Source: a virus
Taxonomy: Duplodnaviria > Caudoviricetes
Length of the DNA stretch: 64,000 nt
Strand: one strand, 5' to 3'
IMG/VR virus record: IMGVR_UViG_3300032241_001154
Span: 192-64,191 of that record
Shown: positions 1 to 64,000 of the stretch, in pieces
How positions within the stretch are numbered: position 1 is the first letter of the stretch
Layout: each line of letters begins with the position of its first letter
Notes under the pieces: generated by a model
What the model saw: only the letters and a program-made list of their open reading frames with translations
Database searches by the model: none
Told to the model about the DNA's origin: nothing
Translations under genes and position numbers: made by a program

Positions 1-1652
1 GTCGCTCGGAGTTTGCGGTTCAGCGCAGCGAGGTTGCGGTTGGTCGCTCGCCCGTAGACGTTGCGGAACTTGGTCGCCCCCTCGAACTCTTCTAAGCGGT
101 TGATGACACGGAGTTGGGTGATGATTTCCGTCGGCGTGTTGACGATGGGGGTGCCCGATAGACACACTCGTATTCCACCCTCGACCACTCGGTTCGACAA
201 CTGGATGCACGCTTTGGAACGCTGGGCGGCACCGTTCTTGATGTAGTGGCTCTCGTCCAACACGATGCCCCTAGGGTCAGGAAACTTGTTCACCCAGTAG
301 GTCAGGATGTCGTAGTTGACGACGTAGATGTCTGCCTCAGGCAGTTCACCACTGGTGCCGTTCACAACGTGCACGGTGGCGCTGGGAATCCATCGGTGGG
401 CCTCACGCTCCCAGTTCAGTTTGAGGCTGGCAGGGACGACTACAACGGCTGGGAACGCCTTTGCAGCGGCGATGAGCGCCAGTCCTTGCGGTGTCTTGCC
501 CAGTCCCATCTCGTCGCCAATCAACACGCCACCCGTGGTCGGAGCGACTTGCTTCCAATCACCATTGTCGTGCTCGTAGCCCATGGCTCGCATGGCATAC
601 GCCACGCCTGCACGCTGGAAGGGGAACAGTTGGAACGTCTCGTTGCCGAATCCGTTGATGGTGATTTCTGCGTCCTTGGCGGCACTTGCTTCGATGATGT
701 CTCGAACGCTGTCGGCCTCGTCCATGAGGCGCTTCGCTTCTTTGGTAACACGGGCGTTATGACGCTGGGCGAACTTCACCACTTCGTCCACGCTCTCTTG
801 TGGCACCGTCCAACACTTGATTGACGGCTTCCATTCAGAGCCAGGCATCTGCCTGACTTCGCTGATGATGTTTGCGTCGTACTCGAAGTAGATGGCGAAG
901 TTGCGCCCATCCACCATTACCTTGGGCGTGGTGATTATCTCCACGTCACGCAGTGCCTTCACGTCGTTGGTCATGAAGATGTTGTACTCTTCACACAACT
1001 TACGCACGATGCTGATTGATTCCTTGGGAACCGTCCACGTCTTTTCGTCTGCGTTCCAACGTCGTCCGCTGATGGTGCGGATAGCGTCAACGACTTTGGG
1101 GTTGTAGTCGAACCGGATGACGATGCCCTGCTTCTCTAGCACGGCTTCACCAATCCACTCGGTGGCGCTTGGCTGGGGTGATTGCCCCAGAATCGCCTTG
1201 GCTCGGTCAGACACGGGAACACCATTCCGGTGCGCCCACGCCAGCACGGAGCCGTGCTTGCCGGTGGGAATCATCCACGCCTTCATCTCACGATTCCATA
1301 CGGCGTTCAAGTCACCCTTGGGATAGGTGCTGTCGCCCCACGGGATGAACACCACGACCTTGCCCTGACGAACGTCCACGGCTTTGATGCCACGAACTGG
1401 TTGGTTGGCTACCGGCTTGGTGATGGCATCGTAATCAATGCCTGCGAACGAAAGTTGCCAACGGTACTTCTCTAGCATCTCGTAGGCTTCAAGGGAGACT
1501 TCGGATGTCCACGCTTCAGCAGGCAGTTGCGCTAGGGCATTGCCGAACTTGGTGTCTCCACCGTTGTAGCCAACGCCGTCAGGACGTATCGCTCCATCAT
1601 CTACTGAGGCAAGCGCACGGACTGCTTTTACAAGGTTTTCATCAGTTGGCAT
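1..1652 (-). CDS. SNF2/SWI2-family helicase (partial, runs off left edge)
   Basis: Not in the ORF track because its stop lies outside the window. Manual translation starts MPTDENLVKAVRALASVDDGA and contains LIGDEMGLGKT (motif I), IVLDESHYIKN (DExH) and LSGTPIVN (motif III). Confidence 0.9.
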   Translation of the reverse strand, partial: MPTDENLVKAVRALASVDDGAIRPDGVGYNGGDTKFGNALAQLPAEAWTSEVSLEAYEMLEKYRWQLSFAGIDYDAITKPVANQPVRGIKAVDVRQGKVVVFIPWGDSTYPKGDLNAVWNREMKAWMIPTGKHGSVLAWAHRNGVPVSDRAKAILGQSPQPSATEWIGEAVLEKQGIVIRFDYNPKVVDAIRTISGRRWNADEKTWTVPKESISIVRKLCEEYNIFMTNDVKALRDVEIITTPKVMVDGRNFAIYFEYDANIISEVRQMPGSEWKPSIKCWTVPQESVDEVVKFAQRHNARVTKEAKRLMDEADSVRDIIEASAAKDAEITINGFGNETFQLFPFQRAGVAYAMRAMGYEHDNGDWKQVAPTTGGVLIGDEMGLGKTPQGLALIAAAKAFPAVVVVPASLKLNWEREAHRWIPSATVHVVNGTSGELPEADIYVVNYDILTYWVNKFPDPRGIVLDESHYIKNGAAQRSKACIQLSNRVVEGGIRVCLSGTPIVNTPTEIITQLRVINRLEEFEGATKFRNVYGRATNRNLAALNRKLRA

Positions 1653-1660
1653 AGACTTAC

Positions 1661-1691
1661 TATCATACTACGGTTTAGTGGTGATAGCAAG
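1661..1691 (-). promoter_or_regulatory. sigma70-type promoter of the helicase gene
   Basis: Minus strand reads TTGCTA-N17-TATGAT just upstream of the ATG at 1652. Confidence 0.55.
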
Positions 1692-1716
1692 TATTGAACT
1701 AAGAAATCCCGTGTGC

Positions 1717-1983
1717 TTACTTCGTGTCTCGGTTGTGGTGCTTGTATAGGGCTTGGTCGGTGGTGCCAGCCCATTCAGCAATCTTGCGCCACGTCACGCC
1801 TGCGTCACGGAGACGGGTGACGGTCTGACGACGCTCCTTGCCCAACTCGATGACCTTCTTCTCGTGGTCACGCATCTGAGCGCAGATGTCCTTGATGTGC
1901 TGAAGAAGTGAGGCGACCTCAGGCGAGAACGATGCCTCAACCTCTTTGCGCTCTGGTAGTGGGGTGGTGAAATCGTTAGGCAT
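1717..1983 (-). CDS. small helix-turn-helix DNA-binding protein
   Basis: LRDAGVTWRKIAEWAGTTDQALYK HTH pattern; AAGGAG RBS. Confidence 0.75.
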   Translation of the reverse strand: MPNDFTTPLPERKEVEASFSPEVASLLQHIKDICAQMRDHEKKVIELGKERRQTVTRLRDAGVTWRKIAEWAGTTDQALYKHHNRDTK

Positions 1984-2002
1984 TTTGTTCTCCTTGTGGG
2001 AT

Positions 2003-3160
2003 TTAGTCTAGTGGGGTTTCCAAAGTTGGGTGGTCTATCTGGGGTTTAGTGGAATCCCCAATAAACTCGTGTGAGTAGGACATCCGTCGGCTGGGTTGCC
2101 AGCCAGAGAAACGCTCTACTCGCTGGTTTTCAGCAACGCTGTCTTTGCGCTTGACGTGGTTCTTGGAAGTCGGCTTCCAAAGCGCAGAACCGTCTCGGTA
2201 TTGGCCTAGTCGGGGGTGTGTGGTCTTGGTGAAAAAACGTCGCTCCATCAACGTCTGATTCGCACCTTGCCAGTCACTAAATCTTACACCCACTCCTAAA
2301 CCTTGAAAGTCTGGCTTGACAACGAGGCGATGGCCTCGGTATGCGTTTTTCACTGTTCCACTTGGAAAAGAGAGAACTGCGTAGAAGGCGGCTGGGATTC
2401 CACCAATGACGGCGACATAGCACTCGGACGAACCGTTGAGTGAGCCATTGAGGTAGTGGTGTTCCACGAAATACTGCCACATGGCTGCTTCGACTTCGTA
2501 TACCTCTGCCACCAAAGGTTCTCGATGAAGGCACTCCTTGGGCTGAAGGCAGTACATCCCTGCGTCGGTGTCAATAATCCAATCGGGCTGTAGCCATTCC
2601 AGCACGTCACGATGGCAGGTTGCGATGACGATGTTATGTACGGCGTTTGTACGGACGTACTTTTGGAACGTGTTGCTGGCGGCCTTGGCGACGGTGCGGT
2701 CTACGACTGAGGTGAACTCGTCAATGACGGCGTTGGCGGCAATCTGACGAGCCAAGTCCGCTCGGAACTTTTCACCAGTACTCAAAACGTTGTACGGCTT
2801 CGTCCACGTCGGCACGGCGTTCAATCCGACGGCGTACATCAACGCTGCGCCTTGCTCTGCGGTGGTGAAGTGTGAGATGACTGAACGTGTGTTGTCCCAC
2901 TGCGGCTGTGCCATTTCACCAAACTCGGTTAGCAGTAACGTCTTGCCACTGCCAGAAGCGCCCACGATTACGCCGATGTTCCAATCCTCACCTACGTTGG
3001 GCTTGGCCCACGGGTAGAACGCTGTGCTGGTTGGGTCGTACTCGAACTGCTCGCACGCCTCGGTGGTGATGGGGTCTGATTCCAAATCAGATGTCAGCGG
3101 TGTGTTGGACTTTCCCAACGGCAACCACTCATCCGTGGTGGTGAAAAGCATTTCGTTCAT
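2003..3160 (-). CDS. ABC-type ATPase fused to a GNAT (Mom-like) acyltransferase
   Basis: Walker A GASGSGKT, signature LSTGE, Walker B AVIDE, H-loop ATCH; C-terminal HHYL...RLVVKPDFQGLGVG acetyl-CoA-binding motif. Confidence 0.8.
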   Translation of the reverse strand: MNEMLFTTTDEWLPLGKSNTPLTSDLESDPITTEACEQFEYDPTSTAFYPWAKPNVGEDWNIGVIVGASGSGKTLLLTEFGEMAQPQWDNTRSVISHFTTAEQGAALMYAVGLNAVPTWTKPYNVLSTGEKFRADLARQIAANAVIDEFTSVVDRTVAKAASNTFQKYVRTNAVHNIVIATCHRDVLEWLQPDWIIDTDAGMYCLQPKECLHREPLVAEVYEVEAAMWQYFVEHHYLNGSLNGSSECYVAVIGGIPAAFYAVLSFPSGTVKNAYRGHRLVVKPDFQGLGVGVRFSDWQGANQTLMERRFFTKTTHPRLGQYRDGSALWKPTSKNHVKRKDSVAENQRVERFSGWQPSRRMSYSHEFIGDSTKPQIDHPTLETPLD

Positions 3161-3252
3161 TGCTTCTCCCCCGTCGAGGGATGGCGTGACATGCTGGCAA
3201 GACGTTCTTCTTCGTCAAACTCTTCGTCGTCGGATTCCACCAGAGTGAGCAT
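3157..3252 (-). CDS. 31-aa acidic peptide
   Basis: Manual translation MLTLVESDDEEFDEEERLASMSRHPSTGEKQ; fills the gap and overlaps the next start as ATGA. Confidence 0.5.
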   Translation of the reverse strand: MLTLVESDDEEFDEEERLASMSRHPSTGEKQ

Positions 3253-3257
3253 AAACC

Positions 3258-3635
3258 CTAGTCTAGCGGTGCAGATACCTCGGTGACGGTCATTTCCAAT
3301 GCGTCCTTGCCAAACAACGGGGCAAGGAAGGTGAGTTTCACCACAATCTTGGCGTTGTCGTCAATCAACACGCCTGCATCAACCAGCCCGTCAACGGCTG
3401 CTTTCACCTGAGGGAAGCACGCACCCACGTCTTGGCGGTACTTGGCGTTGAGGACGTAGGGCTGGATGGTGATTTCCACCTGCTCCATGCTCGGCATCAT
3501 CGCCTCTTTTGCGAGGTCACAGAATGCTGCTCGCCACTCCTTGACAATCTTGGCTCGCACCATGTGGTGAACCGTGCGCTCTTTGTTGAGCGTGAAGTCG
3601 GGACGTTCCTCGTAGGTGAGGACGTAAGCGTTCAT
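3258..3635 (-). CDS. rusA: RusA-like Holliday junction resolvase
   Basis: QDVGACFPQVKAAVDGLVDAGVLIDDN matches the D..K...DGL...G...DD pattern; start reassigned to ATG 3635 (ATGA overlap with upstream stop). Confidence 0.75.
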   Translation of the reverse strand: MNAYVLTYEERPDFTLNKERTVHHMVRAKIVKEWRAAFCDLAKEAMMPSMEQVEITIQPYVLNAKYRQDVGACFPQVKAAVDGLVDAGVLIDDNAKIVVKLTFLAPLFGKDALEMTVTEVSAPLD

Positions 3636-4120
3636 AGTGAAATAACCACGACGGGTGGGCGTGCGTTGGTTGTGTGTGTGACTGCGGCGTTCACTGCTGT
3701 CTCCACTCGTTCCTTGCCCGTGAGTTCCTTGCTGCGTTCCAAAGCGTACAGTGCGGCGAGGGCGGCCTGAGCGCCAGCACCTGTGGCCCCGTATGGCTCT
3801 CGTGATTTCACCACGGCAAAGTCCGAGCCAATCTCGTAAATGGCGGTCTTGTTGGCGACAAGGACGGCCCAATCGTCTGCTGGAAACCCTGCGTCGTTCG
3901 CCCGTGCCATGAGGTAGTCACGGATTTTGTACGGGTCAGAAACGGCGCTCTTTCGGAGAATGTCCATAATCCGAAACGAACCCGATACGCCGACAAGACT
4001 TGATTCGGTGGCCCAAACTTTTGGCTCTGCTGAAATGATGACCGTGGAATCGTCAAATGCGCCGCTGTCCCCAGCCATCCACACTTGCTTTTTGTCTTTC
4101 CACGCTGCCAAACAGGTCAC
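3632..4120 (-). CDS. HslV/proteasome-beta-like Ntn peptidase
   Basis: N-terminal (M)TC, MAGDS, PKV, GVSGS and TGAG motifs of Thr-nucleophile Ntn hydrolases. Confidence 0.7.
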   Translation of the reverse strand: MTCLAAWKDKKQVWMAGDSGAFDDSTVIISAEPKVWATESSLVGVSGSFRIMDILRKSAVSDPYKIRDYLMARANDAGFPADDWAVLVANKTAIYEIGSDFAVVKSREPYGATGAGAQAALAALYALERSKELTGKERVETAVNAAVTHTTNARPPVVVISL

Positions 4121-4142
4121 AAGACAAGGCTACTAGCGGATT

Positions 4143-4538
4143 TCACTGCCCCTGAGTTGGGTAATGAACCTCGCCCGTTTGTGCGTATTCCGTGCGCATC
4201 TGGTCGGTCATCGCCTTTGCTCGCACCATCTGTGCCGCCGTTTCTGCACGCTGCTGATTCACCTTGACACGGGCATCAAGTTCGTCCGCTTTGCTGCCGC
4301 CGTTGGCCTTTTCCAAATCTCTGGCGGCGGTGAAGTGCTTGACTGCCTCTTCGTGGAGTTCCTTGGCCTGCTGCCAGCGCCCGTTATGGAAACGGTACAC
4401 GCCCATGCGCTCGGCCTTTTCACCTGCGTTGACGTGTTCGGCTACCCCCTTGGAGTATTGGTTGCCGTGGAAGATGTGACCGAGTAGGTCGCCCTTTGTG
4501 AGCGGATACAACAACCCGTCGGTGGTGAAATCAGTCAT
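4143..4538 (-). CDS. hypothetical helical protein with KGDxxGHxFxGNQ tag
   Basis: KGDLLGHIFHGNQY near the N-terminus, shared with proteins at 58-64 kb. Confidence 0.7.
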   Translation of the reverse strand: MTDFTTDGLLYPLTKGDLLGHIFHGNQYSKGVAEHVNAGEKAERMGVYRFHNGRWQQAKELHEEAVKHFTAARDLEKANGGSKADELDARVKVNQQRAETAAQMVRAKAMTDQMRTEYAQTGEVHYPTQGQ

Positions 4539-4547
4539 GCCACAAGG

Positions 4548-4739
4548 CTAACCGACGTTTTCTAGATGCCTCTTGACTTCCGTTTCGGCTTGTACTTTCT
4601 TGAAGAACCGTGGAAGGCTCCATCCGCAGTTGCACCACGCTTCGTACAGTGTGGTGTTCAGCATCGAAGAACGGTATTCCTCGACCTGAGCGTCGTGGTC
4701 TTTAGGCGCTTCTGGTGCGGCCTTCTTCTTGGCTGCCAC
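4548..4739 (-). CDS. hypothetical protein (CxC motif), start uncertain
   Basis: ORF in operon context; AWCNCGW motif. Confidence 0.5.
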   Translation of the reverse strand: MAAKKKAAPEAPKDHDAQVEEYRSSMLNTTLYEAWCNCGWSLPRFFKKVQAETEVKRHLENVG

Positions 4740-5158
4740 TAGATGCTTCGCTTGAACAATGCCCAGCGACGGTACTGCGTGCCGTTCGGACTGCGTTCCA
4801 AAATCCACTGGTCGTGGCACGAGCGGCTGTACTTGCCCTCAGATTTCACTGCGTAGTCCGTGCACTCCCAAATGGTTCCGACGGGGAAGGAATCAACGTC
4901 GGGTTTCTTGCAGTCGTGGGGCATGTAAATCACCATGCCGTGCTTCTTGCCGTCGTCCGTTGGTTCGCCTTGGCTTTCCAGTTGGCGCTGTACGGCAACA
5001 ATCTGGCGAGGTGAAGGCTGACCTGCTTGGGTGAGTAGCGACTGGCGCACGAGGACGTGCTTACTCCACTCAACCGTCCACGGCAGGTGCTTGTTCTTTT
5101 CGTTCCACGATTCGATGTGCTTCTGTCGCTCGGTAGGTGGAATAAGTGGCTCGGTCAT
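4739..5158 (-). CDS. hypothetical protein
   Basis: 139-aa ORF, contiguous with neighbours; several Cys/His residues. Confidence 0.6.
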   Translation of the reverse strand: MTEPLIPPTERQKHIESWNEKNKHLPWTVEWSKHVLVRQSLLTQAGQPSPRQIVAVQRQLESQGEPTDDGKKHGMVIYMPHDCKKPDVDSFPVGTIWECTDYAVKSEGKYSRSCHDQWILERSPNGTQYRRWALFKRSI

Positions 5159-5217
5159 GTGTCACTCTTTCGGTAATGCGCTTCGTTCGGTACCGATAGC
5201 GTAGCACGGTGTAGTGG

Positions 5218-5760
5218 CTAGGCAACGCCCATCAAGAGTTGCAAGTTGGTTGGTGAAACCATGTACACGTCGGGCACGTCGAAGTACACGCCAGCAAAAC
5301 GCATGGCCTCGTGCGCCAATGCCGAGCAAATCCACGTTCCTTCACGACGGCATTCCAAGAACCACTGTGGTGAAATGATGTCCACGCCGATGCAGATGTC
5401 GGACAACAACCCGTACTTCTTTCCAATCTGCTTCTCGGCAAACCACGCCGCCTTCTCAGCGTCTCCGCCAAACGAGGTGATGTCGTAAATCGAGATGATT
5501 TCGGACGAGGCGATGAGGCTGGCAAGGGTTGATTTCACCACGCCCTTCATGGTCGCTTGCACAATCCACACGTCGTCGTAGGTTGCGCCTTCGGTAACGA
5601 CGGTAAAGCAGTGGTTGTAGGTGCCGTCCTTCAAGCGCAACTTTTCACCGAAGCGGATGAGTGCGCCCATGGTGCCGTCGGTCTTGGCAAAGCCAGTCAT
5701 GCCTCGCTTGATTTCACCAGCGGGCAGGTTCGTGATGCATGGGGCGGCGTTCTTTGACAC
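5218..5760 (-). CDS. permuted papain-like (NlpC/P60, YaeF/YiiX-type) amidase/peptidase
   Basis: N-terminal YNHC His, KQIGKKYG, and C-terminal WICSAL catalytic Cys, in circularly permuted order. Confidence 0.75.
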   Translation of the reverse strand: MSKNAAPCITNLPAGEIKRGMTGFAKTDGTMGALIRFGEKLRLKDGTYNHCFTVVTEGATYDDVWIVQATMKGVVKSTLASLIASSEIISIYDITSFGGDAEKAAWFAEKQIGKKYGLLSDICIGVDIISPQWFLECRREGTWICSALAHEAMRFAGVYFDVPDVYMVSPTNLQLLMGVA

Positions 5761-5772
5761 GGCTCTAACGTA

Positions 5773-6258
5773 CTACGCTTCCCACGAATGCTTGGTCAGT
5801 CCCAGTTCGTGCGCCTTTTTTGGGTTGTCCTCAATCCATGAGTTGTGGTGATTGCAGACGAGGATGATACCGCTCACGTCGAGCAGGTTCGCATCGCTCT
5901 GCCCCGACCGTGCTCGGCTGAGGATTTCGTGCCCATTTATTTCACCAAAGCACGGGGTGCCGATGATGTCCTTGACGGTGCATTTCCACGTCTCACGCTT
6001 GCCGAAGTGGGCGAGCATGGCTTCCTTGCGCTGAACGTTGACCGCTCGGCGCTTGTCGCTCATCGGCTTCAGGGACGAACGTTTCAGTGCGCTGGGCTTG
6101 CGCTCCAACGGCTTGCGAGCCAGTTGCTTCTGCTTCTTTTCAACATCACGGCACTCTTTGCAGCGAGGCAGGTACTTGCCGGAACCGTCTCGACGTGCGA
6201 TGAACTCGTCCGTGGATTTCACCTCACGGCACGAGCCACACTTCTTGACTTCGCTCAC
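5773..6258 (-). CDS. HNH-type endonuclease with N-terminal Zn finger
   Basis: CGSC...CKEC finger; C...C...HEILSRARSG...VCNHHNSWI. Confidence 0.7.
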   Translation of the reverse strand: MSEVKKCGSCREVKSTDEFIARRDGSGKYLPRCKECRDVEKKQKQLARKPLERKPSALKRSSLKPMSDKRRAVNVQRKEAMLAHFGKRETWKCTVKDIIGTPCFGEINGHEILSRARSGQSDANLLDVSGIILVCNHHNSWIEDNPKKAHELGLTKHSWEA

Positions 6259-6797
6259 TGTTTGACGGATACGAGCGTCTCGTTCACCACGCCAAACTGC
6301 GTATCCGTAACGGCAACGTCGCTGTCAAAGGCCGTCAACGAACCGCCGCCTGCGTAAACCGCAGTGCCGTCTGATGCCAACTGCTGAAGGTCGGCTGAGA
6401 GGGTCTTGATTTCGGCATTGACCTTGGGGCTAAGAGAGTTAGCAAATGTAGCGAGAACCAACGCATCGTTGTCAAGGTTGGTGAAATCCTGCGCCGTTGC
6501 GGTATTGGAACTCAACGAGCCAACAATGACGTTGTAGTCGGCAAGCGAAGTGCCAAACACGGGATTGAATCCCTTGTGCCAACGTTTCCAGTTTTCAGCA
6601 ACCACAACAACCTTGACGGTCTTGACTTTGTTCTTGACGCTCGTCTCGTGCACGCCGTAGACGGCGGTGGTGATAATCGCCACGACCACTACTGCCGTGA
6701 TGACCCACTGCCACCAGAACAGGCTCTTGAAGAACTGCTTGATTGCGCCCGTGGTGTCGTCGGCTTGGAGCGTAACGGTGGGGGTCTGGTCAACCAT
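6255..6797 (-). CDS. membrane-anchored hypothetical protein
   Basis: Hydrophobic segment WWQWVITAVVVVAIITTAVYGV. Confidence 0.6.
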   Translation of the reverse strand: MVDQTPTVTLQADDTTGAIKQFFKSLFWWQWVITAVVVVAIITTAVYGVHETSVKNKVKTVKVVVVAENWKRWHKGFNPVFGTSLADYNVIVGSLSSNTATAQDFTNLDNDALVLATFANSLSPKVNAEIKTLSADLQQLASDGTAVYAGGGSLTAFDSDVAVTDTQFGVVNETLVSVKQ

Positions 6798-7350
6798 CAA
6801 TGTAATCACTTTCGTCTGGTGATGCGAGTGCTTGCGTCTCAGACTTTACCACGGTTAGCGACGGGACGCTTACCGTGCCTGAACCCAGTTGAAAGCCGAT
6901 GCTGGTGATTGTCTCTTTGTCGTACTTGTCCTTCAGTTCGTTGTACGCCTTCAGGAAGTGTGAACGCTCCACGCCGATGGTGTCGCTAAAGCACAGCGAC
7001 GAGAACCCAACGGATTTCACTGCACCCTCGATAAGGGGATGCGACCAACGGTTTCCATTTCGGTAGAACTCACGCCCGTGTTGGTCGAGGCCGTCGTTCA
7101 CCTCACGCCATGCCTCGAATGCGGTGGGGGCGAGGCTGCCGCTGACCTCTGCGCACTTTCTGCGGATGCCAGCGATGGTCGGGAACTTTTCCTCGGTCAA
7201 CGCCCAGTCTTGGGCCGCACGAATGGCGACTCCACCATCAACGTCGGCTAGGAGCATGCTCCACATCTCGATGGTGCCGTCGTTGGCCTTCCATGCTGGA
7301 AAGGCGCAGGCAAGGACGTAGCAGACGGTGGCGGTTTCTTGCTGGTTCAT
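6790..7350 (-). CDS. replicative helicase loader/inhibitor (G39P-like)
   Basis: MNQQET..VLACAFP....WSMLL.D....A...KFPTIAGIR pattern; lies directly after the initiator gene. Confidence 0.65.
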   Translation of the reverse strand: MNQQETATVCYVLACAFPAWKANDGTIEMWSMLLADVDGGVAIRAAQDWALTEEKFPTIAGIRRKCAEVSGSLAPTAFEAWREVNDGLDQHGREFYRNGNRWSHPLIEGAVKSVGFSSLCFSDTIGVERSHFLKAYNELKDKYDKETITSIGFQLGSGTVSVPSLTVVKSETQALASPDESDYIDG

Positions 7351-8210
7351 TACAGGTGCCTCTTCATGAAGTTCTCGATGGCGGTGAGTGCGTTCCCAGC
7401 CTTGTTGGGTGCTGGGGCAACAGTCTCGCTGATTCCAGCGCCCGTGTCAAGGAAGTCTTGGTAGCGGAGAGACGAGCCGAAGAACGTTGCGCCGTGGAGT
7501 GTGTACATCTCTGGTTCACCACGACGGCTTGCGGCATAGTTCTCGGTGGCCTGCATCAAGCGCACCACGGTTTCACCAGCACGGATGCGAGCAACGAAGT
7601 TTTCCTGTGCCTTGCCTTTGTTGATTTTGCGTGGGTAGAGCCGCCAGACTTCCTCGAACTCTGCCGAGTACGGCTTCTCCCTCTCTGCCCGTTCGGATTT
7701 CACTGGCTCGGAAATGTGTCCGTCGCCCGATTTTTCGGGTGACGCAAAAGAACTATCTTCAGTACTTACTTCATTCAGTACTTGCTTTGATTCAGTACTT
7801 ACTAAGTGGGGCACTTCACCGTTGACGGTGGAACCGTGCACGGTTGAGCCGTTGACGGTAAACCCGTCCACGGTTTCATCAGGGATTATGCGGATTTCAC
7901 TGCCTATAGCGACCTCGTGCACCACTCGTTCGACGTGCGAGAACTGGCCTTTTTCGTCGTTGATGCGCTGTCCGTTGTTGGTGATGTAGCCGAGGGCTTC
8001 CAACTCGCTGAGGATGGTGAGGACTTTCTCCTTCTTGGCCTTGGGCGATTCCTTCACGAGGTGATTCACCATGATGACCCAGTTGTCGGGCTTCGAGATG
8101 AGGTAGGCGAGCATGCCCTTGGCTTCCCATGAGAGCCGAGCGTCGTTGAGGGTGACGTTGGGCATGATGGTGAAAGACTGGCGAGTGACGGATGGACTGC
8201 GACGTATCAC
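7350..8210 (-). CDS. phage replication initiator (wHTH, lambda-O/RepA-like)
   Basis: FTIMPN..LND.RLSWEAKGMLAYLISKPDNW N-domain; FEEVWRLYPRK..K C-domain; GTG start at 8210 behind AAAAGGAG. Confidence 0.8.
   Translation of the reverse strand: MIRRSPSVTRQSFTIMPNVTLNDARLSWEAKGMLAYLISKPDNWVIMVNHLVKESPKAKKEKVLTILSELEALGYITNNGQRINDEKGQFSHVERVVHEVAIGSEIRIIPDETVDGFTVNGSTVHGSTVNGEVPHLVSTESKQVLNEVSTEDSSFASPEKSGDGHISEPVKSERAEREKPYSAEFEEVWRLYPRKINKGKAQENFVARIRAGETVVRLMQATENYAASRRGEPEMYTLHGATFFGSSLRYQDFLDTGAGISETVAPAPNKAGNALTAIENFMKRHL
7758..7874. repeat. putative origin of replication: 4 iterons plus AT-rich repeats
   Basis: NCCGTnnACGGT at 7818, 7833, 7848 and 7863 (15-bp period); TTCAGTACTT at 7758, 7774 and 7791. 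Confidence 0.7.
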
Positions 8211-8307
8211 GGCGATACTCCTTTTGCTACGGGGTGGTGATGATACACGACCAGTGTCCAGTGCTGGTGCACGGTTTAGGGAGAAACTGTATGCGTTTTT
8301 TGCCCGA

Positions 8308-8353
8308 CCACAAGATGTGGTGGAATGCGGTTGCGGCCCCCTACATGTTGTGT
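8308..8353. promoter_or_regulatory. tandem NrdR-box-like operators
   Basis: ccaCAAGATGTGGtgg (8308-8323) and cccCTACATGTTGtgt (8338-8353) versus consensus acaCwAtATaTwGtgt. Confidence 0.55.
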
Positions 8354-8410
8354 TTGCCAAGCATGTGAAGTTTGTCACAAGTTGGTGAACCGCTGAGCGG
8401 CCCTAGAACG

Positions 8411-8455
8411 CCAAAATCCCCTGCACCCACGTCGTCACAGGTGCAGGGGATTTGG
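8411..8455 (-). terminator. intrinsic terminator after the AAA ATPase gene
   Basis: AAATCCCCTGCACC / GGTGCAGGGGATTT inverted repeat. Confidence 0.65.
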
Positions 8456-8493
8456 ATGGCACACAGGGGCGTTTAGACCCCTCTGGCGGTCAA

Positions 8494-9408
8494 CTACTCA
8501 GGAACTACGTCCTCGGTTGGCTCGTCCTCTTCGATGGTTGAGCACGAGGCGACCAACTCTTGGGCTTCCGACAGGCGGGCCTGCGTCAGGCTGTTCACCT
8601 TGGGCAGTCCGGCCTCGCCCCACGCCTTGGCGAGCGCACGACGCTGGGCTGGGGTCAGGGTGCGAATGCGTCCGTCGAGAACGTCACGCTCCGTGTCGGT
8701 GATGATGGGGTCACCCGACTTCAACCAAGTGTTGAAAATCTGAGCCGCTTCGGTTCCCTTGTTCGGGGCGAACACCTTGTCTGCGAGAGCCTCGCAACGT
8801 GTCTTGCCGATGATGGTGCGGTGGTCAGTGTCCATGTCCACGACGAGGGTGAACTCGTACTCGATGCCGTCACGCTGAATGGGAGCCATGCCGACCTTGC
8901 GTGGAGCGGTGCGACCATTGTCGCCCTTCTCCAACGTGTACTCCGTCTTGGAGCGCATCGTGCTGATGATGTGACCGTTGAAGTTGAGCAACGTGTCAAC
9001 CATGCGCTGCTGAATCGGCGTGCCGGTTTTCCATCCGGCAAATCCGTTGCCGCCAGCCTTCGAACCAGCCAAGTCCACAATCTCCAACAGGCCACCTGCG
9101 CCGTTGTAGAAGTGGGTGAGGCTGTCAATCACAACGACTGCGTAGCCTTCGCCCTCGGCAGCCTTCAGCACTTCGACCAAGCGGTCAGGGTGGTAGGGGG
9201 CGGACATTGACAACGTGTCGAAGTCGAATCGGTCTGCGTACAACTTGGCGCTGTCACGCTCCGTATCAATCACGGCAATCTTCCCACCGGCGGCAAGTTC
9301 CGTCGCCCACGCAAGTGCGCTGAACGTCTTACCCGAACCCGATGGGCCTGTCACTGCAATGCGAGCCTTGGCCTCAGCCTTAGTCGCCTTTGTAAATAAT
9401 GAACTCAC
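8494..9408 (-). CDS. AAA_24/Sak4-like ATPase (single-strand annealing recombinase)
   Basis: GPSGSGKT, VIDTE, VIDSLTH and QRDGIEYEF motifs. Confidence 0.8.
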   Translation of the reverse strand: MSSLFTKATKAEAKARIAVTGPSGSGKTFSALAWATELAAGGKIAVIDTERDSAKLYADRFDFDTLSMSAPYHPDRLVEVLKAAEGEGYAVVVIDSLTHFYNGAGGLLEIVDLAGSKAGGNGFAGWKTGTPIQQRMVDTLLNFNGHIISTMRSKTEYTLEKGDNGRTAPRKVGMAPIQRDGIEYEFTLVVDMDTDHRTIIGKTRCEALADKVFAPNKGTEAAQIFNTWLKSGDPIITDTERDVLDGRIRTLTPAQRRALAKAWGEAGLPKVNSLTQARLSEAQELVASCSTIEEDEPTEDVVPE

Positions 9409-9522
9409 TGGTTCACCTTTCTCTCTCTATTACTACACAACACAACACAAGGCCCTCATCTTATACGAAGGACTACACCCGTGTCCAGTCATCACCACAA
9501 AAAAGTTTCTGAAGTTATTGAC

Positions 9523-9551
9523 TTGCGTTTGTCACCCCCATGCTGTACCAT
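9523..9551 (+). promoter_or_regulatory. promoter, TGTCAC-spacer class
   Basis: TTGCGT-ttgtcacccccatgctg-TACCAT. Confidence 0.6.
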
Positions 9552-9593
9552 GGTTGAGTACCGATTTACCAACTGATTAGAAAGTGAGCAGAC

Positions 9594-9983
9594 ATGGCTG
9601 ATACCCAGAGCCTTTACCAGTTCGGTGTACTCAACGCCTTCCGTGGCATTGGCACCCCCAGCGTCTACGGCATCAACAACAACGGCATCATTACGGTTGA
9701 GGTTGAACTGAACGAGGCGAAGGCAAGCATCAACGGCTTCACCACGAAGGTGATGGCGAACGAAGCCATTGACCTCGCCCAGCGAGCCTGCGGTGCGTAC
9801 TCGTTGGTTGACGAGGACAAGCAGTTCGACTTCGTGGTGACGTTCCTCTCGATGCTCGTCTCGAAGTCCTACGTCCTTCAGGACGAGCCTCAGGACGATG
9901 GTGCTGATGCCATCGCTGAGCAGAACTACCTCGATGCCGACACCGAGGCGTGGCAGTTCGAGAAGGCAGGGGTGTCACTCTAA
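9594..9983 (+). CDS. hypothetical early protein
   Basis: 129 aa, strong GC3 codon bias, own promoter and RBS. Confidence 0.7.
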   Translation: MADTQSLYQFGVLNAFRGIGTPSVYGINNNGIITVEVELNEAKASINGFTTKVMANEAIDLAQRACGAYSLVDEDKQFDFVVTFLSMLVSKSYVLQDEPQDDGADAIAEQNYLDADTEAWQFEKAGVSL

Positions 9984-10351
9984 TGGGTCTGTCAATCTAC
10001 AACTCCATCACCGACCAGTGCGTCTGGTCATCGTCCTACAGTGGCTTCGGCAACTGGCGTGACGACCTTGCGAAGGCTGCCGACGTGGGCGACTGGCGCA
10101 CAACTGGCAACCCGACTGCCGATGAGGTGATGGGCTTCTGGGCGAACGCCCCCAAAGACCCACTATCGTTCGTGTTGCAGCACAGCGACTGCGACGGTTA
10201 CATTTTTCCTGACAACGCCGGACGACTTGAACGTCGCTTGCGTGGTTTGCTCGATGACCTTGCTGATAGCGAGTGGTTGGACGTGACCAAGGACTTCATC
10301 AAGGCGCTCGACGAGGCGTGCAATACCAAGGCAATCTTGGTGTTCAAGTAA
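9983..10351 (+). CDS. conserved-type phage hypothetical protein (HSDCDG motif)
   Basis: Start at ATG 9983 (TAATG overlap); YSGFGNWR...HSDCDG. Confidence 0.7.
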   Translation: MGLSIYNSITDQCVWSSSYSGFGNWRDDLAKAADVGDWRTTGNPTADEVMGFWANAPKDPLSFVLQHSDCDGYIFPDNAGRLERRLRGLLDDLADSEWLDVTKDFIKALDEACNTKAILVFK

Positions 10352-10366
10352 ATGTGAAGAAAAGAC

Positions 10367-10396
10367 TTGACATGTGTCACAGCCATGTGGCACAAT
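10367..10396 (+). promoter_or_regulatory. promoter, TGTCAC-spacer class
   Basis: TTGACA-tgtgtcacagccatgtgg-CACAAT; contains near-palindrome TGTGTCACA-GCCA-TGTGGCACA. Confidence 0.65.
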
Positions 10397-10435
10397 GAGT
10401 AGGTACAGATTTATCCAACTGATTAGGAGCACAGA

Positions 10436-11134
10436 ATGCGTTACCAGAGCCGATACAACCAAGCATCACCAAGCGAAGCCAACAACTGGGGCGTGCGTGG
10501 CACCTGCCGTTGCGGTGCAGCCGTGGTGACCGACTGCATCGGACGCAGTGCGTGCGATGAGTTCTGGGACGAGGTGCATGATGCCAAGCGTGCGTACCTC
10601 AACCCTGCGCCAGTGCAGAAGGTGTACGCCACCGAGAAGCAACTCGCCTACGCCAAGATGCTCATCACCACCGTCAAGGTTGAAGCGAAGCCTCGCAAGC
10701 GCACCTACGGTCTGACCGAAGAGCAGATTGCCATTCCGTACTACGAGGCTCCCATGACGTTCTCTCGTGTCTACTCCGTGCCCTTCGCCTCTTTCAAGAA
10801 GGAATGCAACGAGGTGCTCGAAGCGATTGCCAAGGGCGAGCGTATCGAGATGTACAAGGTCAGCGACATCATCAGCAACCTGAAGTGGTCGAAGCAGCAG
10901 GGCCGTGGCACCGAGAGCCTCGTGGACGTTGCTCCTAAGGCCGAGGCTCCTGCTGCCAACGTCGAGGCTCCCACGACGAAGCAGATTGGATTCATGAACG
11001 TCCTGCTGAAGAAGAAGGACGTGCCAACCGACCTGCTCGCTCAGGTCGAAGGTGCCAAGGCATCGAAGGCCAAGGCATCGAAGTTGATTGACGCACTGAC
11101 CAAGTGCGCCGACAAGGTGGCAGTAAGCGCTTAG
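10436..11134 (+). CDS. hypothetical early protein
   Basis: AGGAG RBS; N-terminal Cys cluster; two T-x-K-Q helical motifs (ATEKQLAY, PTTKQIGF). Confidence 0.7.
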   Translation: MRYQSRYNQASPSEANNWGVRGTCRCGAAVVTDCIGRSACDEFWDEVHDAKRAYLNPAPVQKVYATEKQLAYAKMLITTVKVEAKPRKRTYGLTEEQIAIPYYEAPMTFSRVYSVPFASFKKECNEVLEAIAKGERIEMYKVSDIISNLKWSKQQGRGTESLVDVAPKAEAPAANVEAPTTKQIGFMNVLLKKKDVPTDLLAQVEGAKASKAKASKLIDALTKCADKVAVSA

Positions 11135-11164
11135 TTGCGCCGTGTCACACCCATGCAGTACCGT
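11135..11164 (+). promoter_or_regulatory. promoter, TGTCAC-spacer class
   Basis: TTGCGC-cgtgtcacacccatgcag-TACCGT. Confidence 0.5.
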
Positions 11165-11204
11165 AGTAATGCAGTATCCCAACTAAGAGAAAGTGTCCAC
11201 TGAC

Positions 11205-11849
11205 ATGACGGCAGAAGCCACCGCAGTATCGGCAGTACCCGAAGTATCCGTATCCAACCTTGGTGAAGGCATGTCCCTCGCTGACTGGCTCATCACCGAT
11301 GGGCAGCCCGACACGCTCGTCGGTTTCGAGAGCGCCGAAGGCGAGCAGGCTCAGGCTTACGCCATCACCACTGACGACGAGGCTCTGTGGGCCATGCGTC
11401 GCCTCGCTCAGGCTCAGCGTCACATTGACAAGGTGAAGGCTCAGGCTCAGGCTGAGGTTGACCGCATCAACCGCTGGGTCGAAGCGTCCACCACTGGCAA
11501 CGTCCGCCTCATCGAGAAGTTTGACCGCTTGCTGGGCGACTACCTCATGGTCGTCCGTGAGGACGAGGCCGATGGGCGCAAGAAGTTGGAGTTCCCCGAC
11601 GGCACGGTGTCGAGCCGTATGACCCCACCAAAGGTCGCCGTAGAGGACGTAGAAGCGTTCCTCGCTTGGGCTGAAGCCAACGGCAAGACCGAGTGGGTTC
11701 GTGTCAAGCGTGAGGCCGACGTAGCGACCATCAAGAAGGTCGTGGACTACAACGGCAACGATGTCATTGACCCCATCACTGGTGTCACCGTCGCTGGTCT
11801 GTCGCACACCGAGGGTGGCGTGTCCATCACGGTGAAGGTGACCGACTAG
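11205..11849 (+). CDS. Mu Gam-like host-nuclease inhibitor / DNA-end protection protein
   Basis: ITTDDEALWAMRRL coiled coil, KKLEFPDGTVSSR, VRVKREAD...KK, G..V.G. Confidence 0.7.
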   Translation: MTAEATAVSAVPEVSVSNLGEGMSLADWLITDGQPDTLVGFESAEGEQAQAYAITTDDEALWAMRRLAQAQRHIDKVKAQAQAEVDRINRWVEASTTGNVRLIEKFDRLLGDYLMVVREDEADGRKKLEFPDGTVSSRMTPPKVAVEDVEAFLAWAEANGKTEWVRVKREADVATIKKVVDYNGNDVIDPITGVTVAGLSHTEGGVSITVKVTD

Positions 11850-11857
11850 CCAAAGTT

Positions 11858-11988
11858 TCGTGGTGGGCGCAGCGAACTGTCCAACTCGGTCGTACCAGCG
11901 AGTTGCGTCCGCCACGATTTTCGCCACGGTGGGTGGGGCGAACTAACCAATCGGTTCGTTATCCGCTACGTCTCACCTGCCGTGCGAA
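11858..11988 (+). ncRNA. tandem pair of structured RNA units of unknown family
   Basis: Two long stems rich in G-U pairs (11858-11917, 11920-11988) with near-identical loop sequences. Confidence 0.45.
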
Positions 11989-11993
11989 TAAGA

Positions 11994-12034
11994 CGATGCC
12001 CCTAGGTTTGGAATCACCAGACCTAGGGGCATCG
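11994..12034. terminator. hairpin terminator between convergent transcription units
   Basis: CGATGCCCCTAGGT..ACCTAGGGGCATCG perfect 14-bp arms. Confidence 0.75.
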
Positions 12035-12052
12035 CTATGTTGTGATGCGGAT

Positions 12053-12376
12053 TTAGTTCGTGGTAGGCGTGGTCGTCGCAGCAGGCGTGTTCAACGTTGC
12101 CGAGGTGACACCGATTGACGCAACCGGCTTTGTAGCCTTCACGCCAAGCAGCCGACCAAACTCAGGAACCTTCGTCTCCAAGTAGCGGATGATGATGAAG
12201 TAGCCCGACGACACGAAGGGGAAGATGCGCTGGTACGCCTCTGCCGTGGTCAGATGGAAGCCAGCCTTGGCTCCGAGGGTGATGAACCAGCCCACGAGGA
12301 CTGGGGTGATGAAGCGGACAATCTCGTTGCCGTACTCGTCAACGACTGCGTTACCGCTTGTCTCTGGTGTTGCCAT
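12053..12376 (-). CDS. holin-like membrane protein
   Basis: 107 aa, two hydrophobic segments, IRYLE...P.FGRLLG ending typical of actinophage holins. Confidence 0.65.
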   Translation of the reverse strand: MATPETSGNAVVDEYGNEIVRFITPVLVGWFITLGAKAGFHLTTAEAYQRIFPFVSSGYFIIIRYLETKVPEFGRLLGVKATKPVASIGVTSATLNTPAATTTPTTN

Positions 12377-12683
12377 TGCCTGTCTCCTTTGAGAGCATTA
12401 GTGGTAGGTGCACCTCGGCCTCTGTACGATGCCAGTCGAGATGCCTTTCCACCTTATCCTCAATGGTGTCGAACCGCAAGTCCATACGGGCGAAGTTCGT
12501 GTCAATGCGCTCAAATCGTAGCGTCTGCTGCTCAATCAGGTTGTCTATTTTGTGGTCAATCTTGTCTGAATCTTTGTGGTTCTGCTTGCCATTCCTGTGC
12601 GCTCCGTACCATGCGGCGGCAGCAGTCAACGTCGCTGGGATGGCGCTGATGAGGGCTGCGGTGACGTAGGGATTGGACGGCAT
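12351..12683 (-). CDS. single-TM coiled-coil lysis-cassette protein
   Basis: N-terminal TM, heptad repeat, ERHLDWH end; upstream of the holin. Confidence 0.55.
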   Translation of the reverse strand: MPSNPYVTAALISAIPATLTAAAAWYGAHRNGKQNHKDSDKIDHKIDNLIEQQTLRFERIDTNFARMDLRFDTIEDKVERHLDWHRTEAEVHLPLMLSKETGNGNTRDKR

Positions 12684-12733
12684 ACCTTGATTCTAAATCA
12701 CGGTTTCCAAATCTCAGAATAATCAACCGTGCT

Positions 12734-13558
12734 TTATGCGCTCGGCCCCATGTCGTAGATGGTGAACTGCACGTTGTTGGGCGAGTTGAACTGCACCCCA
12801 GGGGCGTAGGCCGTATTGGAAGCGGCGGTGGAAACGCCGAGTTGCCATGTGAACGTGTTGTTCGGATACTTCGTTGCCCACTGACCCTTGGTCAATGCCG
12901 TGGCTGGTTCGTCTGACGCAATGATGCTGCCGTTTGTGGTGGTGATGCCATTCGTCGAGCCGCCGCTTCCAAAAGACATCCACCCCGTCACGGGCGCATA
13001 GACCGCCAGTGAAACCGTCGGACTGTACGAGGCCACACCAAGGCTCACGGTGTACGTCGCCGTCACCTCGGCCTTGTACAACCGATTGGGCAGCACGGGG
13101 GCCACCAACGATGCGCCAGTTACCGTGAAGTAACCGCCAGAGGTTTTCACTGTGTTGATGCCTTGAAAACCAAGTGGTTTCGCCGCCGTTCCAATACTCA
13201 GCGTTTGATGGGCGACCACTGAAATCGCTCCACCGATTTTCGTTGTGATTTGCGTTCCGGCGATTTGCTTGATGCTTCCCGACAGTGAACCGAGAACGTA
13301 TGCGTCTGTTCCCGTTTGCGTAACAATGACCATTTCACCAAGGGTCGGCGTGTAGTGAGAGGCGAAGCGGCAGCCTGGGGTGGGGACATCGGAGCCAGCG
13401 AGGTAAACACTTACCGCTGGGTAAGTGCCGCCATCACCATCATCGAATGCTGGGTCGTAGCCTGCAATGGTTGCCATGCGTTGAACATCCACGGGGGGCA
13501 GAGCATCTTGACCATTTTGCGTTAGGTGGCGAACGAGGTCGGAGTAGTCGAAGGGCAT
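12734..13558 (-). CDS. minor tail protein
   Basis: N-terminal OB-like YTPTLGEMVIV...YVLG motif; last gene of the tail block. Confidence 0.6.
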   Translation of the reverse strand: MPFDYSDLVRHLTQNGQDALPPVDVQRMATIAGYDPAFDDGDGGTYPAVSVYLAGSDVPTPGCRFASHYTPTLGEMVIVTQTGTDAYVLGSLSGSIKQIAGTQITTKIGGAISVVAHQTLSIGTAAKPLGFQGINTVKTSGGYFTVTGASLVAPVLPNRLYKAEVTATYTVSLGVASYSPTVSLAVYAPVTGWMSFGSGGSTNGITTTNGSIIASDEPATALTKGQWATKYPNNTFTWQLGVSTAASNTAYAPGVQFNSPNNVQFTIYDMGPSA

Positions 13559-13569
13559 GGTGAGGTACT

Positions 13570-15231
13570 TTAGGCGTTGTTCGGGTTGTCCTGTGCATAC
13601 TCGGAGATGCGGATGGCATCCTTGCGAGTACCCGTGCGGCGCTCACGAGCAGTAATGCTCAGGGCGGTCGTCAAGTCCAGTGGAATAACCAACTTATCAA
13701 TGTAGTAGTTGACTGCGCCGCCGTTGGAAATCACCTTGGGGTCGTTGATGTTGGTGGCGGCAAGGAAGTCAGACGACGGCGTAAAGGGTTCCACCTCAAT
13801 GGTTTTGTCGCCAGTCCGTGCAGGGTGCGCAAGCGTGATGTTCTGCGTTATGTAGTCCGTGTAAATCAACAACTGCTCACCTTTGGCGATGTCTTTGAGC
13901 AGCGGCTCGACACGCAGGGTGGTGTACGTCTTGGTGCGGAAGATGTTGGCAGAGAGAACGGCTACTGTTGCCGCATCATCGTAAACGCCAAGGCGCTTGC
14001 GTCGAACGCCAACCACGTCGTTCACGTCTAGGGCTGGGTTCACCACGCCTTCAATCGTCAGTGCTTCATTACCGCCCGTGAACCACGACAAGAACGTCTC
14101 GGCGGCGTTCTGTACCTGTGCTTGGGTTTTCAGCAACTTGCGGCCTGGCTCATAACCGACGACACGTCCGAAGGTGCCAAGGTAGTTGGTTGGTGAGGTT
14201 GGGTCATCGTCAACGGCAATGGCTCGTAATGGGGTTTTGGCGCTGGTGGCCTCACCTGTGGCGATGACGTAGTTGACGGTCTTGCTGTCAGAAAGAACAC
14301 GGCTGACGTTGGTGAGAAGGCCGCCCTGACCATTGCTGTCCCCGTCGAGAAAGTTCCACACGGGCGCAACTGCGTTTGGGTCTGGGATGGCGAGGATTTG
14401 GAACTTGCCGTCCGCATTGACGAATAGTTCACCACGCCCACCGCCGAGTGATGCCGCCAAGCCGGAGATGTCAGTCCATGGCGAGTTGGAGCCAGAGTTA
14501 GAAACATTGGTCGAACCCATGATGATGGGCGACGTGATTTTTGCGTCTTGTACGCCACTGAAATCAAACTCCGGTGGGCCAAAGACGCCTGGGTGGGTGG
14601 GCCAGCGGTCATTGATAAGAATCTTGATGGCTTCGGTGATGGTGCTGGCGATGTAGTTGCGCTCTTTGGTGGTGTCACTCTTTGCCACTGGGACGCTGTA
14701 CGCCTTTGTGTACACAGTGGTCGGGTTTGTCCAGTGGTTCAGCCCGATGTTGTTCGATACGTCCGTTCCTGCCACTTCGATGGAAACGTCGCCGTCGGTA
14801 TCTTCAGCAATGGTGACCGTGTTGATTCGGAAAACGCCGATTGGAACCAACTCGTATGCGCCGTTGTCGGGGCGCAGCCACTTGTCGTCCAGCGGAGCCG
14901 GTGCGGTGTACAAGCCTTGGTCAATCTCTTCTAGGTTCCACACAACACCTCGATAGGCGTAGATGTGGTTACCGTAAATGTTGAGTGGGTCACTGTCCTT
15001 GTGGGGAATCAGGTTGGTGATTGAGCCGTCGGGGTTCGTGATGTATGGCAGGTTGGTAGTGAAATCTATGGAGCGACGGAACTGAGCAGACGTTCGGTCT
15101 ACCGTTACGGTTCCACTGACGACAGGAATAGTGGTCGTGGTGCCGTCAATACTGAGCGCCTTGACAATCACCATCGCTCGATTGGGCGCTTTCATAGCGT
15201 CCATGAACTTTTGTGTGGCTTTAGCGTACAT
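13570..15231 (-). CDS. minor tail / hub protein
   Basis: VVSGTVTVDRTS..RR, ELVPIGVF, NPALDVNDVV patterns of actinophage minor tail proteins. Confidence 0.7.
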   Translation of the reverse strand: MYAKATQKFMDAMKAPNRAMVIVKALSIDGTTTTIPVVSGTVTVDRTSAQFRRSIDFTTNLPYITNPDGSITNLIPHKDSDPLNIYGNHIYAYRGVVWNLEEIDQGLYTAPAPLDDKWLRPDNGAYELVPIGVFRINTVTIAEDTDGDVSIEVAGTDVSNNIGLNHWTNPTTVYTKAYSVPVAKSDTTKERNYIASTITEAIKILINDRWPTHPGVFGPPEFDFSGVQDAKITSPIIMGSTNVSNSGSNSPWTDISGLAASLGGGRGELFVNADGKFQILAIPDPNAVAPVWNFLDGDSNGQGGLLTNVSRVLSDSKTVNYVIATGEATSAKTPLRAIAVDDDPTSPTNYLGTFGRVVGYEPGRKLLKTQAQVQNAAETFLSWFTGGNEALTIEGVVNPALDVNDVVGVRRKRLGVYDDAATVAVLSANIFRTKTYTTLRVEPLLKDIAKGEQLLIYTDYITQNITLAHPARTGDKTIEVEPFTPSSDFLAATNINDPKVISNGGAVNYYIDKLVIPLDLTTALSITARERRTGTRKDAIRISEYAQDNPNNA

Positions 15232-15233
15232 AG

Positions 15234-18200
15234 TTAGGAACCATAAGTGTATCCAAAACCGTTCGGCGGTGGTGCCTCGACGTAGGTGATAGCCACGTCA
15301 CGGTAGGGCGACGCAGCGGCGTTGTGGGTAACCGTAACGTCGTCGCTGATTTGGATGTACTTCTTATTTCCCTCGACGGGGTTGGTAAGCACGAGTGTTT
15401 CACCAAGGTTGAGTAGGGCGACGAAGTTCTCCCAGTTGGCGTTATCAGTCCACTTGACGGTGATTTGCGCATCTCGACCTTGAACGACGCCTGGGATGAC
15501 GATGGGGCGGCTGGAACCGAGCGGATAGAAAACGCCGACTGGGTGTTTCTGCGTCTCTTGGTAGGCGTTCTGCACAAGGATGGGGAAGCGACGGTCTGGG
15601 TCAGACGAACTGGCAATCCACCACTGGTTGAGCGTCATCGCCGGTGCAATCACGTTTGACGACACACCCTTGACGAGGTTGCCGTGTTCGTCAGAGAACG
15701 ATGGTGTAATCCGGTATCCCGTAGCGACATTTGGAACAATCTCAACGTCGTAGAAGATTCCCGTGCCATTCACCGTGCCAACGCCACGCCCGTCAGCCAC
15801 CACAATGTCGCCGCCGAGTGCGGTGTTGTAGGTGTTTCCACCATCGTCACTGCGTTCAATCTTGTAACGGTACGAGGTGTTCGGCGTGTTGACGTAGCCG
15901 TCGTTGTTCCAGTTGAAAACGGCAACCGGCGTGCCTTGCGCTTGGTTGTTGATGAAGTGACCGGCGATTCGTGTGGTCTGCGCCGTCACGGGAGTGTCAA
16001 CTGGGTGCGCAAAGCCGAGCGGGTCGGTCAGTGGAATCCTTGGCGTTCCGTCCCAGCCCGTCGTGATGATGGCGGTTTCGTAAGTCGCATCGGTGCCGTT
16101 ACCGATGAACACTTCCGTCCCTGCGCCCAAGCCAACGGGGTTGTCAACAGTGATGTATGTGTCGCCTGCGCTTGCTTGAGACTTCAAGAACGTCACTCGC
16201 CCCGTTTCACCAGCGCCAAAGTGGATTTCTCGGCTGCCGTTGTCAGCGGTGGGGTCGAACAGGTAGATGCTGTTTGCACCAGCCGTCGGCGTGGTTGAGG
16301 GGATTGAGAATGAACTGTCGGCGTTGACGGCGGTTGTGGTTGAGACGTAAACGGATGCAGAAAGAGATGGCATCTGCGTGTTGAGCGTCGTGTACGAACT
16401 CGTTGGCTTGTACGGGGTCATCGCCTTGAACTGCAATCCGCAGAAGGAGATGAAGTCCCTGTAGGTGAGGTTACTCACGTTGATGCGTGGTGCTGCCCGT
16501 GTTGCTGAAATCGTTACCGATACGCCCGTAGTGCCACTGGCAGGTGCGCCGCCGAAGGGGAACTTCAGCGACAGAACATTTGCGCTGTATGGCGACTGCG
16601 AGGTTAGGACTGCAATGACATTGTTTACCAGCAAGTAAGTGCCGGTAGTCAAGGCCGGAGCAGGCGTTCCGCCCGTCCAGTTGAGCGTTCCTGTCGAACC
16701 GTCGTTAGCAAGGTACGTTGCGTTTGTGGTGAAAACAATCGTCGGGGCAATGGCTGTGATTGCGTTTGGCGACCAACCGGCATTTGTGGTGTTTTCTACG
16801 CCGATTGGAACGGCAAGGTTCACTAGGGTCTGGGTGACCGCAACGGAACCAGAAGAAGTGGCCTTGCGTGACATGGTGACGGTTTGGGCGGTGTACGAGA
16901 ACGCAGTGACGTAGGTGTAGGCAGGAATGCCCGTGCCCGAAATCTTTGCTCCAACTACAAGGTTCTTTGTTGCTGAAACGCCAGTGAGCAAGTTGGAGCC
17001 GGATGTGGAGTTTGCAGTCCATGTTTGAGTATTGGAAACGCCAGCGTTGATGACACTGAGCGAGCCGTCGGCGGTTGAGATGAGGTTGCCCAACTCGTCG
17101 TACCAGTCAATGAGCAGTGAAAACCATGCCGTTGTATTGCCGCAGGCCAATGCTTTGCCGATAGCCGAGAACCCGTAGGTCACGCCCGTGTTGACGGGGA
17201 TGGAGTTTTGATTCGTGTACGGCGGTGGGGTGTAGATGGTTACGTCCGACAGGCTGTCGCCAACCGCCGCTGTGTTCGAGCAGTACAGGCTAAGCGTGGC
17301 TTCACCATTCACTGGGGTGTTGTACAACTTTACAGACGTGTGTCGCAGGTAGTCGTACTTGGGGACGATTGGGACGATTGGAATGGTCTGTACCGGCAAG
17401 GGAACGGTGCCGGTACCGGAGTAGGTTGCTGAAATAATCGTCGAGGAAGGCGGATGGAAAATCACGCCGTCAGCGATGAAGTACGTTGTGGTCGTGTTGT
17501 TTGGCTGCGTTCCCTGCGTGCTGCTTCCCAAGAAGAGTGCCGTGTACCCGTTGTAGGTTCCTGAGGTGATAGGGACGGTGCTCGTTACCGTGGTTCCAAG
17601 TGGAAGGCCATTCATTACCACCGAGTAACCCGTGGTAACGCCGCCGAGTGATGCCGTCGGAATGGCAAGGGCGTTGAAGATTCCACCATTGGTTGTTCCG
17701 TTGGTCGTCAAGGGTGTGAAGGTAGAGGTTCCAAATCCCAAGACTGCCGAGGTGAAGCCAATCGGTTCTGCCGACGGGTTGTAGTCAACCAAGAAGTCTT
17801 GGAAGTCGTCAACCGTGCGCAACGCCGAGTGCTTTGTGTACGCCGTGGACGAGGATACCGTCGAGTAAGTCGGGTTGATGGCTGGGATGTAGTGCGAGTT
17901 TGCAACACGGACGGTTTCACCAACCGCAAGGTTTAGGCCCTTGATACTCGTCAACGATTCGGTAAGCGTTACCGTCAACGGCTGAACTGAAGGGAGCGAC
18001 TGCGCAGGGATTTTTACTGAAACGGTTGCGCCTTTAGGAATGAAAAAGTATCCGGCAGCATTCTTCAGGTTGAACGTTCCGGCGCTTGCGGCTGGCCTGA
18101 TTAGTAGTGCTGGTAGCCCATGGCAGGTGTTGCCCAGACCGGCTTGGGCCAAGGTGAACGTGCACGAGTACTTTCCATTTCGGTTCCAGTTGGATTGGCC

Positions 18201-20060
18201 TGGGATGGAGTAGGAGAAGTTCGATTCGACGTAGATGGTTGTTCCGGCTGGCAAGCGACCCAGTTCCATCATCGTGTTTTGACTGAGATTGTTTGCTGGG
18301 GTGATTCCCAGAAGCGACAATGGGTTTGTATTACTGCGCATGTAGCCACCGCTCACAGTTCCGATGACAACGGTGGTCGCAGGGACGGATACGCCAGCCA
18401 CGTTTTCCACAGTGAAATAAGTGCTTGGCGACGGGAACACAAACTGGTTGTCGGTTGGCGTTGCGGACTTCAACTTGTTGTCCACTGCGGTATACGCAGC
18501 GGACTGCGTGTGGTAGGTGATTTGTAACTTGGAACCCGTTTGTATCAGGAGTGAAGGGTCGTTGACATAAATGGTCTTGCCGTCGTTCGTGCTGAGTGTT
18601 CCATTGCTTGAAGCGATGAAGGCAACTCCACCGCCGACTGGGATGGTGGTAGCGGCAACGCCTGAGGTTTCACGCACGGTGGTGTAATAAGTGTGCGAAG
18701 TCGTTTTTTCGGCTTGCGAGTAGGTGTACATCATGGCGAGTTGACCGCTGTAACCCGTGTAGATGTCATTCTGAAGCCCACAAGACACGGTTGCGCCAGC
18801 GTTGTGTGAAGCCGCCGTCGTGCCTTGGTAGCCACGCTGAATGACGTAGAACGTGTCGCCGGTGTTGTTGCCGTCCATCAAGTTGGTGACGAGGATTCGC
18901 TCTTGACCAATCTGAATCCAAAACCGACCACTACGGGGGAAGCCAACTGCGTCTGCTGCGGCGTAGTAGTTCGCCACGAGATTTGCGCCTGAGTGGGTCG
19001 AGGTTGCCTTCAGTGAAATCGTGACCGTGGAGCCGCCACTGATGTTCTTGATGATTGCGCCAGACGGGATGCCAACGCCGAAGATTGCCATACCGACAAT
19101 CAATCCGGTCACGCTTGATACGCCGGTGATGTTTACCGAGCCGTTCGTTACGTTGCCCGTGAAGGCGACGTGGCTTGCCGCCGTTCCGCTGAAGGCTGAA
19201 CCCGTTACCTTGAATGATGTCGAGTTAGCCGTGATGTCGTTTGCCAAGCCACCCCAAGCGCCGACATAAAGGGTGCTGATTGCGCTCTTGTGCGAAAGCG
19301 TTGTTGCAAGGGCGGCGGATGTGACCTGCACCCCGATTGAGGTGGCGGCGGTGTCCACGCTGGTCTGCGATGTAGTCCACCCACCTGAACTCGTCCGAAA
19401 TGAACCGTTGTCTGCTGAAAAAAGGTTGTCAGACGTTTGCACGGCAATGGCGTTGCGAGCGTTGGTGGTGTCACTATAGACAGCAACCAACGGTGGCTGC
19501 GGTTGCACGATGGTGGTGGTGAAACCAATCGTCGCCCAGTCGCTGTACCAGTTCTTCCCCGACTTCTTTGCCCACACCTTGACACAGGCCCAGTACTGCG
19601 CCTCGTTGATGTACCCGTCATTGGGGTCGAGGTTGTAGGTGGCGGAATCGCTGTTGCCAATGAACGTTGGCTTGACCGTTGGTGTTTGGTCGGGTGTCCA
19701 GTTTGGATTTATGAACTCTTGGTCGGTGAAAATACTTACTTGGTAGCCAATCTGCGGTGTCTTGTCAGGGTCGTGGAAAACCCAGTTCAGTGCGTAGGTG
19801 CCGTCGGCAATCGTTTTGGTGAAATCAAACTGGACGTTGTTGGTCGGACTGACGGAGAGTTCGGTGACCTGTGGCTTGGCGACTGCTTCTGCCGTGGCGT
19901 GGATGCTCTTGTGGCTTGCTTTTCCACCAGCAGGGACAACTGAAGTGACCTTTACGCCAAGGTGCTTCAGTTTCTCGGCCTTCCAATCCTTGCCCTTGGG
20001 GTCAGCGCCTCTTTTTCCACCTGTGTGGACTGAGTGTGTTTTCTTCTTGCTAGTCGCCAC
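15234..20060 (-). CDS. large minor tail protein (1608 aa)
   Basis: Ser/Thr/Gly-rich beta modules; C-terminal GVFYPLGSSRPIVI..V.QG Dit-like segment. Confidence 0.75.
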   Translation of the reverse strand: MATSKKKTHSVHTGGKRGADPKGKDWKAEKLKHLGVKVTSVVPAGGKASHKSIHATAEAVAKPQVTELSVSPTNNVQFDFTKTIADGTYALNWVFHDPDKTPQIGYQVSIFTDQEFINPNWTPDQTPTVKPTFIGNSDSATYNLDPNDGYINEAQYWACVKVWAKKSGKNWYSDWATIGFTTTIVQPQPPLVAVYSDTTNARNAIAVQTSDNLFSADNGSFRTSSGGWTTSQTSVDTAATSIGVQVTSAALATTLSHKSAISTLYVGAWGGLANDITANSTSFKVTGSAFSGTAASHVAFTGNVTNGSVNITGVSSVTGLIVGMAIFGVGIPSGAIIKNISGGSTVTISLKATSTHSGANLVANYYAAADAVGFPRSGRFWIQIGQERILVTNLMDGNNTGDTFYVIQRGYQGTTAASHNAGATVSCGLQNDIYTGYSGQLAMMYTYSQAEKTTSHTYYTTVRETSGVAATTIPVGGGVAFIASSNGTLSTNDGKTIYVNDPSLLIQTGSKLQITYHTQSAAYTAVDNKLKSATPTDNQFVFPSPSTYFTVENVAGVSVPATTVVIGTVSGGYMRSNTNPLSLLGITPANNLSQNTMMELGRLPAGTTIYVESNFSYSIPGQSNWNRNGKYSCTFTLAQAGLGNTCHGLPALLIRPAASAGTFNLKNAAGYFFIPKGATVSVKIPAQSLPSVQPLTVTLTESLTSIKGLNLAVGETVRVANSHYIPAINPTYSTVSSSTAYTKHSALRTVDDFQDFLVDYNPSAEPIGFTSAVLGFGTSTFTPLTTNGTTNGGIFNALAIPTASLGGVTTGYSVVMNGLPLGTTVTSTVPITSGTYNGYTALFLGSSTQGTQPNNTTTTYFIADGVIFHPPSSTIISATYSGTGTVPLPVQTIPIVPIVPKYDYLRHTSVKLYNTPVNGEATLSLYCSNTAAVGDSLSDVTIYTPPPYTNQNSIPVNTGVTYGFSAIGKALACGNTTAWFSLLIDWYDELGNLISTADGSLSVINAGVSNTQTWTANSTSGSNLLTGVSATKNLVVGAKISGTGIPAYTYVTAFSYTAQTVTMSRKATSSGSVAVTQTLVNLAVPIGVENTTNAGWSPNAITAIAPTIVFTTNATYLANDGSTGTLNWTGGTPAPALTTGTYLLVNNVIAVLTSQSPYSANVLSLKFPFGGAPASGTTGVSVTISATRAAPRINVSNLTYRDFISFCGLQFKAMTPYKPTSSYTTLNTQMPSLSASVYVSTTTAVNADSSFSIPSTTPTAGANSIYLFDPTADNGSREIHFGAGETGRVTFLKSQASAGDTYITVDNPVGLGAGTEVFIGNGTDATYETAIITTGWDGTPRIPLTDPLGFAHPVDTPVTAQTTRIAGHFINNQAQGTPVAVFNWNNDGYVNTPNTSYRYKIERSDDGGNTYNTALGGDIVVADGRGVGTVNGTGIFYDVEIVPNVATGYRITPSFSDEHGNLVKGVSSNVIAPAMTLNQWWIASSSDPDRRFPILVQNAYQETQKHPVGVFYPLGSSRPIVIPGVVQGRDAQITVKWTDNANWENFVALLNLGETLVLTNPVEGNKKYIQISDDVTVTHNAAASPYRDVAITYVEAPPPNGFGYTYGS

Positions 20061-20111
20061 GGCTCTCCAAAAGGGGTTTGTCGGACTAAATCCTACCCCA
20101 CTAAAGCGATT

Positions 20112-23100
20112 TTAGGAAGATGACGCTGGGTTGACGGCGTTTTGGTAAGTGTCGGCTGGGGCAACGTCGCCCGTGGTCAGGTCAGTCAGGGCGAAAGAGT
20201 GCTTGTCACCACCCATTTCCGAACCTTGCAGGGCAACCGAGACTTGTACCGAGGAAACTTCAGCATCGCTCCACTTCGTGCCGTCATACTTCTGAATGGT
20301 CTGCGTATCTGGCTTCCATCGAACGTCACCGGCTACGGCAGTCGGCTGGGCGTAGTACGAGACATCAATCCCTGCGTCGTAGGGGTTGTTGAGTGGTGAA
20401 GCAATCTGCATCTGGTACGTTCCATTTGCTTGACGCACAGGAATCGTGTACGGGTAGACGATTTCACTGAGCGTATCATTGCCAACCACGAGTTCAATCG
20501 GGGCGGTCAACGTAGTGGGGTTGACCTGCAATGACGTTCCTGAGAAGGTGGCGGCGGCTGGTGAAGTCAGTGTCACAGCCGAGCCGGAGACAGACGAAAC
20601 GAACACGGGGTTGGGGAATGGCGTGGTCGTGAACGAAACCGTTACGCCGGTAGCCGATGCGCTGGCATTGAGGTTGAGCGTGGCGCTGCTTCCGCTGATG
20701 GAAACGATGACGGCATCGTAGGGAAGCCCAGCGCCCGAAACCTGCGTGCCCACAACCAAGTTGGCGGTGGTGGAAAGTCCCGTCATTGTGGCGCTTGCCG
20801 ACGTGATGTTGGCGGTGAACATTCCCGTCACCGAGGTGCCAACCAACCGCTGCCCAACCTGCGGAGCGGCGTTGATTGTTCCATTTGCCGTAGTAGCACT
20901 GGCATTCTGGGACATGGTGATAAACGTTCCCGAAGCCGATGCGGTCATTGAAACGATGTACGAGTTGAGCGGAATGCCCGTTCCCGAAAGGCCCTCACCC
21001 GTGTACAAACCAGCAATGCTGGAAACCGAAGAGATGACGTTGCTTCCGGTTGTTAGGTAGCCGTTGAACGTGTAGGTGGCAAGGTTGATGACGTTGTTCG
21101 CCACGGTGGTCGTAACGGTGAACAAACCAGAGGCAATCATCGTGTTGTCGTAGTTGTACAGAGGGATGAAGGGCTGCACTGAAATCGTGTCTGCGAAGAA
21201 CGGCTCCGGTTGCGTGACAACCAACTCCTGCGGTGTCGTTCCCGAACCCAGAACAATGGTCTGGTCGGTGCTGAGTTCGTTGATGAGGCCATACGAAATA
21301 GATGCGGCGACGTTCGTGCCATTCAAGAAGTTGGTGATAGCCCCACTCGTCACTGAGGCGGCGGTGTAGTTGAACACTGGGATGAAGGGCGAGACAGAGA
21401 CGCTGGTGTCGCCAGCATTGATAGCAGCGGCGGTGGTGATGATTTGCGTGTACAAACCATACTTCAAGTACATGGTCGAGCCGGAAGGCAGGTAGCACGG
21501 CGCTGGTGAAATGTATAGCGTCGAGACGTACTGTCCGCTGGCGTAGAGCGATGCGTCGGTGTTCAGCGTGACCTGCGGGGTCGAAGTTACCGTCGGGTAA
21601 GCAGGCTGACCAGAAGCGTAGACCAAAGTGACCGAACCGCTACCAGAGGTGAAGGTGCCACTCGCACTGTTGATGTACGCCAGTGGTGGAATGTTGGTAC
21701 CGGACACGGCGTATGCAAACCAAACGGTGCTTGTGCTGGCGATTGCGCCGGTCAAGGGCTTGCTCAGAGAAACAACCCATGCGCCAGATGAACCGCTCAC
21801 CGCAGTGACGATGGTGTTCGGTTGGATTACCGTGTCACCGTACACTGACATGCCGACATAAGGCTGACCGGCGCTCGAAGCCAAGTTGAAGGTCGTTGCC
21901 CCAGCCGTCGTGGTGTACGAAACACCACTGCTGACTGCGCTTACGGGCTGTGTGGCGCTGCTTGCGTAGATGCTGCTGATGACGTTGCTGCCCACTGATG
22001 CAGAGCCAGAGAAGGAGCGATTTAGGTACGAGTGAGGAACCGTCAGGCTGTTGTACGTCGTGGTCGTGTCGAGCATCTTCAAGGTGATTGGAGTGCCGTC
22101 AACGTAGTTGGCGCTCGTGGTGGCGCTGAGGTTCAAGTAGTAGGTCGTTGGTGAAATCGTGCCGGTTGCGTCCACTGCGACGTTGACAACTTGCACAACG
22201 TCGTAGCCGATTTGTACGAAGAACAAAGAGGACGTTGGTACGGATGACCCATTGGGCAGGAATGGAACAATGTTGGTTCCCGAAGAAATCAAACCTGCGA
22301 CACGCCCAATCTCTGGTGGTGAAAAGATGCCGTTGTTGATGACGTTGTTGTAGCCGCTTGTCGGGAAAAGGTCATTGCTGGAAATAGTCAAGGTTGTCGC
22401 ACTGACACTCGCCGGTGCCGCAAGGGTGGTGGCAAGTGACGGGTTGTCATTGTCGCCCGAAGTCAGCCAGTTGGGGGACAGTGAAATCGTTGTGTCGAAC
22501 GAGTTGGCCTGCGCCCCCGACGTGTTGTCAGCCAAAAGGTTTTGCTGGCCTTGCGACGTGATGGGGTTTTCAGCACCGGCGCTAATCATCGCTCCGGCAG
22601 CGTGCTGGTTTTGGAAGCCATCGAGGGTGTAGATGTTGGGCACGACAACTGGCTCACCGGCAAAGTGGTTGTGTTGGAACTTCTGTCCGGCGGCGAGGAC
22701 AATCGAAATAGGTGAAATCGTGTTGCCTGTGGCGCTCCCCGACATGAAGTTGTAGGTGCCGTTGAACACAACGGTTTCCTGTGTGTCGCCTTCGCCCACA
22801 ACCATAACGCCCCAGACCTGAGGGGTGAAGATGTATGAGGCAGATGTGGCGCTTACGCTGATGGGATTCGAGAGGTAGATACTGCCACCGTCAATGAAGG
22901 TGACAACGGTTCCGGTTGGGATTCCGTTGCCTCGAACTGACCATCCAACTGAGATGTTGGGGCTGGCGATGGAAGGCAACGTCATGTAGTAGTTGCCAGC
23001 CACCGTGCTCACGTTTGTAATCGTTGTGCCGGTGGTTGGTGAAATGCCCTGTGAGGCGATGTTTCCGTACTGGTCGTAGTAGACACCGTTGATGAGGGTG

Positions 23101-26100
23101 CTCGTGTTGTTTAGTGGTGAAACCACGATGTAGTTCTGGTTTGTCGTGGCGGTGGCGTAGGCGGTTGTGCCGAACAAAGAACCAATGGTCGTCGGCGTAA
23201 GGACTTCTTGGTCGCCCACCGTGTCGGTGCCGAAGTATCGGTCACCAACGTCATAGGAGCCGACAAGCGTTCCTGCGGCGTGATTGAATGACGTGTTGTT
23301 ACTCATCATCACCACACCTGCGTTGCCGATTCCCGTAGCGTCAAGAGCCGGTGACGTGTAGGCCGAGTAGATGGTGACCGTGTTCTCAACCGGCAAGATG
23401 GCGGTCTGGCTGTCACCATTTGGATACGACGTAAAGGCCCCTGCCAAGAAGTTTTCACTGTCTACCGCCCACACGATTGCCGAGTTGGAGTATGAATCCA
23501 CTTCCAAAACCACAAGACGGCTTTGATAGAACACATAGTTCGGGGTGTAGTTGGTGAACGTCGCCCCGTTCACGCCAATGGGCAAGACAACGGGGTTGCT
23601 TTGATTGTCAATCAAGTAAACGTTGTAGTTGGAACCAGCAGCCACGATTGCCGACACGAAGCAAATGTTGTACCCCAACTGTGTGGTGGAATACGAAAAC
23701 GACTGTTGGCTTTGCGAAGGAATCGCAACCGCATCGCCTACGTTGATGTACGGCGTGGCGGATGCTGATACGCCGGTAATGCCGCTGTAGCCACCATTGG
23801 CGTTTCCCGTCCAAGAGTACGATGGTGAAGGCTCCAAGTTGGCAACAGTGTCAAAGTAGAGCGTATAGGTGTTTCCACCAGACTGGCTTGCTGGGACGTT
23901 TGACACGCCAGCGGCGAGCGTCCCTGCTACGACAAGGGAGTTGCTTTGCGTTCCGCTGATGGGGTACATGCCGGAGTAGCCGGTGTACGGCGTTCCGCCG
24001 GTGACGCTGCCTGGGTTGACCCATTCGCAGAGGGTGATGTTGTAGTACTCGAAATCAATGGTGTCCTGAAGAACCGTGGCGGTGGCGGTATTGGAAACCG
24101 TTACCTGTGTGGCGCTGTCCACTGAAATAATGACGGTTCCGGTAGGGAAGCCGGTGTATGAAACCTGTTGCCCAACAAGAAGGCCATTCGTACCACTCAA
24201 CCCAGCAGCCGTGTTCGCCGTGCTGGAAATGTTGAGGATGGTTGATGTTCCATAAGCAACGTCGCCCAAGTACGCAGTCGTTTGCGCTGCTTGGTTGATA
24301 CCGTAGACGAACGGCCCACTTACGCCCCTTCCGCCCGACAAACCGCCGTAAGTGCTGGAATAAGGAATGATGTCGCCAGAAATGTACTGACCAGCCGACA
24401 AACCGTTGATGTCGCCGACTTGCACGGGTGCTGAAAAAACCATCTGCGCAGGGCTATTCGCAGGCGTAGGAAGGTTGGTCGTGACATGAAGCGTCGTCGC
24501 CGGAATGGAGATGGTTTCACCACTGAAGGTGCTTGTGGGGTTGGCGCTCAGGGTCAACGTAGATGCCGAGACGTTGATAGAAGAGATAAACGTGTTCGCT
24601 GGGATTCCAGCAGCGACAACAATCGCTCCTACACACAATGAACTGATGTTGGTAACACTTGTAAGGGTGGTGGAACTGGTTGAGGTAGCACTCGCCGTAA
24701 ACGTCGTCCCAAGCGCCACAATCTGGTCAACCGTGTAGGGGAAAAAAGCGCCGTGCGAACCGGCAGTGGTGGAGCGTGGCCCCCATAGTGTCCATCCGGT
24801 TGGTGAAGAGGGGAACGCACCAGACTGACTGCCCACTGAGATTGCCACGCCACTTGGGTTGTAGGTACCCTGAAAGACCACTGACTGAGTGACATTTGCG
24901 TAGACCCCAACGCCCTCGACGGTGGTAGAGGCGTTTGGTGAATGGCTTGCCACGGTCAAAGCGTTGGCGACTGGATTTGACTTGATGCTCGACGGGTTGA
25001 CGGGCATAATCAAGAACTGACCGTGGTTTGGATTGTTGAACGGGTCAATGCTCAGGTACGGTGCAGTGAAAAATGTTTCGTCAAACTTGTTGCCGCTGTC
25101 CGTGTTTAGGCGAGTGGTCGTTGAATCAATGGTTGCACCAAAGATGCCCGTATTCGCCTGCGGAATGTTGTAGGAGACGGTGTAGGTGTCGGGCTGAGTT
25201 GTGTTTATTGCTGAGGCGTTGGAGAGGCTGACAAAGCCGTTGGTCACGGATACTTGGAAGGATGAAGAGTTGCCGTTGCCGTCATTGATGTCGTTGCTTA
25301 GGTAGATGTTTCCACCACTGATGTTGATGATGATAGCCGTACTGCCCCAATAGGTAGAAGTGACAATCATGCCCAGCATAAAACCTGCAAGTTGATTGGA
25401 ACTTGGGGTGAAATAGTACGTTGAACCGCTAACCGTATAAGTTGCCGTTAGCGCAAACGTCTGCGCCGTAAAGAGTTGGGTGGTAAGGACGAACGAAGAG
25501 ACAGATGGGTCTGGCGCTTGCGACAGCGTAATGTACTTGTTCACGGTGTCAACGCCCGTGATGACCGAGTTTGGTGAAATCCCCGTGCCACTCACAACTT
25601 GTCCAACGCACAGGTTCTGCAACACTGTCGAGGTGAAGCCGTTGCTCGTAACGACGCTCGATACGTTCAGTGTGTACGCCGTTGAGCCGGTGGTTGCGTT
25701 GATGGTGATTGGTTTTCCACTGACGAACTCATCCTGCAAGAAGGCTTGTGAGACGACTGTTCCAGCCGGAAGGCCATTTCCTTGAATAGCCATGCCCGAC
25801 AAGAAACTGCCGTCGGCTTGGTCTCCCGTGTAGTACGAGTTGGAGCCGGTAACAAGGAATCCGTCGGTTGTGTAAGAGGACTGATAGCCATTGGCGGTTG
25901 CGAAGTTGTACTGAGCCGAGGTGATGGACAGCGGCGTTGAGCCAGAGGTGCCGGTGCCGGTGGTTATTGCCGGAGCGTATCCGTTAGAAATCTGCGTGTT
26001 GCTAGTGGTTGCCGCCAGAACCAAGAAAATGTTGTTGATGTTGACGGCAGCGCCGCTGACGGGAGAACTTTGTGGGTCGTCGCTGATGAAGATTCCCAAG

Positions 26101-29100
26101 GTTGTTGTTCCGACAGGTGGTGTAAACGACATCTCGAAGAACTGCCACACGCCAGCCGAGGTGTTCATCGTCATCTGAAGCGTGTTCAGACGGCTGTTGT
26201 TCTGGTCACGAACGTCAAGTTGGTACACTTTGCCATACGCCGTAGAGTTGGCGAGGATGTCAATGCCGACCACATAGGTTTGGTTTGGCTGAACCTTGAA
26301 GTTTGTAATCGAACTCATAGGAAGGTAGGCATCGCCATACCCAACGGTGGTGTTGATGCGAGTGAGAAGCAGCGAGTTAGAGGTGTTGAACCCTGTTCCC
26401 AGCGCCACTGAAAGAGTAGAGTTCGTACCAGCCTGCCAGTTCCCTACGGTGCCGCCTGCTTGGTTGTAGTTATCACCAGTGACAAGGCTGGGGTATCCGA
26501 GGGCGACGGTGGTGCCGGAAATGTTTGACACCTGCGCCCCAAATGGAACGCCCGAACCCTGAACTTCCATTCCCGTGTACACGCCTGCGGTGCTTGACAG
26601 TGAAATCGTGGTGGCGTTGGACGACCACGAAGCAGTTGCGCCGCCGTTGTTGAAGGCCAAGGCGGAGCCGACTGCGTATAGTTCGTCTACATCAAAACTT
26701 GCTGAACCCGTGACACTCGTTCCAAATGTCTGGTAGCCGCCTGAGGTCAATGCCGCCGATAGGGTCGCCGTAGAGCCAGAGACAGAGGCAATCGATGTGT
26801 TGCCAAGGAGCGTTGCGCCGCTGTACACGAGAATGCTGTCGCCTGATGCAAGCGGTGACGATGCTGAAACGCCAGTCAGTGTGTTGGAGTAGATGGTGCC
26901 GATGAAGCCACCGGAAACGATTGCCGACGTGGTGCTCCAAGAGTTGATGGTGTTCGAGGGCTGTGAGATGAGCATCTCATACGGCCCAGAGTTGAGTTGG
27001 GTGCTACTCGAAAACGTTGTTCCAGCCGGAAGGTAAGTGCAGGAGACGGTCGCTCCCGAAACCAAAATGTTGTCTTGCGACGTTCCGGCTTTGGTTACTT
27101 CGATTGTGCGACCAGTAGAAACCGTAATCGTAATGGTCGAGTTCGCCGCCGACGTTCCCGTCGTGGTTGTGGAGCCAACTGAAAGTTGCAGGGTGTTCGA
27201 TACAACTGCTGAAACATTGCGTCCTGCTGGCACTACAGTTCCAGCAATCACGGGGGCGTTTACCTTGATGAGGTTGCTGATGTTGTAGGCGGTGGCACCG
27301 ACGGTAAATGTTCCCGACGAGTTGACCGTGTATGCCGTGCTTCCAATCGTCACGGTGTTGACGGTGATGGTGGCTGTTTGCAACGCCGTGTACGCCACCG
27401 AGCAGGTGATGTTGAAGTTGACAGTCGAAGTCCACGAGGCGCTCGCAGTGTACGACGAAGGGTTCTGGTTCACCTGAATGCGTTGAAGGCTTGAACCGTA
27501 TCCTGTTGGGTCAGCGCCAATGATGTATGCAGGGCTTGTAAGTCCGGTACCCGTGAGGTGCGTCCATCCGGTGGGCGGTGGGTTGAGGTAAGGCAGAGAG
27601 GCAACCGTGCCGCCGTCGTTCAATGCGGTGACGATGGCGATTTGGGGGTTGCTGGCTACCGAGTATGTTGCCGAGTTGCTGAATGTTGCACCCGACAAAA
27701 GCGTGGCGGAGATTTGGTTCACAATGCAACCCGTACCAGAAAAGAAAGTGGTTACGAGTGCATTAGTGAAACCCGACGGGGTATTCCCAACCGCTTGGTT
27801 CAATCCGAGCGTTGTGTTTGTCGTTGCGATGTAGTTTCCACCACCTAGAGAGGCGCTGTACGACACGGAATCCGGCTCTGACGATGTGCCAGCGGCAGCA
27901 TTCGACATGGTGATTTGACCAGATGTTGTGTTGACGCTTGCGACGTAAGTGGTTGAAGAGATGTTGCTGGGGTTGGTGCTGTCAACAATGACCATGCCTG
28001 CTTGGATGCCCTGCGTTGCTGAAACGCCCTGAATGACCGTGTTGCCATTTGTGACAACGCCGGAGAATCCTGCGTTGGGCAACTGCATGACGAACGTCGA
28101 GGGGTTCAGCGTTAGCGGCGTGGTGTTGCCTGAGCCAGCGATAACGGTCTGGCGCTGTGTTTGGGTTCTGAGGTCGGTGACAATCCATCCGTTAGAGATG
28201 GAAATAATCTTCCCTGCATTCCACCCCATCGAGGCGGGCGTAAGCGTGGTCTGCGGCTTGGTTGCCACAGTGATGGTCTGCCCGACGGCGAGGTTTGCGG
28301 TGCTCGATACGTTGATGGCGGTGCTGAAATAGCCGATTGAAATCGAAAGAACCGTTGGTGGGGTTGTTCCGCTTTGGTAGTACTGAGCCGTAGCGTCCGG
28401 CAAGATGCTTGCCAGATTGGACAGTGCTTGGTTATCACCACTTGTGGCGACGTACCAAGGCGAGGCGGAGCCGGTGCCGACGGCGTATGGTGTCGGCGCT
28501 TGACCGAGAACGTAGGCGGTGCTTTGGGCTGCTGAAAGGAACTGCCCCATGTACTTGTTCGCTGGCGGCTTGTAGAACTGCACGTTGGGCGACATTACCG
28601 TCGAGATGTTCTGGTAGCCCTGAGGAATCATCAGCGATGACGTTGGGAAGTCAATGGGGTCTACGGACTGCTTGTACGGGACATTTGGAATAAGGCCCGT
28701 TGCAGTGAAATCCAACCACTCGCTGTAGTAAGCGTCCGTCGAGGTGGCGTTAGGCGAATAGGGGGTCTGGCCTTCCTGCAAGCCTTCCAAAATGGCAACG
28801 ATTTGACCGGAACGGAATCGAGTGATGTCGTTGACGTAGAGAAAGAAGTCGCCACCCGTGAGTGCGTATGGCTGTGCGGCGGTGGCGGTGACCGAGATTG
28901 TGGTTGCCGACAGGGTGCTGTTCACTGTGAACGTGTTGGTCGTGCCGCTTGAAGCCGAGGCGACGAGGGCGTTTGTCAGGTTGTAGGCGGTGTAGGACGT
29001 TGGGGTAGATGGGAAGGTGATGTTGACGTAGGCGTATTGGTCAATGGTCTGCCCGACGGGGTTTGTGTAGGTGAAGGTCGCCGTCGAGCCGTTGAACACG

Positions 29101-29390
29101 GAGTTCGAGATGGTGAAATAGATGGACGTGCCATCGTTGGGGTTGCCTACACCGGAGACATTGGAACTGCGATTGCCGACGTTTGGCTGTTGAAGGGTCG
29201 TGCTGGTGGTGAAAAACTGGTACAAGTCTTGCGCTTGACCGTAGTAGGTGTTGCCAGAAAGGTCGGGATACGTCGCTACCGAGAAGTACGTTACGTCGTC
29301 TACGGCATCGGCGTGGTCGGCTGAGTTGACCACGTTCCAGTTACCCTGCGAAGCAACCGTAGATGTAGGGCGTAACGTGAGAACTTTCAT
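20112..29390 (-). CDS. giant virion/tail protein (3092 aa) built of repeated beta modules
   Basis: Uninterrupted 9.3-kb ORF after the tape measure; more than 10 copies of [LI]xxGxxVxGxG[IL]PxxTx[IV]xS[IV]. Confidence 0.75.
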   Translation of the reverse strand: MKVLTLRPTSTVASQGNWNVVNSADHADAVDDVTYFSVATYPDLSGNTYYGQAQDLYQFFTTSTTLQQPNVGNRSSNVSGVGNPNDGTSIYFTISNSVFNGSTATFTYTNPVGQTIDQYAYVNITFPSTPTSYTAYNLTNALVASASSGTTNTFTVNSTLSATTISVTATAAQPYALTGGDFFLYVNDITRFRSGQIVAILEGLQEGQTPYSPNATSTDAYYSEWLDFTATGLIPNVPYKQSVDPIDFPTSSLMIPQGYQNISTVMSPNVQFYKPPANKYMGQFLSAAQSTAYVLGQAPTPYAVGTGSASPWYVATSGDNQALSNLASILPDATAQYYQSGTTPPTVLSISIGYFSTAINVSSTANLAVGQTITVATKPQTTLTPASMGWNAGKIISISNGWIVTDLRTQTQRQTVIAGSGNTTPLTLNPSTFVMQLPNAGFSGVVTNGNTVIQGVSATQGIQAGMVIVDSTNPSNISSTTYVASVNTTSGQITMSNAAAGTSSEPDSVSYSASLGGGNYIATTNTTLGLNQAVGNTPSGFTNALVTTFFSGTGCIVNQISATLLSGATFSNSATYSVASNPQIAIVTALNDGGTVASLPYLNPPPTGWTHLTGTGLTSPAYIIGADPTGYGSSLQRIQVNQNPSSYTASASWTSTVNFNITCSVAYTALQTATITVNTVTIGSTAYTVNSSGTFTVGATAYNISNLIKVNAPVIAGTVVPAGRNVSAVVSNTLQLSVGSTTTTGTSAANSTITITVSTGRTIEVTKAGTSQDNILVSGATVSCTYLPAGTTFSSSTQLNSGPYEMLISQPSNTINSWSTTSAIVSGGFIGTIYSNTLTGVSASSPLASGDSILVYSGATLLGNTSIASVSGSTATLSAALTSGGYQTFGTSVTGSASFDVDELYAVGSALAFNNGGATASWSSNATTISLSSTAGVYTGMEVQGSGVPFGAQVSNISGTTVALGYPSLVTGDNYNQAGGTVGNWQAGTNSTLSVALGTGFNTSNSLLLTRINTTVGYGDAYLPMSSITNFKVQPNQTYVVGIDILANSTAYGKVYQLDVRDQNNSRLNTLQMTMNTSAGVWQFFEMSFTPPVGTTTLGIFISDDPQSSPVSGAAVNINNIFLVLAATTSNTQISNGYAPAITTGTGTSGSTPLSITSAQYNFATANGYQSSYTTDGFLVTGSNSYYTGDQADGSFLSGMAIQGNGLPAGTVVSQAFLQDEFVSGKPITINATTGSTAYTLNVSSVVTSNGFTSTVLQNLCVGQVVSGTGISPNSVITGVDTVNKYITLSQAPDPSVSSFVLTTQLFTAQTFALTATYTVSGSTYYFTPSSNQLAGFMLGMIVTSTYWGSTAIIINISGGNIYLSNDINDGNGNSSSFQVSVTNGFVSLSNASAINTTQPDTYTVSYNIPQANTGIFGATIDSTTTRLNTDSGNKFDETFFTAPYLSIDPFNNPNHGQFLIMPVNPSSIKSNPVANALTVASHSPNASTTVEGVGVYANVTQSVVFQGTYNPSGVAISVGSQSGAFPSSPTGWTLWGPRSTTAGSHGAFFPYTVDQIVALGTTFTASATSTSSTTLTSVTNISSLCVGAIVVAAGIPANTFISSINVSASTLTLSANPTSTFSGETISIPATTLHVTTNLPTPANSPAQMVFSAPVQVGDINGLSAGQYISGDIIPYSSTYGGLSGGRGVSGPFVYGINQAAQTTAYLGDVAYGTSTILNISSTANTAAGLSGTNGLLVGQQVSYTGFPTGTVIISVDSATQVTVSNTATATVLQDTIDFEYYNITLCEWVNPGSVTGGTPYTGYSGMYPISGTQSNSLVVAGTLAAGVSNVPASQSGGNTYTLYFDTVANLEPSPSYSWTGNANGGYSGITGVSASATPYINVGDAVAIPSQSQQSFSYSTTQLGYNICFVSAIVAAGSNYNVYLIDNQSNPVVLPIGVNGATFTNYTPNYVFYQSRLVVLEVDSYSNSAIVWAVDSENFLAGAFTSYPNGDSQTAILPVENTVTIYSAYTSPALDATGIGNAGVVMMSNNTSFNHAAGTLVGSYDVGDRYFGTDTVGDQEVLTPTTIGSLFGTTAYATATTNQNYIVVSPLNNTSTLINGVYYDQYGNIASQGISPTTGTTITNVSTVAGNYYMTLPSIASPNISVGWSVRGNGIPTGTVVTFIDGGSIYLSNPISVSATSASYIFTPQVWGVMVVGEGDTQETVVFNGTYNFMSGSATGNTISPISIVLAAGQKFQHNHFAGEPVVVPNIYTLDGFQNQHAAGAMISAGAENPITSQGQQNLLADNTSGAQANSFDTTISLSPNWLTSGDNDNPSLATTLAAPASVSATTLTISSNDLFPTSGYNNVINNGIFSPPEIGRVAGLISSGTNIVPFLPNGSSVPTSSLFFVQIGYDVVQVVNVAVDATGTISPTTYYLNLSATTSANYVDGTPITLKMLDTTTTYNSLTVPHSYLNRSFSGSASVGSNVISSIYASSATQPVSAVSSGVSYTTTAGATTFNLASSAGQPYVGMSVYGDTVIQPNTIVTAVSGSSGAWVVSLSKPLTGAIASTSTVWFAYAVSGTNIPPLAYINSASGTFTSGSGSVTLVYASGQPAYPTVTSTPQVTLNTDASLYASGQYVSTLYISPAPCYLPSGSTMYLKYGLYTQIITTAAAINAGDTSVSVSPFIPVFNYTAASVTSGAITNFLNGTNVAASISYGLINELSTDQTIVLGSGTTPQELVVTQPEPFFADTISVQPFIPLYNYDNTMIASGLFTVTTTVANNVINLATYTFNGYLTTGSNVISSVSSIAGLYTGEGLSGTGIPLNSYIVSMTASASGTFITMSQNASATTANGTINAAPQVGQRLVGTSVTGMFTANITSASATMTGLSTTANLVVGTQVSGAGLPYDAVIVSISGSSATLNLNASASATGVTVSFTTTPFPNPVFVSSVSGSAVTLTSPAAATFSGTSLQVNPTTLTAPIELVVGNDTLSEIVYPYTIPVRQANGTYQMQIASPLNNPYDAGIDVSYYAQPTAVAGDVRWKPDTQTIQKYDGTKWSDAEVSSVQVSVALQGSEMGGDKHSFALTDLTTGDVAPADTYQNAVNPASSS

Positions 29391-29423
29391 GGGCTGACCC
29401 CCACTTTACTACTGTTCCAGCGT

Positions 29424-32400
29424 TTAGCGTCCTTGCGCTCGGACTGCGTATTTCAGTTGCTTGAACTGTTCGTTGACGTGATTCTTCACGTCCGCCATGC
29501 TCGCACTGTCGAGCGAACCCTGCACGTTGACCTGAAAGGCGCCTGGATGGACGTTGACGGTGGTGCTGGGGGCGTTGGTGGTCTTGGTGCCATTGAGGGC
29601 TTTCCCAGCCGCTACAGAGGCGCTGAGGATGTGTACGTTCATTGCGCCGTTTGTTGTGGTCGTCTGCTTTCCAGCAGGGGATGAAGAACCGCCAGTGTAC
29701 TTCAGGTAGCCAAACTTCGCTCCGCCACCCATACCGAGCCAGCCGAGCACATTTCCAATCGTGGCGTTGTACGCCTTGATAATCATGTTGGCGACATAAA
29801 CGAATCCGTTGTACAAGCCATCCCAGATGGTCGCACCGACCCTCATGACCCAATCAAATGCGTCTTTGAGCCAGCCCCAGACCTTTTTACCAGCGCCGAG
29901 GATACTGTCCCACACCGAGACTGCTGCGCCTTCTACGTCGTCCCACGCACTGACAAACCAGCCCATTACGGTCTTGCCAGCGGACATGATTCCACCCCAA
30001 GCGTCCTCAATCCAACCCATTACGACCTTGGCTGCGTCCTCAATGCCGTGCCAAGCGTCTACGGCCCAACGCTTGATGTCCTTCCAATACTTGATGATGA
30101 GGAAAATCGCAGCGCCGATAGCGACTGCTATTGCGATAAAGGGAAGGAGCGGAGCCATTGCAGTCCAAATCGCCACGCCCATTGAAACGATTGCTGGAAT
30201 AACTGTTGTAAAGATGGCAGTCGCAGCAGTAGTAGCAAAATCAACCATGCCAGCAATCATTGCAGCAAACATGCCAGCGCTTTCGACTTCGGTTGCCCCA
30301 AGAGCCACGTCAACTTCGCCCAGAGACGTGTCCATTGCGGCGGCGATTTCAGTGCCTGAAGCACTGGCGGATGCCACAAGTTGTCCGAACGTAGTATCGC
30401 CACTGACCGCTACTTCCTTCAGAGCCGCCGACATCTCAGTGGATGCGGTTTGCATTTCACCAACCATTGTGGCGGCTGACGAGCCGGTAGCAGCGTCGGT
30501 TTCGGTTCCGGCAGCGACAGCATCGAGGACTTCTGAACCAAACATCTTCTTGACAATCGCACTAAGGCCACCGAACATGTTGCCAAGTCCGTGAACGAGC
30601 GGAGCCATCGAGCCAAGTTCACCACTCAACTGCATGGCACCCGTCAACATGCCGTTCCAGTCAACCTTCTTGCCGTTGAACAGGTCTGAGATTCCCTTGC
30701 CGAACTGCGACAACTGACCCATTCCACCACCGAGGGCGAACGACGTAGCGGCACCGAACGCACCAGTCGCTGCCATGCCAACGCCGGACGCTAACTGACG
30801 ACCACCGCCCGTTCCACCAAACCGCCCACTGAGGCGACTACGGAAAGATGACTTACTGATTTCACTGCCCATAACCTTGGTGGCTTCTTTGGCAAACAAT
30901 CCGCCTTGTTCCTTGGTCAAATCGGGGTCGAACAGTTGCCCCTGTTGCATGGGGGTTAGCGCCTTTTCATTCAGCGCCGTTCCACTTTCGTTGAGCAAGG
31001 AAAGTTGCTTTTCGCTATTGCTGAGCGTGGTGAGTTGTTCACCAACGCCAGAAAGACTGCCGGACAAAACCTTTCCACTGTTTTCTAGACTTTGCTTCAA
31101 CTCACCGAGTGCGCCGGTGTTACCCTTTAGCGCAGTGACGTTTTCTTCTTCTTCCCCTTCTTCACCGCCCGTAGGTAACTGCGCCTGCTTCATGAAGTCT
31201 TGGACGTTGAGGTTTGAGCCGAGCAGGTAGTTTTTTATCCCTCGTGCTTGCTTCAGTTGCGTTTTCCGAGCCTCATACGCAACATCGCTTTCACCAGCCC
31301 TTTGTCGAGCGGCAAAGTACTTACCGAACAGTGGCATTGTCTGCAAGCGAGCGTTCTTGTAGACCTCTTCGGCTTCGGGGCCTTGAACGTCGAGCATGCG
31401 CTGAAGTCGGGTAGCGGAGCGTGGGTTGATTTGCTTGGTCAACACCATCATGTTCAACTGGCGTTGCTTGATGTCCTTTTCAGCACCCGCCATGCCCTTG
31501 CGCCAACCCATCGCCATACCGGAGAATGCGCTGTTGCCTTCTTGCGAAATACCGGCAAAGGCACCCTTGAAAGCCGACTTCATGCGGATGGTTGACTTCA
31601 GGATTCCGCCGACCATTTTTTCACTGAGTTGCACCAGCGCCATCATTGGGGTTTGAAACAGACGCTTAGAGAACCAAACGGCTGCTAAAATGAGAAGCGC
31701 ACCGCCGACCAACTCAAACAACGGCTTGAACTTGGTGATGACCTTGATAAAGTCGTCGAAGCCCGTGACGAGCATGTTGATGCCCTTAGCCGAAATCTTC
31801 GCCATGATGGTAACGATTTCAGCGAAATACGGGATAAGGGGCATAACCGCTTGAAGAATCTGGGCAAATGCCGTTACCATGGTCGGGAGAACCGGCAAGA
31901 TGGCACTCAGCACCTGAAGGAAGGCATTGAGCAACTGTGTGAGTTGTCCGCTTTGCTCCAACTTCTTGAAGATGCCTGCTAGTTCATTCAGCGCAGGTAA
32001 AATGGCACCGGCTACGGCGGCACCCAACTTGATAAAAAGACCGACAAAGATGGCAATCTCTTTGCTGCTGAACACCTGCGCCAGCACCTGACCAATCGCT
32101 GAGAAGAATCCGATGATTGGCTTCAGAACCGCCAGCAACGCAGGAAGAAAACCTGAGGTGAAAATCTTTATCATCGGCATGAAACTCTGAACCATTGTTC
32201 CCAGTGCATTACCGATGGTGGATGACACCATGGTCATTGACTGAGCGATGGCGTTGAACAATGGCATTGCTGCTTGAAGGGCCGCACCAAGCATTTCAGC
32301 CATGTTGTCAATGACAGGCATCAGTCCTCGACCCAACGTCTGGGCAAGGTTGTTGAAGTCGTTTTGCAAACGCTGGACTGGTGTAATGGCAGCCGCTGCC

Positions 32401-33161
32401 GTGCCACCCAACTGTGAGTTGATGTCCTTGATGGTCAACTGCTGAGCGGCGAGTAGGCCGTTCTGCTTCTCCGTCAACTTGATTTGCGCCTGCATAGGCT
32501 GTGAGAGGTGGAATCCCATGCGAGACATGGAACTCATTGCCTTGGCAGGGTCGGCAAGCACCCGTCCCAGCGCCTTAGCACCCGTGACGATGTTTCCACT
32601 CGTACCCATCTGTGCTGAAAGGTTTGCAGCCGCCATCAGGGACTGGTTGAGGTAGTCGCCGTTCTTCTTCGTTTCAGCGTTCTGCGACTTGTACAGGTTC
32701 GTCAAGTCGGTGTTAGGAATCAGAAGGTTCTGAGCCTGAATAATGCTGTTTTTGGCGATACCCGTTTGGAACGACATCTGCGTCGCCTGGCCGTCAAGCA
32801 ACGCCGAGTACTGTTGACCGGCCTTGTTGATGGCGTTCTGTGTACCAAGAACCGTGGAGAGGCCACCGACGAACGAAGCATTTGACGCACCTTGGTTTTT
32901 CACCAAGACGGCCTGTTGCGCTTGCAACGAAGCCTGTTGCGAAGCGAGGTCTACACCCTTGCTGAGTAGAGCGTATGCGCCACCGAATGCAATAGCGGAG
33001 CCAATGATTCCACCAACATTGGAAAAGAGGCTCGTCATGTGCCCAGCGACGCTGGATGCCTTAGCCGATACAGCGTCTAAGGAATCCTGTAGGTTGGTTG
33101 GGTCACCAATAATCTGTACCCGAAGTTGGGCAGCAGATTCAATCCCACCTGACATAGACAT
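29424..33161 (-). CDS. tape measure protein
   Basis: 1245 aa, helical Ala/Gly/Leu-rich, ALGRVLADP motif, periodic Trp repeats; follows the chaperone gene. Confidence 0.9.
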   Translation of the reverse strand: MSMSGGIESAAQLRVQIIGDPTNLQDSLDAVSAKASSVAGHMTSLFSNVGGIIGSAIAFGGAYALLSKGVDLASQQASLQAQQAVLVKNQGASNASFVGGLSTVLGTQNAINKAGQQYSALLDGQATQMSFQTGIAKNSIIQAQNLLIPNTDLTNLYKSQNAETKKNGDYLNQSLMAAANLSAQMGTSGNIVTGAKALGRVLADPAKAMSSMSRMGFHLSQPMQAQIKLTEKQNGLLAAQQLTIKDINSQLGGTAAAAITPVQRLQNDFNNLAQTLGRGLMPVIDNMAEMLGAALQAAMPLFNAIAQSMTMVSSTIGNALGTMVQSFMPMIKIFTSGFLPALLAVLKPIIGFFSAIGQVLAQVFSSKEIAIFVGLFIKLGAAVAGAILPALNELAGIFKKLEQSGQLTQLLNAFLQVLSAILPVLPTMVTAFAQILQAVMPLIPYFAEIVTIMAKISAKGINMLVTGFDDFIKVITKFKPLFELVGGALLILAAVWFSKRLFQTPMMALVQLSEKMVGGILKSTIRMKSAFKGAFAGISQEGNSAFSGMAMGWRKGMAGAEKDIKQRQLNMMVLTKQINPRSATRLQRMLDVQGPEAEEVYKNARLQTMPLFGKYFAARQRAGESDVAYEARKTQLKQARGIKNYLLGSNLNVQDFMKQAQLPTGGEEGEEEENVTALKGNTGALGELKQSLENSGKVLSGSLSGVGEQLTTLSNSEKQLSLLNESGTALNEKALTPMQQGQLFDPDLTKEQGGLFAKEATKVMGSEISKSSFRSRLSGRFGGTGGGRQLASGVGMAATGAFGAATSFALGGGMGQLSQFGKGISDLFNGKKVDWNGMLTGAMQLSGELGSMAPLVHGLGNMFGGLSAIVKKMFGSEVLDAVAAGTETDAATGSSAATMVGEMQTASTEMSAALKEVAVSGDTTFGQLVASASASGTEIAAAMDTSLGEVDVALGATEVESAGMFAAMIAGMVDFATTAATAIFTTVIPAIVSMGVAIWTAMAPLLPFIAIAVAIGAAIFLIIKYWKDIKRWAVDAWHGIEDAAKVVMGWIEDAWGGIMSAGKTVMGWFVSAWDDVEGAAVSVWDSILGAGKKVWGWLKDAFDWVMRVGATIWDGLYNGFVYVANMIIKAYNATIGNVLGWLGMGGGAKFGYLKYTGGSSSPAGKQTTTTNGAMNVHILSASVAAGKALNGTKTTNAPSTTVNVHPGAFQVNVQGSLDSASMADVKNHVNEQFKQLKYAVRAQGR

Positions 33162-33200
33162 AACGGCACGCTCCTAGAGCAAAGTCTATTTCACCTTTGG

Positions 33201-33404
33201 CTAATAACCGTTTTTGGCTCGTGCCATCTCTTGTTCTTGGTCAAAGGCACGAAGTTTGTAGAAGGCTAACCATTCCACCAACTCAGGGGATGAGAGCGGA
33301 CGGTGAGATGGCGAACCCTCTAGGAGTTCCTCAACCGTCCGCCCCAACGTTTCCGCTAGGACAAAGAGGAATCGTCGCTCTGGGTTGGCGAGAAGTCTTT
33401 TCCC
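33201..33404 (-). CDS. -1 frameshift extension of the chaperone (gpGT-like)
   Basis: Slippery G GGA AAA at 33404-33398; -1 frame reads RLLANPERRFLFVLAETLGRTVEELL...ELVEWLAFY to TAG at 33201. Confidence 0.8.
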   Translation of the reverse strand, partial: GKRLLANPERRFLFVLAETLGRTVEELLEGSPSHRPLSSPELVEWLAFYKLRAFDQEQEMARAKNGY

Positions 33405-33745
33405 GATTCGTCCACCGCATCAGCACCCATGCCCGAAAGACGCAACGCAACGGTAGCAATACCTTCGATGGCGGCTGCCGACTTCGCCATTAGAGCCTCA
33501 CGGTCTTGCGGCTGGAACACACGCTCGCCCGAAATGGGGTCAAAGGTGCAGTGAATCACCAAGTCGGGAAGCACGTCCTCTAGGGCAAAGATGCCGTCGT
33601 TCTCGTTCTGCGCCTTGCCAATCATCCGTGCACGGTCTTTGGCAGTCATTGCCTTGACCAGAACCTCAACGCCCCACTGAGGGACGGTGAGCAGTTCCGA
33701 CTGGATGTCATCGGCAGCGAAAATCTTTTCACTAAGGGTTGACAT
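33356..33745 (-). CDS. tail assembly chaperone (gpG-like)
   Basis: VPQWGVEVLVKAMTAKDR motif; located between tail tube and tape measure. Confidence 0.85.
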   Translation of the reverse strand: MSTLSEKIFAADDIQSELLTVPQWGVEVLVKAMTAKDRARMIGKAQNENDGIFALEDVLPDLVIHCTFDPISGERVFQPQDREALMAKSAAAIEGIATVALRLSGMGADAVDESGKDFSPTQSDDSSLS

Positions 33746-33800
33746 TATTCTCCTGTTCGTCGTGGGCAAAACCCACCTACAGGATAGCCTACTCTATGGA

Positions 33801-34562
33801 TTAGATGAGCGAGCGTGAAACTACGCCAGTGACCTGCATTTCAGCATCAAAGGTCACAACGCCCGACACCGTTGACTTCAGGTCGTACTTCGTCAAGATG
33901 CCCTGACCGTAGTATTTCACCGAAGCCGAACCACCGGCAAAGGCGCCTGGGTCGGTGGGGCCGTAGACGAAGGAGATGAACTGACCAGCGTTGTTCTGGT
34001 AGTTCAGAGCCGACTGCATTGCAGCGTCAAGACCAGTCAGACCGAAGATGGTCGAAGCCGAATCGTAGTGACCGGAGAAGGTGACCGTGTAGTCCTTCAG
34101 ACCAACGATGAACGACTTGACACCAGCGGCGTTGAACGAGGTCGTCTCTTCCGCAGCGATAGCCGTCGGGAAGTCCACGTCGTTGATGTATGGTGAAATG
34201 TTCCACATGGGAAGCAAGTAACCAGTACCCGAAGTCGCACCGGCGGCAATCGCCGTGGTCGAGGTGATGCTCGTGCTCGACGTAGTGGGCTGGGTAGCCG
34301 TAAGCAGCGGAACGGTCAACGAAGGCAGAGGTGAAAGGCTCTGGCTGTTGGCGGCGTTGGCAAAGAAACCGTAATACGACGTACCCGACGAGTTGGTGTA
34401 CAGAACGTTGTCCGAGGCAAGGAGCGAACCAGTCGTAACCAACGTACCAGCAGTACCCGTGAACGTCGTGGTGTTCATGGACGTGTAGGTGTTGATGGGC
34501 GAAGTTGCGTTCTCGAATCCGAGGGCAAGAAAGGCATTCTTACCGTGCTGGAAAGTTGGCAT
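33801..34562 (-). CDS. major tail tube protein paralogue 2
   Basis: MPTFQHGKN...ETTSF..GVKSFIVGLKD...KYDLKS.V.GVVTF. Confidence 0.8.
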   Translation of the reverse strand: MPTFQHGKNAFLALGFENATSPINTYTSMNTTTFTGTAGTLVTTGSLLASDNVLYTNSSGTSYYGFFANAANSQSLSPLPSLTVPLLTATQPTTSSTSITSTTAIAAGATSGTGYLLPMWNISPYINDVDFPTAIAAEETTSFNAAGVKSFIVGLKDYTVTFSGHYDSASTIFGLTGLDAAMQSALNYQNNAGQFISFVYGPTDPGAFAGGSASVKYYGQGILTKYDLKSTVSGVVTFDAEMQVTGVVSRSLI

Positions 34563-34572
34563 TGGTTACTCC

Positions 34573-35589
34573 TTAGTAACGGGCGAACCCGTAATAGACC
34601 ACCGCTGAGGGGCTTGTGCCGCCCAGCGTTACTGCGAGCCGTGTGTACGAATAAATCGTACCAGTCAAAATCTGAATGCTTGAACCTAGCGAGGTCAAGG
34701 CGACACCCTCAGGGCCACCAGTGGCAGGAACCCAAGAACTACCCGTTTGTGAGTGCTGCAACTGCACTGAAATCGTTGGCGACGTGCCGCTTAGGGACAA
34801 AACGCCAAGGTGCAACTGACCGCCGTTTGAGGAACCCGTTCCAGCCGAGGTGAGTGAGGCAGCCGTGTAGAACGTGCCTGCACCCGTCAGCACTGTCGCA
34901 GGAAGGTACTGGCCCACGCCGTTCCACACACCGCCGTCGGCTGTGGCTTCCATGTCAATGGCGACAACGCCAGCGACAGGCGACTTGATGTCGTACTTGG
35001 TTTCCACCACCTGAGCCAAGTGGCATCGGAAGTCAGGGCCGCCGGTGGCGGTAGCCGTTCCACCATCAGGGAAAACAAGGAATCCGTCGTCATTGTTGCC
35101 TTGGAAGGCGGCACCAAAGGCGTTCTCAACACCGCCGAGCGACTGCTCGAACATGCCCGACATGCTTATAGAGCCTTCACGAAGGCCCTGAATGAAGGAC
35201 TTGACACCGCCGGTTTGGAACGCAGTCGTCTCCGTGGCTTCGATGCCTCGTGAGATTGATACGTCGTTGAAGTACTGGGAGAAGTCTGCACCGTAGCCAG
35301 CAGGAGCGGTGACGGCAATGGTAGTCGGGACGGTGGCGGCGCTTGTGGTCGTACCGCTGATGGTGATGGTCTGGCTCGTGAGCGAGTTTGAGACTGCCGT
35401 GATGGTGCTTGAAGGCAGGCCAGCAGCCGTGGCAGCCACGGTCATGCCGACGTAGAGGGGGACGTTCGCCACCTCGTTGATGGTGATAGTGCTCGATGAC
35501 GTTGCCCAGATGCCATTGACGGTGGCAGAGGTGAACGTGGGGTTCGAGAAGAGTACTCGTGTGTTCTTACCAATCATGAAAGTGGGCAT
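34573..35589 (-). CDS. major tail tube protein paralogue 1 with extra domains
   Basis: MPTFMIGKN...ETTAF..GVKSFIQGLRE...KYDIKSPVAGVV. Confidence 0.8.
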   Translation of the reverse strand: MPTFMIGKNTRVLFSNPTFTSATVNGIWATSSSTITINEVANVPLYVGMTVAATAAGLPSSTITAVSNSLTSQTITISGTTTSAATVPTTIAVTAPAGYGADFSQYFNDVSISRGIEATETTAFQTGGVKSFIQGLREGSISMSGMFEQSLGGVENAFGAAFQGNNDDGFLVFPDGGTATATGGPDFRCHLAQVVETKYDIKSPVAGVVAIDMEATADGGVWNGVGQYLPATVLTGAGTFYTAASLTSAGTGSSNGGQLHLGVLSLSGTSPTISVQLQHSQTGSSWVPATGGPEGVALTSLGSSIQILTGTIYSYTRLAVTLGGTSPSAVVYYGFARY

Positions 35590-35831
35590 TAGTTGCTCTC
35601 TTCAGTCGTGTTTTCGGCAGGTACCGAGGTATCGGCAGCAGGCTCAGGAGCCGTCACAGGGGCTTCTGGCGTGTCCGCTGATGCACTTGCGGCGACAATC
35701 CATCCATCGGCAAGCAACCAAGCGATGTCCTCGCCTGGGAAATCGGAGATGATGGAACCAACCGTGGCAACCTTGCCGTTGTAAGCAATGTCGGCGTTGG
35801 TGACTTGATACGACTGGGTAGCCTTAGCCAT
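35589..35831 (-). CDS. small virion-associated hypothetical protein
   Basis: YQVT...G.I..D.P...I.WLL..G.I pattern with acidic tail. Confidence 0.6.
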   Translation of the reverse strand: MAKATQSYQVTNADIAYNGKVATVGSIISDFPGEDIAWLLADGWIVAASASADTPEAPVTAPEPAADTSVPAENTTEESN

Positions 35832-35884
35832 GAGTGCCTTTCGGGACGTTCCTAGGGAAAATCGTACCACTCGTATTGGAAATG

Positions 35885-36166
35885 TCAGGCTGCTTCAGTC
35901 GCCTTCCGTCGCTTCTTGGCGTGGGGCTTGCTGACCCTGTTGGGATAGAAGGCTCGCATGGTGACGTGTCCATAGACACCGCCGTGGACGATGATGCTGA
36001 TGGCCTCACCGTCAATGACGTGGGCCGAGATGAACTTGAAGTCCCCTCGTTCACCACTGATGACAATGGGGTCGTCCTTCACAAACCCGTTCCATTCCTC
36101 GACGGCGACCCACTTGTGGGCGATGGTCGTTGGGGCTGATGCTGATGTGATGGTTCTCTTAGCCAT
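35885..36166 (-). CDS. hypothetical protein (SH3-like beta core)
   Basis: 93 aa; ISGERGDFKF...RAFYPNRV. Confidence 0.6.
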   Translation of the reverse strand: MAKRTITSASAPTTIAHKWVAVEEWNGFVKDDPIVISGERGDFKFISAHVIDGEAISIIVHGGVYGHVTMRAFYPNRVSKPHAKKRRKATEAA

Positions 36167-36168
36167 AG

Positions 36169-36303
36169 TTAGAATCCCCCCAGCAGACGGACGAGGGCAG
36201 GTGGAGCAGGGGTGTTGCTGGTCTTGGGTCGGGCAACCTTTGCGGCTGGCTTTGCCGACTTCTTAGCGGCACCCTTGTTGTTCTTGGTCTTGTCGTTATT
36301 CAT
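36169..36303 (-). CDS. 44-aa Lys/Ala/Pro-rich basic peptide
   Basis: Manual translation MNNDKTKNNKGAAKKSAKPAAKVARPKTSNTPAPPALVRLLGGF; AGGAG RBS; own promoter. Confidence 0.6.
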   Translation of the reverse strand: MNNDKTKNNKGAAKKSAKPAAKVARPKTSNTPAPPALVRLLGGF

Positions 36304-36351
36304 AGTTGCTCCTATCAGTGGGAAAATCGCAGCGGCTAACTGCGTCTACTT

Positions 36352-36380
36352 ATTGTACAGTATGGCTGTGACAAAAGCAA
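36352..36380 (-). promoter_or_regulatory. promoter, TGTCAC-spacer class
   Basis: Minus strand TTGCTT-ttgtcacagccatactg-TACAAT. Confidence 0.6.
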
Positions 36381-36387
36381 GAATCTA

Positions 36388-36654
36388 TTATTCTTCTATC
36401 TGTTCACCACACTCGCACACTTTGTACGAACCCGACATCGTGGAAACCAACATAGCATCCTTGTGAGTGCAGCCGACTGGTACAACTTCCTGTACAACTT
36501 CCTGTACAGGTTCGGGTGATTCCAAAACAGGCTCGTCCTCAATCATGGTGAGCAACTGCTCGGCGGCACGGATGGCGTGCAGAGCCGCCTCGTTCGCCAG
36601 CCGTGCTGAACGCAAGGCAAGCATTATGGGGTTTGGCACATGCTCGCTAGACAT
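36388..36654 (-). CDS. hypothetical protein with C-terminal CxH...CxC
   Basis: 88-aa ORF in operon context. Confidence 0.55.
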   Translation of the reverse strand: MSSEHVPNPIMLALRSARLANEAALHAIRAAEQLLTMIEDEPVLESPEPVQEVVQEVVPVGCTHKDAMLVSTMSGSYKVCECGEQIEE

Positions 36655-37090
36655 TTGGAACTCCGTTCGTTGCGTTGGTCGTCATGATGAAGTTCATCGT
36701 GAACTTCGGACGGTTCACCTCATCGAATCCAAGATAGTTAGGAATGCCTTGCGTGGCAATACGGATGCAGTACGGGAAGTACACAGCGTCGGGAACGACG
36801 TATCCGGCAAAGGCGTTGCGGATGGCGATGGCCCATGCGTAGGTGTTCGGGTAGTCCTCAGGAAGGCCACGAAGGGCGATTTGGATGCGAGGGAACTCCA
36901 ACGCCGAGATGTTCGGCCCCATAGTGAAATCCGGCTCCTGACCCATGTACTCGTACACGGTAACGGTCTGGTTTGGCGCTTCGGCTGGGGTGCGACCAAG
37001 GAACAGGTTGACACCCAGCGTGAGGTTGCCGTATGAGGTGGAAAGGGTCTGGCTGCCAAGGAACCGTCCGATGTCGTCAAGTATTGCCAT
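36647..37090 (-). CDS. tail terminator / minor capsid-family protein
   Basis: LFLGRTP..P...V.VYEY.G..P, P.IQI..RG, YLGFDE.NRP.F..NF. Confidence 0.75.
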   Translation of the reverse strand: MAILDDIGRFLGSQTLSTSYGNLTLGVNLFLGRTPAEAPNQTVTVYEYMGQEPDFTMGPNISALEFPRIQIALRGLPEDYPNTYAWAIAIRNAFAGYVVPDAVYFPYCIRIATQGIPNYLGFDEVNRPKFTMNFIMTTNATNGVPNV

Positions 37091-37509
37091 TAGTGCTTCC
37101 ATCCCATGAGTGCGCCTTTTATCGTAGCCTTCTTTATGGCTTCCATCAGTTTTGGATTGGCTTCGGTAAGGGGCTGTTCGAGATACTTCGCCTGCGTCGG
37201 GGCTGCGTGGTGGTCATCGAGGTTTTCGTGGACGTAGACAGCGTAATCAACGTCGGCGTTTCCGTAGTTGATGTACGCCTGCGGCTTCTCGTATGTCGGC
37301 ATGATTTCCTGTGCTGGAATGAACACGCCGGATGCCTTCAGAGCGCCAGTGTCCACGGGTACAAGTTCTTGGCTTCGAGCAAACACGCCGCTCATCACCT
37401 CGTTGATGGCTTGGGCGACGTGCTTGTTGATGCTTCGTCGAATGAACGCAGGGACTGGAAGGCTGTCCTTATCAATCTTGAACCTGACAAGTGGGCGGTT
37501 TCGAGGCAT
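37090..37509 (-). CDS. HK97 gp10-like neck/tail-completion protein
   Basis: SQELVPVDTGALKAS, YAVYVHE, QAKYLEQP. Confidence 0.85.
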   Translation of the reverse strand: MPRNRPLVRFKIDKDSLPVPAFIRRSINKHVAQAINEVMSGVFARSQELVPVDTGALKASGVFIPAQEIMPTYEKPQAYINYGNADVDYAVYVHENLDDHHAAPTQAKYLEQPLTEANPKLMEAIKKATIKGALMGWKH

Positions 37510-37516
37510 TATTTCA

Positions 37517-38551
37517 CTACTCGAAGTGCAGAACGGTGTTGTAGCCAGTCAAGCCGTTCTCGTCGTAGTTGTTCTCGACGTACATGATGATGGGGTGCTC
37601 CTGAGCAGGATTTGTGACGTTTGGAAGCGTCACTCGACTTTCGGTGCTGATGCCCAAGTAGAACCCGTTGAGGTACGCACGGCCCGAACTAACGAGGTCA
37701 CGTCCGTTGATGGTCGCCAACACCTTGGTCTGGTACTCCAAGCGACAGAGGTACTGCGTCGCCGCTCCGTATTCCACCGTCGAACTAGAGTTGCCCGATG
37801 AGTTCACAAAGTGCCGCCCGTAACCGTCGAGGGTGACGAGGGTAATCGAGGCGGAGATGTTGCCACAGGAAACGGAACCGCCAGCAGTGGTGATAGTGGT
37901 TCCGTTTACAACGCCAGCGCCGAGATTGGAAGTTTTGGGAACCGCAAACCAGTTCAGCGCCGTTGCCGTTCCCGAACCGCTGGGATTTTTTTGTGGAACG
38001 TAGTACGGGTTGCCATTGGGCGCTGTCCCCTGATTGACGTTGAACTCCCAAATGTTGTTTATTCCGTTGCTATTGTACGTTATTTGACCGAGAAGCAGGG
38101 GAACGCTGTCGTTCGTGTCAGTGCTACAGTTCAGGGCTTGAACGGCGCCTGGAATCTGAATGACGGACAACCACGATTGGGGAACGTAGTAGTTATTGAT
38201 GTACGAGCCAGCCGTTACCCCCGTGCACGCTACGGTGGCAGGCGATGGGTACGTTGATGGGGCCAGTGAAATCGTAGACGTACCGTTGAGTGCAGAAAAA
38301 GCGCCAGTGAACCCACCAATAGTGATTTGCTGACCAGCCACCGGCGTAGTTGTCCCCGTGTAGGTGAACATTGTGTAGGCGCTTGTTGAGATGAACCCCG
38401 TAATGGTAAGTCCGTTGTTTGACACTTGATTGGTGACAACGTTCTCGATGAGAATAGGCTGGTTCATCAGGGCCAATAGGTCAACGTCAATGCCCGTGGC
38501 GGCTATTCCACCAAGCCCATTGGGTTCCTCGTAGCCGTAGTAAATCGTCAT
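37517..38551 (-). CDS. head-closure (head-to-tail stopper) protein with large insertion
   Basis: Core LLALMNQ.I ... DGYG...YG...Y.CR.E...K....G..LVS split by an insert of about 200 aa. Confidence 0.65.
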   Translation of the reverse strand: MTIYYGYEEPNGLGGIAATGIDVDLLALMNQPILIENVVTNQVSNNGLTITGFISTSAYTMFTYTGTTTPVAGQQITIGGFTGAFSALNGTSTISLAPSTYPSPATVACTGVTAGSYINNYYVPQSWLSVIQIPGAVQALNCSTDTNDSVPLLLGQITYNSNGINNIWEFNVNQGTAPNGNPYYVPQKNPSGSGTATALNWFAVPKTSNLGAGVVNGTTITTAGGSVSCGNISASITLVTLDGYGRHFVNSSGNSSSTVEYGAATQYLCRLEYQTKVLATINGRDLVSSGRAYLNGFYLGISTESRVTLPNVTNPAQEHPIIMYVENNYDENGLTGYNTVLHFE

Positions 38552-39111
38552 TAGTCGGCGTTACCGTTTGAGAGTTCGGATTGGATTTCACCTTGGATGG
38601 CATCGTCGTCACTGATGATGTCGCCCGTCTCGGCGGTGAAGTCACCCTGATAGTCAGGCGCATAGCCCGTGCCATACGTCGTGGTGGTGCCAAGGACAGA
38701 GCCGGAAGGCCACGCATTTGGAACGGCGTAGTAGGGGTCGAACTCGCCAACCTTCATTTCCGCACCCAGTGCGTTGGGGTCTGCTGAAACCGATGGTGGG
38801 TTGACACGGCGACCACGGAGCAACAAGTCCTTGGCGAGACGCTCATAGCGTTGCGCACGGTCACCGTAAGACTTGCTGATGTCCAGTCCACCGACGCTCT
38901 TGCTCTCGCTCTGAGCGAGGCCCGTGAACTGCGCTGCGAGGTTGTAGCAGACGTTTGAGGCGGCTCGGTAGAGGTTCTGGTTCACCTCTGCCAAGCAGAA
39001 GTAGATTTCCTCATCTTGAATCAAGGGATTCGCCTCGACGGTATCACCAATCATGAATCGAACTTGGTCTTTGAGGGAACTGTTCGGGTTGCCTGAGTAA
39101 GTCCATCCCAT
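38551..39111 (-). CDS. head-to-tail adaptor
   Basis: WTYSGNP....DQVRFMIGDT.....IQDEEI, SVGGLDISKSY. Confidence 0.8.
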   Translation of the reverse strand: MGWTYSGNPNSSLKDQVRFMIGDTVEANPLIQDEEIYFCLAEVNQNLYRAASNVCYNLAAQFTGLAQSESKSVGGLDISKSYGDRAQRYERLAKDLLLRGRRVNPPSVSADPNALGAEMKVGEFDPYYAVPNAWPSGSVLGTTTTYGTGYAPDYQGDFTAETGDIISDDDAIQGEIQSELSNGNAD

Positions 39112-39464
39112 TATTGGAGCACGCTTTCATCAATGACGAGCGTGCCCGTGAGTACACGAGACGCACCGTTCGAGTTTTGTGTTGCGGTGATTTGGAAGCG
39201 CCAGCGCCCAGCCGACAGCGATGACAGTTCGCCAACGGCCCAGTTGACGGTCAGGTTTGGCTGCCCCACAGTAGGTGGAACGGTTGAGTTGGTAACGAAG
39301 TAGGTCTGGTTGGTCTTGGTAATCGTGGCACCGTTGGGTGGCTGACCAATCGTCATCGTGAACGTCCATCCGCTACTGAAATCCAGTAGTGCACCGCTTG
39401 CGTCGAACCATTGGAATGCTGCGGCTGGCAGGCTTGCGGCAGGGGTGGGGTAATGAATGGTCAT
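39111..39464 (-). CDS. Ig-like (BppU-type) virion protein
   Basis: D.SG.LLDFSSGWTF.M...L.AGRWRFQI.......GTLVI. Confidence 0.55.
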   Translation of the reverse strand: MTIHYPTPAASLPAAAFQWFDASGALLDFSSGWTFTMTIGQPPNGATITKTNQTYFVTNSTVPPTVGQPNLTVNWAVGELSSLSAGRWRFQITATQNSNGASRVLTGTLVIDESVLQ

Positions 39465-39494
39465 TGATTTCCTTTGGCGACTAAAGAGGTGAAA

Positions 39495-40586
39495 CTACTG
39501 TCCGTCCTCATACGATGATACCCCGTCCTCTCGGAATCCCTCTGCCGTGTTTTGGGTGGTGAACGACTGTTGATTGGGGTTTGTAAAGACTTCATTGGTG
39601 TTCTCGGTGTAGAACGGGTTGGGGTTCTTGAACCCAAAGCGAACGAGTATCGGCGCTGCTAAGGATGAGCGTTGTATGTATGTCGTTACAGCAACAGTTG
39701 CTTGACGCAGCGCATTGGAAGCGTTTTTGGAGATGCTAGATACACGGTAACCGACGGTGGATTCCACCAGAGCGGAGTAAGCAGCGCCGAAGAACGAAGC
39801 GGACTTGACAACCTGCGTTTTTTGTGTGAACGTGGTTTCGGCTGATTTGGAAGCGGCAACCTGCCTCGACGACGTTGTTTTCTCGATTTCGGCTGCTTGA
39901 CTGGCAGCGAGGTACTGTGCGGTCTTTGCAATCTCGCTTGATTCCATCAGTGCGGTTTCGTTTGTTTCGTTTACGGCACGAGATTTGGAACCGACGGTCT
40001 TTTCCGACAATGCGGTTTCGGTTGTTTTAGTTACGGTGCGAGATTTCACCGCAAGGGACGCTTGGCGCTCACCCACGGCGCTGTCCTTCACGCTTGCGTA
40101 AAGCCGTCCGATAGCGGTAGATTCCACCAACACTCCGACGACTGCACTGATGAATGCACTAAACCGTGACGCTTCGCTCGACTGCACGCCCGTGGCTTCG
40201 GATGACTTGTTGTACCCACGCTGGTTGGCAACCTCGGTGGTGAAAACTGTTGCATCGGCATTGGTCTTTGTGGATGAAACGAGGCGTTCTGCGTTCGTCT
40301 TGCTGATTTCCGCTACTTGACTGCTCTTGGCGGACGTGACAGACTTTTCGCCGTTGGTGGCCTCTAGCAATACCGTGGTCAGTCCGACCTCGTTCCTGCC
40401 CTGCGTTTTCACCGAAACGGTTGATTGAACATCATCGGCAGCGGAAACCTTGTTGCTACCGGCAGTCTTTTCAGCATTAGAGTTCTGCGCTTGGGCGCTT
40501 TCGCTACCGGCGTTGATGAGCCTGCCTGCGAAGTCATACTGTCCACCGTTGAAGAAGGCTTGGCTGTACTTGACACCCCTTGACAT
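39495..40586 (-). CDS. Ser/Thr/Ala-rich repetitive virion protein
   Basis: 363 aa with degenerate ~20-aa periodicity. Confidence 0.55.
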   Translation of the reverse strand: MSRGVKYSQAFFNGGQYDFAGRLINAGSESAQAQNSNAEKTAGSNKVSAADDVQSTVSVKTQGRNEVGLTTVLLEATNGEKSVTSAKSSQVAEISKTNAERLVSSTKTNADATVFTTEVANQRGYNKSSEATGVQSSEASRFSAFISAVVGVLVESTAIGRLYASVKDSAVGERQASLAVKSRTVTKTTETALSEKTVGSKSRAVNETNETALMESSEIAKTAQYLAASQAAEIEKTTSSRQVAASKSAETTFTQKTQVVKSASFFGAAYSALVESTVGYRVSSISKNASNALRQATVAVTTYIQRSSLAAPILVRFGFKNPNPFYTENTNEVFTNPNQQSFTTQNTAEGFREDGVSSYEDGQ

Positions 40587-40606
40587 TTCACCTTCTACAT
40601 GGTCGC

Positions 40607-41863
40607 TCAGATACTAAGAATACCACCGAAGCGTTCGCTGTCATTTTTGAGGGCAATGAGGTTGGCTTGGACGTAACTGATGTTCTGTTGCTGGTGCCAC
40701 TCGCTGGGGAAGAATGTCTGAAGTCTCGAAACCTGAAACCGTGCGGTGATTTCGGGGACGTACTTGCGAAAGTTCTGGTTAGTCCAGTAGTAGAAAGACT
40801 GTTCGACGTAGTAAGAGCGGTGCGTCGGGTCTGAGTAAGCGCCGGTTCCGAGTGCGCTGGGCGTTAGAGACAGGAACATTCCACCATTAGCCAGTACACG
40901 ATGCGCCTCGTTCCAAAACTCAACTTTGCGTTCTGGGTCTAGGTGCTCCAAGAAGTCGGCGGCTCGCAGAACGCCCACGGAGTTGTCCGGCAGCGAATCA
41001 AAGATGTCAAAGACATCACCAACGTGGTCGGCAGGCTCGTGAAGGTCTACTGTCTGGTAACCCCATGCTGGGTTGTGCGCTCCGCCAAGGTCGAGGGCAA
41101 ACAAGTCATTGTCCTTTGACCATTTCACCACAAGGCTAGAGATGTAGTGGTTGTACATGTCTATGGTTTCGGCTTGGATGCGGCGGTTGGTCTCCGCTTG
41201 GGCTTGCGTCTGTTCATTGTGGATTCGCTGTAGGTACAGGTTTTCCTTGATGTGGTGAAATGACGTGACAAGATACGTTCGGCACATGAGGTCTTGGTCG
41301 TCAAGGATGTCAAGGGCAGGGTTGTAACCACCGGCAGTGTCATAAGCACTGCGTCGCCATGAGCGCAGGTGATTTGGGGCGAACCAGATGAGCGAGACGT
41401 TGTGGGGGTGTGGAGACTTTGAGTTGGTGATGTGGTACTCACCTTCGTCTCGGTACGACCACCCGTAACTGAGGTCGAACTGAGTGAAGTTGGGTGAACC
41501 GTCCTCGTTGATTTGGGCGAAGTCTGAGTACACGAAACCGACATCGGGATTGTCCTCGAAGGTTTCAGCAACACGCTTTAGGGCGGTTGGCATCAAGAGG
41601 TCATCGTGGTCGAGTTCCAAGATGATGTCGCCCTTGCACATTTCAACGGCGTACTTTTTCAGCGCACCCACGCCCTTTACGTTCGGGTCGGCGTGGAGAA
41701 CTGTGATACGGGGGTCGTGTGGCGGTTCCCATTCTGCTTCACCATTGAGAAGAACAACCCATTCCCAGTCGTCGTGGGTCTGGGCGATAAGGCTGTCGGC
41801 AACTTCGTCCAACCACTTTGGATTGTGGCTGGGCGTGAACACTGAAATCGTCATAGACGACAC
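40607..41863 (-). CDS. GT2 glycosyltransferase fused to SAM-dependent methyltransferase
   Basis: ISVFTPS, ELDHDDLL (DxD), VYSD, DDQDL; C-terminal LDLGG...FLEHL...RVL.NGG...DPTH. Confidence 0.85.
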   Translation of the reverse strand: MSSMTISVFTPSHNPKWLDEVADSLIAQTHDDWEWVVLLNGEAEWEPPHDPRITVLHADPNVKGVGALKKYAVEMCKGDIILELDHDDLLMPTALKRVAETFEDNPDVGFVYSDFAQINEDGSPNFTQFDLSYGWSYRDEGEYHITNSKSPHPHNVSLIWFAPNHLRSWRRSAYDTAGGYNPALDILDDQDLMCRTYLVTSFHHIKENLYLQRIHNEQTQAQAETNRRIQAETIDMYNHYISSLVVKWSKDNDLFALDLGGAHNPAWGYQTVDLHEPADHVGDVFDIFDSLPDNSVGVLRAADFLEHLDPERKVEFWNEAHRVLANGGMFLSLTPSALGTGAYSDPTHRSYYVEQSFYYWTNQNFRKYVPEITARFQVSRLQTFFPSEWHQQQNISYVQANLIALKNDSERFGGILSI

Positions 41864-41871
41864 TATAGCCC

Positions 41872-42267
41872 TTACGAGGACGAGGATTGGCTTCCTTGTT
41901 GGATTTGGCTTGCGGTGATTATCTGAAGTGCCACCAGTGCGTCAGCCAGCCCCTGCGCCACCGAAACCACTCCCTGCACGGTTCTGCTGATGATGGGAGC
42001 GAGTGGGTCGGTTGATGATGCCAACGTCTCTACGTCGGCCTGCGCTTGGGCGAGGCTGGGTGCCAACTGACCGACAAGCGACTGAAGGTTGGTGGTGGCG
42101 GTGGTGACCGCCTGTTCGTCCGGCGTTCCGACGTAGATAGTGAACGTCGCCCCCGTCGAGGTCGTGACATTTTCCACTGAAGAGCCGTCTGGGTTCTCGA
42201 TGTACTCGTCTGCGGTAACAGTAACGCCATCGTTGAGTTGCTGACCGACTGTGTATTGTGCGCTCAT
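41872..42267 (-). CDS. fibre-associated small protein (paralogue of 48389-48748)
   Basis: [19 protein letters not shown]...STDPLAPI shared with the paralogue. Confidence 0.65.
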   Translation of the reverse strand: MSAQYTVGQQLNDGVTVTADEYIENPDGSSVENVTTSTGATFTIYVGTPDEQAVTTATTNLQSLVGQLAPSLAQAQADVETLASSTDPLAPIISRTVQGVVSVAQGLADALVALQIITASQIQQGSQSSSS

Positions 42268-42275
42268 AGTTATCC

Positions 42276-45200
42276 TTAGTTGAGGGCGTAATAAATCAAG
42301 TTGCTGGAACCCAACATAGTGTACGTCGAACCAATGGTCGCAGGGCTACTGCTACCAGTCCACGTCGAGGCGATGATTGGTGTGACGGTGGTGCTGTTCG
42401 GTGGCGTGTATGTGTTAGAGGCGACGCTGGGTGGCGTAGTCCCCGTGATGCAAACACCGATGTGGTAAATGCCCGATGTTCCCACGGTGTAGGTAGTTGA
42501 GGAACCAGCGGCAATCGTGGCGATGGGCCAAGTGAAATACGTTGATGCCGCCATCGAAGTAAGGCCCTGCGCCGCCGTCGCCGCCACGAGGGTAGCGGTG
42601 GTTCCGGCGAAAGAAAAGATGGCACCCCAGTTACCAGTCAACGATGCGCCAGCAGTCGCATTCGTGGCGAAGGTGATTTTGTTGATGATTTGCCCTGCGT
42701 ACAGGTACACGGCGGTAGTGCGGAAAACACCTGATGAAAGCGTAAGTGAGGACGTAACCGCACCACGGTACAGTGTTTCAGCAACGCTGGTTCCGACAGA
42801 AGAAGCATACGCAAGAGCCAAGTCTTGTGAATAACCAAGGATTGGAGCCTGCGCAGAGCCACCGGCACCGATGGAAATGAGCGTCTGTGGAGTAACAGTT
42901 GTGTTTCCTGCCAAGTACCCCAGTGACGTGTTCGAGGCGCCGTAGACGAGTGCGCCAGTGGTGGAAGCCGTTGAGATTCCCGTGCCACCACTGCTCATGG
43001 GGACGACACCCCTTGAGGTGAAAAATCGATAGACCGGAATGGCGGTTGTGCCGAGCGTGCCGCTGGATGAGATGCCCATCTGCCACGACGTAGAGCCGTA
43101 GGCCGTACCTTGCTGAACCTGAATGAGTGAGGTAGACAACTTGTTGGCAGTGTCAACGTCGTTGTCTCGGCAAAAGATTGTGGGTACGGTAGCCGTTCCC
43201 ATGGTTCCTGTGGCTGGGGTGGTGATGGTGCTTACGCCCGTCACCGTCAAAGTCGTAGAAGTGGCGGTAGCGATGAGCCATGTGCCGTTGTAGCCCGTGG
43301 TAGTCGCCCCACTCACGGTGATGTACTGACCAGCCGTGAAAGTCATGCCCGAACCCGTAAAGGTTATGGTTCCGGCAGACCACGACATTGCAGTGAAAAG
43401 AGTGCTCGTCGTAGTTCCTGCTTGCGTGACCAGCCATACGCCGTTCTGCGTTGTGGTGTTTTGGAATGGGAATAGCCAGCGGTCACCAACTAGGGTTCCG
43501 CCACTGGCAGGGTATCCGTCCGATGCAAACGTTCCGCCTACGCCGATAAAAACGTCAACAGCAAGTGGAGCGTCATTGACGAGGTTGCCCTGTTGCGCTG
43601 TTCCAAAAACGGTGGCGGTGCCTAAGGAAGAGGCGGAGTAGACGGTGAACTGAGTGGCGGATGCGGTGGCAATGACATACGTTCCGTTGTATGCCGTTGG
43701 GGTCATCCCAGTAACAGTTATGTTTTGCCCAACAGTCGGCGTGATGCCAGTCGTTGTGTAGGTGAACGTGATTGTGGGGGATGAGTACGAGGCAGCCGTG
43801 ATGGTCAGCGTCTGACCAACCACATAGGTTCCTGCAAGGGACTGCTGCGCCGCTGCGTTGACGGCTTGGTGAATGGGGAACTCCACCCATTCTGGGCCAC
43901 CGTTAGCGATGTTGCCGTAGGACATGAGCAGGTAACCAGCACCACCAGTTGCGCCGCCACCGTTGGATGACGTGTCCGTGAGGGTTCCTGATGCTGAACC
44001 AAAGACAACCGCACCAGCGGCAGCCGTCGGAATCTGCCCGAAGGCGGCAGCGTCGGTTGAAGCCGTACCGTTGGCGATGTTCGTAATCTTTTGACCACTC
44101 ATGGACAGAACGCCGTTGATGGTCGTAGCGCCGGTGGCACTAATCGTCATTGCATCCGTAGCGCCGCTGTTCACCACGAAGTGGATTGGCTTGGCACCGT
44201 AGGTACCGATGGCGAGGTCTGTCGAGCCGGAAGCAAGGTAGACGTTTCCTGCGCCGTTGAACGCCCCCGTACCAGTGAAGCCTGACGAGTTGATACCGAT
44301 TTCACCGAAGTTGGCGGTGGCGGAACCTTGGTCGTTGGAGATGTTGAAGTTTGCCGAAGCCGTCGTGCCGGAGTTGGTGTTCTGAAGAACCACTTGGTTG
44401 TAGTTGTTGACGTTGGAAACAATGGCGGCATTGATGTTCAAGTCCGTGTATGACAGCGTTTGCAAGCCGACCTGAAGAGGTGAAACCGAAGCCGCAACCG
44501 AAGTTGAGGCGATGTTCGTGATGAACTCGTTGGGCGTGTACAGGGTTCCGGTAAGGGTTCCACCAGTGAGCGGAAGGGCGTTCAGTGCGCCGCTTACGCC
44601 TTGGTTTCCTTGGTACCCCTGATTGCCCTGATTGCCTTGAAAACCTTGGTTGCCGGTACTGCCGGTAGCGCCTTGATAGCCTTGATTTCCTTGGTTGCCT
44701 TGACTACCAGTCGTGCCGGTCGCACCCTGCGAACCAGTGGAGCCTTGATTACCTTGATTACCCTGCGCACCAGTAACCGAGGCACCTTGATTGCCTTGGA
44801 ATCCCTGCGAACCCTGCGAACCCTGCGAACCCTGAGAACCCTGAGTGCCTTGAGAGCCGGTTACGCCTTGATTGCCCTGATTACCTTGGTTTCCCTGACT
44901 TCCCTGTGCGCCAGTCGTTCCCTGATTGCCCTGCGTTCCTTGGTTGCCTTGTGTTCCCGTTGAGCCTTGATTGCCTTGATTACCCTGACTTCCCTGTGTT
45001 CCGGTGATTCCATCAATGGCAAATGTCCACGAGGTGTACGGGCCACCTGAACCGCCCGTAGTGTCCACGTTGACCGTAATCGAGGTGTTCGCCACAAGCG
45101 CCGTAATGACACCAGCCATGAAGTCGGTTGGCGTGGTGGTGTAAATGACACGCACTCGTTGTCCAACGGCGTAAGCACCAGTATTGGAAGTGTTCCACGT

Positions 45201-48200
45201 CAGCGAGCCGGTGGTGATTGACTGCGAAGTCGTAGACGTGACTGTGTAGCCGTTGCCTTGAAAGCCTTGGCTCCCTTGAAATCCTTGATTACCCTGCGAG
45301 CCTTGATTACCTTGGTTCCCCTGATTTCCCTGTGTTCCGGTAGAACCTGTCGAACCCTGACTACCCGTAGACCCTTGGTTGCCCTGAAACCCTTGTGCAC
45401 CTTGTGCGCCCGTACTTCCTTGCGCACCAATCTGCCCTTGGAAGCCCTGCGAACCCTGCGCTCCCGTAGCGCCAGTGGAGCCTTGCGCTCCAGTAGCGCC
45501 TTGAACACCCTGATACCCCTGATACCCCTGCGAACCTTGACTGCCGGTGGCCCCTTGACTGCCTTGAGCGCCAGTAGAGCCTTGTGAGCCTGTTGCGCCA
45601 GTAGACCCCTGAGCGCCAGTAGACCCCTGAGAACCCGTTGAACCTTGGTTCCCTTGGAACCCTTGGAACCCTTGATTGCCTTGGTTTCCTTGTGAGCCGG
45701 TGTTACCCTGATTACCCTGAAAACCTTGATACCCCTGTGTTCCTTGGGCACCGACGATGCCGTCCAAGTTCACCGTCCACGTCGTGAACGTTCCTGAGCC
45801 GCCAATGGTCGTCACGTTCACCGTCATAGAGCCTGTGGCGGCGGTGTATGCGGTGATTGTTCCAATCATGTAGTCGGCTGGGATACCCGTGTTGTAGATG
45901 CGCACGGTCTGACCGACGGTGTATGCGAGGTAGGTGCCGACGGTGAGGGTTTGGCTGCCCGTAGCGATGGTCAGCGAGGTGGAACTCGTGGTTGCGTATG
46001 AAGCGCCTTGGTTTCCCTGATTCCCCTGAAATCCCTGCGTTCCTTGGTTCCCCTGATTACCTTGGAACCCCTGAAATCCTTGGTTTCCTTGATTGCCTTG
46101 GGAGCCGGTAGTTCCTTGGTAGCCCTGATTGCCTTGGCTACCCTGCGAGCCGGTGGAGCCTTGCGCACCAGTTGCACCAGTTGTGCCCTGAGCACCAGTA
46201 GTGCCCTGCGAGCCGGTGGAGCCTTGGTTGCCCTGAAATCCTTGGTTACCTTGATAGCCCTGACTACCCTGTGCACCTGTTGTTCCCTGTGCGCCAGTTG
46301 AGCCTTGGTTGCCCTGTGAACCTTGTGCGCCTGTTGAACCCGTCGCCCCTTGTGCGCCTGTTGTCCCCTGAAAGCCCTGCGTCCCTTGAAATCCCTGTGT
46401 ACCTTGATAGCCTTGGTTTCCCTGCGCCCCTTGGTATGTCACTTGCTGAGCAGTGAAAATGACGCTTGGGGTGGCTGGGACGGTGGGGCCGGTCTGGGAG
46501 CCAGTGGCGGCGATGGAGATAGTTGTGTTCGACGGTGCCCACGCCAACTGAACGTAGTCGTTGGCATTGACGTTGATGACGTAGTTGACGGCGGCAATCA
46601 GCGCACCAGAGCCACCGTGCGAAGTCCCAGGCACGTTATACACCGAGTTGCTGTCAATGACATCCGTACCGTTTTGACGAAGCCAAACATCCACGTTGTC
46701 AGAGTTGCTGTCAGAGTTAGCAAACTGAATCGAGTATTGGATGTTGTAAGTTCCAGCGTGGGCGAACGTGACTTGGTTTCCACTGGCGATGGTAATGCCG
46801 TAGTTGGCGCTCACCGTGTTGATGTTTACGACGTTGGAAACCGTTGTGGATGAGGCCGTCTGGGTCGTCGTGTCGTATGCCGAGATGTAGTTGGCGATTA
46901 CACCACCGGCACCCTGCACGCCTTGATACCCTTGTGCGCCCTGACCAGAAACCTGCGTCCAGTTGATGTTGTCGGTGCCGATAAGGATTACACCACCAGT
47001 ACCAGTACCAGTCGAAATCATCTCGTAGGTCTTACCAGCGTTGCTTGTTCCGGCGATGGTGAGCGTGTAGTCGCCAGCGGCAACCTCGCCAGCGGTGGAA
47101 TCGTTGTAGTCGGTGGCACGGGTGAGTGTCCACGGCGTTGATACTGAGCCGGTTGCCGTTACGGTGTAGATACCGTTGTACTTGGCGTTGGTGTTTGCGG
47201 TAACGAGAACACGTTGGTTGGCGGTCAGGGTCACGCCGTCAATCACCAAAGCACCGTTTGCAGAAGCGGTCAGTTTTGCGCCGATGCCGTAACCGCCACT
47301 AGCGTCAATCGTGCCAGCCGTGTAGGTGGAAGAGTTCGTCGTTCCGGCGGTGTCGGCAACCTGAACGGATGAGTGGGCGTTGAGTGCTGAAGGCGCTCCC
47401 TGCACGCCTTGATTTCCTTGAAAGCCTTGATTTCCTTGGAATCCTTGCGTACCCTGCGTACCTTGAAACCCTTGAACGCCTTGCGTACCCTGATTTCCTT
47501 GGTTACCCTGAGAACCAGTCGAGCCGGTTGAACCCTGATTGCCCTGAGAACCCTGTACACCTTGCGTACCTTGGAATCCCTGACTGCCCTGAACACCTTG
47601 GCTGCCGGTTACTCCTTGGTAACCTTGGTTTCCTTGGCTACCAGTCGCCCCCGTCGAACCTTGCGAGCCAGTCGAACCTTGACTACCCGTTGCTCCTTGG
47701 TACCCTTGCGCTCCCTGAGCACCCGTAGAACCTTGGAACCCTTGATTTCCCTGAAAGCCTTGTGCACCAGTCGAGCCTTGTGCGCCCGTCGAACCAGTTG
47801 CACCCTGAGCACCAGTGTTACCCTGATTTCCCTGAAAGCCCTGATTTCCCTGTGTTCCGGTAGAGCCAGTCGAACCTTGGAAACCCTGATTACCTTGATT
47901 TCCCTGTGAGCCTGTTGCCCCAGTGTTACCCTGATTTCCCTGCGACCCTTGGAACCCCTGAGCGCCTTGCGCTCCGGTGGAACCTTGAGCACCTGTAGCG
48001 CCCGTAGAGCCTTGCGAACCCGTACTTCCCTGACTTCCTGTTGCCCCTTGGTTGCCCTGTGTGCCTTGGAACCCTTGGTTGCCCTGACTGCCCGTAGCGC
48101 CTTGGCTACCTTGGCTGCCCTGACTACCTTGTGCGCCCAAAACAATGGGGAGCCAACTTCCAATGGACAAAGGCGTGGACGTGGTGATACCCGTAGCCGA

Positions 48201-48386
48201 CGCAACCACGAACTGCGTTGAGTTGGTGACGCTCAGAATGGTTGTGTTTATGCTTGCCGATGCGTTTTCAACAGACATACCGGCGCTTAGTCCAGTCGTG
48301 CTACTGATGGTGATGGTCGTTCCCGATACCGCCGATGGAGTGAACGGCGACCCTGACACTGGTGAAAAGTAGTTGAGGATTGACAT
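42276..48386 (-). CDS. collagen-like fibre protein (2036 aa)
   Basis: Four long Gly-X-Y tracts ([15 protein letters not shown]) separated by globular domains. Confidence 0.85.
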
Positions 48387-48388
48387 AG

Positions 48389-48748
48389 TTAGTCCGTTTG
48401 TTCGTTGGTAGCAATAAGTTGCAGTGAAATCAAAGCATCAGACAGTCCCTGTGCCAACATTACAACCCCTTGAATGGTGCGACTAAAGATTGGCGCTAAA
48501 GGGTCGGTGGAAGAAGAAAGTGTCACCAAGTCGTCTTGCGCTTGGGCAAGACTGGGAGCAAGTTGCCCAACAAGGTTTTGCAGGTTTGCCGTTGCCGTTG
48601 CAATCGCTTGCTCGGCAGGGGTCAGCAGTGGACTGTCATCTTCCCAGTTGACCGTGGTATCCGAGGGGGGCGTTTGACTGGTGACAGTCACGTCCGAGGT
48701 TGGGGTGTCGGTTTCCACCCATGCCGTGCCGTTCCAGTTCTTTAGCAT
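48389..48748 (-). CDS. fibre-associated small protein
   Basis: [19 protein letters not shown]...STDPLAPI. Confidence 0.65.
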
Positions 48749-51561
48749 TAGTTCACCAACTCGATAATCATGTAGCCCGAACCGCCAGCCGAGCCAGCCG
48801 TCGAGGTTCCGGTTGCGGTAGCGCCAGCCGAGCCACCTACGCCACCGCAGGCAGAGTTGATACCAGCATTTGCCGGAGCAACACCGTTGATTGTGGCTGA
48901 ACCACCGGCAGCACCCAAGACGCTCACAACCCCGTAAATGGTAGCGGGAGCACCAGCAGCGCCGCCGTTTGTCGCAGAAGCGGTGGAGCCACCAGAGCCA
49001 CCAAAACCGCCCATGAACCCAGTGTTTTGACCGGCGGCATTTTTAGCAGAGGGGCCGCCGCCGCCTGAGTAAGTATTGGAAGAGGTATTTGCCGAAGATG
49101 CGGCTGCCGTGATTCCACCGCCAATAGCGGTGGTGCTTGAAGCGTTACTACCCCCCCCGTAAGAAGAAGCAGTGCCGTTGTTGACGGTTACGCCGTTCAT
49201 AGTGAAGTTCTGCCCACCACCGTTGCCGCCGTTGGAGCCTGCGTTTCCACCAGCCGCACCAGCCGCACCGCCGTAGCCGCCTCGTCCGAGGTTGAAGGTC
49301 GCAGTAGCAGCGACAGACATAAGGTAGCGCCCAGCGCCACCACCAGCACCGCCACCGCCACCGACCTGAGCGATGGCAGATGAGGCCGTTCCAGCACCCC
49401 CACCACCACCGGCACCACCTACAGTTGTGATTGCAAGTGTCGTGGCACTGGGGAACATTGTGCTGATGGGCAAGATAACACTGAGAGGCAGCAGTTCGGT
49501 ACCAATAGGAAAGTCCTGCGAAGGGGTGAAAGAACTGACGGAAAGGGTCGTAGCACCAACCGCCGCCGCTGCCGACAACGTTACGGTCTGCTGAACGATG
49601 GAGCCGCCAGCCGAAGGGTAAGCAATCAACTGAAGCGTCGAACCTGAGTTCATTGGGTACTTCAAGGCATTCACCGATAAAGAGGCGATAGCGGCAACGC
49701 CTGTATTCACGGAAAGAGTGGGCGAACCAATAAAAATAGACGAAACCGGCTGAGTGAAAAATCCCGTACCATTGGAAACGAGACGAGAACCAGCCGTACC
49801 AGCCGAGGACGTGCCCGTACCACCTTGACCAACTTGAAGAGTGCCAGCACTGGTATTTGCGCCGACGTTGGTATACCCTGCGGTCAGCGCCCCCCACGTC
49901 TTAGTGCTTGCGTTGTAGGTGTAAATGGCGTTTTGGTAACCGTACAAAGTCGTGCGAATAAAAGAACCGAGAGTATCGCCAGAGCCGACTGCAATAAGAA
50001 CAGAGTTCGGGTCATAACTTAGGTTTGTTACCGCAACGGCGCTTCCGTTTGGCGGAGCCGTTGGGAGCGTGACGGTAATCGAGCCAGTGGTTGAGTGACA
50101 CTGAACGCTGTCTCCAACTGACGCTGTGTAGTTGGATGTTTGGACGGCTGTCGGAACGAGGTACGGAATCGTAGTTTTGGAACTGAGGACTTGGTAGACC
50201 GGAATACTGGTCGTGCCGAGAGTGGCTGAGGCGTTGTTTGCAAGACCAATCTGCCACGTCGTTCCACCGTAGGTTGTTCCCTGATTGACCTGAATGAGCG
50301 AGGCGGCCAGTTTGGAAGGCGTGTCTGCGTCGTTGTCCCGACAGAAAACTGCTGAAACTCCGGTTGTTCCGGTTGTCGTGCAGAGCCAGATGCCATTCTG
50401 TGTTGTGTCCGTTTGACCGGCGAACAAAACACGGTCACCCGTTGATGCGCTTACTGTGTATCCATCAACGACAAAAGCCCCAGTTGCCGTGACGGTGAAG
50501 GTGTCCACGTTGAGGGGATAGTCGTTGGTCGTGTTTGCGCCGGTAGTAACCGTGCCGGTGGGATTGGAACTACTGATTCCAGTGGAAACGCAGGTGCCAA
50601 CAATGTTTGACACGGCGACGACTTGAACGGCTTGGTGAACCTGAAACTGAACCCACTCTGGGCCGCCATTGGCAATGTTCCCATAAGACATGAGCAACTG
50701 GCCTGCGTTGCCGGTAGCGCCGCCACCGTTGGAGCCGGTATCGGTGTAGGTGTTTGCAGTAGCCCCACCAAACAGAACCGCCCCAGGCGTCGGCAAATAC
50801 GGCCCCATTCCACCACTGGTAACGGGCAAAGAACCCGAAGAAACACTGGTGTTGTTCCAAAGTAGGGTGGTATCAAGTGGCGGCGTTGTTCCCGTGTATA
50901 CGCCTTGATTGCCTTGATTGCCTTGATTGCCTTGATTGCCCTGCGTACCGACGTTTCCCTGATTACCTTGGAAACCTTGCGCCCCCTGTGAGCCAGCGTT
51001 CCCCTGATACCCCTGTGCTCCTTGATTACCCTGTGCGCCTTGCGCACCCACGGCGCTGCTTGTGTACGAGAGTGCCGTTCCAGCAGCGTTGACCGCAAGA
51101 ACTTGGTTAGCCGTTCCGAGGGGAAGTCGAGAAAAGGCGTTAGCGCCAGAACCGACAATGAGGTCACCAGCCGCTTGAACTAGGCCCACCGTCTTGGAGA
51201 CGGCGTAGTTGGCCTCGGAGATGTCGGTGACACCGATGATTGGAACGACAGATGCGTTAGCGGCGTGCGCCACCCCAGTTCCTGCGGTGGCAGTGTCGTA
51301 GGCTCGGACGACGTTGAGAAGCGTGACAGTGCTGTTCGTCCAAGTGTATGAAGCGGCAGGAACGTAGACGTGTTCTTCGAGAGAGGTGTTGTAGTCGAAA
51401 GCGAGGAAGAAGCCGCCACCCACGCCAAGGCCAACCCAACTTCCAATCCCCGTAGAGAAGGTCAGTGAAATACTTGTGTCTGTCGCACCAATGCTGTTGG
51501 TCAGAAGGGCGGCAACTGGTTCGCCCGTGTAACTGTTGAGCGTGTAAGGAGTTCTTGCCAT
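48748..51561 (-). CDS. fibre protein with short collagen tract and Gly-rich C-terminus
   Basis: About 16 GXY triplets; GDRVLF..QT..TQNGIW domain; GGAGGGGG...GGSGY terminal domain. Confidence 0.8.
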   Translation of the reverse strand: MARTPYTLNSYTGEPVAALLTNSIGATDTSISLTFSTGIGSWVGLGVGGGFFLAFDYNTSLEEHVYVPAASYTWTNSTVTLLNVVRAYDTATAGTGVAHAANASVVPIIGVTDISEANYAVSKTVGLVQAAGDLIVGSGANAFSRLPLGTANQVLAVNAAGTALSYTSSAVGAQGAQGNQGAQGYQGNAGSQGAQGFQGNQGNVGTQGNQGNQGNQGNQGVYTGTTPPLDTTLLWNNTSVSSGSLPVTSGGMGPYLPTPGAVLFGGATANTYTDTGSNGGGATGNAGQLLMSYGNIANGGPEWVQFQVHQAVQVVAVSNIVGTCVSTGISSSNPTGTVTTGANTTNDYPLNVDTFTVTATGAFVVDGYTVSASTGDRVLFAGQTDTTQNGIWLCTTTGTTGVSAVFCRDNDADTPSKLAASLIQVNQGTTYGGTTWQIGLANNASATLGTTSIPVYQVLSSKTTIPYLVPTAVQTSNYTASVGDSVQCHSTTGSITVTLPTAPPNGSAVAVTNLSYDPNSVLIAVGSGDTLGSFIRTTLYGYQNAIYTYNASTKTWGALTAGYTNVGANTSAGTLQVGQGGTGTSSAGTAGSRLVSNGTGFFTQPVSSIFIGSPTLSVNTGVAAIASLSVNALKYPMNSGSTLQLIAYPSAGGSIVQQTVTLSAAAAVGATTLSVSSFTPSQDFPIGTELLPLSVILPISTMFPSATTLAITTVGGAGGGGGAGTASSAIAQVGGGGGAGGGAGRYLMSVAATATFNLGRGGYGGAAGAAGGNAGSNGGNGGGQNFTMNGVTVNNGTASSYGGGSNASSTTAIGGGITAAASSANTSSNTYSGGGGPSAKNAAGQNTGFMGGFGGSGGSTASATNGGAAGAPATIYGVVSVLGAAGGSATINGVAPANAGINSACGGVGGSAGATATGTSTAGSAGGSGYMIIELVN

Positions 51562-51584
51562 TTCAGCCCCTAAGGGTTATCCCC

Positions 51585-52307
51585 TTAGTTGCTCAGCAAC
51601 CACGTTGGCGTGACCTTCAGGGTGTCATTTGCACCCAAGGTCGGGCCTGCGTTGGTGGTGGAACCGTCTGCAAAGTTGGCAGCATAGAAGATGTTGCCTG
51701 TCGTGGTGCTGGAAACCGCATCCGTAATGAAGTAGCCGTTCGCCTGAAGCCACGAACCAGTCGCCGTGAACGTGACCTGCGCACCCGTTGACTTTTCACC
51801 ATTCACGGTGTCACCGATGAGAACCGTGGCGCTGGTCGTGTGCGCCGAGGTGAAGGCCGAGGAAACGGTGACCGTTGAGCCGGAGATGCCGGTAATGACC
51901 TTGATTTCCGATGTGCCGGTGCTGTCGAAGTTGGCGGTCATGCCAATAGCGATGCCAGAAGTCGAGGAAAGCGATGCCGTCCATGAACCAGAAGCGATTG
52001 AGGCGCTAGGCGTGGTGGAAAGAACTGGCGAACCAGCGTTGTATGCAGTAGCGGTTGCGATGGCAGCAAAGTTGACAGACTGGCGGCTGTAACCCGATGC
52101 GGCGGTGCCAGAAGCGCCCCAGATTTCGTAACCCGAAGAGTTCAACGTGGCGAGGGTGACAGTCGCAGCAGGAACCGTGGTGCCAGAGAAGCCAGTGAAA
52201 AGACCAAGGTAGTAGGTCGGGGCGGTACCAGAAGGCGTAGTACCAGTAGGCACGGCAAGTTGGTTGAAAATCTTTGTCAAGCCTTGGTTGAAGAATACCT
52301 GAGCCAC
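51585..52307 (-). CDS. virion structural protein (fibre base / collar-like)
   Basis: YLGLFT...E...SGYSRQSV.F...VTF.ATGSW....GYFI.D...G pattern. Confidence 0.6.
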   Translation of the reverse strand: MAQVFFNQGLTKIFNQLAVPTGTTPSGTAPTYYLGLFTGFSGTTVPAATVTLATLNSSGYEIWGASGTAASGYSRQSVNFAAIATATAYNAGSPVLSTTPSASIASGSWTASLSSTSGIAIGMTANFDSTGTSEIKVITGISGSTVTVSSAFTSAHTTSATVLIGDTVNGEKSTGAQVTFTATGSWLQANGYFITDAVSSTTTGNIFYAANFADGSTTNAGPTLGANDTLKVTPTWLLSN

Positions 52308-52368
52308 GTCTACTCCTAGGGGTTTGCGCTGTGTCTATTCTGCCACAGGATTGGTGAAATGAAGCCCT

Positions 52369-52830
52369 TTACTGTTGTTCCGCACTCATAAACAAGTGCA
52401 GTTCATGGCTCAGTCGCTTGACCTCATGGAGTTCACCTTCGAGACGGTGGAGTATTTCGGAACTTTCCTTAGAGATTGACAAGTGTGAGAGAGCCTGTTC
52501 CGCAGCAACCGCATCGGCTCGCTTGGCGGCAATCAGCAGAATCGCTCCTTGCAAGCCAGCCAACATTGAGAGGAAGAGGTTTAGCAAGATGAACGGATAC
52601 GGGTCGAATCCTTTGTTGTTCAACCAAAAGACGTTGACTGCTGCCCAGATTGCCATGAACACCAAGAATGTGCCGACAAATCCCCACGAACCCATGCGAT
52701 TACGAACTGCGTCAGCGGCCTTTTCACCACGGCTAAGTTCGGCACCTGTGCGGACGCCTGGGAGTGGTGTCCACGGGTTGTTCTCGTCGTACCAATCGGG
52801 AAGCGTCCCGTCAGTCCACTCACTTGACAT
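52369..52830 (-). CDS. DUF1003-like membrane protein
   Basis: AD.V...MGSWGF...FDPYPFILLNLFLSMLA. Confidence 0.8.
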   Translation of the reverse strand: MSSEWTDGTLPDWYDENNPWTPLPGVRTGAELSRGEKAADAVRNRMGSWGFVGTFLVFMAIWAAVNVFWLNNKGFDPYPFILLNLFLSMLAGLQGAILLIAAKRADAVAAEQALSHLSISKESSEILHRLEGELHEVKRLSHELHLFMSAEQQ

Positions 52831-53194
52831 GGATAACCTCGGCTCTAGTGATGATGTTGACGTTGGGCAGTCTCTCTAGCATTTGCGCAGGGGGGCGGTT
52901 GGGGTAGATGGCGTAGGTTTCCAATCCTGCCGCTACTGCCGCAGCCATTTCCACCTTCGCACCCTCGCTGGTTGCCCACCCCATGAGAACGGCGATTGCG
53001 TCACACTCTAGGAGTTCCTTCAGGTGCGCCCTGAACGCCCCTGTGAGGCCCACGGTCTCGTCTGGGGTATCTCTGCCCCCAGTTGGGTTGTAAACGTCGT
53101 ATCCGGCCTTCTGAAGGGCATCTGACGCTTTGTTGAAGGCTGGGAAGTTACCCTGAGGTAGGCCACGCATTACGCCACTGATGTAAAACTTCAT
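52820..53194 (-). CDS. DUF4406 / nucleoside 2-deoxyribosyltransferase-like protein
   Basis: YISGVMRGLP..NFPAF...VYNP...CDAI..L.GW..S.GA..E. Confidence 0.75.
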   Translation of the reverse strand: MKFYISGVMRGLPQGNFPAFNKASDALQKAGYDVYNPTGGRDTPDETVGLTGAFRAHLKELLECDAIAVLMGWATSEGAKVEMAAAVAAGLETYAIYPNRPPAQMLERLPNVNIITRAEVIHVK

Positions 53195-53216
53195 AGGCGA
53201 CCTGCGTTACGGCTTT

Positions 53217-53477
53217 CTACCTAGTGGTTTTCTTAGCGACGGGCTTCTTGGCAGGAGCGGCCTTCTTGACGGGAGCCTTTTTCACCACGGGGGCCTCTTC
53301 TGGCTCAACCGTTGCGGTGAGTTCGGAAATCTCGTCGCTGCTCAACTTGACGAGGTAGTCGGTGCTTATAAGCGACTGCACGTTTGCCCAGTTGGAAGCG
53401 TCAACAAGGTCATTGACTTTGTAGTCAAAATCACCTGCGGACAGCAACTTTGTAACACGGTGTGTTGGAGTACTCAT
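53217..53477 (-). CDS. hypothetical protein with Lys/Ala/Pro-rich tail
   Basis: 86 aa, directly after the capsid gene. Confidence 0.6.
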   Translation of the reverse strand: MSTPTHRVTKLLSAGDFDYKVNDLVDASNWANVQSLISTDYLVKLSSDEISELTATVEPEEAPVVKKAPVKKAAPAKKPVAKKTTR

Positions 53478-53502
53478 AGGATTTAGCGTACCACAGTAAA
53501 GC

Positions 53503-53538
53503 AAAATCCCCCCCGAACCCGAAGGCCGAGGGGGATTT
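53503..53538 (-). terminator. intrinsic terminator after the major capsid gene
   Basis: AAATCCCCC...GGGGGATTT inverted repeat with T-run on the minus strand. Confidence 0.7.
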
Positions 53539-53556
53539 CACTGAACTGCTTTGGAA

Positions 53557-54543
53557 CTAGATAATCGAGTTCCAGAAGAAGCCGAGGTCGGCGGCAACAA
53601 CCTTGTCGTCGAAGGCGATTTCACCTTCAACACGGTCAGCCTTCAACTCTTCCATGCGGAAGCGTGAAACACCAACCGTGGTGCCGAGGCCACCCGAAAC
53701 GCCAGTCCACATGAACGTGTAACCAGCCGAAGGGGTCATCAGACCAGGGTTAGGAGCCGAGTAGCACAACAGAGCGTTGTTGTTGGCGGTGAAGTTGTAC
53801 GAGCCAGTCAAGCCTTCGTCAGCGTTGTTGACGACTGCCTTGGCGACGAGCACACGGTCAAGACCGAAGAGTTGAGCAATCAAGTCCTCGGTGATGATGG
53901 CACCAGCCTGCGTGTACTTGTAGCGGTCAACCAGCGTGGGGTGAGCCTTCAACTTCTGAAACACGGGGTACGAGAGCACGAGCGTGTTGGGTTCGTAACC
54001 AGTGCTCTGAAGCACCTGATACTTGGCCCACTCGATGTCCACGATGGGCAGACCGTTGGTGTAGTCAGACCACTTGATGGTGGTCGTCGTACCAGAGGTA
54101 CCTGCACCAGCGGTCACACCCACAGCGTCGGTGCCCCACACGCCACCCTGAAAGAAGTCCTGCGCCCACTGCACTTCACGGCGCAGCAAGAGACGCTGGG
54201 TGACGAACTGCGTCGCTTCCATGTCGGGGTTGAGGGGGTTGTCGGCGTTAGCACGGGTCTGGTCGCCAATGTCCTTGTGGAAGGCGAACACGTCGGCCTG
54301 ATAGGTGTCCGTGGTGAGGCCGTAACCTGAACCAGCGGAAGCCGTACCGTCGGCACGACGCTGAGCCTCGTCACGGAACCAGTCGTCCTTGGTGTACTTG
54401 AAGTAGAGGTTCGACTTCTTGTCCACTGGAACGACAGGGAAAACCTTGTCCGCAATGAAGTTGTTGGTGTTCTGCAAGTACGCAACCGAGATGTTCGTCA
54501 AGATTGCGTCAATGTGAACGTTGTTTACTGATGGCTGTGGCAT
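53557..54543 (-). CDS. major capsid protein
   Basis: VHIDAILTNISVAY...FIADKVFPVVPV N-terminus; strong codon bias; follows scaffold and cement genes. Confidence 0.9.
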   Translation of the reverse strand: MPQPSVNNVHIDAILTNISVAYLQNTNNFIADKVFPVVPVDKKSNLYFKYTKDDWFRDEAQRRADGTASAGSGYGLTTDTYQADVFAFHKDIGDQTRANADNPLNPDMEATQFVTQRLLLRREVQWAQDFFQGGVWGTDAVGVTAGAGTSGTTTTIKWSDYTNGLPIVDIEWAKYQVLQSTGYEPNTLVLSYPVFQKLKAHPTLVDRYKYTQAGAIITEDLIAQLFGLDRVLVAKAVVNNADEGLTGSYNFTANNNALLCYSAPNPGLMTPSAGYTFMWTGVSGGLGTTVGVSRFRMEELKADRVEGEIAFDDKVVAADLGFFWNSII

Positions 54544-54561
54544 GTTATTTCACAGTCCTTT

Positions 54562-55299
54562 CTAGATAGCACGCACGGCGGCGGCAGCCGACAGAGCGAG
54601 GGTGATAACGTCACCAGCAGCCGAGGCTGGGGTGAGCGCAGTACCGACGACAAACGGAATCGTCGTTGACGTGGCGTTCGTAATCGACAGGTAGAACGTG
54701 GTCGAAACCGCACGACCTGAACTGTCAACCGTAACGGGAGCGCCAGCGGTAACAGCAGCGCCAGCAATCACCTTCGTGATGCCCGAAATCGTGATTTCGG
54801 CCTCAGAACTGCCCTCAACACCAGAGTTGGCGTTCAACTTGGTGATGGGCTGGTTCTGAAGAACACCAACGGGACGGTCAGAAGCAGACGTGACGATGGT
54901 GGCAACAGGGGCGTTCTGGTAGGGCTGCGACGAAGGGGTCACGTTGGCGGTGATGGTAGCCGAGGTCAGCGCCAGAACCGAAAGGTTCACGGCGGTGATG
55001 TTGGTACCACTGTAGGTAAGGCCCGTGATGAAGGCACCAGCAGGAATCTGCGAGGTACCAGCAGCAGCGGTGACGGGAGCGCCAAGGACGATTCCAGCAC
55101 TCGACGCAACAGTGATGCCAGTAATCTGGCTGCTGTTGGTGGTCGTGGTACCAGTGAAAGCGGCGGACGACAAGCCTGCAACCTTCACGAACTTGAACTG
55201 TGGCGAGGACGACACGATTCCGTTGGTGATGGTTGAGTTCAGGGTGTTGTCAGCCGTCATCGAAATCTTGACGGCGTAGGGATTCTGCTCGAAAGCCAT
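54562..55299 (-). CDS. capsid cement/decoration protein (DUF2190-like) with inserted module
   Basis: QFKFVK...GVLQN.P...G..KV.AG..V.AG..V..D..GRA...G.AL..A.AAGD.I. Confidence 0.75.
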   Translation of the reverse strand: MAFEQNPYAVKISMTADNTLNSTITNGIVSSSPQFKFVKVAGLSSAAFTGTTTTNSSQITGITVASSAGIVLGAPVTAAAGTSQIPAGAFITGLTYSGTNITAVNLSVLALTSATITANVTPSSQPYQNAPVATIVTSASDRPVGVLQNQPITKLNANSGVEGSSEAEITISGITKVIAGAAVTAGAPVTVDSSGRAVSTTFYLSITNATSTTIPFVVGTALTPASAAGDVITLALSAAAAVRAI

Positions 55300-55302
55300 G
55301 GC

Positions 55303-56118
55303 TTAGCGACCTTTCTCGTTGAGGTAAGACGTGTACAAGTCGGGGTTGCTCTGGGCGACAGACATCAGCGCAGCCTCGAACGAAGGAGCGGTACCGGCAG
55401 AAACAGCAGCCTTGGCAAGCGATTCCATCTTCGAGTAAGCGTCGTCGGTCATGACGGGAGCGTCCGAACCAACCTCAGTGAAAACAACGTTGGTTTCCAC
55501 GAGGGCGTTAGCACTGTCGAGGGCCTTGACGATTTCGCCAGCGAGAACGCCGTCGGATTCGGAAAGGCGACGAAGGGCAGGGCCAACAATCGTAGGGTCA
55601 ATGTTGAGGTGCGACCAGCCAGCAGCCTTGATGACAGCAGCCTCATCAGCACGAGCCTCACGCTCGGCAATAAGGGCAGCCTCAGAAGCAGCAGCCTTGC
55701 GAAGGGCAGCCTCGGCGTTAGCCGAAGCCTCGTCCAGCATCTTGCGAATAGCCTGTGGCATCGCCTTGATGATGTCAGCCTCGCTCGCAGCCTCAGGAAC
55801 GATGACAACTTCGGTCATCTCTGAAACTTCAGACATAGTTTTCTCCTTGAAAACTTTGAGGGTTTCCAAAACAGCGTTCGCTGCCTTGGCGGTGTCCAGT
55901 AAAATCTCGTCTGCTTCGATTTCCTCAGCAGGCAACTCGGTTACCTCTTCAACAGGGGCAACCTCGTCCGAGACTTCAGTGGGACGGAGTTCGTCAAGCA
56001 CCGCTTCAGCATCCGCAGGGCTTGCCGACTTCATTACTACCCAACCATCGTGCAGGTGCGCAGGGTGGTCAACACCCGACGTTTCCTTGATGCTCAGTTT
56101 CACGAGTTTGCGAGCCAT
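55303..56118 (-). CDS. capsid scaffold-like protein
   Basis: L..L.I.E.S.VD.PA N-terminus, acidic coiled coil, NPDLY..Y C-terminus; upstream of cement and capsid. Confidence 0.7.
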   Translation of the reverse strand: MARKLVKLSIKETSGVDHPAHLHDGWVVMKSASPADAEAVLDELRPTEVSDEVAPVEEVTELPAEEIEADEILLDTAKAANAVLETLKVFKEKTMSEVSEMTEVVIVPEAASEADIIKAMPQAIRKMLDEASANAEAALRKAAASEAALIAEREARADEAAVIKAAGWSHLNIDPTIVGPALRRLSESDGVLAGEIVKALDSANALVETNVVFTEVGSDAPVMTDDAYSKMESLAKAAVSAGTAPSFEAALMSVAQSNPDLYTSYLNEKGR

Positions 56119-56175
56119 TCGCTTCTGCTTTCTACGACTTGACCAAACGGGAACCCGTAGGTCTTGACATAGTGA

Positions 56176-56203
56176 ACAGTAGAGGCAGTTTTGGAAATGT
56201 CAA
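56176..56203 (-). promoter_or_regulatory. promoter of the capsid operon
   Basis: Minus strand TTGACA-N16-TACTGT. Confidence 0.55.
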
Positions 56204-56233
56204 GTGTCAAATACTTGACACGACGAAAGACGA

Positions 56234-57049
56234 CTAGAAGGGGTCGTCGGAGATGGTGGAATAGAGGGGGCAAATGTCCTTGAACGAGCACCACTTATCG
56301 CACAGATTGTTGGCGATTGGTGGGAAGTAGCCAGCGTTGTACCAGCCCTCAATCTTCGCCCACGCCTCTCGGACACGGCGCTCTGCGTAGCGGACATCTT
56401 CGTCGGTGACATCAATCACCAGCGTCTTGCCGAACTGAACGTAGAGCAAGCGAATCTGCTTGGGGCGCTCGCCAAGGACTTGCTCACACAGGTAGGCGTA
56501 AATCTTGGCAGGTAGAATGGCTGCCGCTTTGTACTTGTCGGTAGGGACTTTGCCAGTCTTGTAGTCCACAATCACCAGCGAGCCGTCAGGGTCACGGTCT
56601 AAGCGGTCTAGGATGCCACGGAGCGTCCATCCGCCCATGTCTACGTCCATCTTGATTTCGATGCCCTCTGAGGTGATTTCCTCTGGGTTCTCCATCGTGA
56701 AGTAGGTGCGGATGTACTTGGCGAGGTCACGGGCGAACGTTTGCACGCCGACCTCATCGAGTTCCATTTCACCAGCAATCTCGTCGCTCACGAGCGTGGG
56801 GAATAACTCACGCATCACTTCGAGGGTGTAGTCGAGGGTGCGGAGTTCGGGTGTCTCAGCGGTTCGTAGGAACACGGTTTCCAGCACTTCGTGGAACACG
56901 GTGCCACGGTAGGTCGCCATCTTCTTCGCCTCTGGGAGACGCTCGATGGTGGAATACTGATACTGACGTGGGCACGTCTCGATTTGGTTCACTCGGCTAG
57001 GTGAAACACCATAGGGCTTTTCGCCTAGATACACAGGAACACTCGACAC
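56234..57049 (-). CDS. RecB-family PD-(D/E)XK exonuclease
   Basis: SPS....CP, GTVFHEVLE, RGILDRLD, IVDYKTGK, C..C.F...C. Confidence 0.9.
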   Translation of the reverse strand: MSSVPVYLGEKPYGVSPSRVNQIETCPRQYQYSTIERLPEAKKMATYRGTVFHEVLETVFLRTAETPELRTLDYTLEVMRELFPTLVSDEIAGEMELDEVGVQTFARDLAKYIRTYFTMENPEEITSEGIEIKMDVDMGGWTLRGILDRLDRDPDGSLVIVDYKTGKVPTDKYKAAAILPAKIYAYLCEQVLGERPKQIRLLYVQFGKTLVIDVTDEDVRYAERRVREAWAKIEGWYNAGYFPPIANNLCDKWCSFKDICPLYSTISDDPF

Positions 57050-57076
57050 AATGTCAACCTTATCAGTTGGGTGATG

Positions 57077-57400
57077 CTAGATGGTGGACTGCGTAATGGG
57101 GCTGATGAACGTGTTGTATTCGATTGACGACTTCAACACCCGTGCCATCTTTTCACCAGTGCGCACCGCTTCTTTGCGGTTCTTGCAGTAGATGGAGAAG
57201 TCGGAGACGGGGGTGATTACACCAGTGAACGCTTCGTTTCGGATGAGACGGAGTTCACCGTACTCTTTGTTCTGCCAAGCGACCAAACGGTAAGGGCCTA
57301 ACTTGGCTTCCTGTTGACCGAAGTCATCAGGCTCAGTCCATTTCAGCAACTTACGCAACTTCAACGGCAGAACCCGTGGTTTCCTCGGCGTACTGGACAA
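57077..57400 (-). CDS. hypothetical protein
   Basis: 107-aa ORF in operon context. Confidence 0.55.
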   Translation of the reverse strand: MSSTPRKPRVLPLKLRKLLKWTEPDDFGQQEAKLGPYRLVAWQNKEYGELRLIRNEAFTGVITPVSDFSIYCKNRKEAVRTGEKMARVLKSSIEYNTFISPITQSTI

Positions 57401-57638
57401 GGTGGCTGACGGTAAAAAGAGTGCTCAGACTGTCAATCTGGCCTTCCAACTTGGTGATGTGGTCGCCTGCCTCGATGACGGCCTTGGTGAGGCGTTCGTT
57501 GTCGGCTGCCAACTGCGTAAGCGTGGCGCTCTGCTTGTGGGCGATGTTGATGAGGGTGGTGATGTCGTTGTCGTCGGGCGTGCCCTGAACGATTGCTCGC
57601 ATGATGCGTTCAGTCAGTTCGTCTAGGTTGTTGCTCAT
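57351..57638 (-). CDS. coiled-coil hypothetical protein
   Basis: Start MSNNLDE behind AAGGAG. Confidence 0.65.
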   Translation of the reverse strand: MSNNLDELTERIMRAIVQGTPDDNDITTLINIAHKQSATLTQLAADNERLTKAVIEAGDHITKLEGQIDSLSTLFTVSHLVQYAEETTGSAVEVA

Positions 57639-57696
57639 AACACTCTCCTTGGTAGGGGGGTTGCCTAACTCTAGTGTATCACCACTATTTATGAAA

Positions 57697-58059
57697 TCAG
57701 ACATTCCCAACGTATCGGAGCACGGCGGCGTTCTCGAAGGTTGTTTTGGCGGTGTATTCCACCTCAGTTGTCTTGCCGCAGTCTTTGCACTGAAGGGGCA
57801 TGGGGTTAGCGATTTTGCGAACTCGCCAGTCGTGGGCGCAGTATCGAACATCACCATTGTTGACGAGGCGTATGTTGCGCCCCTTGGAGCCGAACTTGAT
57901 TAGCCCTTGGCGCTCTAGTTCTTTGAGGTGAACCGACACAGTGGACGTTGAGGTCACGCCGACGGCGGCGCAGATGGCTCGATACGTCGGGGCGTAGCCG
58001 AGATTATCCCAGTGCCAGCCGATGTATTTGAGTATCTTGTCCCGTGTACCTGTAGCCAT
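57697..58059 (-). CDS. LexA-type wHTH regulator with C-terminal Zn-ribbon-like motif
   Basis: GYAPTYRAIC.AVG..STSTV..HL..LE..GLI; CAH...C..CGK; no S24 peptidase domain. Confidence 0.8.
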   Translation of the reverse strand: MATGTRDKILKYIGWHWDNLGYAPTYRAICAAVGVTSTSTVSVHLKELERQGLIKFGSKGRNIRLVNNGDVRYCAHDWRVRKIANPMPLQCKDCGKTTEVEYTAKTTFENAAVLRYVGNV

Positions 58060-58083
58060 TCACCACAGCGTAGCAGGGTTTAG

Positions 58084-58563
58084 TTATTCGGCGTGAGTGT
58101 TGGCAAGCATGCCAGTGGCGGTATCAGCATTGAAGGAAGCGATTGCCGCCCTCTGAGCCAAAGCCTGCGCCTCAGGGTCTTTCTCGTATGACGCTTGTCC
58201 GCCCAATGGGGCGATGTGGTCGAGAATGGCCTCGTGAGCCTGCGCTGCATCGAGGTGGGCCTGAATCGCACGGGTCGCACGCATGCGGTCACCGTTAGAC
58301 ATTTCACTGCTGTGCTTCAGAACCATGTTCTTGATTCCTTCGGCGGTTGAGCGGTGAATCTGGGCGAGGGGCTTGGTCAGGCCATTGGAGATGCCAATGC
58401 CACGAGCGAAGTTCTGGGCGTTGGTGGAAAGGAAGTGCGAACTGCTCACGGCCTTTTCCATGTCTGCGCCCGACTGCCACTGGTTGCCGTGGAACGGGTG
58501 CCCTGCTACATCACCCTTAGCCAACTGTACCCACGCAATGATTTCGTTGTTCAGATTATCCAT
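58084..58563 (-). CDS. His/Ala-rich helical protein with GHxFxGNQ tag
   Basis: AKGDVAGHPFHGNQW. Confidence 0.7.
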   Translation of the reverse strand: MDNLNNEIIAWVQLAKGDVAGHPFHGNQWQSGADMEKAVSSSHFLSTNAQNFARGIGISNGLTKPLAQIHRSTAEGIKNMVLKHSSEMSNGDRMRATRAIQAHLDAAQAHEAILDHIAPLGGQASYEKDPEAQALAQRAAIASFNADTATGMLANTHAE

Positions 58564-59099
58564 TAGATACCTTCCGAGAAACTTCCAACGCCAGCGGCTT
58601 GCTCGGCGCTACGGACGTTGTTTTCAGCAGCATCAACCTTATCTTGTGCGTCACTCATACGTTGTCCCGTGGCGTGGGCTGGGTCGGCGTTGGTGATTGT
58701 GTCACGGTTCGCCTCAAAGTTCTTGGTGTCACGGGCTGCACTTGCCAAACCAGCGTGGGCGTTGGCTGCGCTTTCGTGGGCGGTGGCAACATCACGGAGT
58801 TTTCCAGCCATTGAGCCAGTCGCCTTGTCTGCCATTGCGTGATACATCTGGGCTTGCTGATTGTGCGAAGCGCTTTGCTGCGTTGAGGTGGCTTCAGCGT
58901 TGCGACCTGCGTTCATTATGTCGTTTGCACCCCAGCGGCTTGGGTCTACACGACGGGCTGGTTGTGCTGAAGCGCCAGTCGAGATGCCGCCAGTGTGCTG
59001 GTTCCCATTGAAGGCGTGACCGTCGGTCTCGTACTTCAAGATTTCACTGGCGGTTTTCCAAACTGGAACCAGTGCGTCGGTGGAGAAAGGGTTTGACAT
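58563..59099 (-). CDS. His/Ala-rich helical protein with GHxFxGNQ tag
   Basis: LKYETDGHAFNGNQH. Confidence 0.7.
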   Translation of the reverse strand: MSNPFSTDALVPVWKTASEILKYETDGHAFNGNQHTGGISTGASAQPARRVDPSRWGANDIMNAGRNAEATSTQQSASHNQQAQMYHAMADKATGSMAGKLRDVATAHESAANAHAGLASAARDTKNFEANRDTITNADPAHATGQRMSDAQDKVDAAENNVRSAEQAAGVGSFSEGI

Positions 59100-59109
59100 T
59101 ATGTTTTTT

Positions 59110-59523
59110 TTACTTTGGCAGGTCAGCGTTGCCGGAGTGATTTATTGCAGCAAGCGTCTGGACTACTGCCTTAGAAGCGTCTCCAACTACGTTCCTATTG
59201 CCGTAATCCGCAGCCTTAGTCCACGTCTTTTCAGCAGCAAGGTGTGCTTTGGCGAGGGCGTTCAGGTTGTCTGCAACGTCCTTGTAGCCAGTTTCGTTTC
59301 GTGCTGCCATTGCTTTGGCTGCTTCACCACGGTGGTACTCCGCCATGCCTAAAGCGTCTGCACGGTTTGGGGCACCGCCAATGCGGGCACTAGCAATCTT
59401 GCCCGCTCGCATAGCAATGGTGTATTGGTTGCCGTTGAAGATGTGTCCAGCCAACTCGTACTTTGTGACGGGGTAGCGAGAAAGTGATTTGAGTAGTTCG
59501 TCGGGGTGGAAGCCAGATGACAC
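59110..59523 (-). CDS. Ala-rich helical protein with GHxFxGNQ tag
   Basis: TKYELAGHIFNGNQY. Confidence 0.7.
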   Translation of the reverse strand: MSSGFHPDELLKSLSRYPVTKYELAGHIFNGNQYTIAMRAGKIASARIGGAPNRADALGMAEYHRGEAAKAMAARNETGYKDVADNLNALAKAHLAAEKTWTKAADYGNRNVVGDASKAVVQTLAAINHSGNADLPK

Positions 59524-59596
59524 GAGGTTCTCCTTGTCGGGATTTCTACATCAGATACTACGCCACGATTTCCTAAACCGATGTTCCAAAACCCCA

Positions 59597-59625
59597 TTGA
59601 CGGTGGTGATAAACGGTGCTAGACT
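59597..59625 (+). promoter_or_regulatory. plus-strand promoter with no credible downstream ORF
   Basis: TTGACG-N17-TAGACT. Confidence 0.55.
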
Positions 59626-59631
59626 TCGCCC

Positions 59632-59705
59632 GACTGACTTGGGGGCGCTGGACACAACGCCAAGTACATTCACACCGACCCCTGCCGAAAGGCGGGGGAT
59701 TCGGT
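59632..59705 (+). ncRNA. candidate ~75-nt small RNA
   Basis: Promoter, then hairpin ACTTGG..GCG/CGC-CAAGT, then CCCCTGCC-GAAA-GGCGGGGG hairpin. Confidence 0.4.
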
Positions 59706-60203
59706 TTATTGGGGCCTGTTTGCGCCCCAAAGTGAGGTGAAATGGCCTCGTTCTGCTTCGCCAATGTGCTCCAAGAGCAGGTATCCATCGAGATGGTCTG
59801 TCTCGTGCTGAAAGATGCGAGCGAGCAATCCTTCCCCGTCAATCCTGTAGGCGTTCCCGTCAAGGTCGAGGGCCGTCAAGGTCGCTTTGTACGAGCGGCT
59901 GATTTGCCACCCGAACTTGGGCACCGACAAGCATCCTTCGGGCGTGACCTCGATGTCAAGGGGGTCAGTGAAAACCTCTGGGTTGATGGCGACGTGAGCG
60001 CCCGTGCCGTCGCCGCTGTCCCAAACGAACATGCGGTGCGAGTAGCCGATTTGGTTGGCGGCAAGCCCAACACCGAGGTGAAAGTACATGGCCTCAACCA
60101 TTTCGGCGGCAATCATCTTGATGTTGTCTGTGATTTCACTGACTGGGGTCGTGGGGGCTTCCAAAATGGGGTCGCCGTAGAAGCGCATGGCTGGGATGTT
60201 CAC
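59706..60203 (-). CDS. def: peptide deformylase
   Basis: GVGLAANQIG, EGCLS and QHETDHLDG motifs; start reassigned to GTG 60203. Confidence 0.93.
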   Translation of the reverse strand: MNIPAMRFYGDPILEAPTTPVSEITDNIKMIAAEMVEAMYFHLGVGLAANQIGYSHRMFVWDSGDGTGAHVAINPEVFTDPLDIEVTPEGCLSVPKFGWQISRSYKATLTALDLDGNAYRIDGEGLLARIFQHETDHLDGYLLLEHIGEAERGHFTSLWGANRPQ

Positions 60204-60466
60204 CGTGCGCCCATCTCTCTCTTTGCCTCTTCGAGCAGTTCGGCGGTGAAGTCCTCTGGCGACAGTTCGGTCTTGGCGTGGGCCATCAACTTGCCGCAGG
60301 CGATGCTGAACGCCCATGTGTAAAGGCTGAGTTCCTCGTCGAGGTGCGACAACTCCTTGCGGTAGCCGAGAACCATCTGGTCGTGCTTGGCAATCAGCCC
60401 TGCCATCCCAGTGCGCATGGTAGCCAACTTCTCTTCGAGGTCGGCAATCTGCTTTGACTTACGCAC
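60200..60466 (-). CDS. coiled-coil hypothetical protein
   Basis: 88 aa, overlapping neighbours. Confidence 0.6.
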   Translation of the reverse strand: MRKSKQIADLEEKLATMRTGMAGLIAKHDQMVLGYRKELSHLDEELSLYTWAFSIACGKLMAHAKTELSPEDFTAELLEEAKREMGAR

Positions 60467-60611
60467 GGTACTTCTCTGGCACTGGGCCTGTGTACGAAGC
60501 GCCGTTCAAGTCTGAGGTGAACGGGAAGCGTGCCGAGCACTGCTGGCACACGACGTAGGTCTTAGCGCCTGCGTTCATCAAAATCCACTTGTGGAAGGCG
60601 CAACTAGCCAT
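60459..60611 (-). CDS. 50-aa Zn-finger-like peptide
   Basis: Manual translation MASCAFHKW...VCQQC...; fills the gap. Confidence 0.55.
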   Translation of the reverse strand: MASCAFHKWILMNAGAKTYVVCQQCSARFPFTSDLNGASYTGPVPEKYRA

Positions 60612-60777
60612 GCTGAACCGTCATGACGTACTTGCTGGCGTTGGCGGTAAACGCCTGCGCCTCTTCCTTCGTAGCGAAGTCGGGCGATGTCATGACGGTG
60701 TAGTAGTAGCCATCACCACCTTGGTAGGTCTTGAAGAAGAACCCGTTGCCATTCCAAATCTCGACAACTTTACTCAT
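60604..60777 (-). CDS. 57-aa hypothetical protein
   Basis: MSKVVEIWNG..., TGATG overlap with upstream stop. Confidence 0.5.
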   Translation of the reverse strand: MSKVVEIWNGNGFFFKTYQGGDGYYYTVMTSPDFATKEEAQAFTANASKYVMTVQHG

Positions 60778-60980
60778 CAAATAAACGCCTTCATGTCTTG
60801 CGCTTCTGCTTCCCATTGCTCTGGTGAACCGAGACGAACGACGTGCAAGCACACGTCCGTGCCGTTCTCCATGAGTTCTGATTCGGTGTCGGTCAACTCC
60901 ACGCCTGCGTGGGTTTCGCACACCTGCTGGGTGCAGAACTTGTTGTCAATGCCGTACTGAAGCCACTCATCAAAGGTCAT
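60777..60980 (-). CDS. 67-aa Cys/His hypothetical protein
   Basis: MTFDEWLQYGI...C...CETH.G...E.E..E.G.D.C.HVVRL. Confidence 0.6.
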   Translation of the reverse strand: MTFDEWLQYGIDNKFCTQQVCETHAGVELTDTESELMENGTDVCLHVVRLGSPEQWEAEAQDMKAFI

Positions 60981-60990
60981 GGCGTTCACC

Positions 60991-61524
60991 TTAGCAGCCG
61001 TCGGAGTTCCATTCTGGGTGGATTCCGTTATTGCGGTTCCAATAGAAGGCGGCGACACGGAACTGGTCTGCGATGCTCGCATCTTGGGCATGCTGGGCGG
61101 TGATGCCAAGAGCGTTAGCGCCGAACTGCCACGTTGGGGGCATGAACTGAAAGATGCCTGCCGCACCCTCGGCGTTCACCTCACGGTAGTTGTGGAAGTC
61201 CGTGGGGGTCGAGCGAGATTCACGCCACATGACGCAGGTGAAGGCCGCTCGGCTCGCTGGTGGGAGCAAGTCCATGTAGCCGCCAGATGGGGCTGTGTGG
61301 CTCGCTACGGGCTTTGGCTTGGCTTTGTGGTGAACCACAGGCTTGGCGACGTGCACATGCGCTAATGGGCGACTGTTGCCGTACCAGAAGATGGTAATCA
61401 TCTTGGGCGTGGTCGTCCGAGCGGCGAGGTGATGGGCCACCTTGGGCGCAGCGTGGAACATTCCTACGACAAGGGAGACTACGACTGTCAGTGCGAGGAA
61501 GCCACCTCGCACCGTGCCTAGCAC
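60991..61524 (-). CDS. exported Rpf/lysozyme-like transglycosylase (start uncertain)
   Basis: N-terminal hydrophobic signal, basic linker, C..WRES...N...GAAGIFQFM..TW...A....Q...A......G..W...C. Confidence 0.8.
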   Translation of the reverse strand: MLGTVRGGFLALTVVVSLVVGMFHAAPKVAHHLAARTTTPKMITIFWYGNSRPLAHVHVAKPVVHHKAKPKPVASHTAPSGGYMDLLPPASRAAFTCVMWRESRSTPTDFHNYREVNAEGAAGIFQFMPPTWQFGANALGITAQHAQDASIADQFRVAAFYWNRNNGIHPEWNSDGC

Positions 61525-61718
61525 GAGCCTGCCTTGGTAGAGGGATAGAACGGTACCGCTATTGGGTTGCTGGACACAACGCACTCCTTTGGTTGCCCAT
61601 TGGGGGATGCACCAGTTTACCCGAATGTGACGGATAAGGCAAGTACTAAGCGATTTCCTTGCAAATAAAGGGTTTTGCCCCACCGTCGAGGTGATAGAAA
61701 AAAAACATGCAAAAAGAC

Positions 61719-61748
61719 TTGACAGATGTCACACGGGGGTGCCATACT
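61719..61748 (+). promoter_or_regulatory. promoter, TGTCAC-spacer class
   Basis: A-tract, then TTGACA-gatgtcacacgggggtgc-CATACT; closely similar to the promoter at 10367. Confidence 0.65.
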
Positions 61749-61753
61749 GGTTA

Positions 61754-62050
61754 GGTAAGAAAGCAGCAGTGCCGAGGTGCGCTTGTAAAGTCCCCACGAG
61801 AAAGTGGTCGAGCAAGCCGAAGGCCAGCCTGTGAGCCGTACCACCTGTTTGCGACACGGGCGCACTCAGTAAGGCCGTAGGAAGTTCGGAGCGAACTACG
61901 GCGAAGGTGGGTACGGAAGTTGGGAGCGGAAGTGGTACCCCTAGGAAACGGGAAATCCACAAAGTAGCCCAGCGCAGATGCAGTACCCCAGTAAGGAAAA
62001 CCAAGGCTACCGAGTTAGAAGTCCCCTCAGCAAAGGCTGGGGGGATTTTC
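61754..62050 (+). ncRNA. candidate ~290-nt highly structured non-coding RNA
   Basis: Lies between a promoter and a terminator, has no credible ORF, and shows many nested helices with purine-rich loops. Confidence 0.6.
62019..62050 (+). terminator. intrinsic (probably bidirectional) terminator
   Basis: AAGTCCCCTCAGC-AAAG-GCTGGGGGGATTTT. Confidence 0.7.
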
Positions 62051-64000
62051 TATTGCTGGGCGACGCTATACGGAATGTTGTTTTTGACGAGCGAATCAAC
62101 CGTCGTCTTGTTTGGGGGTGTGTCAAACTCGACCCGTGCGATGTCTCCCAAGGTGATTCCGCCGTGAATCTGGGCCTCGACGTAGGGCGCACGTCCCGTG
62201 TTGTTGATAGTTGCGTCTGCCGATAGCCCGTGCTTCAGCATGTCAACGATGCTGTGTTCGCCTGCTGGCTTGACCGCTTCTGCCTCAGGGTCACGAGCCG
62301 ACATGGGCTTGGTAGTCCATGGGTTGCCGCCCCTCTGACCGAAGGTGCCTCGGCTGTCGCCCATGGTGACCGTAGAGCGGTCTTTCACGCCGTCCTTCAG
62401 CACGACCTTGGCACCGCCGTAATAGGTGGGGTCGTCCTTTGAGCCTGCGTGGTCAATGTAGCCGTAGATGGGACGCTCGGATGGTGACGCACCTTCCAAT
62501 CCGAAGAGTTTGTTTTCGACTTGGGTTCGATGATTGTTCGGGTCGGAGATTTCACCACCGTGCATGGTGGCAGACGAGCCAGTTTGGTGGGCATTCTTGA
62601 TGGAGCCGCTTGACAAGACTTGCTTCAGAGCAGATGGTTGCATGCGGACGGCTATTTCACCTGACGCTACAAAGTTTTTGATGGCCCTTGCCGATGCTTG
62701 CTGATACTCGGCGTGGCTTCCAGTCCATTGGTTGCCGTTGAATGGGTGTCCTGCCGCCTCGCCTTTGTAGACCTCGTTCAGCACTTGATAGTGGATTTGG
62801 CTTGCCTTGTCGTCGTCGCCTGCCTCGTGCGCCTCTTGCTCTTGGGCGAGCAGTTTGACCGCCTTGTCGCTGAGGTGTTCCCCTTTGGGCTTCTTAGCCT
62901 TCTGTAGGGGGCGTAGGGCGAACCGTGCCCAGATGTCGCCAGCGGCCTTACCAATCGGCTTGGCGGCGACCCCATTGTCCTTTGACCATTGCAACGCTCG
63001 GCTAATCACCTCGGTGGCAGGAGCGTCCACACGGATAATTGGCAACATCTGCGAGGGGTGCTGGAAGTGGATAGCCACGTCCGCAGCCCAGTTGTGGTGA
63101 CCGTCAATGACGTAGTTGTCCTTGGAGACAAGAAGGAACTTGCTCTGGGGGATTTGCCCGTCAGCCTCTTTGTAGAGTTGGGCAGCACGCCCAAGCCCGA
63201 TTTCCTTCTGCGAAGGCTTCAGGGTCGTGGGGTCTACAAACTCTTTGGTTGAGGTGATACCGCTCTTGGCAAGGTCGGAGACAAACTGGTCACGCATTTT
63301 GCTGGGCACTTGGGGCATTTCGCTACGGGAGTAGCCAAGTCCGTCCTGCCCCATTAGGCGTGTTCCGTCTACTCGGAGTTCGGTGATGTCTGCCGTGGCG
63401 ACTTTTGGATTGTCAATCTTGTTCGCCTTGTCCAACAGAACGCCAAGTTCGCTGGACGAGATGACGGGCTTTTCACCTGCTGCCAGTGAGTTGATGACGC
63501 TCTTTGACCATTTCTTGGGGTTCTCCGAGGACGAGTATCCGCCCGTCCACTGATTTCCCTCAAAGGCGTGCCCTTGCTCTGCGCCAGAACCTTGTCCGCC
63601 CTTCACCACTTGGCTACTTCCGCTCGCCTGAAGCAGGGCGTTGGCGTAGTCCTTGGCTTCAGCGTCGGTGCAAGTAGCAATGCCTTGGAAACGACCAATA
63701 AGTTCGGGGGTTGCTGGAACAACGTCCCAATACTTCACAATGGCAAAAGAACTCTTTAGAAAGTTGTCTTTTAGTTCCTGAAGGGTTTGTTCGCCGTTTC
63801 CGTCCACGAACTTGTCGTCGCCCACCTGTAATGCGTAGTGCTGAACAAAGACGGGTGGATAGTCCTTGCCTTCCTCTGGCTTGATTGGGTCGCCAATAGC
63901 GACAGGCTTGCCGTTGGGGTAGATGTTCTGTAGCGCCTTCATCACCACGCCGCAGCCACCAAACAAAGGGTGGTTGTTTGGGTAGGCGAGAAACCCTTGC
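62050..64000 (-). CDS. polyvalent multi-domain protein (partial): papain/transglutaminase-like, ParB/Srx-like and DUF3626-like domains
   Basis: Frame is open to the right edge. GGCG..HY...FVD triad-like; LKPSQ.E...VSKDNYVIDGHH.WAA; RPIYGY...YG...VLK...TVT.GDS...YVEAQIHG; two GHxFxGNQW tags. Confidence 0.7.
   Translation of the reverse strand, partial: QGFLAYPNNHPLFGGCGVVMKALQNIYPNGKPVAIGDPIKPEEGKDYPPVFVQHYALQVGDDKFVDGNGEQTLQELKDNFLKSSFAIVKYWDVVPATPELIGRFQGIATCTDAEAKDYANALLQASGSSQVVKGGQGSGAEQGHAFEGNQWTGGYSSSENPKKWSKSVINSLAAGEKPVISSSELGVLLDKANKIDNPKVATADITELRVDGTRLMGQDGLGYSRSEMPQVPSKMRDQFVSDLAKSGITSTKEFVDPTTLKPSQKEIGLGRAAQLYKEADGQIPQSKFLLVSKDNYVIDGHHNWAADVAIHFQHPSQMLPIIRVDAPATEVISRALQWSKDNGVAAKPIGKAAGDIWARFALRPLQKAKKPKGEHLSDKAVKLLAQEQEAHEAGDDDKASQIHYQVLNEVYKGEAAGHPFNGNQWTGSHAEYQQASARAIKNFVASGEIAVRMQPSALKQVLSSGSIKNAHQTGSSATMHGGEISDPNNHRTQVENKLFGLEGASPSERPIYGYIDHAGSKDDPTYYGGAKVVLKDGVKDRSTVTMGDSRGTFGQRGGNPWTTKPMSARDPEAEAVKPAGEHSIVDMLKHGLSADATINNTGRAPYVEAQIHGGITLGDIARVEFDTPPNKTTVDSLVKNNIPYSVAQQ

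Follow-up and report, generated by a model that had tools for sequence, protein, structure and literature searches.

A short peptide header that most likely labels proteins carried inside the heads of uncultured tailed phages

Why would five otherwise unrelated proteins of one phage share the same 14-residue peptide? The question is raised by a 64,000-nucleotide stretch of Caudoviricetes DNA, analysed as a whole and hereafter called the window (IMG/VR record IMGVR_UViG_3300032241_001154, positions 192 to 64,191). The initial annotation, made from the letters alone, had listed six copies of the peptide. A six-frame scan of the whole window with the pattern GH.F.GNQ[WYH] recovered exactly these six matches and no other, all on the minus strand and all within ORFs, and the peptides agree with those listed once extended to the Lys (Table 1). 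Based on six-frame residue frequencies, 5.7e-5 matches are expected in the window by chance, and 200 first-order Markov resamples of it gave none. The copies use different codons for the same invariant residue, as had been noted (GGG/GGA/GGT, TTT/TTC, AAT/AAC and CAA/CAG), and therefore the tag is conserved at the protein level. The most likely answer is that the peptide labels proteins carried inside the virus head.

Four of the tagged proteins are small and stand-alone. The initial description of them holds: the tag follows a leader of 14, 15, 21 or 20 residues, three leaders start alike (FTTDGLL, FSTDALV and FHPDELL), and the sequences after the tag are unrelated, with no BLASTP match better than E=0.16. 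When the family profile of the 58084-58563 protein was compared with the other three small proteins, the aligned part comprised leader and tag only (23-35 columns). The cargo of this protein is predicted to form a four-helix bundle. The cargo of the 4143..4538 protein is helical, Ala/Glu-rich and of no known family, and the cargoes of the 58563..59099 and 59110..59523 proteins likewise match no known family. The fifth protein is a polyvalent protein, which may be incomplete because its frame stays open to the contig end. Its tags do open individual domains, as first proposed. Among the tblastn relatives of its DUF3626 module are gene 2 of mycobacteriophage L5 and a portion of a mycobacteriophage protein whose annotation reads capsid maturation protease and ADP-ribosyltransferase. 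The sixth copy of the tag is a sub-variant, KGG-x-GSG-xxx-GH.F.GNQ, that recurs in phages L007, L012, L025, L056 and L081.

Table 1. Tagged proteins, tag copies and head genes of the window.
Feature	Coordinates	Strand	Evidence or remark
Stand-alone tagged protein, 131 aa	4143..4538	-	
Its class I leader MTDFTTDGLLYPLT	4497-4538	-	
Its tag KGDLLGHIFHGNQY	4455-4496	-	
GH.F.GNQ[WYH] core, copy 1	4455-4481	-	six-frame scan
Major capsid protein	53557..54543	-	phrog_1005
Head scaffolding or cement-like protein	54562..55299	-	phrog_673; Phage_cement_2 just under cut-off
Scaffold-like protein	55303..56118	-	phrog_13547
Stand-alone tagged protein, 159 aa	58084..58563	-	
Its class II leader MDNLNNEIIAWVQLA	58519-58563	-	
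Its tag KGDVAGHPFHGNQW	58477-58518	-	
GH.F.GNQ[WYH] core, copy 2	58477-58503	-	six-frame scan
Stand-alone tagged protein, 178 aa	58563..59099	-	
Its class I leader, starts MSNPFSTDALVPVW	59037-59099	-	
Its tag KYETDGHAFNGNQH	58995-59036	-	
GH.F.GNQ[WYH] core, copy 3	58995-59021	-	six-frame scan
Stand-alone tagged protein, 137 aa, GTG start	59110..59523	-	
Its class I leader MSSGFHPDELLKSLSRYPVT	59464-59523	-	
Its tag KYELAGHIFNGNQY	59422-59463	-	
GH.F.GNQ[WYH] core, copy 4	59422-59448	-	six-frame scan
Polyvalent protein, at least 649 aa, three modules parted by two tags	62050..64000	-	
DUF3626 module, aa 461-637 of large protein	62089..62619	-	PF12294, 32.1 bits vs cut-off 27
Tag KGEAAGHPFNGNQW, heads DUF3626 module	62725..62766	-	
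GH.F.GNQ[WYH] core, copy 5	62725-62751	-	six-frame scan
ParB-like module, aa 163-369 of large protein	62893..63513	-	phrog_2859; VIDGHHNW motif
Insertion sub-variant tag KGGQGSGAEQGHAFEGNQW, heads ParB-like module	63547..63603	-	
GH.F.GNQ[WYH] core, copy 6	63547-63573	-	six-frame scan

Across phages, the tag is the core of a linear header of about 20 residues, Φ-x-[K/L/F]-G-D-Φ-P-G-H-P-F-[R/H]-G-N-Q-[W/Y/H]-T, with a Gly-rich linker behind it. In 193 full contexts, scored at positions not forced by the search pattern, conservation reaches 93% for G-4, 83% for D-3, 61% for K-5, 62% for Φ-7 and 63% for T+9; the stretch after the tag is Gly-rich to +15 and the flanks are unconserved. In 536 copies found by profile, H, N and Q are present in 100%, F, G and G-4 in about 100%, and only D or E is found at position -3. 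The Lys, initially considered conserved, does not keep this status across phages. It occurs in 61-65% of copies, the residue before G-D (position -5) otherwise being L, A, F, S or M; whichever residue stands there is uniform within one phage. The motif lies between domains: none of the 24 Pfam domain spans examined contains a tag, and 13 of them have their nearest preceding tag ending 3-87 aa ahead of the domain. Among 153 tag-bearing proteins the distance of a tag from the N-terminus can be as small as 10 aa, and all but one have at least 55 aa beyond the last tag, the lone exception (15 aa) probably being truncated. Two tag-bearing ORFs start with M-G-D.

The tag was found in at least 187 viral-contig stretches, and the header profile matched 2,442 protein clusters (E<=1e-3) among 1.84e9 representatives; all 10 clusters looked up were metagenomic. 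Among 185,579 prokaryotic species genomes there were 6 matches, all in MAGs. At the sensitivity of the search, no tag was seen among 72,556 plasmid records, and it thus appears phage-specific. Modules headed by it include ADP-ribosyltransferase, zeta-toxin, topoisomerase IB, NUDIX, ParB-like and DUF3626 domains. Many of them are fusions with portal, MuF or head protease or are located in adjoining "cargo islands"; in 11 of 71 tag-bearing ORFs the tag is fused behind MuF (6), portal (2) or an XkdF-type head protease (3). In L009 and L057 the order is XkdF-type protease, tag and ParB-like cargo of the window's type. The one cultured phage found to carry the tag, Xanthomonas phage Rb1, bears it on an InPase+DarA_N protein whose annotation is internal head protein. 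In other uncultured phages the header opens multi-enzyme proteins by the thousand, and its cargo repertoire matches that of phage-type polyvalent proteins. The main text of Iyer, Burroughs, Anand, de Souza and Aravind (2017; PMC5512222), which includes MuF- and portal-fused effectors, describes such proteins as multi-domain (ART-PolyVal, InPase, zeta toxin, 2H/2'-5' ligase, NUDIX, topoisomerase IB, ParB-like), fused to or adjoining MuF, portal and head genes, with packaging and injection inferred for them. Both the tag-bearing polyproteins and the large protein of the window, with its ParB-like and DUF3626 modules, are of this kind. The strings 'GNQ' and 'GHxF' are absent from that main text, which does not describe a shared module-boundary header, and we found no published description of this one. 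Zincin metallopeptidases have been proposed to process polyvalent proteins (PMC5512222); HELGH, however, is present in no more than 15 of the 153 proteins with the tag.

The window's major capsid protein shares 80-86% identity with its counterparts on seven uncultured contigs that bear the tag, and 52% with the one of Arthrobacter phage Ottawa. Ottawa and Laroye, the closest cultured relatives by capsid protein, have no tag in the 24-kb head regions scanned. The N-terminal motif of the scaffold-like protein is similar to the end of the XkdF Pfam model, and its K30-S31 is invariant in 8 relatives. In the complete relative G001, portal and protease are directly followed by about 19 kb with 18-19 tags, and its large protein has nothing in common with that of the window except the tags. 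Leaders interchange on one and the same cargo. Every tagged protein of the window's clade is stand-alone, and no tag was seen in the clade's portal and protease ORFs. Some tagged ORFs are distant from head genes: the 4143..4538 gene lies about 54 kb away, surrounded by replication-type genes, and G030 has a second, distant cluster. The tag also occurs apart from the capsid, scaffold and protease types of the window, and apart from MuF, so that it is tied to none of them.

Headers are tuned to their genome. Identity at positions -7, -6, -5, -2, -1, +4 and +10 is higher within than between genomes (0/500 shuffles reach the observed value). Position -5 also varies with the head protease: for contigs with the XkdF-type protease the figures are 23/24 K-class versus 1/22 non-K contigs (Fisher p=2.7e-4), or 7/19 versus 0/16 by DNA-similarity cluster (p=0.009), although these contigs are related and fragmentary, and the association may simply be shared ancestry. 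In the L-class clade the protease is another one, phrog_328, and the protease/scaffold ORF holds no Φ-x-L-[GS]-[DE] site. That the -5 residue tracks the protease type (K with XkdF-type) would fit a protease cut before G-D.

The header opens modules of polyvalent proteins and small stand-alone proteins adjoining portal, head-protease, scaffold or capsid genes. Its anatomy, spread, between-domain position, cargo repertoire and head-gene link are observed, as is the way in which position -5 varies along with protease type; packaging, a cut before G-D and a reader are inferences. Our preferred reading, with a probability of about 0.42, is that the header opens modules of in-capsid cargo, a protease cutting at its N-terminal half and a common reader binding its invariant half. 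The modules would ride inside the capsid in one of two ways, as fusions to portal, MuF or head protease or on their own behind a short N-terminal leader. The first half of the header, Φ-x-K|G-D-Φ-P (with L, F, A or M as alternatives to K), tuned per phage, would be the site where the head maturation protease separates modules and trims leaders. The invariant half, G-H-x-F-x-G-N-Q-aromatic, would be left on a flexible tether at each module's new N-terminus and read by something common to all tag-bearing phages, the candidates being packaged DNA, the exit path or other tags. A protease site alone does not explain nine invariant downstream residues across differing proteases, capsid families and MuF status. 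It had been proposed initially that cleavage after the Lys exposes a tag addressing cargo to the head. This order is contradicted: the prohead protease works inside the prohead, so the cut cannot be what first addresses cargo there, and head targeting must precede cleavage or depend on something else, for instance the leaders or a tag that is still uncut. A modular header on interchangeable cargo, in a context of capsid-internal proteins, is supported by comparison with other phages (the fusions, G001 and Rb1), whereas its packaging, processing and injection are what we infer. We counted against the preferred reading the tagged ORFs far from head genes (4143-4538 and the second G030 cluster), the tag-free head regions of Laroye and Ottawa, and the L-class ORF lacking Φ-x-L-[GS]-[DE].

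An uncut tag that simply docks to inner capsid, scaffold or portal and thereby loads cargo is possible, albeit unlikely. The short linear motif with its flexible Gly-rich tether, the stand-alone proteins of the window's clade, the variable positions tuned within each genome and the giant polyproteins that, having no detected carrier domain, open with 5-25 aa and then the tag are all in line with docking, and five tandem tag pairs, 21-23 aa apart, suggest avidity. However, the invariant core co-occurs with unrelated capsid families (window-type and PF05065), proteases and portals, and therefore no conserved receptor surface is evident. A loading tag would also be superfluous on cargo already joined to portal, MuF or protease, and docking leaves unexplained why position -5 follows protease type. 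Conservation without a conserved receptor, concerted tuning within genomes, tandem tags and tags on both carriers and free cargo could all be accounted for if tags bound one another, possibly via a metal held by D/H/N/Q, with free cargo riding on tagged carriers; the untagged portal and protease ORFs of the window's clade, which leave it no tagged carrier, make this improbable. The invariant half might instead act after injection, where by binding to a conserved host component or ligand it would localise, activate or time the modules, in which case the head-gene link would arise only from the cargo being virion-borne. The extreme invariance of H, N, Q, F and G despite diverse head machinery speaks for such a role, as do the tagged ORFs away from head genes. 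Yet no result points to a host partner, the tag is very rare in prokaryotic genomes and within-genome tuning argues for a phage-side reader, so that we regard it as quite doubtful.

Invariant H, N and Q between Gly turns, placed exactly on module boundaries and present with several protease families as well as in contigs without a detected protease, might break the chain unaided, by His-assisted Asn cyclisation at G-N|Q or 2A-like on the ribosome, splitting polyproteins without a protease. Such a self-acting peptide has very little probability in our view: 17 aa between unconserved flanks leave little room for an autoprocessing fold, proteins tagged at the very N-terminus would gain little, a bacterial precedent is lacking and the phage-tuned position -5 is unexplained. 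Alternatively, the header could be no signal but a structural cap or linker spread by module shuffling, or a cassette junction favouring recombination, since modules differ between close relatives (as between G001 and the window) and leaders swap on the same cargo. This is improbable as well. Codons of the invariant residues are barely more alike within genomes (identity 0.53) than between them (0.45), and the stretch of DNA homology is thus too short to serve recombination. Eight residues are conserved at close to 100% in 536 copies, a sign that the peptide itself is under strong selection. AF2 leaves the tag unpacked against the cargo, though at low confidence, since a pLDDT of leader and tag below 50 speaks neither for nor against.

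Encapsulin cargo-loading peptides are short, conserved and flexibly linked, and tether diverse cargo inside an HK97-fold shell; they are C-terminal and read by one shell family. The header differs from them in consensus, in being N-terminal to each module and in occurring with several capsid protein families. For the prohead protease of T4, the cut logo is L/I-x-E. A review gives the T4 cut as 'LIE' and describes the T4 capsid targeting sequence as a short N-terminal peptide on unrelated internal proteins and Alt that brings interchangeable cargo into the head, where the prohead protease takes it off (PMC9026906). The T4 internal proteins are a precedent by analogy, and the header is not a member of this system: the two are unrelated in sequence, the T4 propeptide is removed whereas the conserved part of the header would stay on the cargo, and the header also has internal copies, up to 9 per protein. 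Moreover, T4 has a gp21-type protease, and the window's relatives an XkdF-type one. In P1, according to PMC12810830, DarA and Hdf are bound to the inner capsid and the protease Pro cuts the DarA N-terminus. These anti-restriction proteins resemble the proposed cargo in being internal to the head and processed by its protease, and Rb1 carries the tag in a DarA_N-containing protein, but about 390 aa past DarA_N, where it opens another module. A header of the form D-E-x-x-H-P-R-D-x-x-G-[KRQ]-[FW] is found at a module boundary in 3 of the 153 GNQ-tagged polyproteins.

The window takes up nearly all of a linear IMG/VR virus contig of 64,191 bases (completeness 51% according to CheckV), with nearly all genes on the minus strand. 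A six-frame scan with the pattern GH.F.GNQ[WYH] returned six matches, all on the minus strand and all within ORFs; they coincide with the six copies located by the initial annotation, and the scan found no seventh. The chance expectation from residue frequencies is 5.7e-5 matches, and 200 Markov resamples of the window gave none. Synonymous codons at the invariant residues do differ from copy to copy, as had been described, and a DNA-level repeat was discarded on this ground. The small tagged proteins have leaders of the 14-21 aa originally reported, and the sequences following the tag are indeed unrelated (best BLASTP E=0.16). Profile comparison of the 58084-58563 family with the other three small proteins aligned only leader and tag. 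When leader and tag together were used as query in a word-indexed search of proteins, only two candidates came up. In the large ORF, the ParB-like module matches phrog_2859 (1.7e-36), the DUF3626 module matches PF12294 (32.1 bits, cut-off 27), and phrog_8314, of unknown function, spans the second tag.

Coordinates of tagged ORFs and of other features in the window and in tag-bearing relatives
Record	Coordinates	Strand	Leader	Feature
Window	4143-4538	-	4497-4538	Small protein, leader then tag; isolated, distant from head genes
Window	58084-58563	-	58519-58563	Small protein, leader then tag
Window	58563-59099	-	59037-59099	Small protein, leader then tag
Window	59110-59523	-	59464-59523	Small protein, leader then tag
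Window	62050-64000	-		Large polyvalent ORF, open at contig end; two tags, heading ParB-like and DUF3626 modules
Window	59706-60317			Peptide deformylase gene (phrog_2890, 8.8e-27), between small tagged genes and large polyvalent gene
Window	55303-56118			Scaffold-like protein
Window	42276-48386			2,036-aa ORF between head and tail genes; many collagen-like tail-fibre PHROG matches
Window	20112-29390			Giant ORF, 3,092 aa, downstream of tape-measure gene; no PHROG family at E<=1e-3
Window	15234-20060			Giant ORF, 1,608 aa, downstream of tape-measure gene; no PHROG family at E<=1e-3
L192 (contig)	3609-4067			Untagged ferritin/Dps-like ORF (PF00210) within cargo island
L193 (contig)	3756-4214			Untagged ferritin/Dps-like ORF (PF00210) within cargo island
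G001 (complete genome)	98143-98601			Untagged ferritin/Dps-like ORF (PF00210) within cargo island
G030 (L198, L201, L204, L210)	~96.9-98.8 kb			Second cluster of small leader + tag ORFs, 125-262 aa, distant from head genes
Xanthomonas phage Rb1 (L218, PQ569993)	51801-64582			Tagged InPase + DarA_N protein, followed by an annotated M12B-like metallopeptidase and a giant SNF2-type ATPase gene

At least 187 viral-contig stretches match the back-translated tag pattern. Position statistics were compiled for 193 full contexts, in which positions unforced by the search pattern are conserved. Position -7 is V/I/L in 62%, -4 is G in 93%, -3 is D in 83% and E in 9%, and -1 is P in 42%; further on, +2 is P (53%) or E (21%), +4 is R (49%) or H (43%), +8 is W, Y or H and +9 is T (63%). 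The sequence is then Gly-rich from +10 out to +15, and the flanks of the tag lack conservation. The Lys that the initial annotation regarded as conserved holds for the window copies and is not universal: position -5 is K in 61% of the contexts, L in 13%, S in 8%, F in 6% and A in 5%. A profile built from 145 copies matched 2,442 cluster representatives among 1.84e9 at E<=1e-3 (495 at <=1e-10, 102 at <=1e-30), with up to nine tags per protein and a maximum protein length of 3,461 aa.

All ten tag proteins checked for their source were metagenomic only, one of them named as an SPP1 gp7-family head morphogenesis protein. The tag occurs in six of 185,579 species genomes, all six being MAGs, and was not seen in 72,556 plasmid records. 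Among cultured phages (50,697 records) it was detected only in Xanthomonas phage Rb1 by short-query tblastn, which misses divergent copies; the window 27-mer gave one weak match, a consensus-type 33-mer found Rb1 alone (E=0.05), and the polyprotein of contig L058 yielded no tag match. The tag is likely rare among cultured phages, where divergent copies would fall below the E<=10 limit. The profile had no match to PDB chains at E<=10, and no Pfam or NCBIfam family covers the tag in the window's proteins. In every case the tag is located between domains: none of 24 Pfam spans in tagged proteins contains a tag (in 13 of the 24 a tag ends 3-87 aa upstream). The idea that the motif is part of a known folded domain was put aside in view of the absent PDB match and of the Pfam spans. 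Three of 153 GNQ-tagged polyproteins (P0022, P0108, P0147) have a second header, D-E-x-x-H-P-R-D-x-x-G-[KRQ]-[FW], where two modules meet; judging by a common H-P ... G ... aromatic pattern, the two headers may be interchangeable or distantly related. The zincin-type motif HELGH is present in 15 of the 153.

A Pfam family was found in 29 of 71 tag-bearing ORFs. Fusions to MuF (6, with 5 over cut-off), portal (2) or XkdF-type protease (3) domains account for 11 of the 71, and the cargo domains include ADP-ribosyltransferases, zeta toxin, topoisomerase IB, NUDIX, 2'-5' RNA ligase/Acb1-like, PI3/PI4-like kinase and DUF3626, among others; 26 large polyproteins contribute further InPase, cytidylyltransferase, Tpt1, pentapeptide repeats and DUF7178. 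Tags are spaced at a median of 214 aa, with five pairs 21-23 aa apart. Many giant tagged proteins open with 5-25 aa and then a tag, and two tagged ORFs start with M-G-D. At least 55 aa lie beyond the last tag in 152 of 153 proteins, the exception (15 aa) being probably truncated. In two contigs (L009, L057) an XkdF protease is followed by DUF6496, a tag, a linker and ParB-like cargo of the window's type; the AF2 model of the L009 fusion has a mean pLDDT of 45.6, the protease domain itself being poor. The tagged 1,221-aa protein of phage Rb1 combines InPase with DarA_N. In phage P1, DarA is located along the inside of the capsid, and the prohead protease trims it (PMC12810830).

In the window, 2-8 kb separate the tagged ORFs from the genes for scaffold and capsid protein downstream. 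Also downstream of the tagged ORFs on the minus strand are genes for a LexA-like repressor and a Cas4-like exonuclease, along with those for the scaffold-like (phrog_13547), scaffolding/cement-like and major capsid (phrog_1005) proteins and the siphovirus tail. Arthrobacter and Microbacterium phages encode capsid proteins ~50% identical to that of the window, and the 24-kb head regions of two of these phages, Laroye and Ottawa, contain no tag. The capsid protein of the window is 80-86% identical in seven uncultured contigs, including the complete 121-kb genome G001, which has terminal repeats. G001 encodes what is missing from the window, a portal (phrog_113) and a 608-aa ORF with a C-terminal XkdF-type protease, followed by a ~19-kb stretch with 18-19 tags over 11 ORFs and then by the exonuclease, scaffold and capsid genes; L192 and L193 resemble it, with 12-14 tags apiece. 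Modules vary even among these close relatives, and the tags are the sole sequence shared by a 2,070-aa G001 protein and the large protein of the window.

Cargo-island ORFs of this clade begin with one of two leader classes, NPF-[ST/HP]-[TP]-[DE]-x-L (class I) or M-[SD]-[DN]-[IL]-[ND]-x-E-[IV]-x-x-W-[VI] (class II), which also occur in L192, L193 and L195; some of these ORFs lack a neighbouring tag. The 58084-58563 product has a class II leader, whereas a protein with which it shares 90% identity has one of class I; leaders can thus be exchanged independently of cargo, and they may therefore be a clade-specific loading signal.

Polyvalent proteins combine at least two unrelated activities per polypeptide (Iyer et al. 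2017), as the large ORF does with ParB-like and DUF3626 modules. Tagged relatives share the repertoire (ART, InPase, topoisomerase IB, NUDIX and others) given in that paper (PMC5512222). Polyvalent proteins, which are inferred to enter the host with the DNA, are encoded with virion or packaging genes of portal-terminase phages and often fused to MuF or portal. Tagged ORFs also lie with such genes, coming directly after portal and protease in the relatives, and 11 of 71 are fused to MuF, portal or protease. The four small proteins also recall the T4 capsid targeting sequence, a short N-terminal propeptide on unrelated packaged proteins that is sufficient for loading a foreign protein into the head; unlike it, the GNQ tag is internal too. 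T4 gp21-type proteases cut at L/I-x-E (cf. PMC9026906). The tag instead reads Φ-x-K-G-D and the relatives' protease is of XkdF type (PF14550), and homology to the T4 sequence was discarded because sequence and protease differ. In its short conserved peptide and Gly-rich, presumably flexible continuation the tag resembles encapsulin cargo-loading peptides. The latter, which bind the inner face of the HK97-fold shell protein, are C-terminal and have their own family consensus, whereas the tag is N-terminal to further sequence and its consensus differs.

A common reader was sought in 30 tag-bearing contigs of at least 40 kb. XkdF-type protease was present in 10, HK97-type S78 protease in 2, ClpP and S49 in none, phrog_328 in 4, MuF in 11 (over cut-off), the window-type capsid protein in 12 and PF05065 capsid in 2; the co-occurrence with capsid, protease and MuF that the initial annotation proposed to test is not general, as no family is common to all 30. 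The variable positions nevertheless look tuned phage by phage: at -7, -6, -5, -2, -1, +4 and +10, copies from one genome are more alike than copies from different genomes (0 of 500 shuffles match the observed value), while the codon identity at invariant residues is only 0.53 within versus 0.45 between. Among related and fragmentary contigs, 23 of the 24 with an XkdF-type protease are K-class (Lys at -5), and of the 22 non-K contigs one has such a protease (p=2.7e-4); when 77 contigs were reduced to 43 DNA-similarity clusters, the comparison became 7/19 versus 0/16 (p=0.009). The clade with Leu at -5 has another protease, phrog_328. In the window, Φ-x-K-[GS] occurs once in the scaffold (VMK30-S31) and was not found in the cement and capsid proteins; K30-S31, invariant in eight relatives, is a possible protease site. 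No Φ-x-L-[GS]-[DE] was found in the L-class protease/scaffold ORF. The link of position -5 to protease, the other protease of the L-class clade and scaffold K30-S31, all from related and fragmentary contigs, are together consistent with a putative cut between -5 and -4. The scaffold has a ~30-aa N-terminal motif, KLVKLSIKETSGVDHPAHLHDGWVVMK followed by S, and similar stretches in two other contigs weakly match the Pfam model of the XkdF protease over its final 27 positions.

We tentatively read the tag as a two-part header on putative capsid-borne cargo, a protease site plus a retained peptide (probability roughly 0.4). The first part would be a protease site tuned to each phage; the second would be an invariant peptide left on every freed module, on a flexible tether. 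The initial annotation had proposed that cleavage exposes the address to the head, but a prohead-protease cut cannot be the initial targeting step. A tag that docks uncut is doubtful beside the match between position -5 and protease family, and self-cleavage by the tag is highly improbable beside the same match. Action after injection seems distinctly unlikely beside the tuning of the tag within each genome. In 536 tags from 153 proteins, variation is absent at H, N and Q and nearly absent at F, both Gly and G at -4, and -3 is D or E without exception; a linker without function is very unlikely here. The AF2 model of the 58084-58563 protein (5-sequence alignment) gives leader and tag a pLDDT <50 and shows the tag region as coil, at low confidence. 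Association of tags with one another is likewise quite improbable.

It is also unlikely, though conceivable, that G-H-x-F-x-G-N-Q-aromatic is a universal plug-and-play address, such that any module with this header, after its release by the head protease of the phage concerned, would be kept in the head and co-ejected. It would serve phages with different capsid, portal and protease families because it would be read not by a phage protein surface but by the DNA in the head, by other copies of the tag or by the exit route. In that case it would parallel the encapsulin loading peptide on the phage side and could be used generally to load proteins of choice into phage heads.

Effectors carried in the virion, polyvalent proteins among them, are regarded as the phage's first strike on host defences. 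To our knowledge, the loading, separation and delivery of such modules are known only for T4 and P1. Here, thousands of proteins from uncultured phages have one near-invariant peptide at the start of each module. No shared tag is described in the main text of Iyer et al. 2017 (PMC5512222) or in the literature found on polyvalent proteins, MuF, the capsid-targeting sequence, XkdF or phage Rb1, and none of the papers listed for the motif itself concerns phages. The peptide offers a sequence handle for spotting putative injected effectors in metagenomic data, among them the ~60% of tagged ORFs without a known domain, and a concrete, mutable element for loading and processing studies; if transferable, it could pack chosen proteins in phage heads. 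The association of position -5 with the family of the protease also yields a testable prediction on head-protease specificity.

For the 58084-58563 cargo, AF2 predicts a helical bundle (pLDDT 72-88); Foldseek against the PDB gave nothing at E<=1e-3 (top match talin R10, E=0.086, a generic fold), and the ESM Atlas no usable match. The ferritin/Dps-like island ORF of the relatives is reminiscent of the ferritin-like cargo of encapsulins.

What the first reader, a model, noticed from the sequence alone, without database searches (positions are those of the whole stretch)
61719..62050. Stand-alone ~290-nt highly structured ncRNA with its own promoter and terminator
Seen: plus-strand promoter TTGACA-N18-CATACT and a terminator at 62019-62050, in an otherwise minus-strand region, with no credible ORF between them. 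Helices found by eye: GCTTG(61781)/CAAGC(61813) enclosing CCAC-GAGAAA-GTGG; CCAGC(61824)/GTTGG(61919); CCGTACCACC(61836)/GGTGGGTACGG(61906); GCCGTA(61874)/TACGGC(61897) enclosing GTTCG-GAG-CGAAC; GTGG(61932)/CCAC(61957); GTAGCC(61964)/GGCTAC(62005). GTGCGCTT(61777)/GGGCGCAC(61858) could form a pseudoknot or an alternative fold. Linkers are A-rich and CAGTAAGG occurs twice. I cannot match it to a known family. Inference: a ribozyme-like or protein-sequestering RNA. Its size is like actinobacterial Ms1, and GTAAA..CCCAC...GAGCAAG loosely recalls the RNase P S-domain. It shares a promoter class with the Gam cassette, so it may be expressed early.
Basis: partly seen in the sequence, partly recalled or inferred. 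Interest (0 to 1): 0.8.

Follow-up and report, generated by a model that had tools for sequence, protein, structure and literature searches.

The report
Modular structured RNA gene of freshwater actinophages
The flagged stretch is a real, self-contained gene for a folded RNA of about 300 bases that a small group of uncultured freshwater phages keeps, shuffles and resizes around one constant rod-shaped hairpin; it fits no catalogued RNA family and its job is still unknown.

Summary
Confirmed: window 61719-62054 (+) is a stand-alone, non-coding transcription unit. It has a sigma-70-type promoter, about 298 nt of purine-rich structured RNA and an intrinsic terminator. It lies backwards between two minus-strand genes of an uncultured, actinophage-like virus.

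I found homologues in 10 further IMG/VR contigs, one of them cut off by its contig end, and in 6 JGI metagenome records. They range from about 155 to 600 nt. All nine complete variants keep a promoter and a terminator.

Eight of the nine share one core: a helix (P2), two A's, and a 55-nt rod hairpin whose internal and apical loops are conserved in sequence. The helices keep pairing through compensatory changes, 7 of 45 pairs versus 2.9 in shuffles. G-U pairs fix the strand.

Two clash with it.

It matches no Rfam family. It is not a tRNA, tmRNA or RNase P RNA, and shows no sequence likeness to 16S rRNA. No conserved ORF exists. No RNA-seq data were available.

The gene is accessory: a complete relative lacks it, and another carries it elsewhere in its genome. 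Its middle part is hypervariable.

Best guess (inferred, about 0.4): an early, trans-acting RNA that binds a protein through the rod. Function is unproven.

The parts
61719..61748 (+). Sigma-70-type promoter: -35 TTGACA (61719-24), 18-nt spacer with TGTCACA word and TG at 61740-41, -10 CATACT (61743-48); A-rich tract upstream
   Evidence: Only promoter-like site in 60500-63500. -35 and -10 are kept in L026 while the spacer changes. All nine complete variants have TTGNNN-17/18-TANNNT at the same place.
61755..61793 (+). Predicted 5' end (about 61755, inferred from the -10 box, not mapped), leader, and the UAAAG word (61786-90) that precedes a hairpin in every unit of the family
   Evidence: Alignments. 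The TSS is an inference.
61794..61807 (+). Hairpin hp1: CCAC / loop GAGAAA / GUGG
   Evidence: In the MFE. The stem is invariant while the loop varies (GAGUAA, AAGUAA, AAGUAC, GAGGAA) in L026, L098, L100, L119, L177.
61836..61916 (+). Helix P2 (61836-45 with 61906-16) enclosing a 60-nt insert. The insert holds hairpin B (61874-80/61896-61902, inner stem 61884-88/61892-96). Hairpin B's interior, 61880-93, is a 93% copy of the start of the rod.
   Evidence: MFE. Equivalent helices of other sequence lie directly before AA+rod in L026, L098/L100/L119, L178, L118, L124. Internal repeat D3.
61917..61973 (+). AA linker plus the conserved rod hairpin: outer stem 61919-24/61968-73, 7x7 internal loop (AGCGGAA / AAAGUAG), middle stem 61932-35/61957-60, small internal loop, CCC/GGG 61939-41/61950-52, apical loop UAGGAAAC 61942-49
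   Evidence: Model R1 scores the window at 85.1 bits, E 3e-16, and 8 other loci (6 distinct sequences) at 96-102 bits. Pair counts: 97.6% of cells paired against 26-54% when slid; 2 of 6 outer-stem pairs compensatory; U-G pairs in 6 of 7 sequences fix the strand.
61974..62020 (+). 3' tail with the second CAGUAAGG (61989-96). Shared with the L004 subtype, absent from the other subtypes. May pair with 61826-33 (MFE only).
62021..62054 (+). Intrinsic terminator: GC-rich hairpin (62022-31/62036-45) and U-run. It ends 1-4 nt before the stop codon of the convergent gene 62050-63966 (-).
   Evidence: G62021A in one variant turns a G-U pair into A-U. Not listed by the scan.

Best explanation
Their nearest cultured relatives by capsid protein are Arthrobacter and Microbacterium phages.

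Each family member is built from one or two units of this plan: UAAAG, hairpin, (A)GCAAG, helix P2 around a variable insert, AA, a 55-nt rod hairpin, and a terminator. The rod's loops are conserved in sequence and its stems covary. The inserts are swapped, duplicated or lost between close relatives.

INFERRED: the host RNA polymerase transcribes it from a strong sigma-70-type promoter, probably early. It acts in trans as a stable RNA whose P2-rod core is the binding platform for a protein, of the host or of the phage. It would work as a decoy or a ribonucleoprotein subunit, and the variable inserts would tune or add to that function. The partner and the effect on infection are unknown.
For: Gene status:
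- Promoter and terminator are present and kept in all nine complete variants, although their sequences differ.
- It is single-copy in the record.
- The sense strand is 57-61% purine, with A>T and G>C skews confined to the unit.

Selection:
- Against the more distant phage L026, the flanking genes are 32-74% identical per 50-nt bin, apart from a second conserved island noted separately.
- 61750-61899 is 96% identical to L026.

Structure:
- The unconstrained MFE of the window RNA already contains P2 and the rod.
- Rod: 97.6% of cells paired, 2 compensatory pairs, 0 of 500 shuffles reach the covariation score.
- 3' unit of 5 distinct sequences: 95.1% paired against 33-51% when slid. 7 of 45 pairs are compensatory against 2.9 +/- 1.2 in shuffles, and 1 of 500 shuffles reaches that.
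- All 7 differences seen among window-type variants in the 5' domain are loop or junction changes, or changes to G-U.

Protein-platform inference:
- The loops of the rod are invariant or nearly so while its stems change.
- No target complementarity was found.

Accessory, moron-like nature:
- A complete 121-kb relative with terminal repeats lacks it.
- Another relative carries it about 56 kb away from the capsid gene, among other short promoter-driven units.
Against: - No transcript has been seen. No RNA run holds the sequence, so the promoter, the 5' end and the timing are predictions.
- No partner protein is known, and none of the neighbouring genes is a recognisable RNA-binding protein.
- One subtype (L004, L074, L076) lacks the canonical rod. 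It has instead two hairpins that only partly resemble it, so the rod is not strictly universal.
- The covariation rests on 5 to 7 distinct sequences of related phages. The 3' unit structure was derived from the same alignment it was counted on, which inflates the contrast with slid controls.
- The fold energy z-score is only -2.16.
Confidence: 0.4

Rival explanations
1. A base-pairing regulatory RNA. Either it acts in trans on host or phage mRNAs through its conserved single-stranded loops, or it acts in cis. In the cis case the unit lies backwards inside the late (minus-strand) head-gene block, so its transcript is fully complementary to any read-through late transcript and could trigger cleavage or transcriptional interference.
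For: In all complete members read in context it is convergent with the upstream gene of the opposite strand. The terminator is strong on the plus strand only, so minus-strand read-through is plausible. Antisense RNAs are common in phages (general knowledge).
Against: Cis-antisense action needs no conserved fold, yet the stems covary and the loops are conserved. In G002 the gene sits in another genomic context. Complementarity to the neighbouring conserved leader island is not above chance: 387 of 1000 shuffles and 196 of 485 genomic windows score as high. No other targets were searched, because the host is unknown.
Confidence: 0.2
2. A ligand-binding or catalytic RNA: an aptamer that soaks up a small molecule such as a signalling nucleotide, or a ribozyme. 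The pseudoknot-plus-rod core would be the active fold.
For: The compact minimal members (about 155-165 nt) combine a probable H-type pseudoknot with the rod and have many invariant unpaired bases. The unit is a stand-alone transcript, not a leader of a gene.
Against: No match to any riboswitch or ribozyme model of Rfam, even at E<=10 or E<=1. Nothing points to a ligand. The pseudoknot is supported by two sequences only.
Confidence: 0.1
3. Not an RNA gene. The conservation would reflect a protein-coding frame on the minus strand, or a DNA-level site such as an origin, a packaging site or a recombination hot spot.
For: Minus-strand frames are open across the unit, up to 98 codons in the window and 111 in L026. 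3 of 6 substitutions among window-type variants are synonymous in one antisense frame (my reading). Many contigs break inside or next to the unit, as expected at a recombination hot spot.
Against: The open antisense frames follow from the 57-61% purine sense strand. Two 1-nt indels (after 61680, and at 61904) are tolerated among near-identical variants, and a stop interrupts that frame in L004. By my reading of the translations of the rods, about 8 of 19 antisense codons differ between the window and L098, while pairing is kept. U-G pairs, which would be A-C on the other strand, occur in 6 of 7 rods. Promoter and terminator are conserved on the plus strand.
Confidence: 0.05
4. A mimic or degenerate relative of a cellular RNA (the RNase P S-domain, a 16S rRNA helix, or a tRNA-like element). 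It would dock or decoy the natural partner of that RNA.
Against: RF00010 finds nothing at E<=10. Alignments to E. coli rnpB and 16S rRNA never exceed shuffles: 61 to 200 of 200 shuffles score as high, 193 to 260 of 300. ARAGORN finds no tRNA or tmRNA. There were no Rfam hits.
Confidence: 0.05

Closest known systems
Abundant, stable, small non-coding RNAs of Cluster A mycobacteriophages (L5, D29, StarStuff), made from the early promoter Pleft (PMC5712189; I read the abstract and six passages)
   Same: Actinophage-encoded. Driven by a strong host-type promoter. No conserved ORF. Function unknown. The region diverges quickly through small insertions and deletions.
   Different: Those RNAs were seen by RNA-seq and Northern blots and lie at the right genome end. 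Here there is no expression data, and the gene lies backwards within the head-gene block. No sequence relation was found: blastn of two family members against 50,697 phage records gave no match.
Orphan ornate phage-associated RNAs such as GOLLD and ROOL (Rfam families; the comparison is from my own knowledge)
   Same: Structured, covarying RNAs carried by phages or prophages as independent units. Accessory distribution. No known function.
   Different: Those RNAs are much larger and have their own Rfam models, none of which matches here. This family is about 155-600 nt and is built of exchangeable modules around one rod.
Protein-sponge RNAs of the CsrB/RsmZ type (comparison from my own knowledge)
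   Same: Purine-rich loops with GGA displayed on hairpins, A-rich linkers, own promoter and terminator, and a variable number of hairpin modules between relatives.
   Different: Only 0-3 non-overlapping such motif sites per RNA, and one in the minimal members. The loops sit on a long irregular rod with conserved internal loops. As far as I recall, actinobacteria lack CsrA (not tested).
Phage 'morons': autonomous promoter-to-terminator units inserted between genes of a late operon (concept from my own knowledge)
   Same: Self-contained unit with its own promoter and terminator. Opposite orientation inside the head-gene block. Present, absent or relocated among close relatives.
   Different: Classical morons encode proteins; this one encodes a structured RNA.

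Membership tests
Any Rfam 15 family (4227 models) | Covariance-model score at or above the family's gathering threshold | tested here: not met
   0 matches in the whole window. In sensitive mode on 61500-62300 there were two sub-threshold matches, both starting at the terminator: 17 bits against 181.5, and 10.6 against 48. 0 matches at E<=1 on 7 loci (38,900 bases) holding other family members.
Bacterial RNase P RNA, type A (RF00010) | Match to the RNase P covariance model (P4 core with the conserved regions, plus the S-domain) | tested here: not met
   No match at E<=10 in the virus record, while the same search found the family in 11 of 14 control genomes. Local alignment to E. coli rnpB scored 25 against a shuffle mean of 26.2; 186 of 300 shuffles scored as high.
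tRNA / tmRNA | Cloverleaf, or tRNA-like domain with a tag reading frame | tested here: not met
   ARAGORN found 0 genes in the window.
6S RNA / Ms1 | One long irregular hairpin with a large central bubble that mimics an open promoter; match to the Rfam models | tested here: not met
   No Rfam match. The fold is multi-branched with at least five separate helices. Binding to RNA polymerase cannot be tested here.
CsrB/RsmZ-type protein sponge | Many hairpins that display a GGA motif in the loop | tested here: not met
   0 to 3 non-overlapping purine-rich GGAAA-type motif sites per RNA in 9 variants; none in L119 and one in each minimal member.
CsrB/RsmZ-type protein sponge | CsrA/RsmA present in host or phage | not testable with these tools
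   The host genome is unknown. No such protein appeared among the 44 window ORF scans against Pfam or PHROGs (40 distinct ORFs).
Type III antitoxin RNA (ToxI-like) | Tandem array of near-identical repeats of about 34-40 nt next to a toxin gene | tested here: not met
   TRF finds only a weak 13-nt x 2.4 repeat, score 41. No downstream same-strand gene exists.
Stand-alone bacterial or phage sRNA gene (generic) | Own promoter, intrinsic terminator, no conserved ORF, conserved in relatives | tested here: met
Stand-alone bacterial or phage sRNA gene (generic) | A discrete transcript is detected | not testable with these tools
   No RNA sequencing run holding the sequence was listed.

The most novel reading that the evidence does not exclude
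A new class of modular, fast-evolving phage RNA. It has a constant pseudoknot/P2-rod core that captures a specific host factor, for instance a defence or translation component. Around that core, exchangeable structured inserts are shuffled between co-occurring phage strains under an arms race. This would be an RNA counterpart of protein anti-defence 'morons'.
Probability: 0.2. Interest if true: 0.8.

Novelty: new variant of a known kind. Interest (0 to 1): 0.6.

Why it matters
Phage-encoded structured RNAs of unknown function are accumulating, and very few have a mechanism. This family offers three practical handles.

- **A small core.** The minimal natural form is only about 155-165 nt, with a sharply defined conserved core (P2, AA, rod). 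That suits pull-downs, structure probing and structure determination.
- **Natural domain swaps.** Closely related phages carry the core with different inserts, and these can be compared directly.
- **An accessory gene.** A complete relative lacks it, so a knock-out should be viable and informative.

If the rod binds a host factor, it would add an RNA-based host-takeover or counter-defence device in actinophages, whose hosts lack the classical RNA chaperones. If it does not, it is still a clean new entry for RNA family databases. It would also explain why assemblies of these phages break at this locus.

Tried and rejected
- **RNA expression data.** The look-up of sequencing runs listed 22 runs and no RNA holder. 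The four DNA runs I laid gave only sequence variants and contig breaks. This says nothing on expression.
- **Pattern scans.** Exact 17-mer and 15-mer scans of IMG/VR gave 25 and 40 stretches. Apart from one contig found by both scans and L026, all were chance hits by blastn and nhmmer.
- **Metagenome scan.** 6 stretches, all near-identical relatives.
- **Genome scan.** 11 stretches from unrelated phyla, none a homologue by nhmmer.
- **Cultured phages.** No blastn match for the window RNA or the L098 RNA. Model R1 on three Arthrobacter or Microbacterium phage genomes gave only 12.8 bits, E 0.56.
- **E. coli genomes.** No match.
- **RNase P.** Rejected.
- **16S rRNA likeness.** I thought I saw a likeness of the rod to a 16S helix, but alignments never beat shuffles.
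- **Target pairing.** Pairing of the RNA with the conserved island 61483-61608 is not above chance. Whole-length RNAduplex was uninformative (122 of 300 shuffles as good). The local pairing score was 46 against 44.3 +/- 7.2 in shuffles.
- **'Gam' cassette.** No Pfam or PHROG support.
- **Promoter patterns.** Two of my promoter pattern searches were mis-specified and found nothing useful.
- **Earlier findings of this scan.** Sequence look-ups with three queries found no related window.
- **Literature.** One search with the terms 'noncoding RNA', 'actinophage', 'freshwater' and 'structured RNA' found 27 papers, 15 listed, none on this RNA judging by title and abstract start. I cannot claim more than that about what is in print.
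- **Considered by eye and dropped as unsupported:** group II intron domain 5, SRP domain IV, lambda boxB, tetraloop receptor, kink-turn. Only the Rfam searches tested these.

Full report
**What is there**

The window is an IMG/VR virus record of 64,191 nt, estimated 51% complete. Almost all long ORFs lie on the minus strand.

Positions 61684-62049 lie between two minus-strand ORFs:
- 60991-61683, which has no family assignment.
- 62050-63966, which has a DUF3626 and ParB-like C-terminal part.

On the plus strand, the promoter scan of 60500-63500 finds a single site. It is TTGACA-18-CATACT at 61719-61748, matching 10 of 12 positions with an upstream TG.

The same scan did not list the terminator. 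The fold shows a hairpin of 10 to 16 base pairs at 62016-62052, followed by a U-run. The stop codon of the convergent gene abuts it.

The RNA between these signals (about 61755-62052, 298 nt) has these properties:
- It is 61% purine. A>T and G>C skews are confined to the unit.
- Its MFE is -105.6 kcal/mol against -95.5 +/- 4.7 for shuffles (z = -2.16).
- It occurs once in the record.

**Known families**

- Rfam 15 gives no match at gathering score in the whole window.
- The sensitive mode on 61500-62300 gives nothing inside the RNA at E<=10.
- Seven loci carrying other family members give nothing at E<=1.
- ARAGORN finds no tRNA or tmRNA.
- The RNase P type A model finds nothing in the record at E<=10.
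- Alignments to E. coli rnpB and 16S rRNA do not exceed shuffles.
- There is no match in 50,697 phage records or in E. coli genomes.

**Close relatives**

Neighbour-protein and pattern searches brought in near relatives:
- From IMG/VR: L004/L006 and L026, plus L005, whose contig ends just short of the RNA.
- From JGI metagenomes: L073-L078.

In these, the promoter boxes, 61755-61916 and the terminator are almost invariant. The stretch from 61917 to about 61990 is replaced or expanded.

Against L026, a more distant phage, identity per 50-nt bin is as follows:
- Flanking genes: 32-74%.
- Promoter region: 78%.
- 61750-61899: 96%.

All seven differences among window-type variants in the 5' part are loop or junction changes, or C>U/A>G changes that keep G-U pairs. 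G62021A turns a G-U pair of the terminator stem into A-U.

**Distant relatives**

The major capsid protein (53557-54543, minus strand; PHROG 1005) retrieved relatives at 178 places in IMG/VR. 80 loci were kept, at 61-99% identity.

nhmmer, two further pattern scans and a covariance model of the rod (R1) then found family members in the following loci:
- L098 (about 600 nt)
- L100 (about 370 nt)
- L119 = L121 = L173 (about 265 nt)
- L118 and L124 (about 155-165 nt)
- L178 (about 420 nt, in record G002)
- L177 (cut off by the end of its contig)

R1 was run over 87 sources (1,115,387 bases). It hit the window and 8 loci, and nothing else above noise; one match had E 3.3.

All complete members have a TTGNNN-17/18-TANNNT promoter and a GC-rich hairpin plus T-run, with differing sequences. 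This is the best available evidence that the signals are functional.

**Architecture**

The members are made of one or two units with this plan:
1. (U/G)(U/A)AAAG
2. Hairpin hp1
3. (A)GCAAG
4. 5' strand of helix P2
5. A variable insert
6. 3' strand of P2
7. AA
8. The rod
9. A linker and the terminator

The window RNA is a single unit whose P2 (61836-45/61906-16) holds a 60-nt insert. That insert contains a 93% copy of the start of the rod.

The minimal members place the 5' strand of P2 in a hairpin loop. That gives a probable pseudoknot, but it is supported by two sequences only.

The rod (61919-61973) is made of:
- a 6-bp outer stem,
- a 7x7 internal loop,
- a 3-4-bp stem,
- a small internal loop,
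- CCC/GGG,
- an 8-nt loop, UAGGAAAC.

Its loops are nearly invariant while its stems change.

Pair counts support the fold:
- On 7 distinct rods, 97.6% of cells are paired, against 26-54% when slid. Two of 6 outer-stem pairs have compensatory changes (G-C to U-A, and G-C to A-U). 0 of 500 shuffles reach the covariation score.
- On 5 distinct 3' units, 95.1% are paired, against 33-51% when slid. 7 of 45 pairs are compensatory against 2.9 +/- 1.2 in shuffles, and 1 of 500 shuffles reaches that.

Two caveats apply. The sequences are few and related, and the second structure was predicted from the same alignment.

Independently, the unconstrained MFE of the window sequence alone already contains P2 and all three rod stems. 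U-G pairs in 6 of 7 rods show that the folded strand is the plus strand.

- Supported: P2, GTGG/CCAC, and the CCAC-GAGAAA-GTGG hairpin. For GTGG/CCAC the homologues carry CGG/CCG one column out of register.
- Compatible with the data: hairpin B.
- Not supported: CCAGC/GTTGG and GTAGCC/GGCTAC. Both compete with the covarying outer stem of the rod, and they have no counterpart in the other subtypes.
- Untestable: GCTTG/CAAGC and the proposed pseudoknot, which are invariant and specific to the window's subtype.

**Coding rivals**

Sense ORFs are short and not shared; the minimal members have at most 18 codons.

Minus-strand frames are open, as expected opposite a purine-rich strand. Four points argue against coding there:
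- 1-nt indels (after 61680, and at 61904) separate near-identical variants.
- A stop interrupts the frame in L004.
- By my reading of the aligned rods, about 8 of 19 antisense codons differ between the window and L098 while base pairing is kept.
- Three of six substitutions are synonymous in one antisense frame, which is not remarkable.

**Distribution and context**

- A complete relative with terminal repeats (G003, 121,340 nt) has no match to R1, and no significant match to the L098 RNA (best E 0.78). G004 and G005 have none either.
- G002 carries the gene at about 101 kb, far from its capsid gene. There it lies in a row of short promoter-driven units.
- Contigs often end in or beside the gene. 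The middle part differs among strains of the same habitats.
- The holders are freshwater and pond metagenomes; 20 runs from 16 studies hold the stretch or part of it.
- The nearest cultured capsids, at about 50% identity, belong to Arthrobacter and Microbacterium phages.
- In L004 the neighbouring gene has an Rpf-type transglycosylase domain.
- An actinobacterial host is therefore likely, but this is inferred.

**Mechanism**

Shown: it is an autonomous, selected, structured, non-coding unit.

Inferred: it is transcribed by the host polymerase from a strong consensus-like promoter, probably early. It acts in trans through the P2-rod core.

Sequence-invariant internal loops on a covarying rod are the usual signature of a protein or tertiary-contact platform (general knowledge). 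The 7x7 loop recalls AGUA/GAA loop-E-type motifs, but that is a recollection and was not tested.

I therefore favour a protein-binding RNA, a decoy or a ribonucleoprotein subunit, at about 0.4. The rivals are:
- base-pairing or cis-antisense action (0.2),
- an aptamer or ribozyme (0.1),
- not an RNA gene (0.05),
- a mimic of a cellular RNA (0.05).

The remainder is left open. A many-site sponge of the CsrB kind is unlikely, because the motif occurs only 0-3 times per RNA.

**Novelty**

The kind of object is known: orphan structured RNA units of phages. Examples are the abundant early non-coding RNAs of Cluster A mycobacteriophages (PMC5712189, abstract and passages read) and GOLLD/ROOL.

No sequence link to them was found.

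This family, its modular plan and its conserved rod are not in Rfam 15 and were not found in one literature search. I rate it a new variant of a known kind, with interest 0.6.

Noticed in passing
window 61483-61608 (minus-strand sense): A second island of about 98% DNA identity to the distant relative L026, while the rest of the same gene is 32-74% identical. It covers the Shine-Dalgarno-like AAGGAG, the first about 40 codons of the 60991-61683 ORF and an 8-bp hairpin. The few changes are synonymous. The true start codon is unclear: a GTG about 100 nt inside, in front of a membrane-anchor-like segment, looks better placed. It may be an mRNA-level element.
   Followed up: partly
window 10367-10396 (+): A second plus-strand promoter-like site of the same build as the RNA's promoter: TTGACA, then a TGTCACA word that forms a TGACA..TGTCA palindrome with the -35 box. 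It lies in front of ORF 10436-11134, which has no Gam or other assignment. This may be a shared operator for a phage or host regulator.
   Followed up: partly
L178:1330-1470 (minus strand of the locus; record G002): Directly after the RNA's terminator lies another promoter-like site, followed by a unit of about 90-100 nt that ends in its own hairpin. Upstream is a promoter with a 37-codon acidic ORF. G002 thus has a row of short promoter-to-terminator cassettes, at least one of them possibly another small RNA.
   Followed up: no
L118:640-1060 (minus strand of the locus): In this relative a small membrane-protein ORF of about 125 codons, with its own copy of the same promoter type, is inserted just upstream of the RNA gene. 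L124 lacks it.
   Followed up: no
window 61918 and 62054; ends of L005, L073, L177/G001, and start of IMGVR_UViG_3300025773_000006: Assemblies of this phage group tend to break inside or next to the RNA gene. Loose contig ends in two DNA runs diverge exactly at 61918, the P2/rod boundary. This is consistent with co-occurring strains that differ in the modules downstream of P2.
   Followed up: partly
window 62050-63966 (-) versus L004:1-393 and L026:8927-11359: The convergent large gene ends with ...LNEVYK in the relatives. In the window it continues for about 250 more codons into a DUF3626 domain similar to the N-terminal genes of mycobacteriophage L5-like phages. This is a domain gain or loss right at the RNA's terminator.
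   Followed up: no
window 59706-60317 (-): The phage encodes a peptide deformylase (Pfam PF01327, E 2e-40).
   Followed up: no
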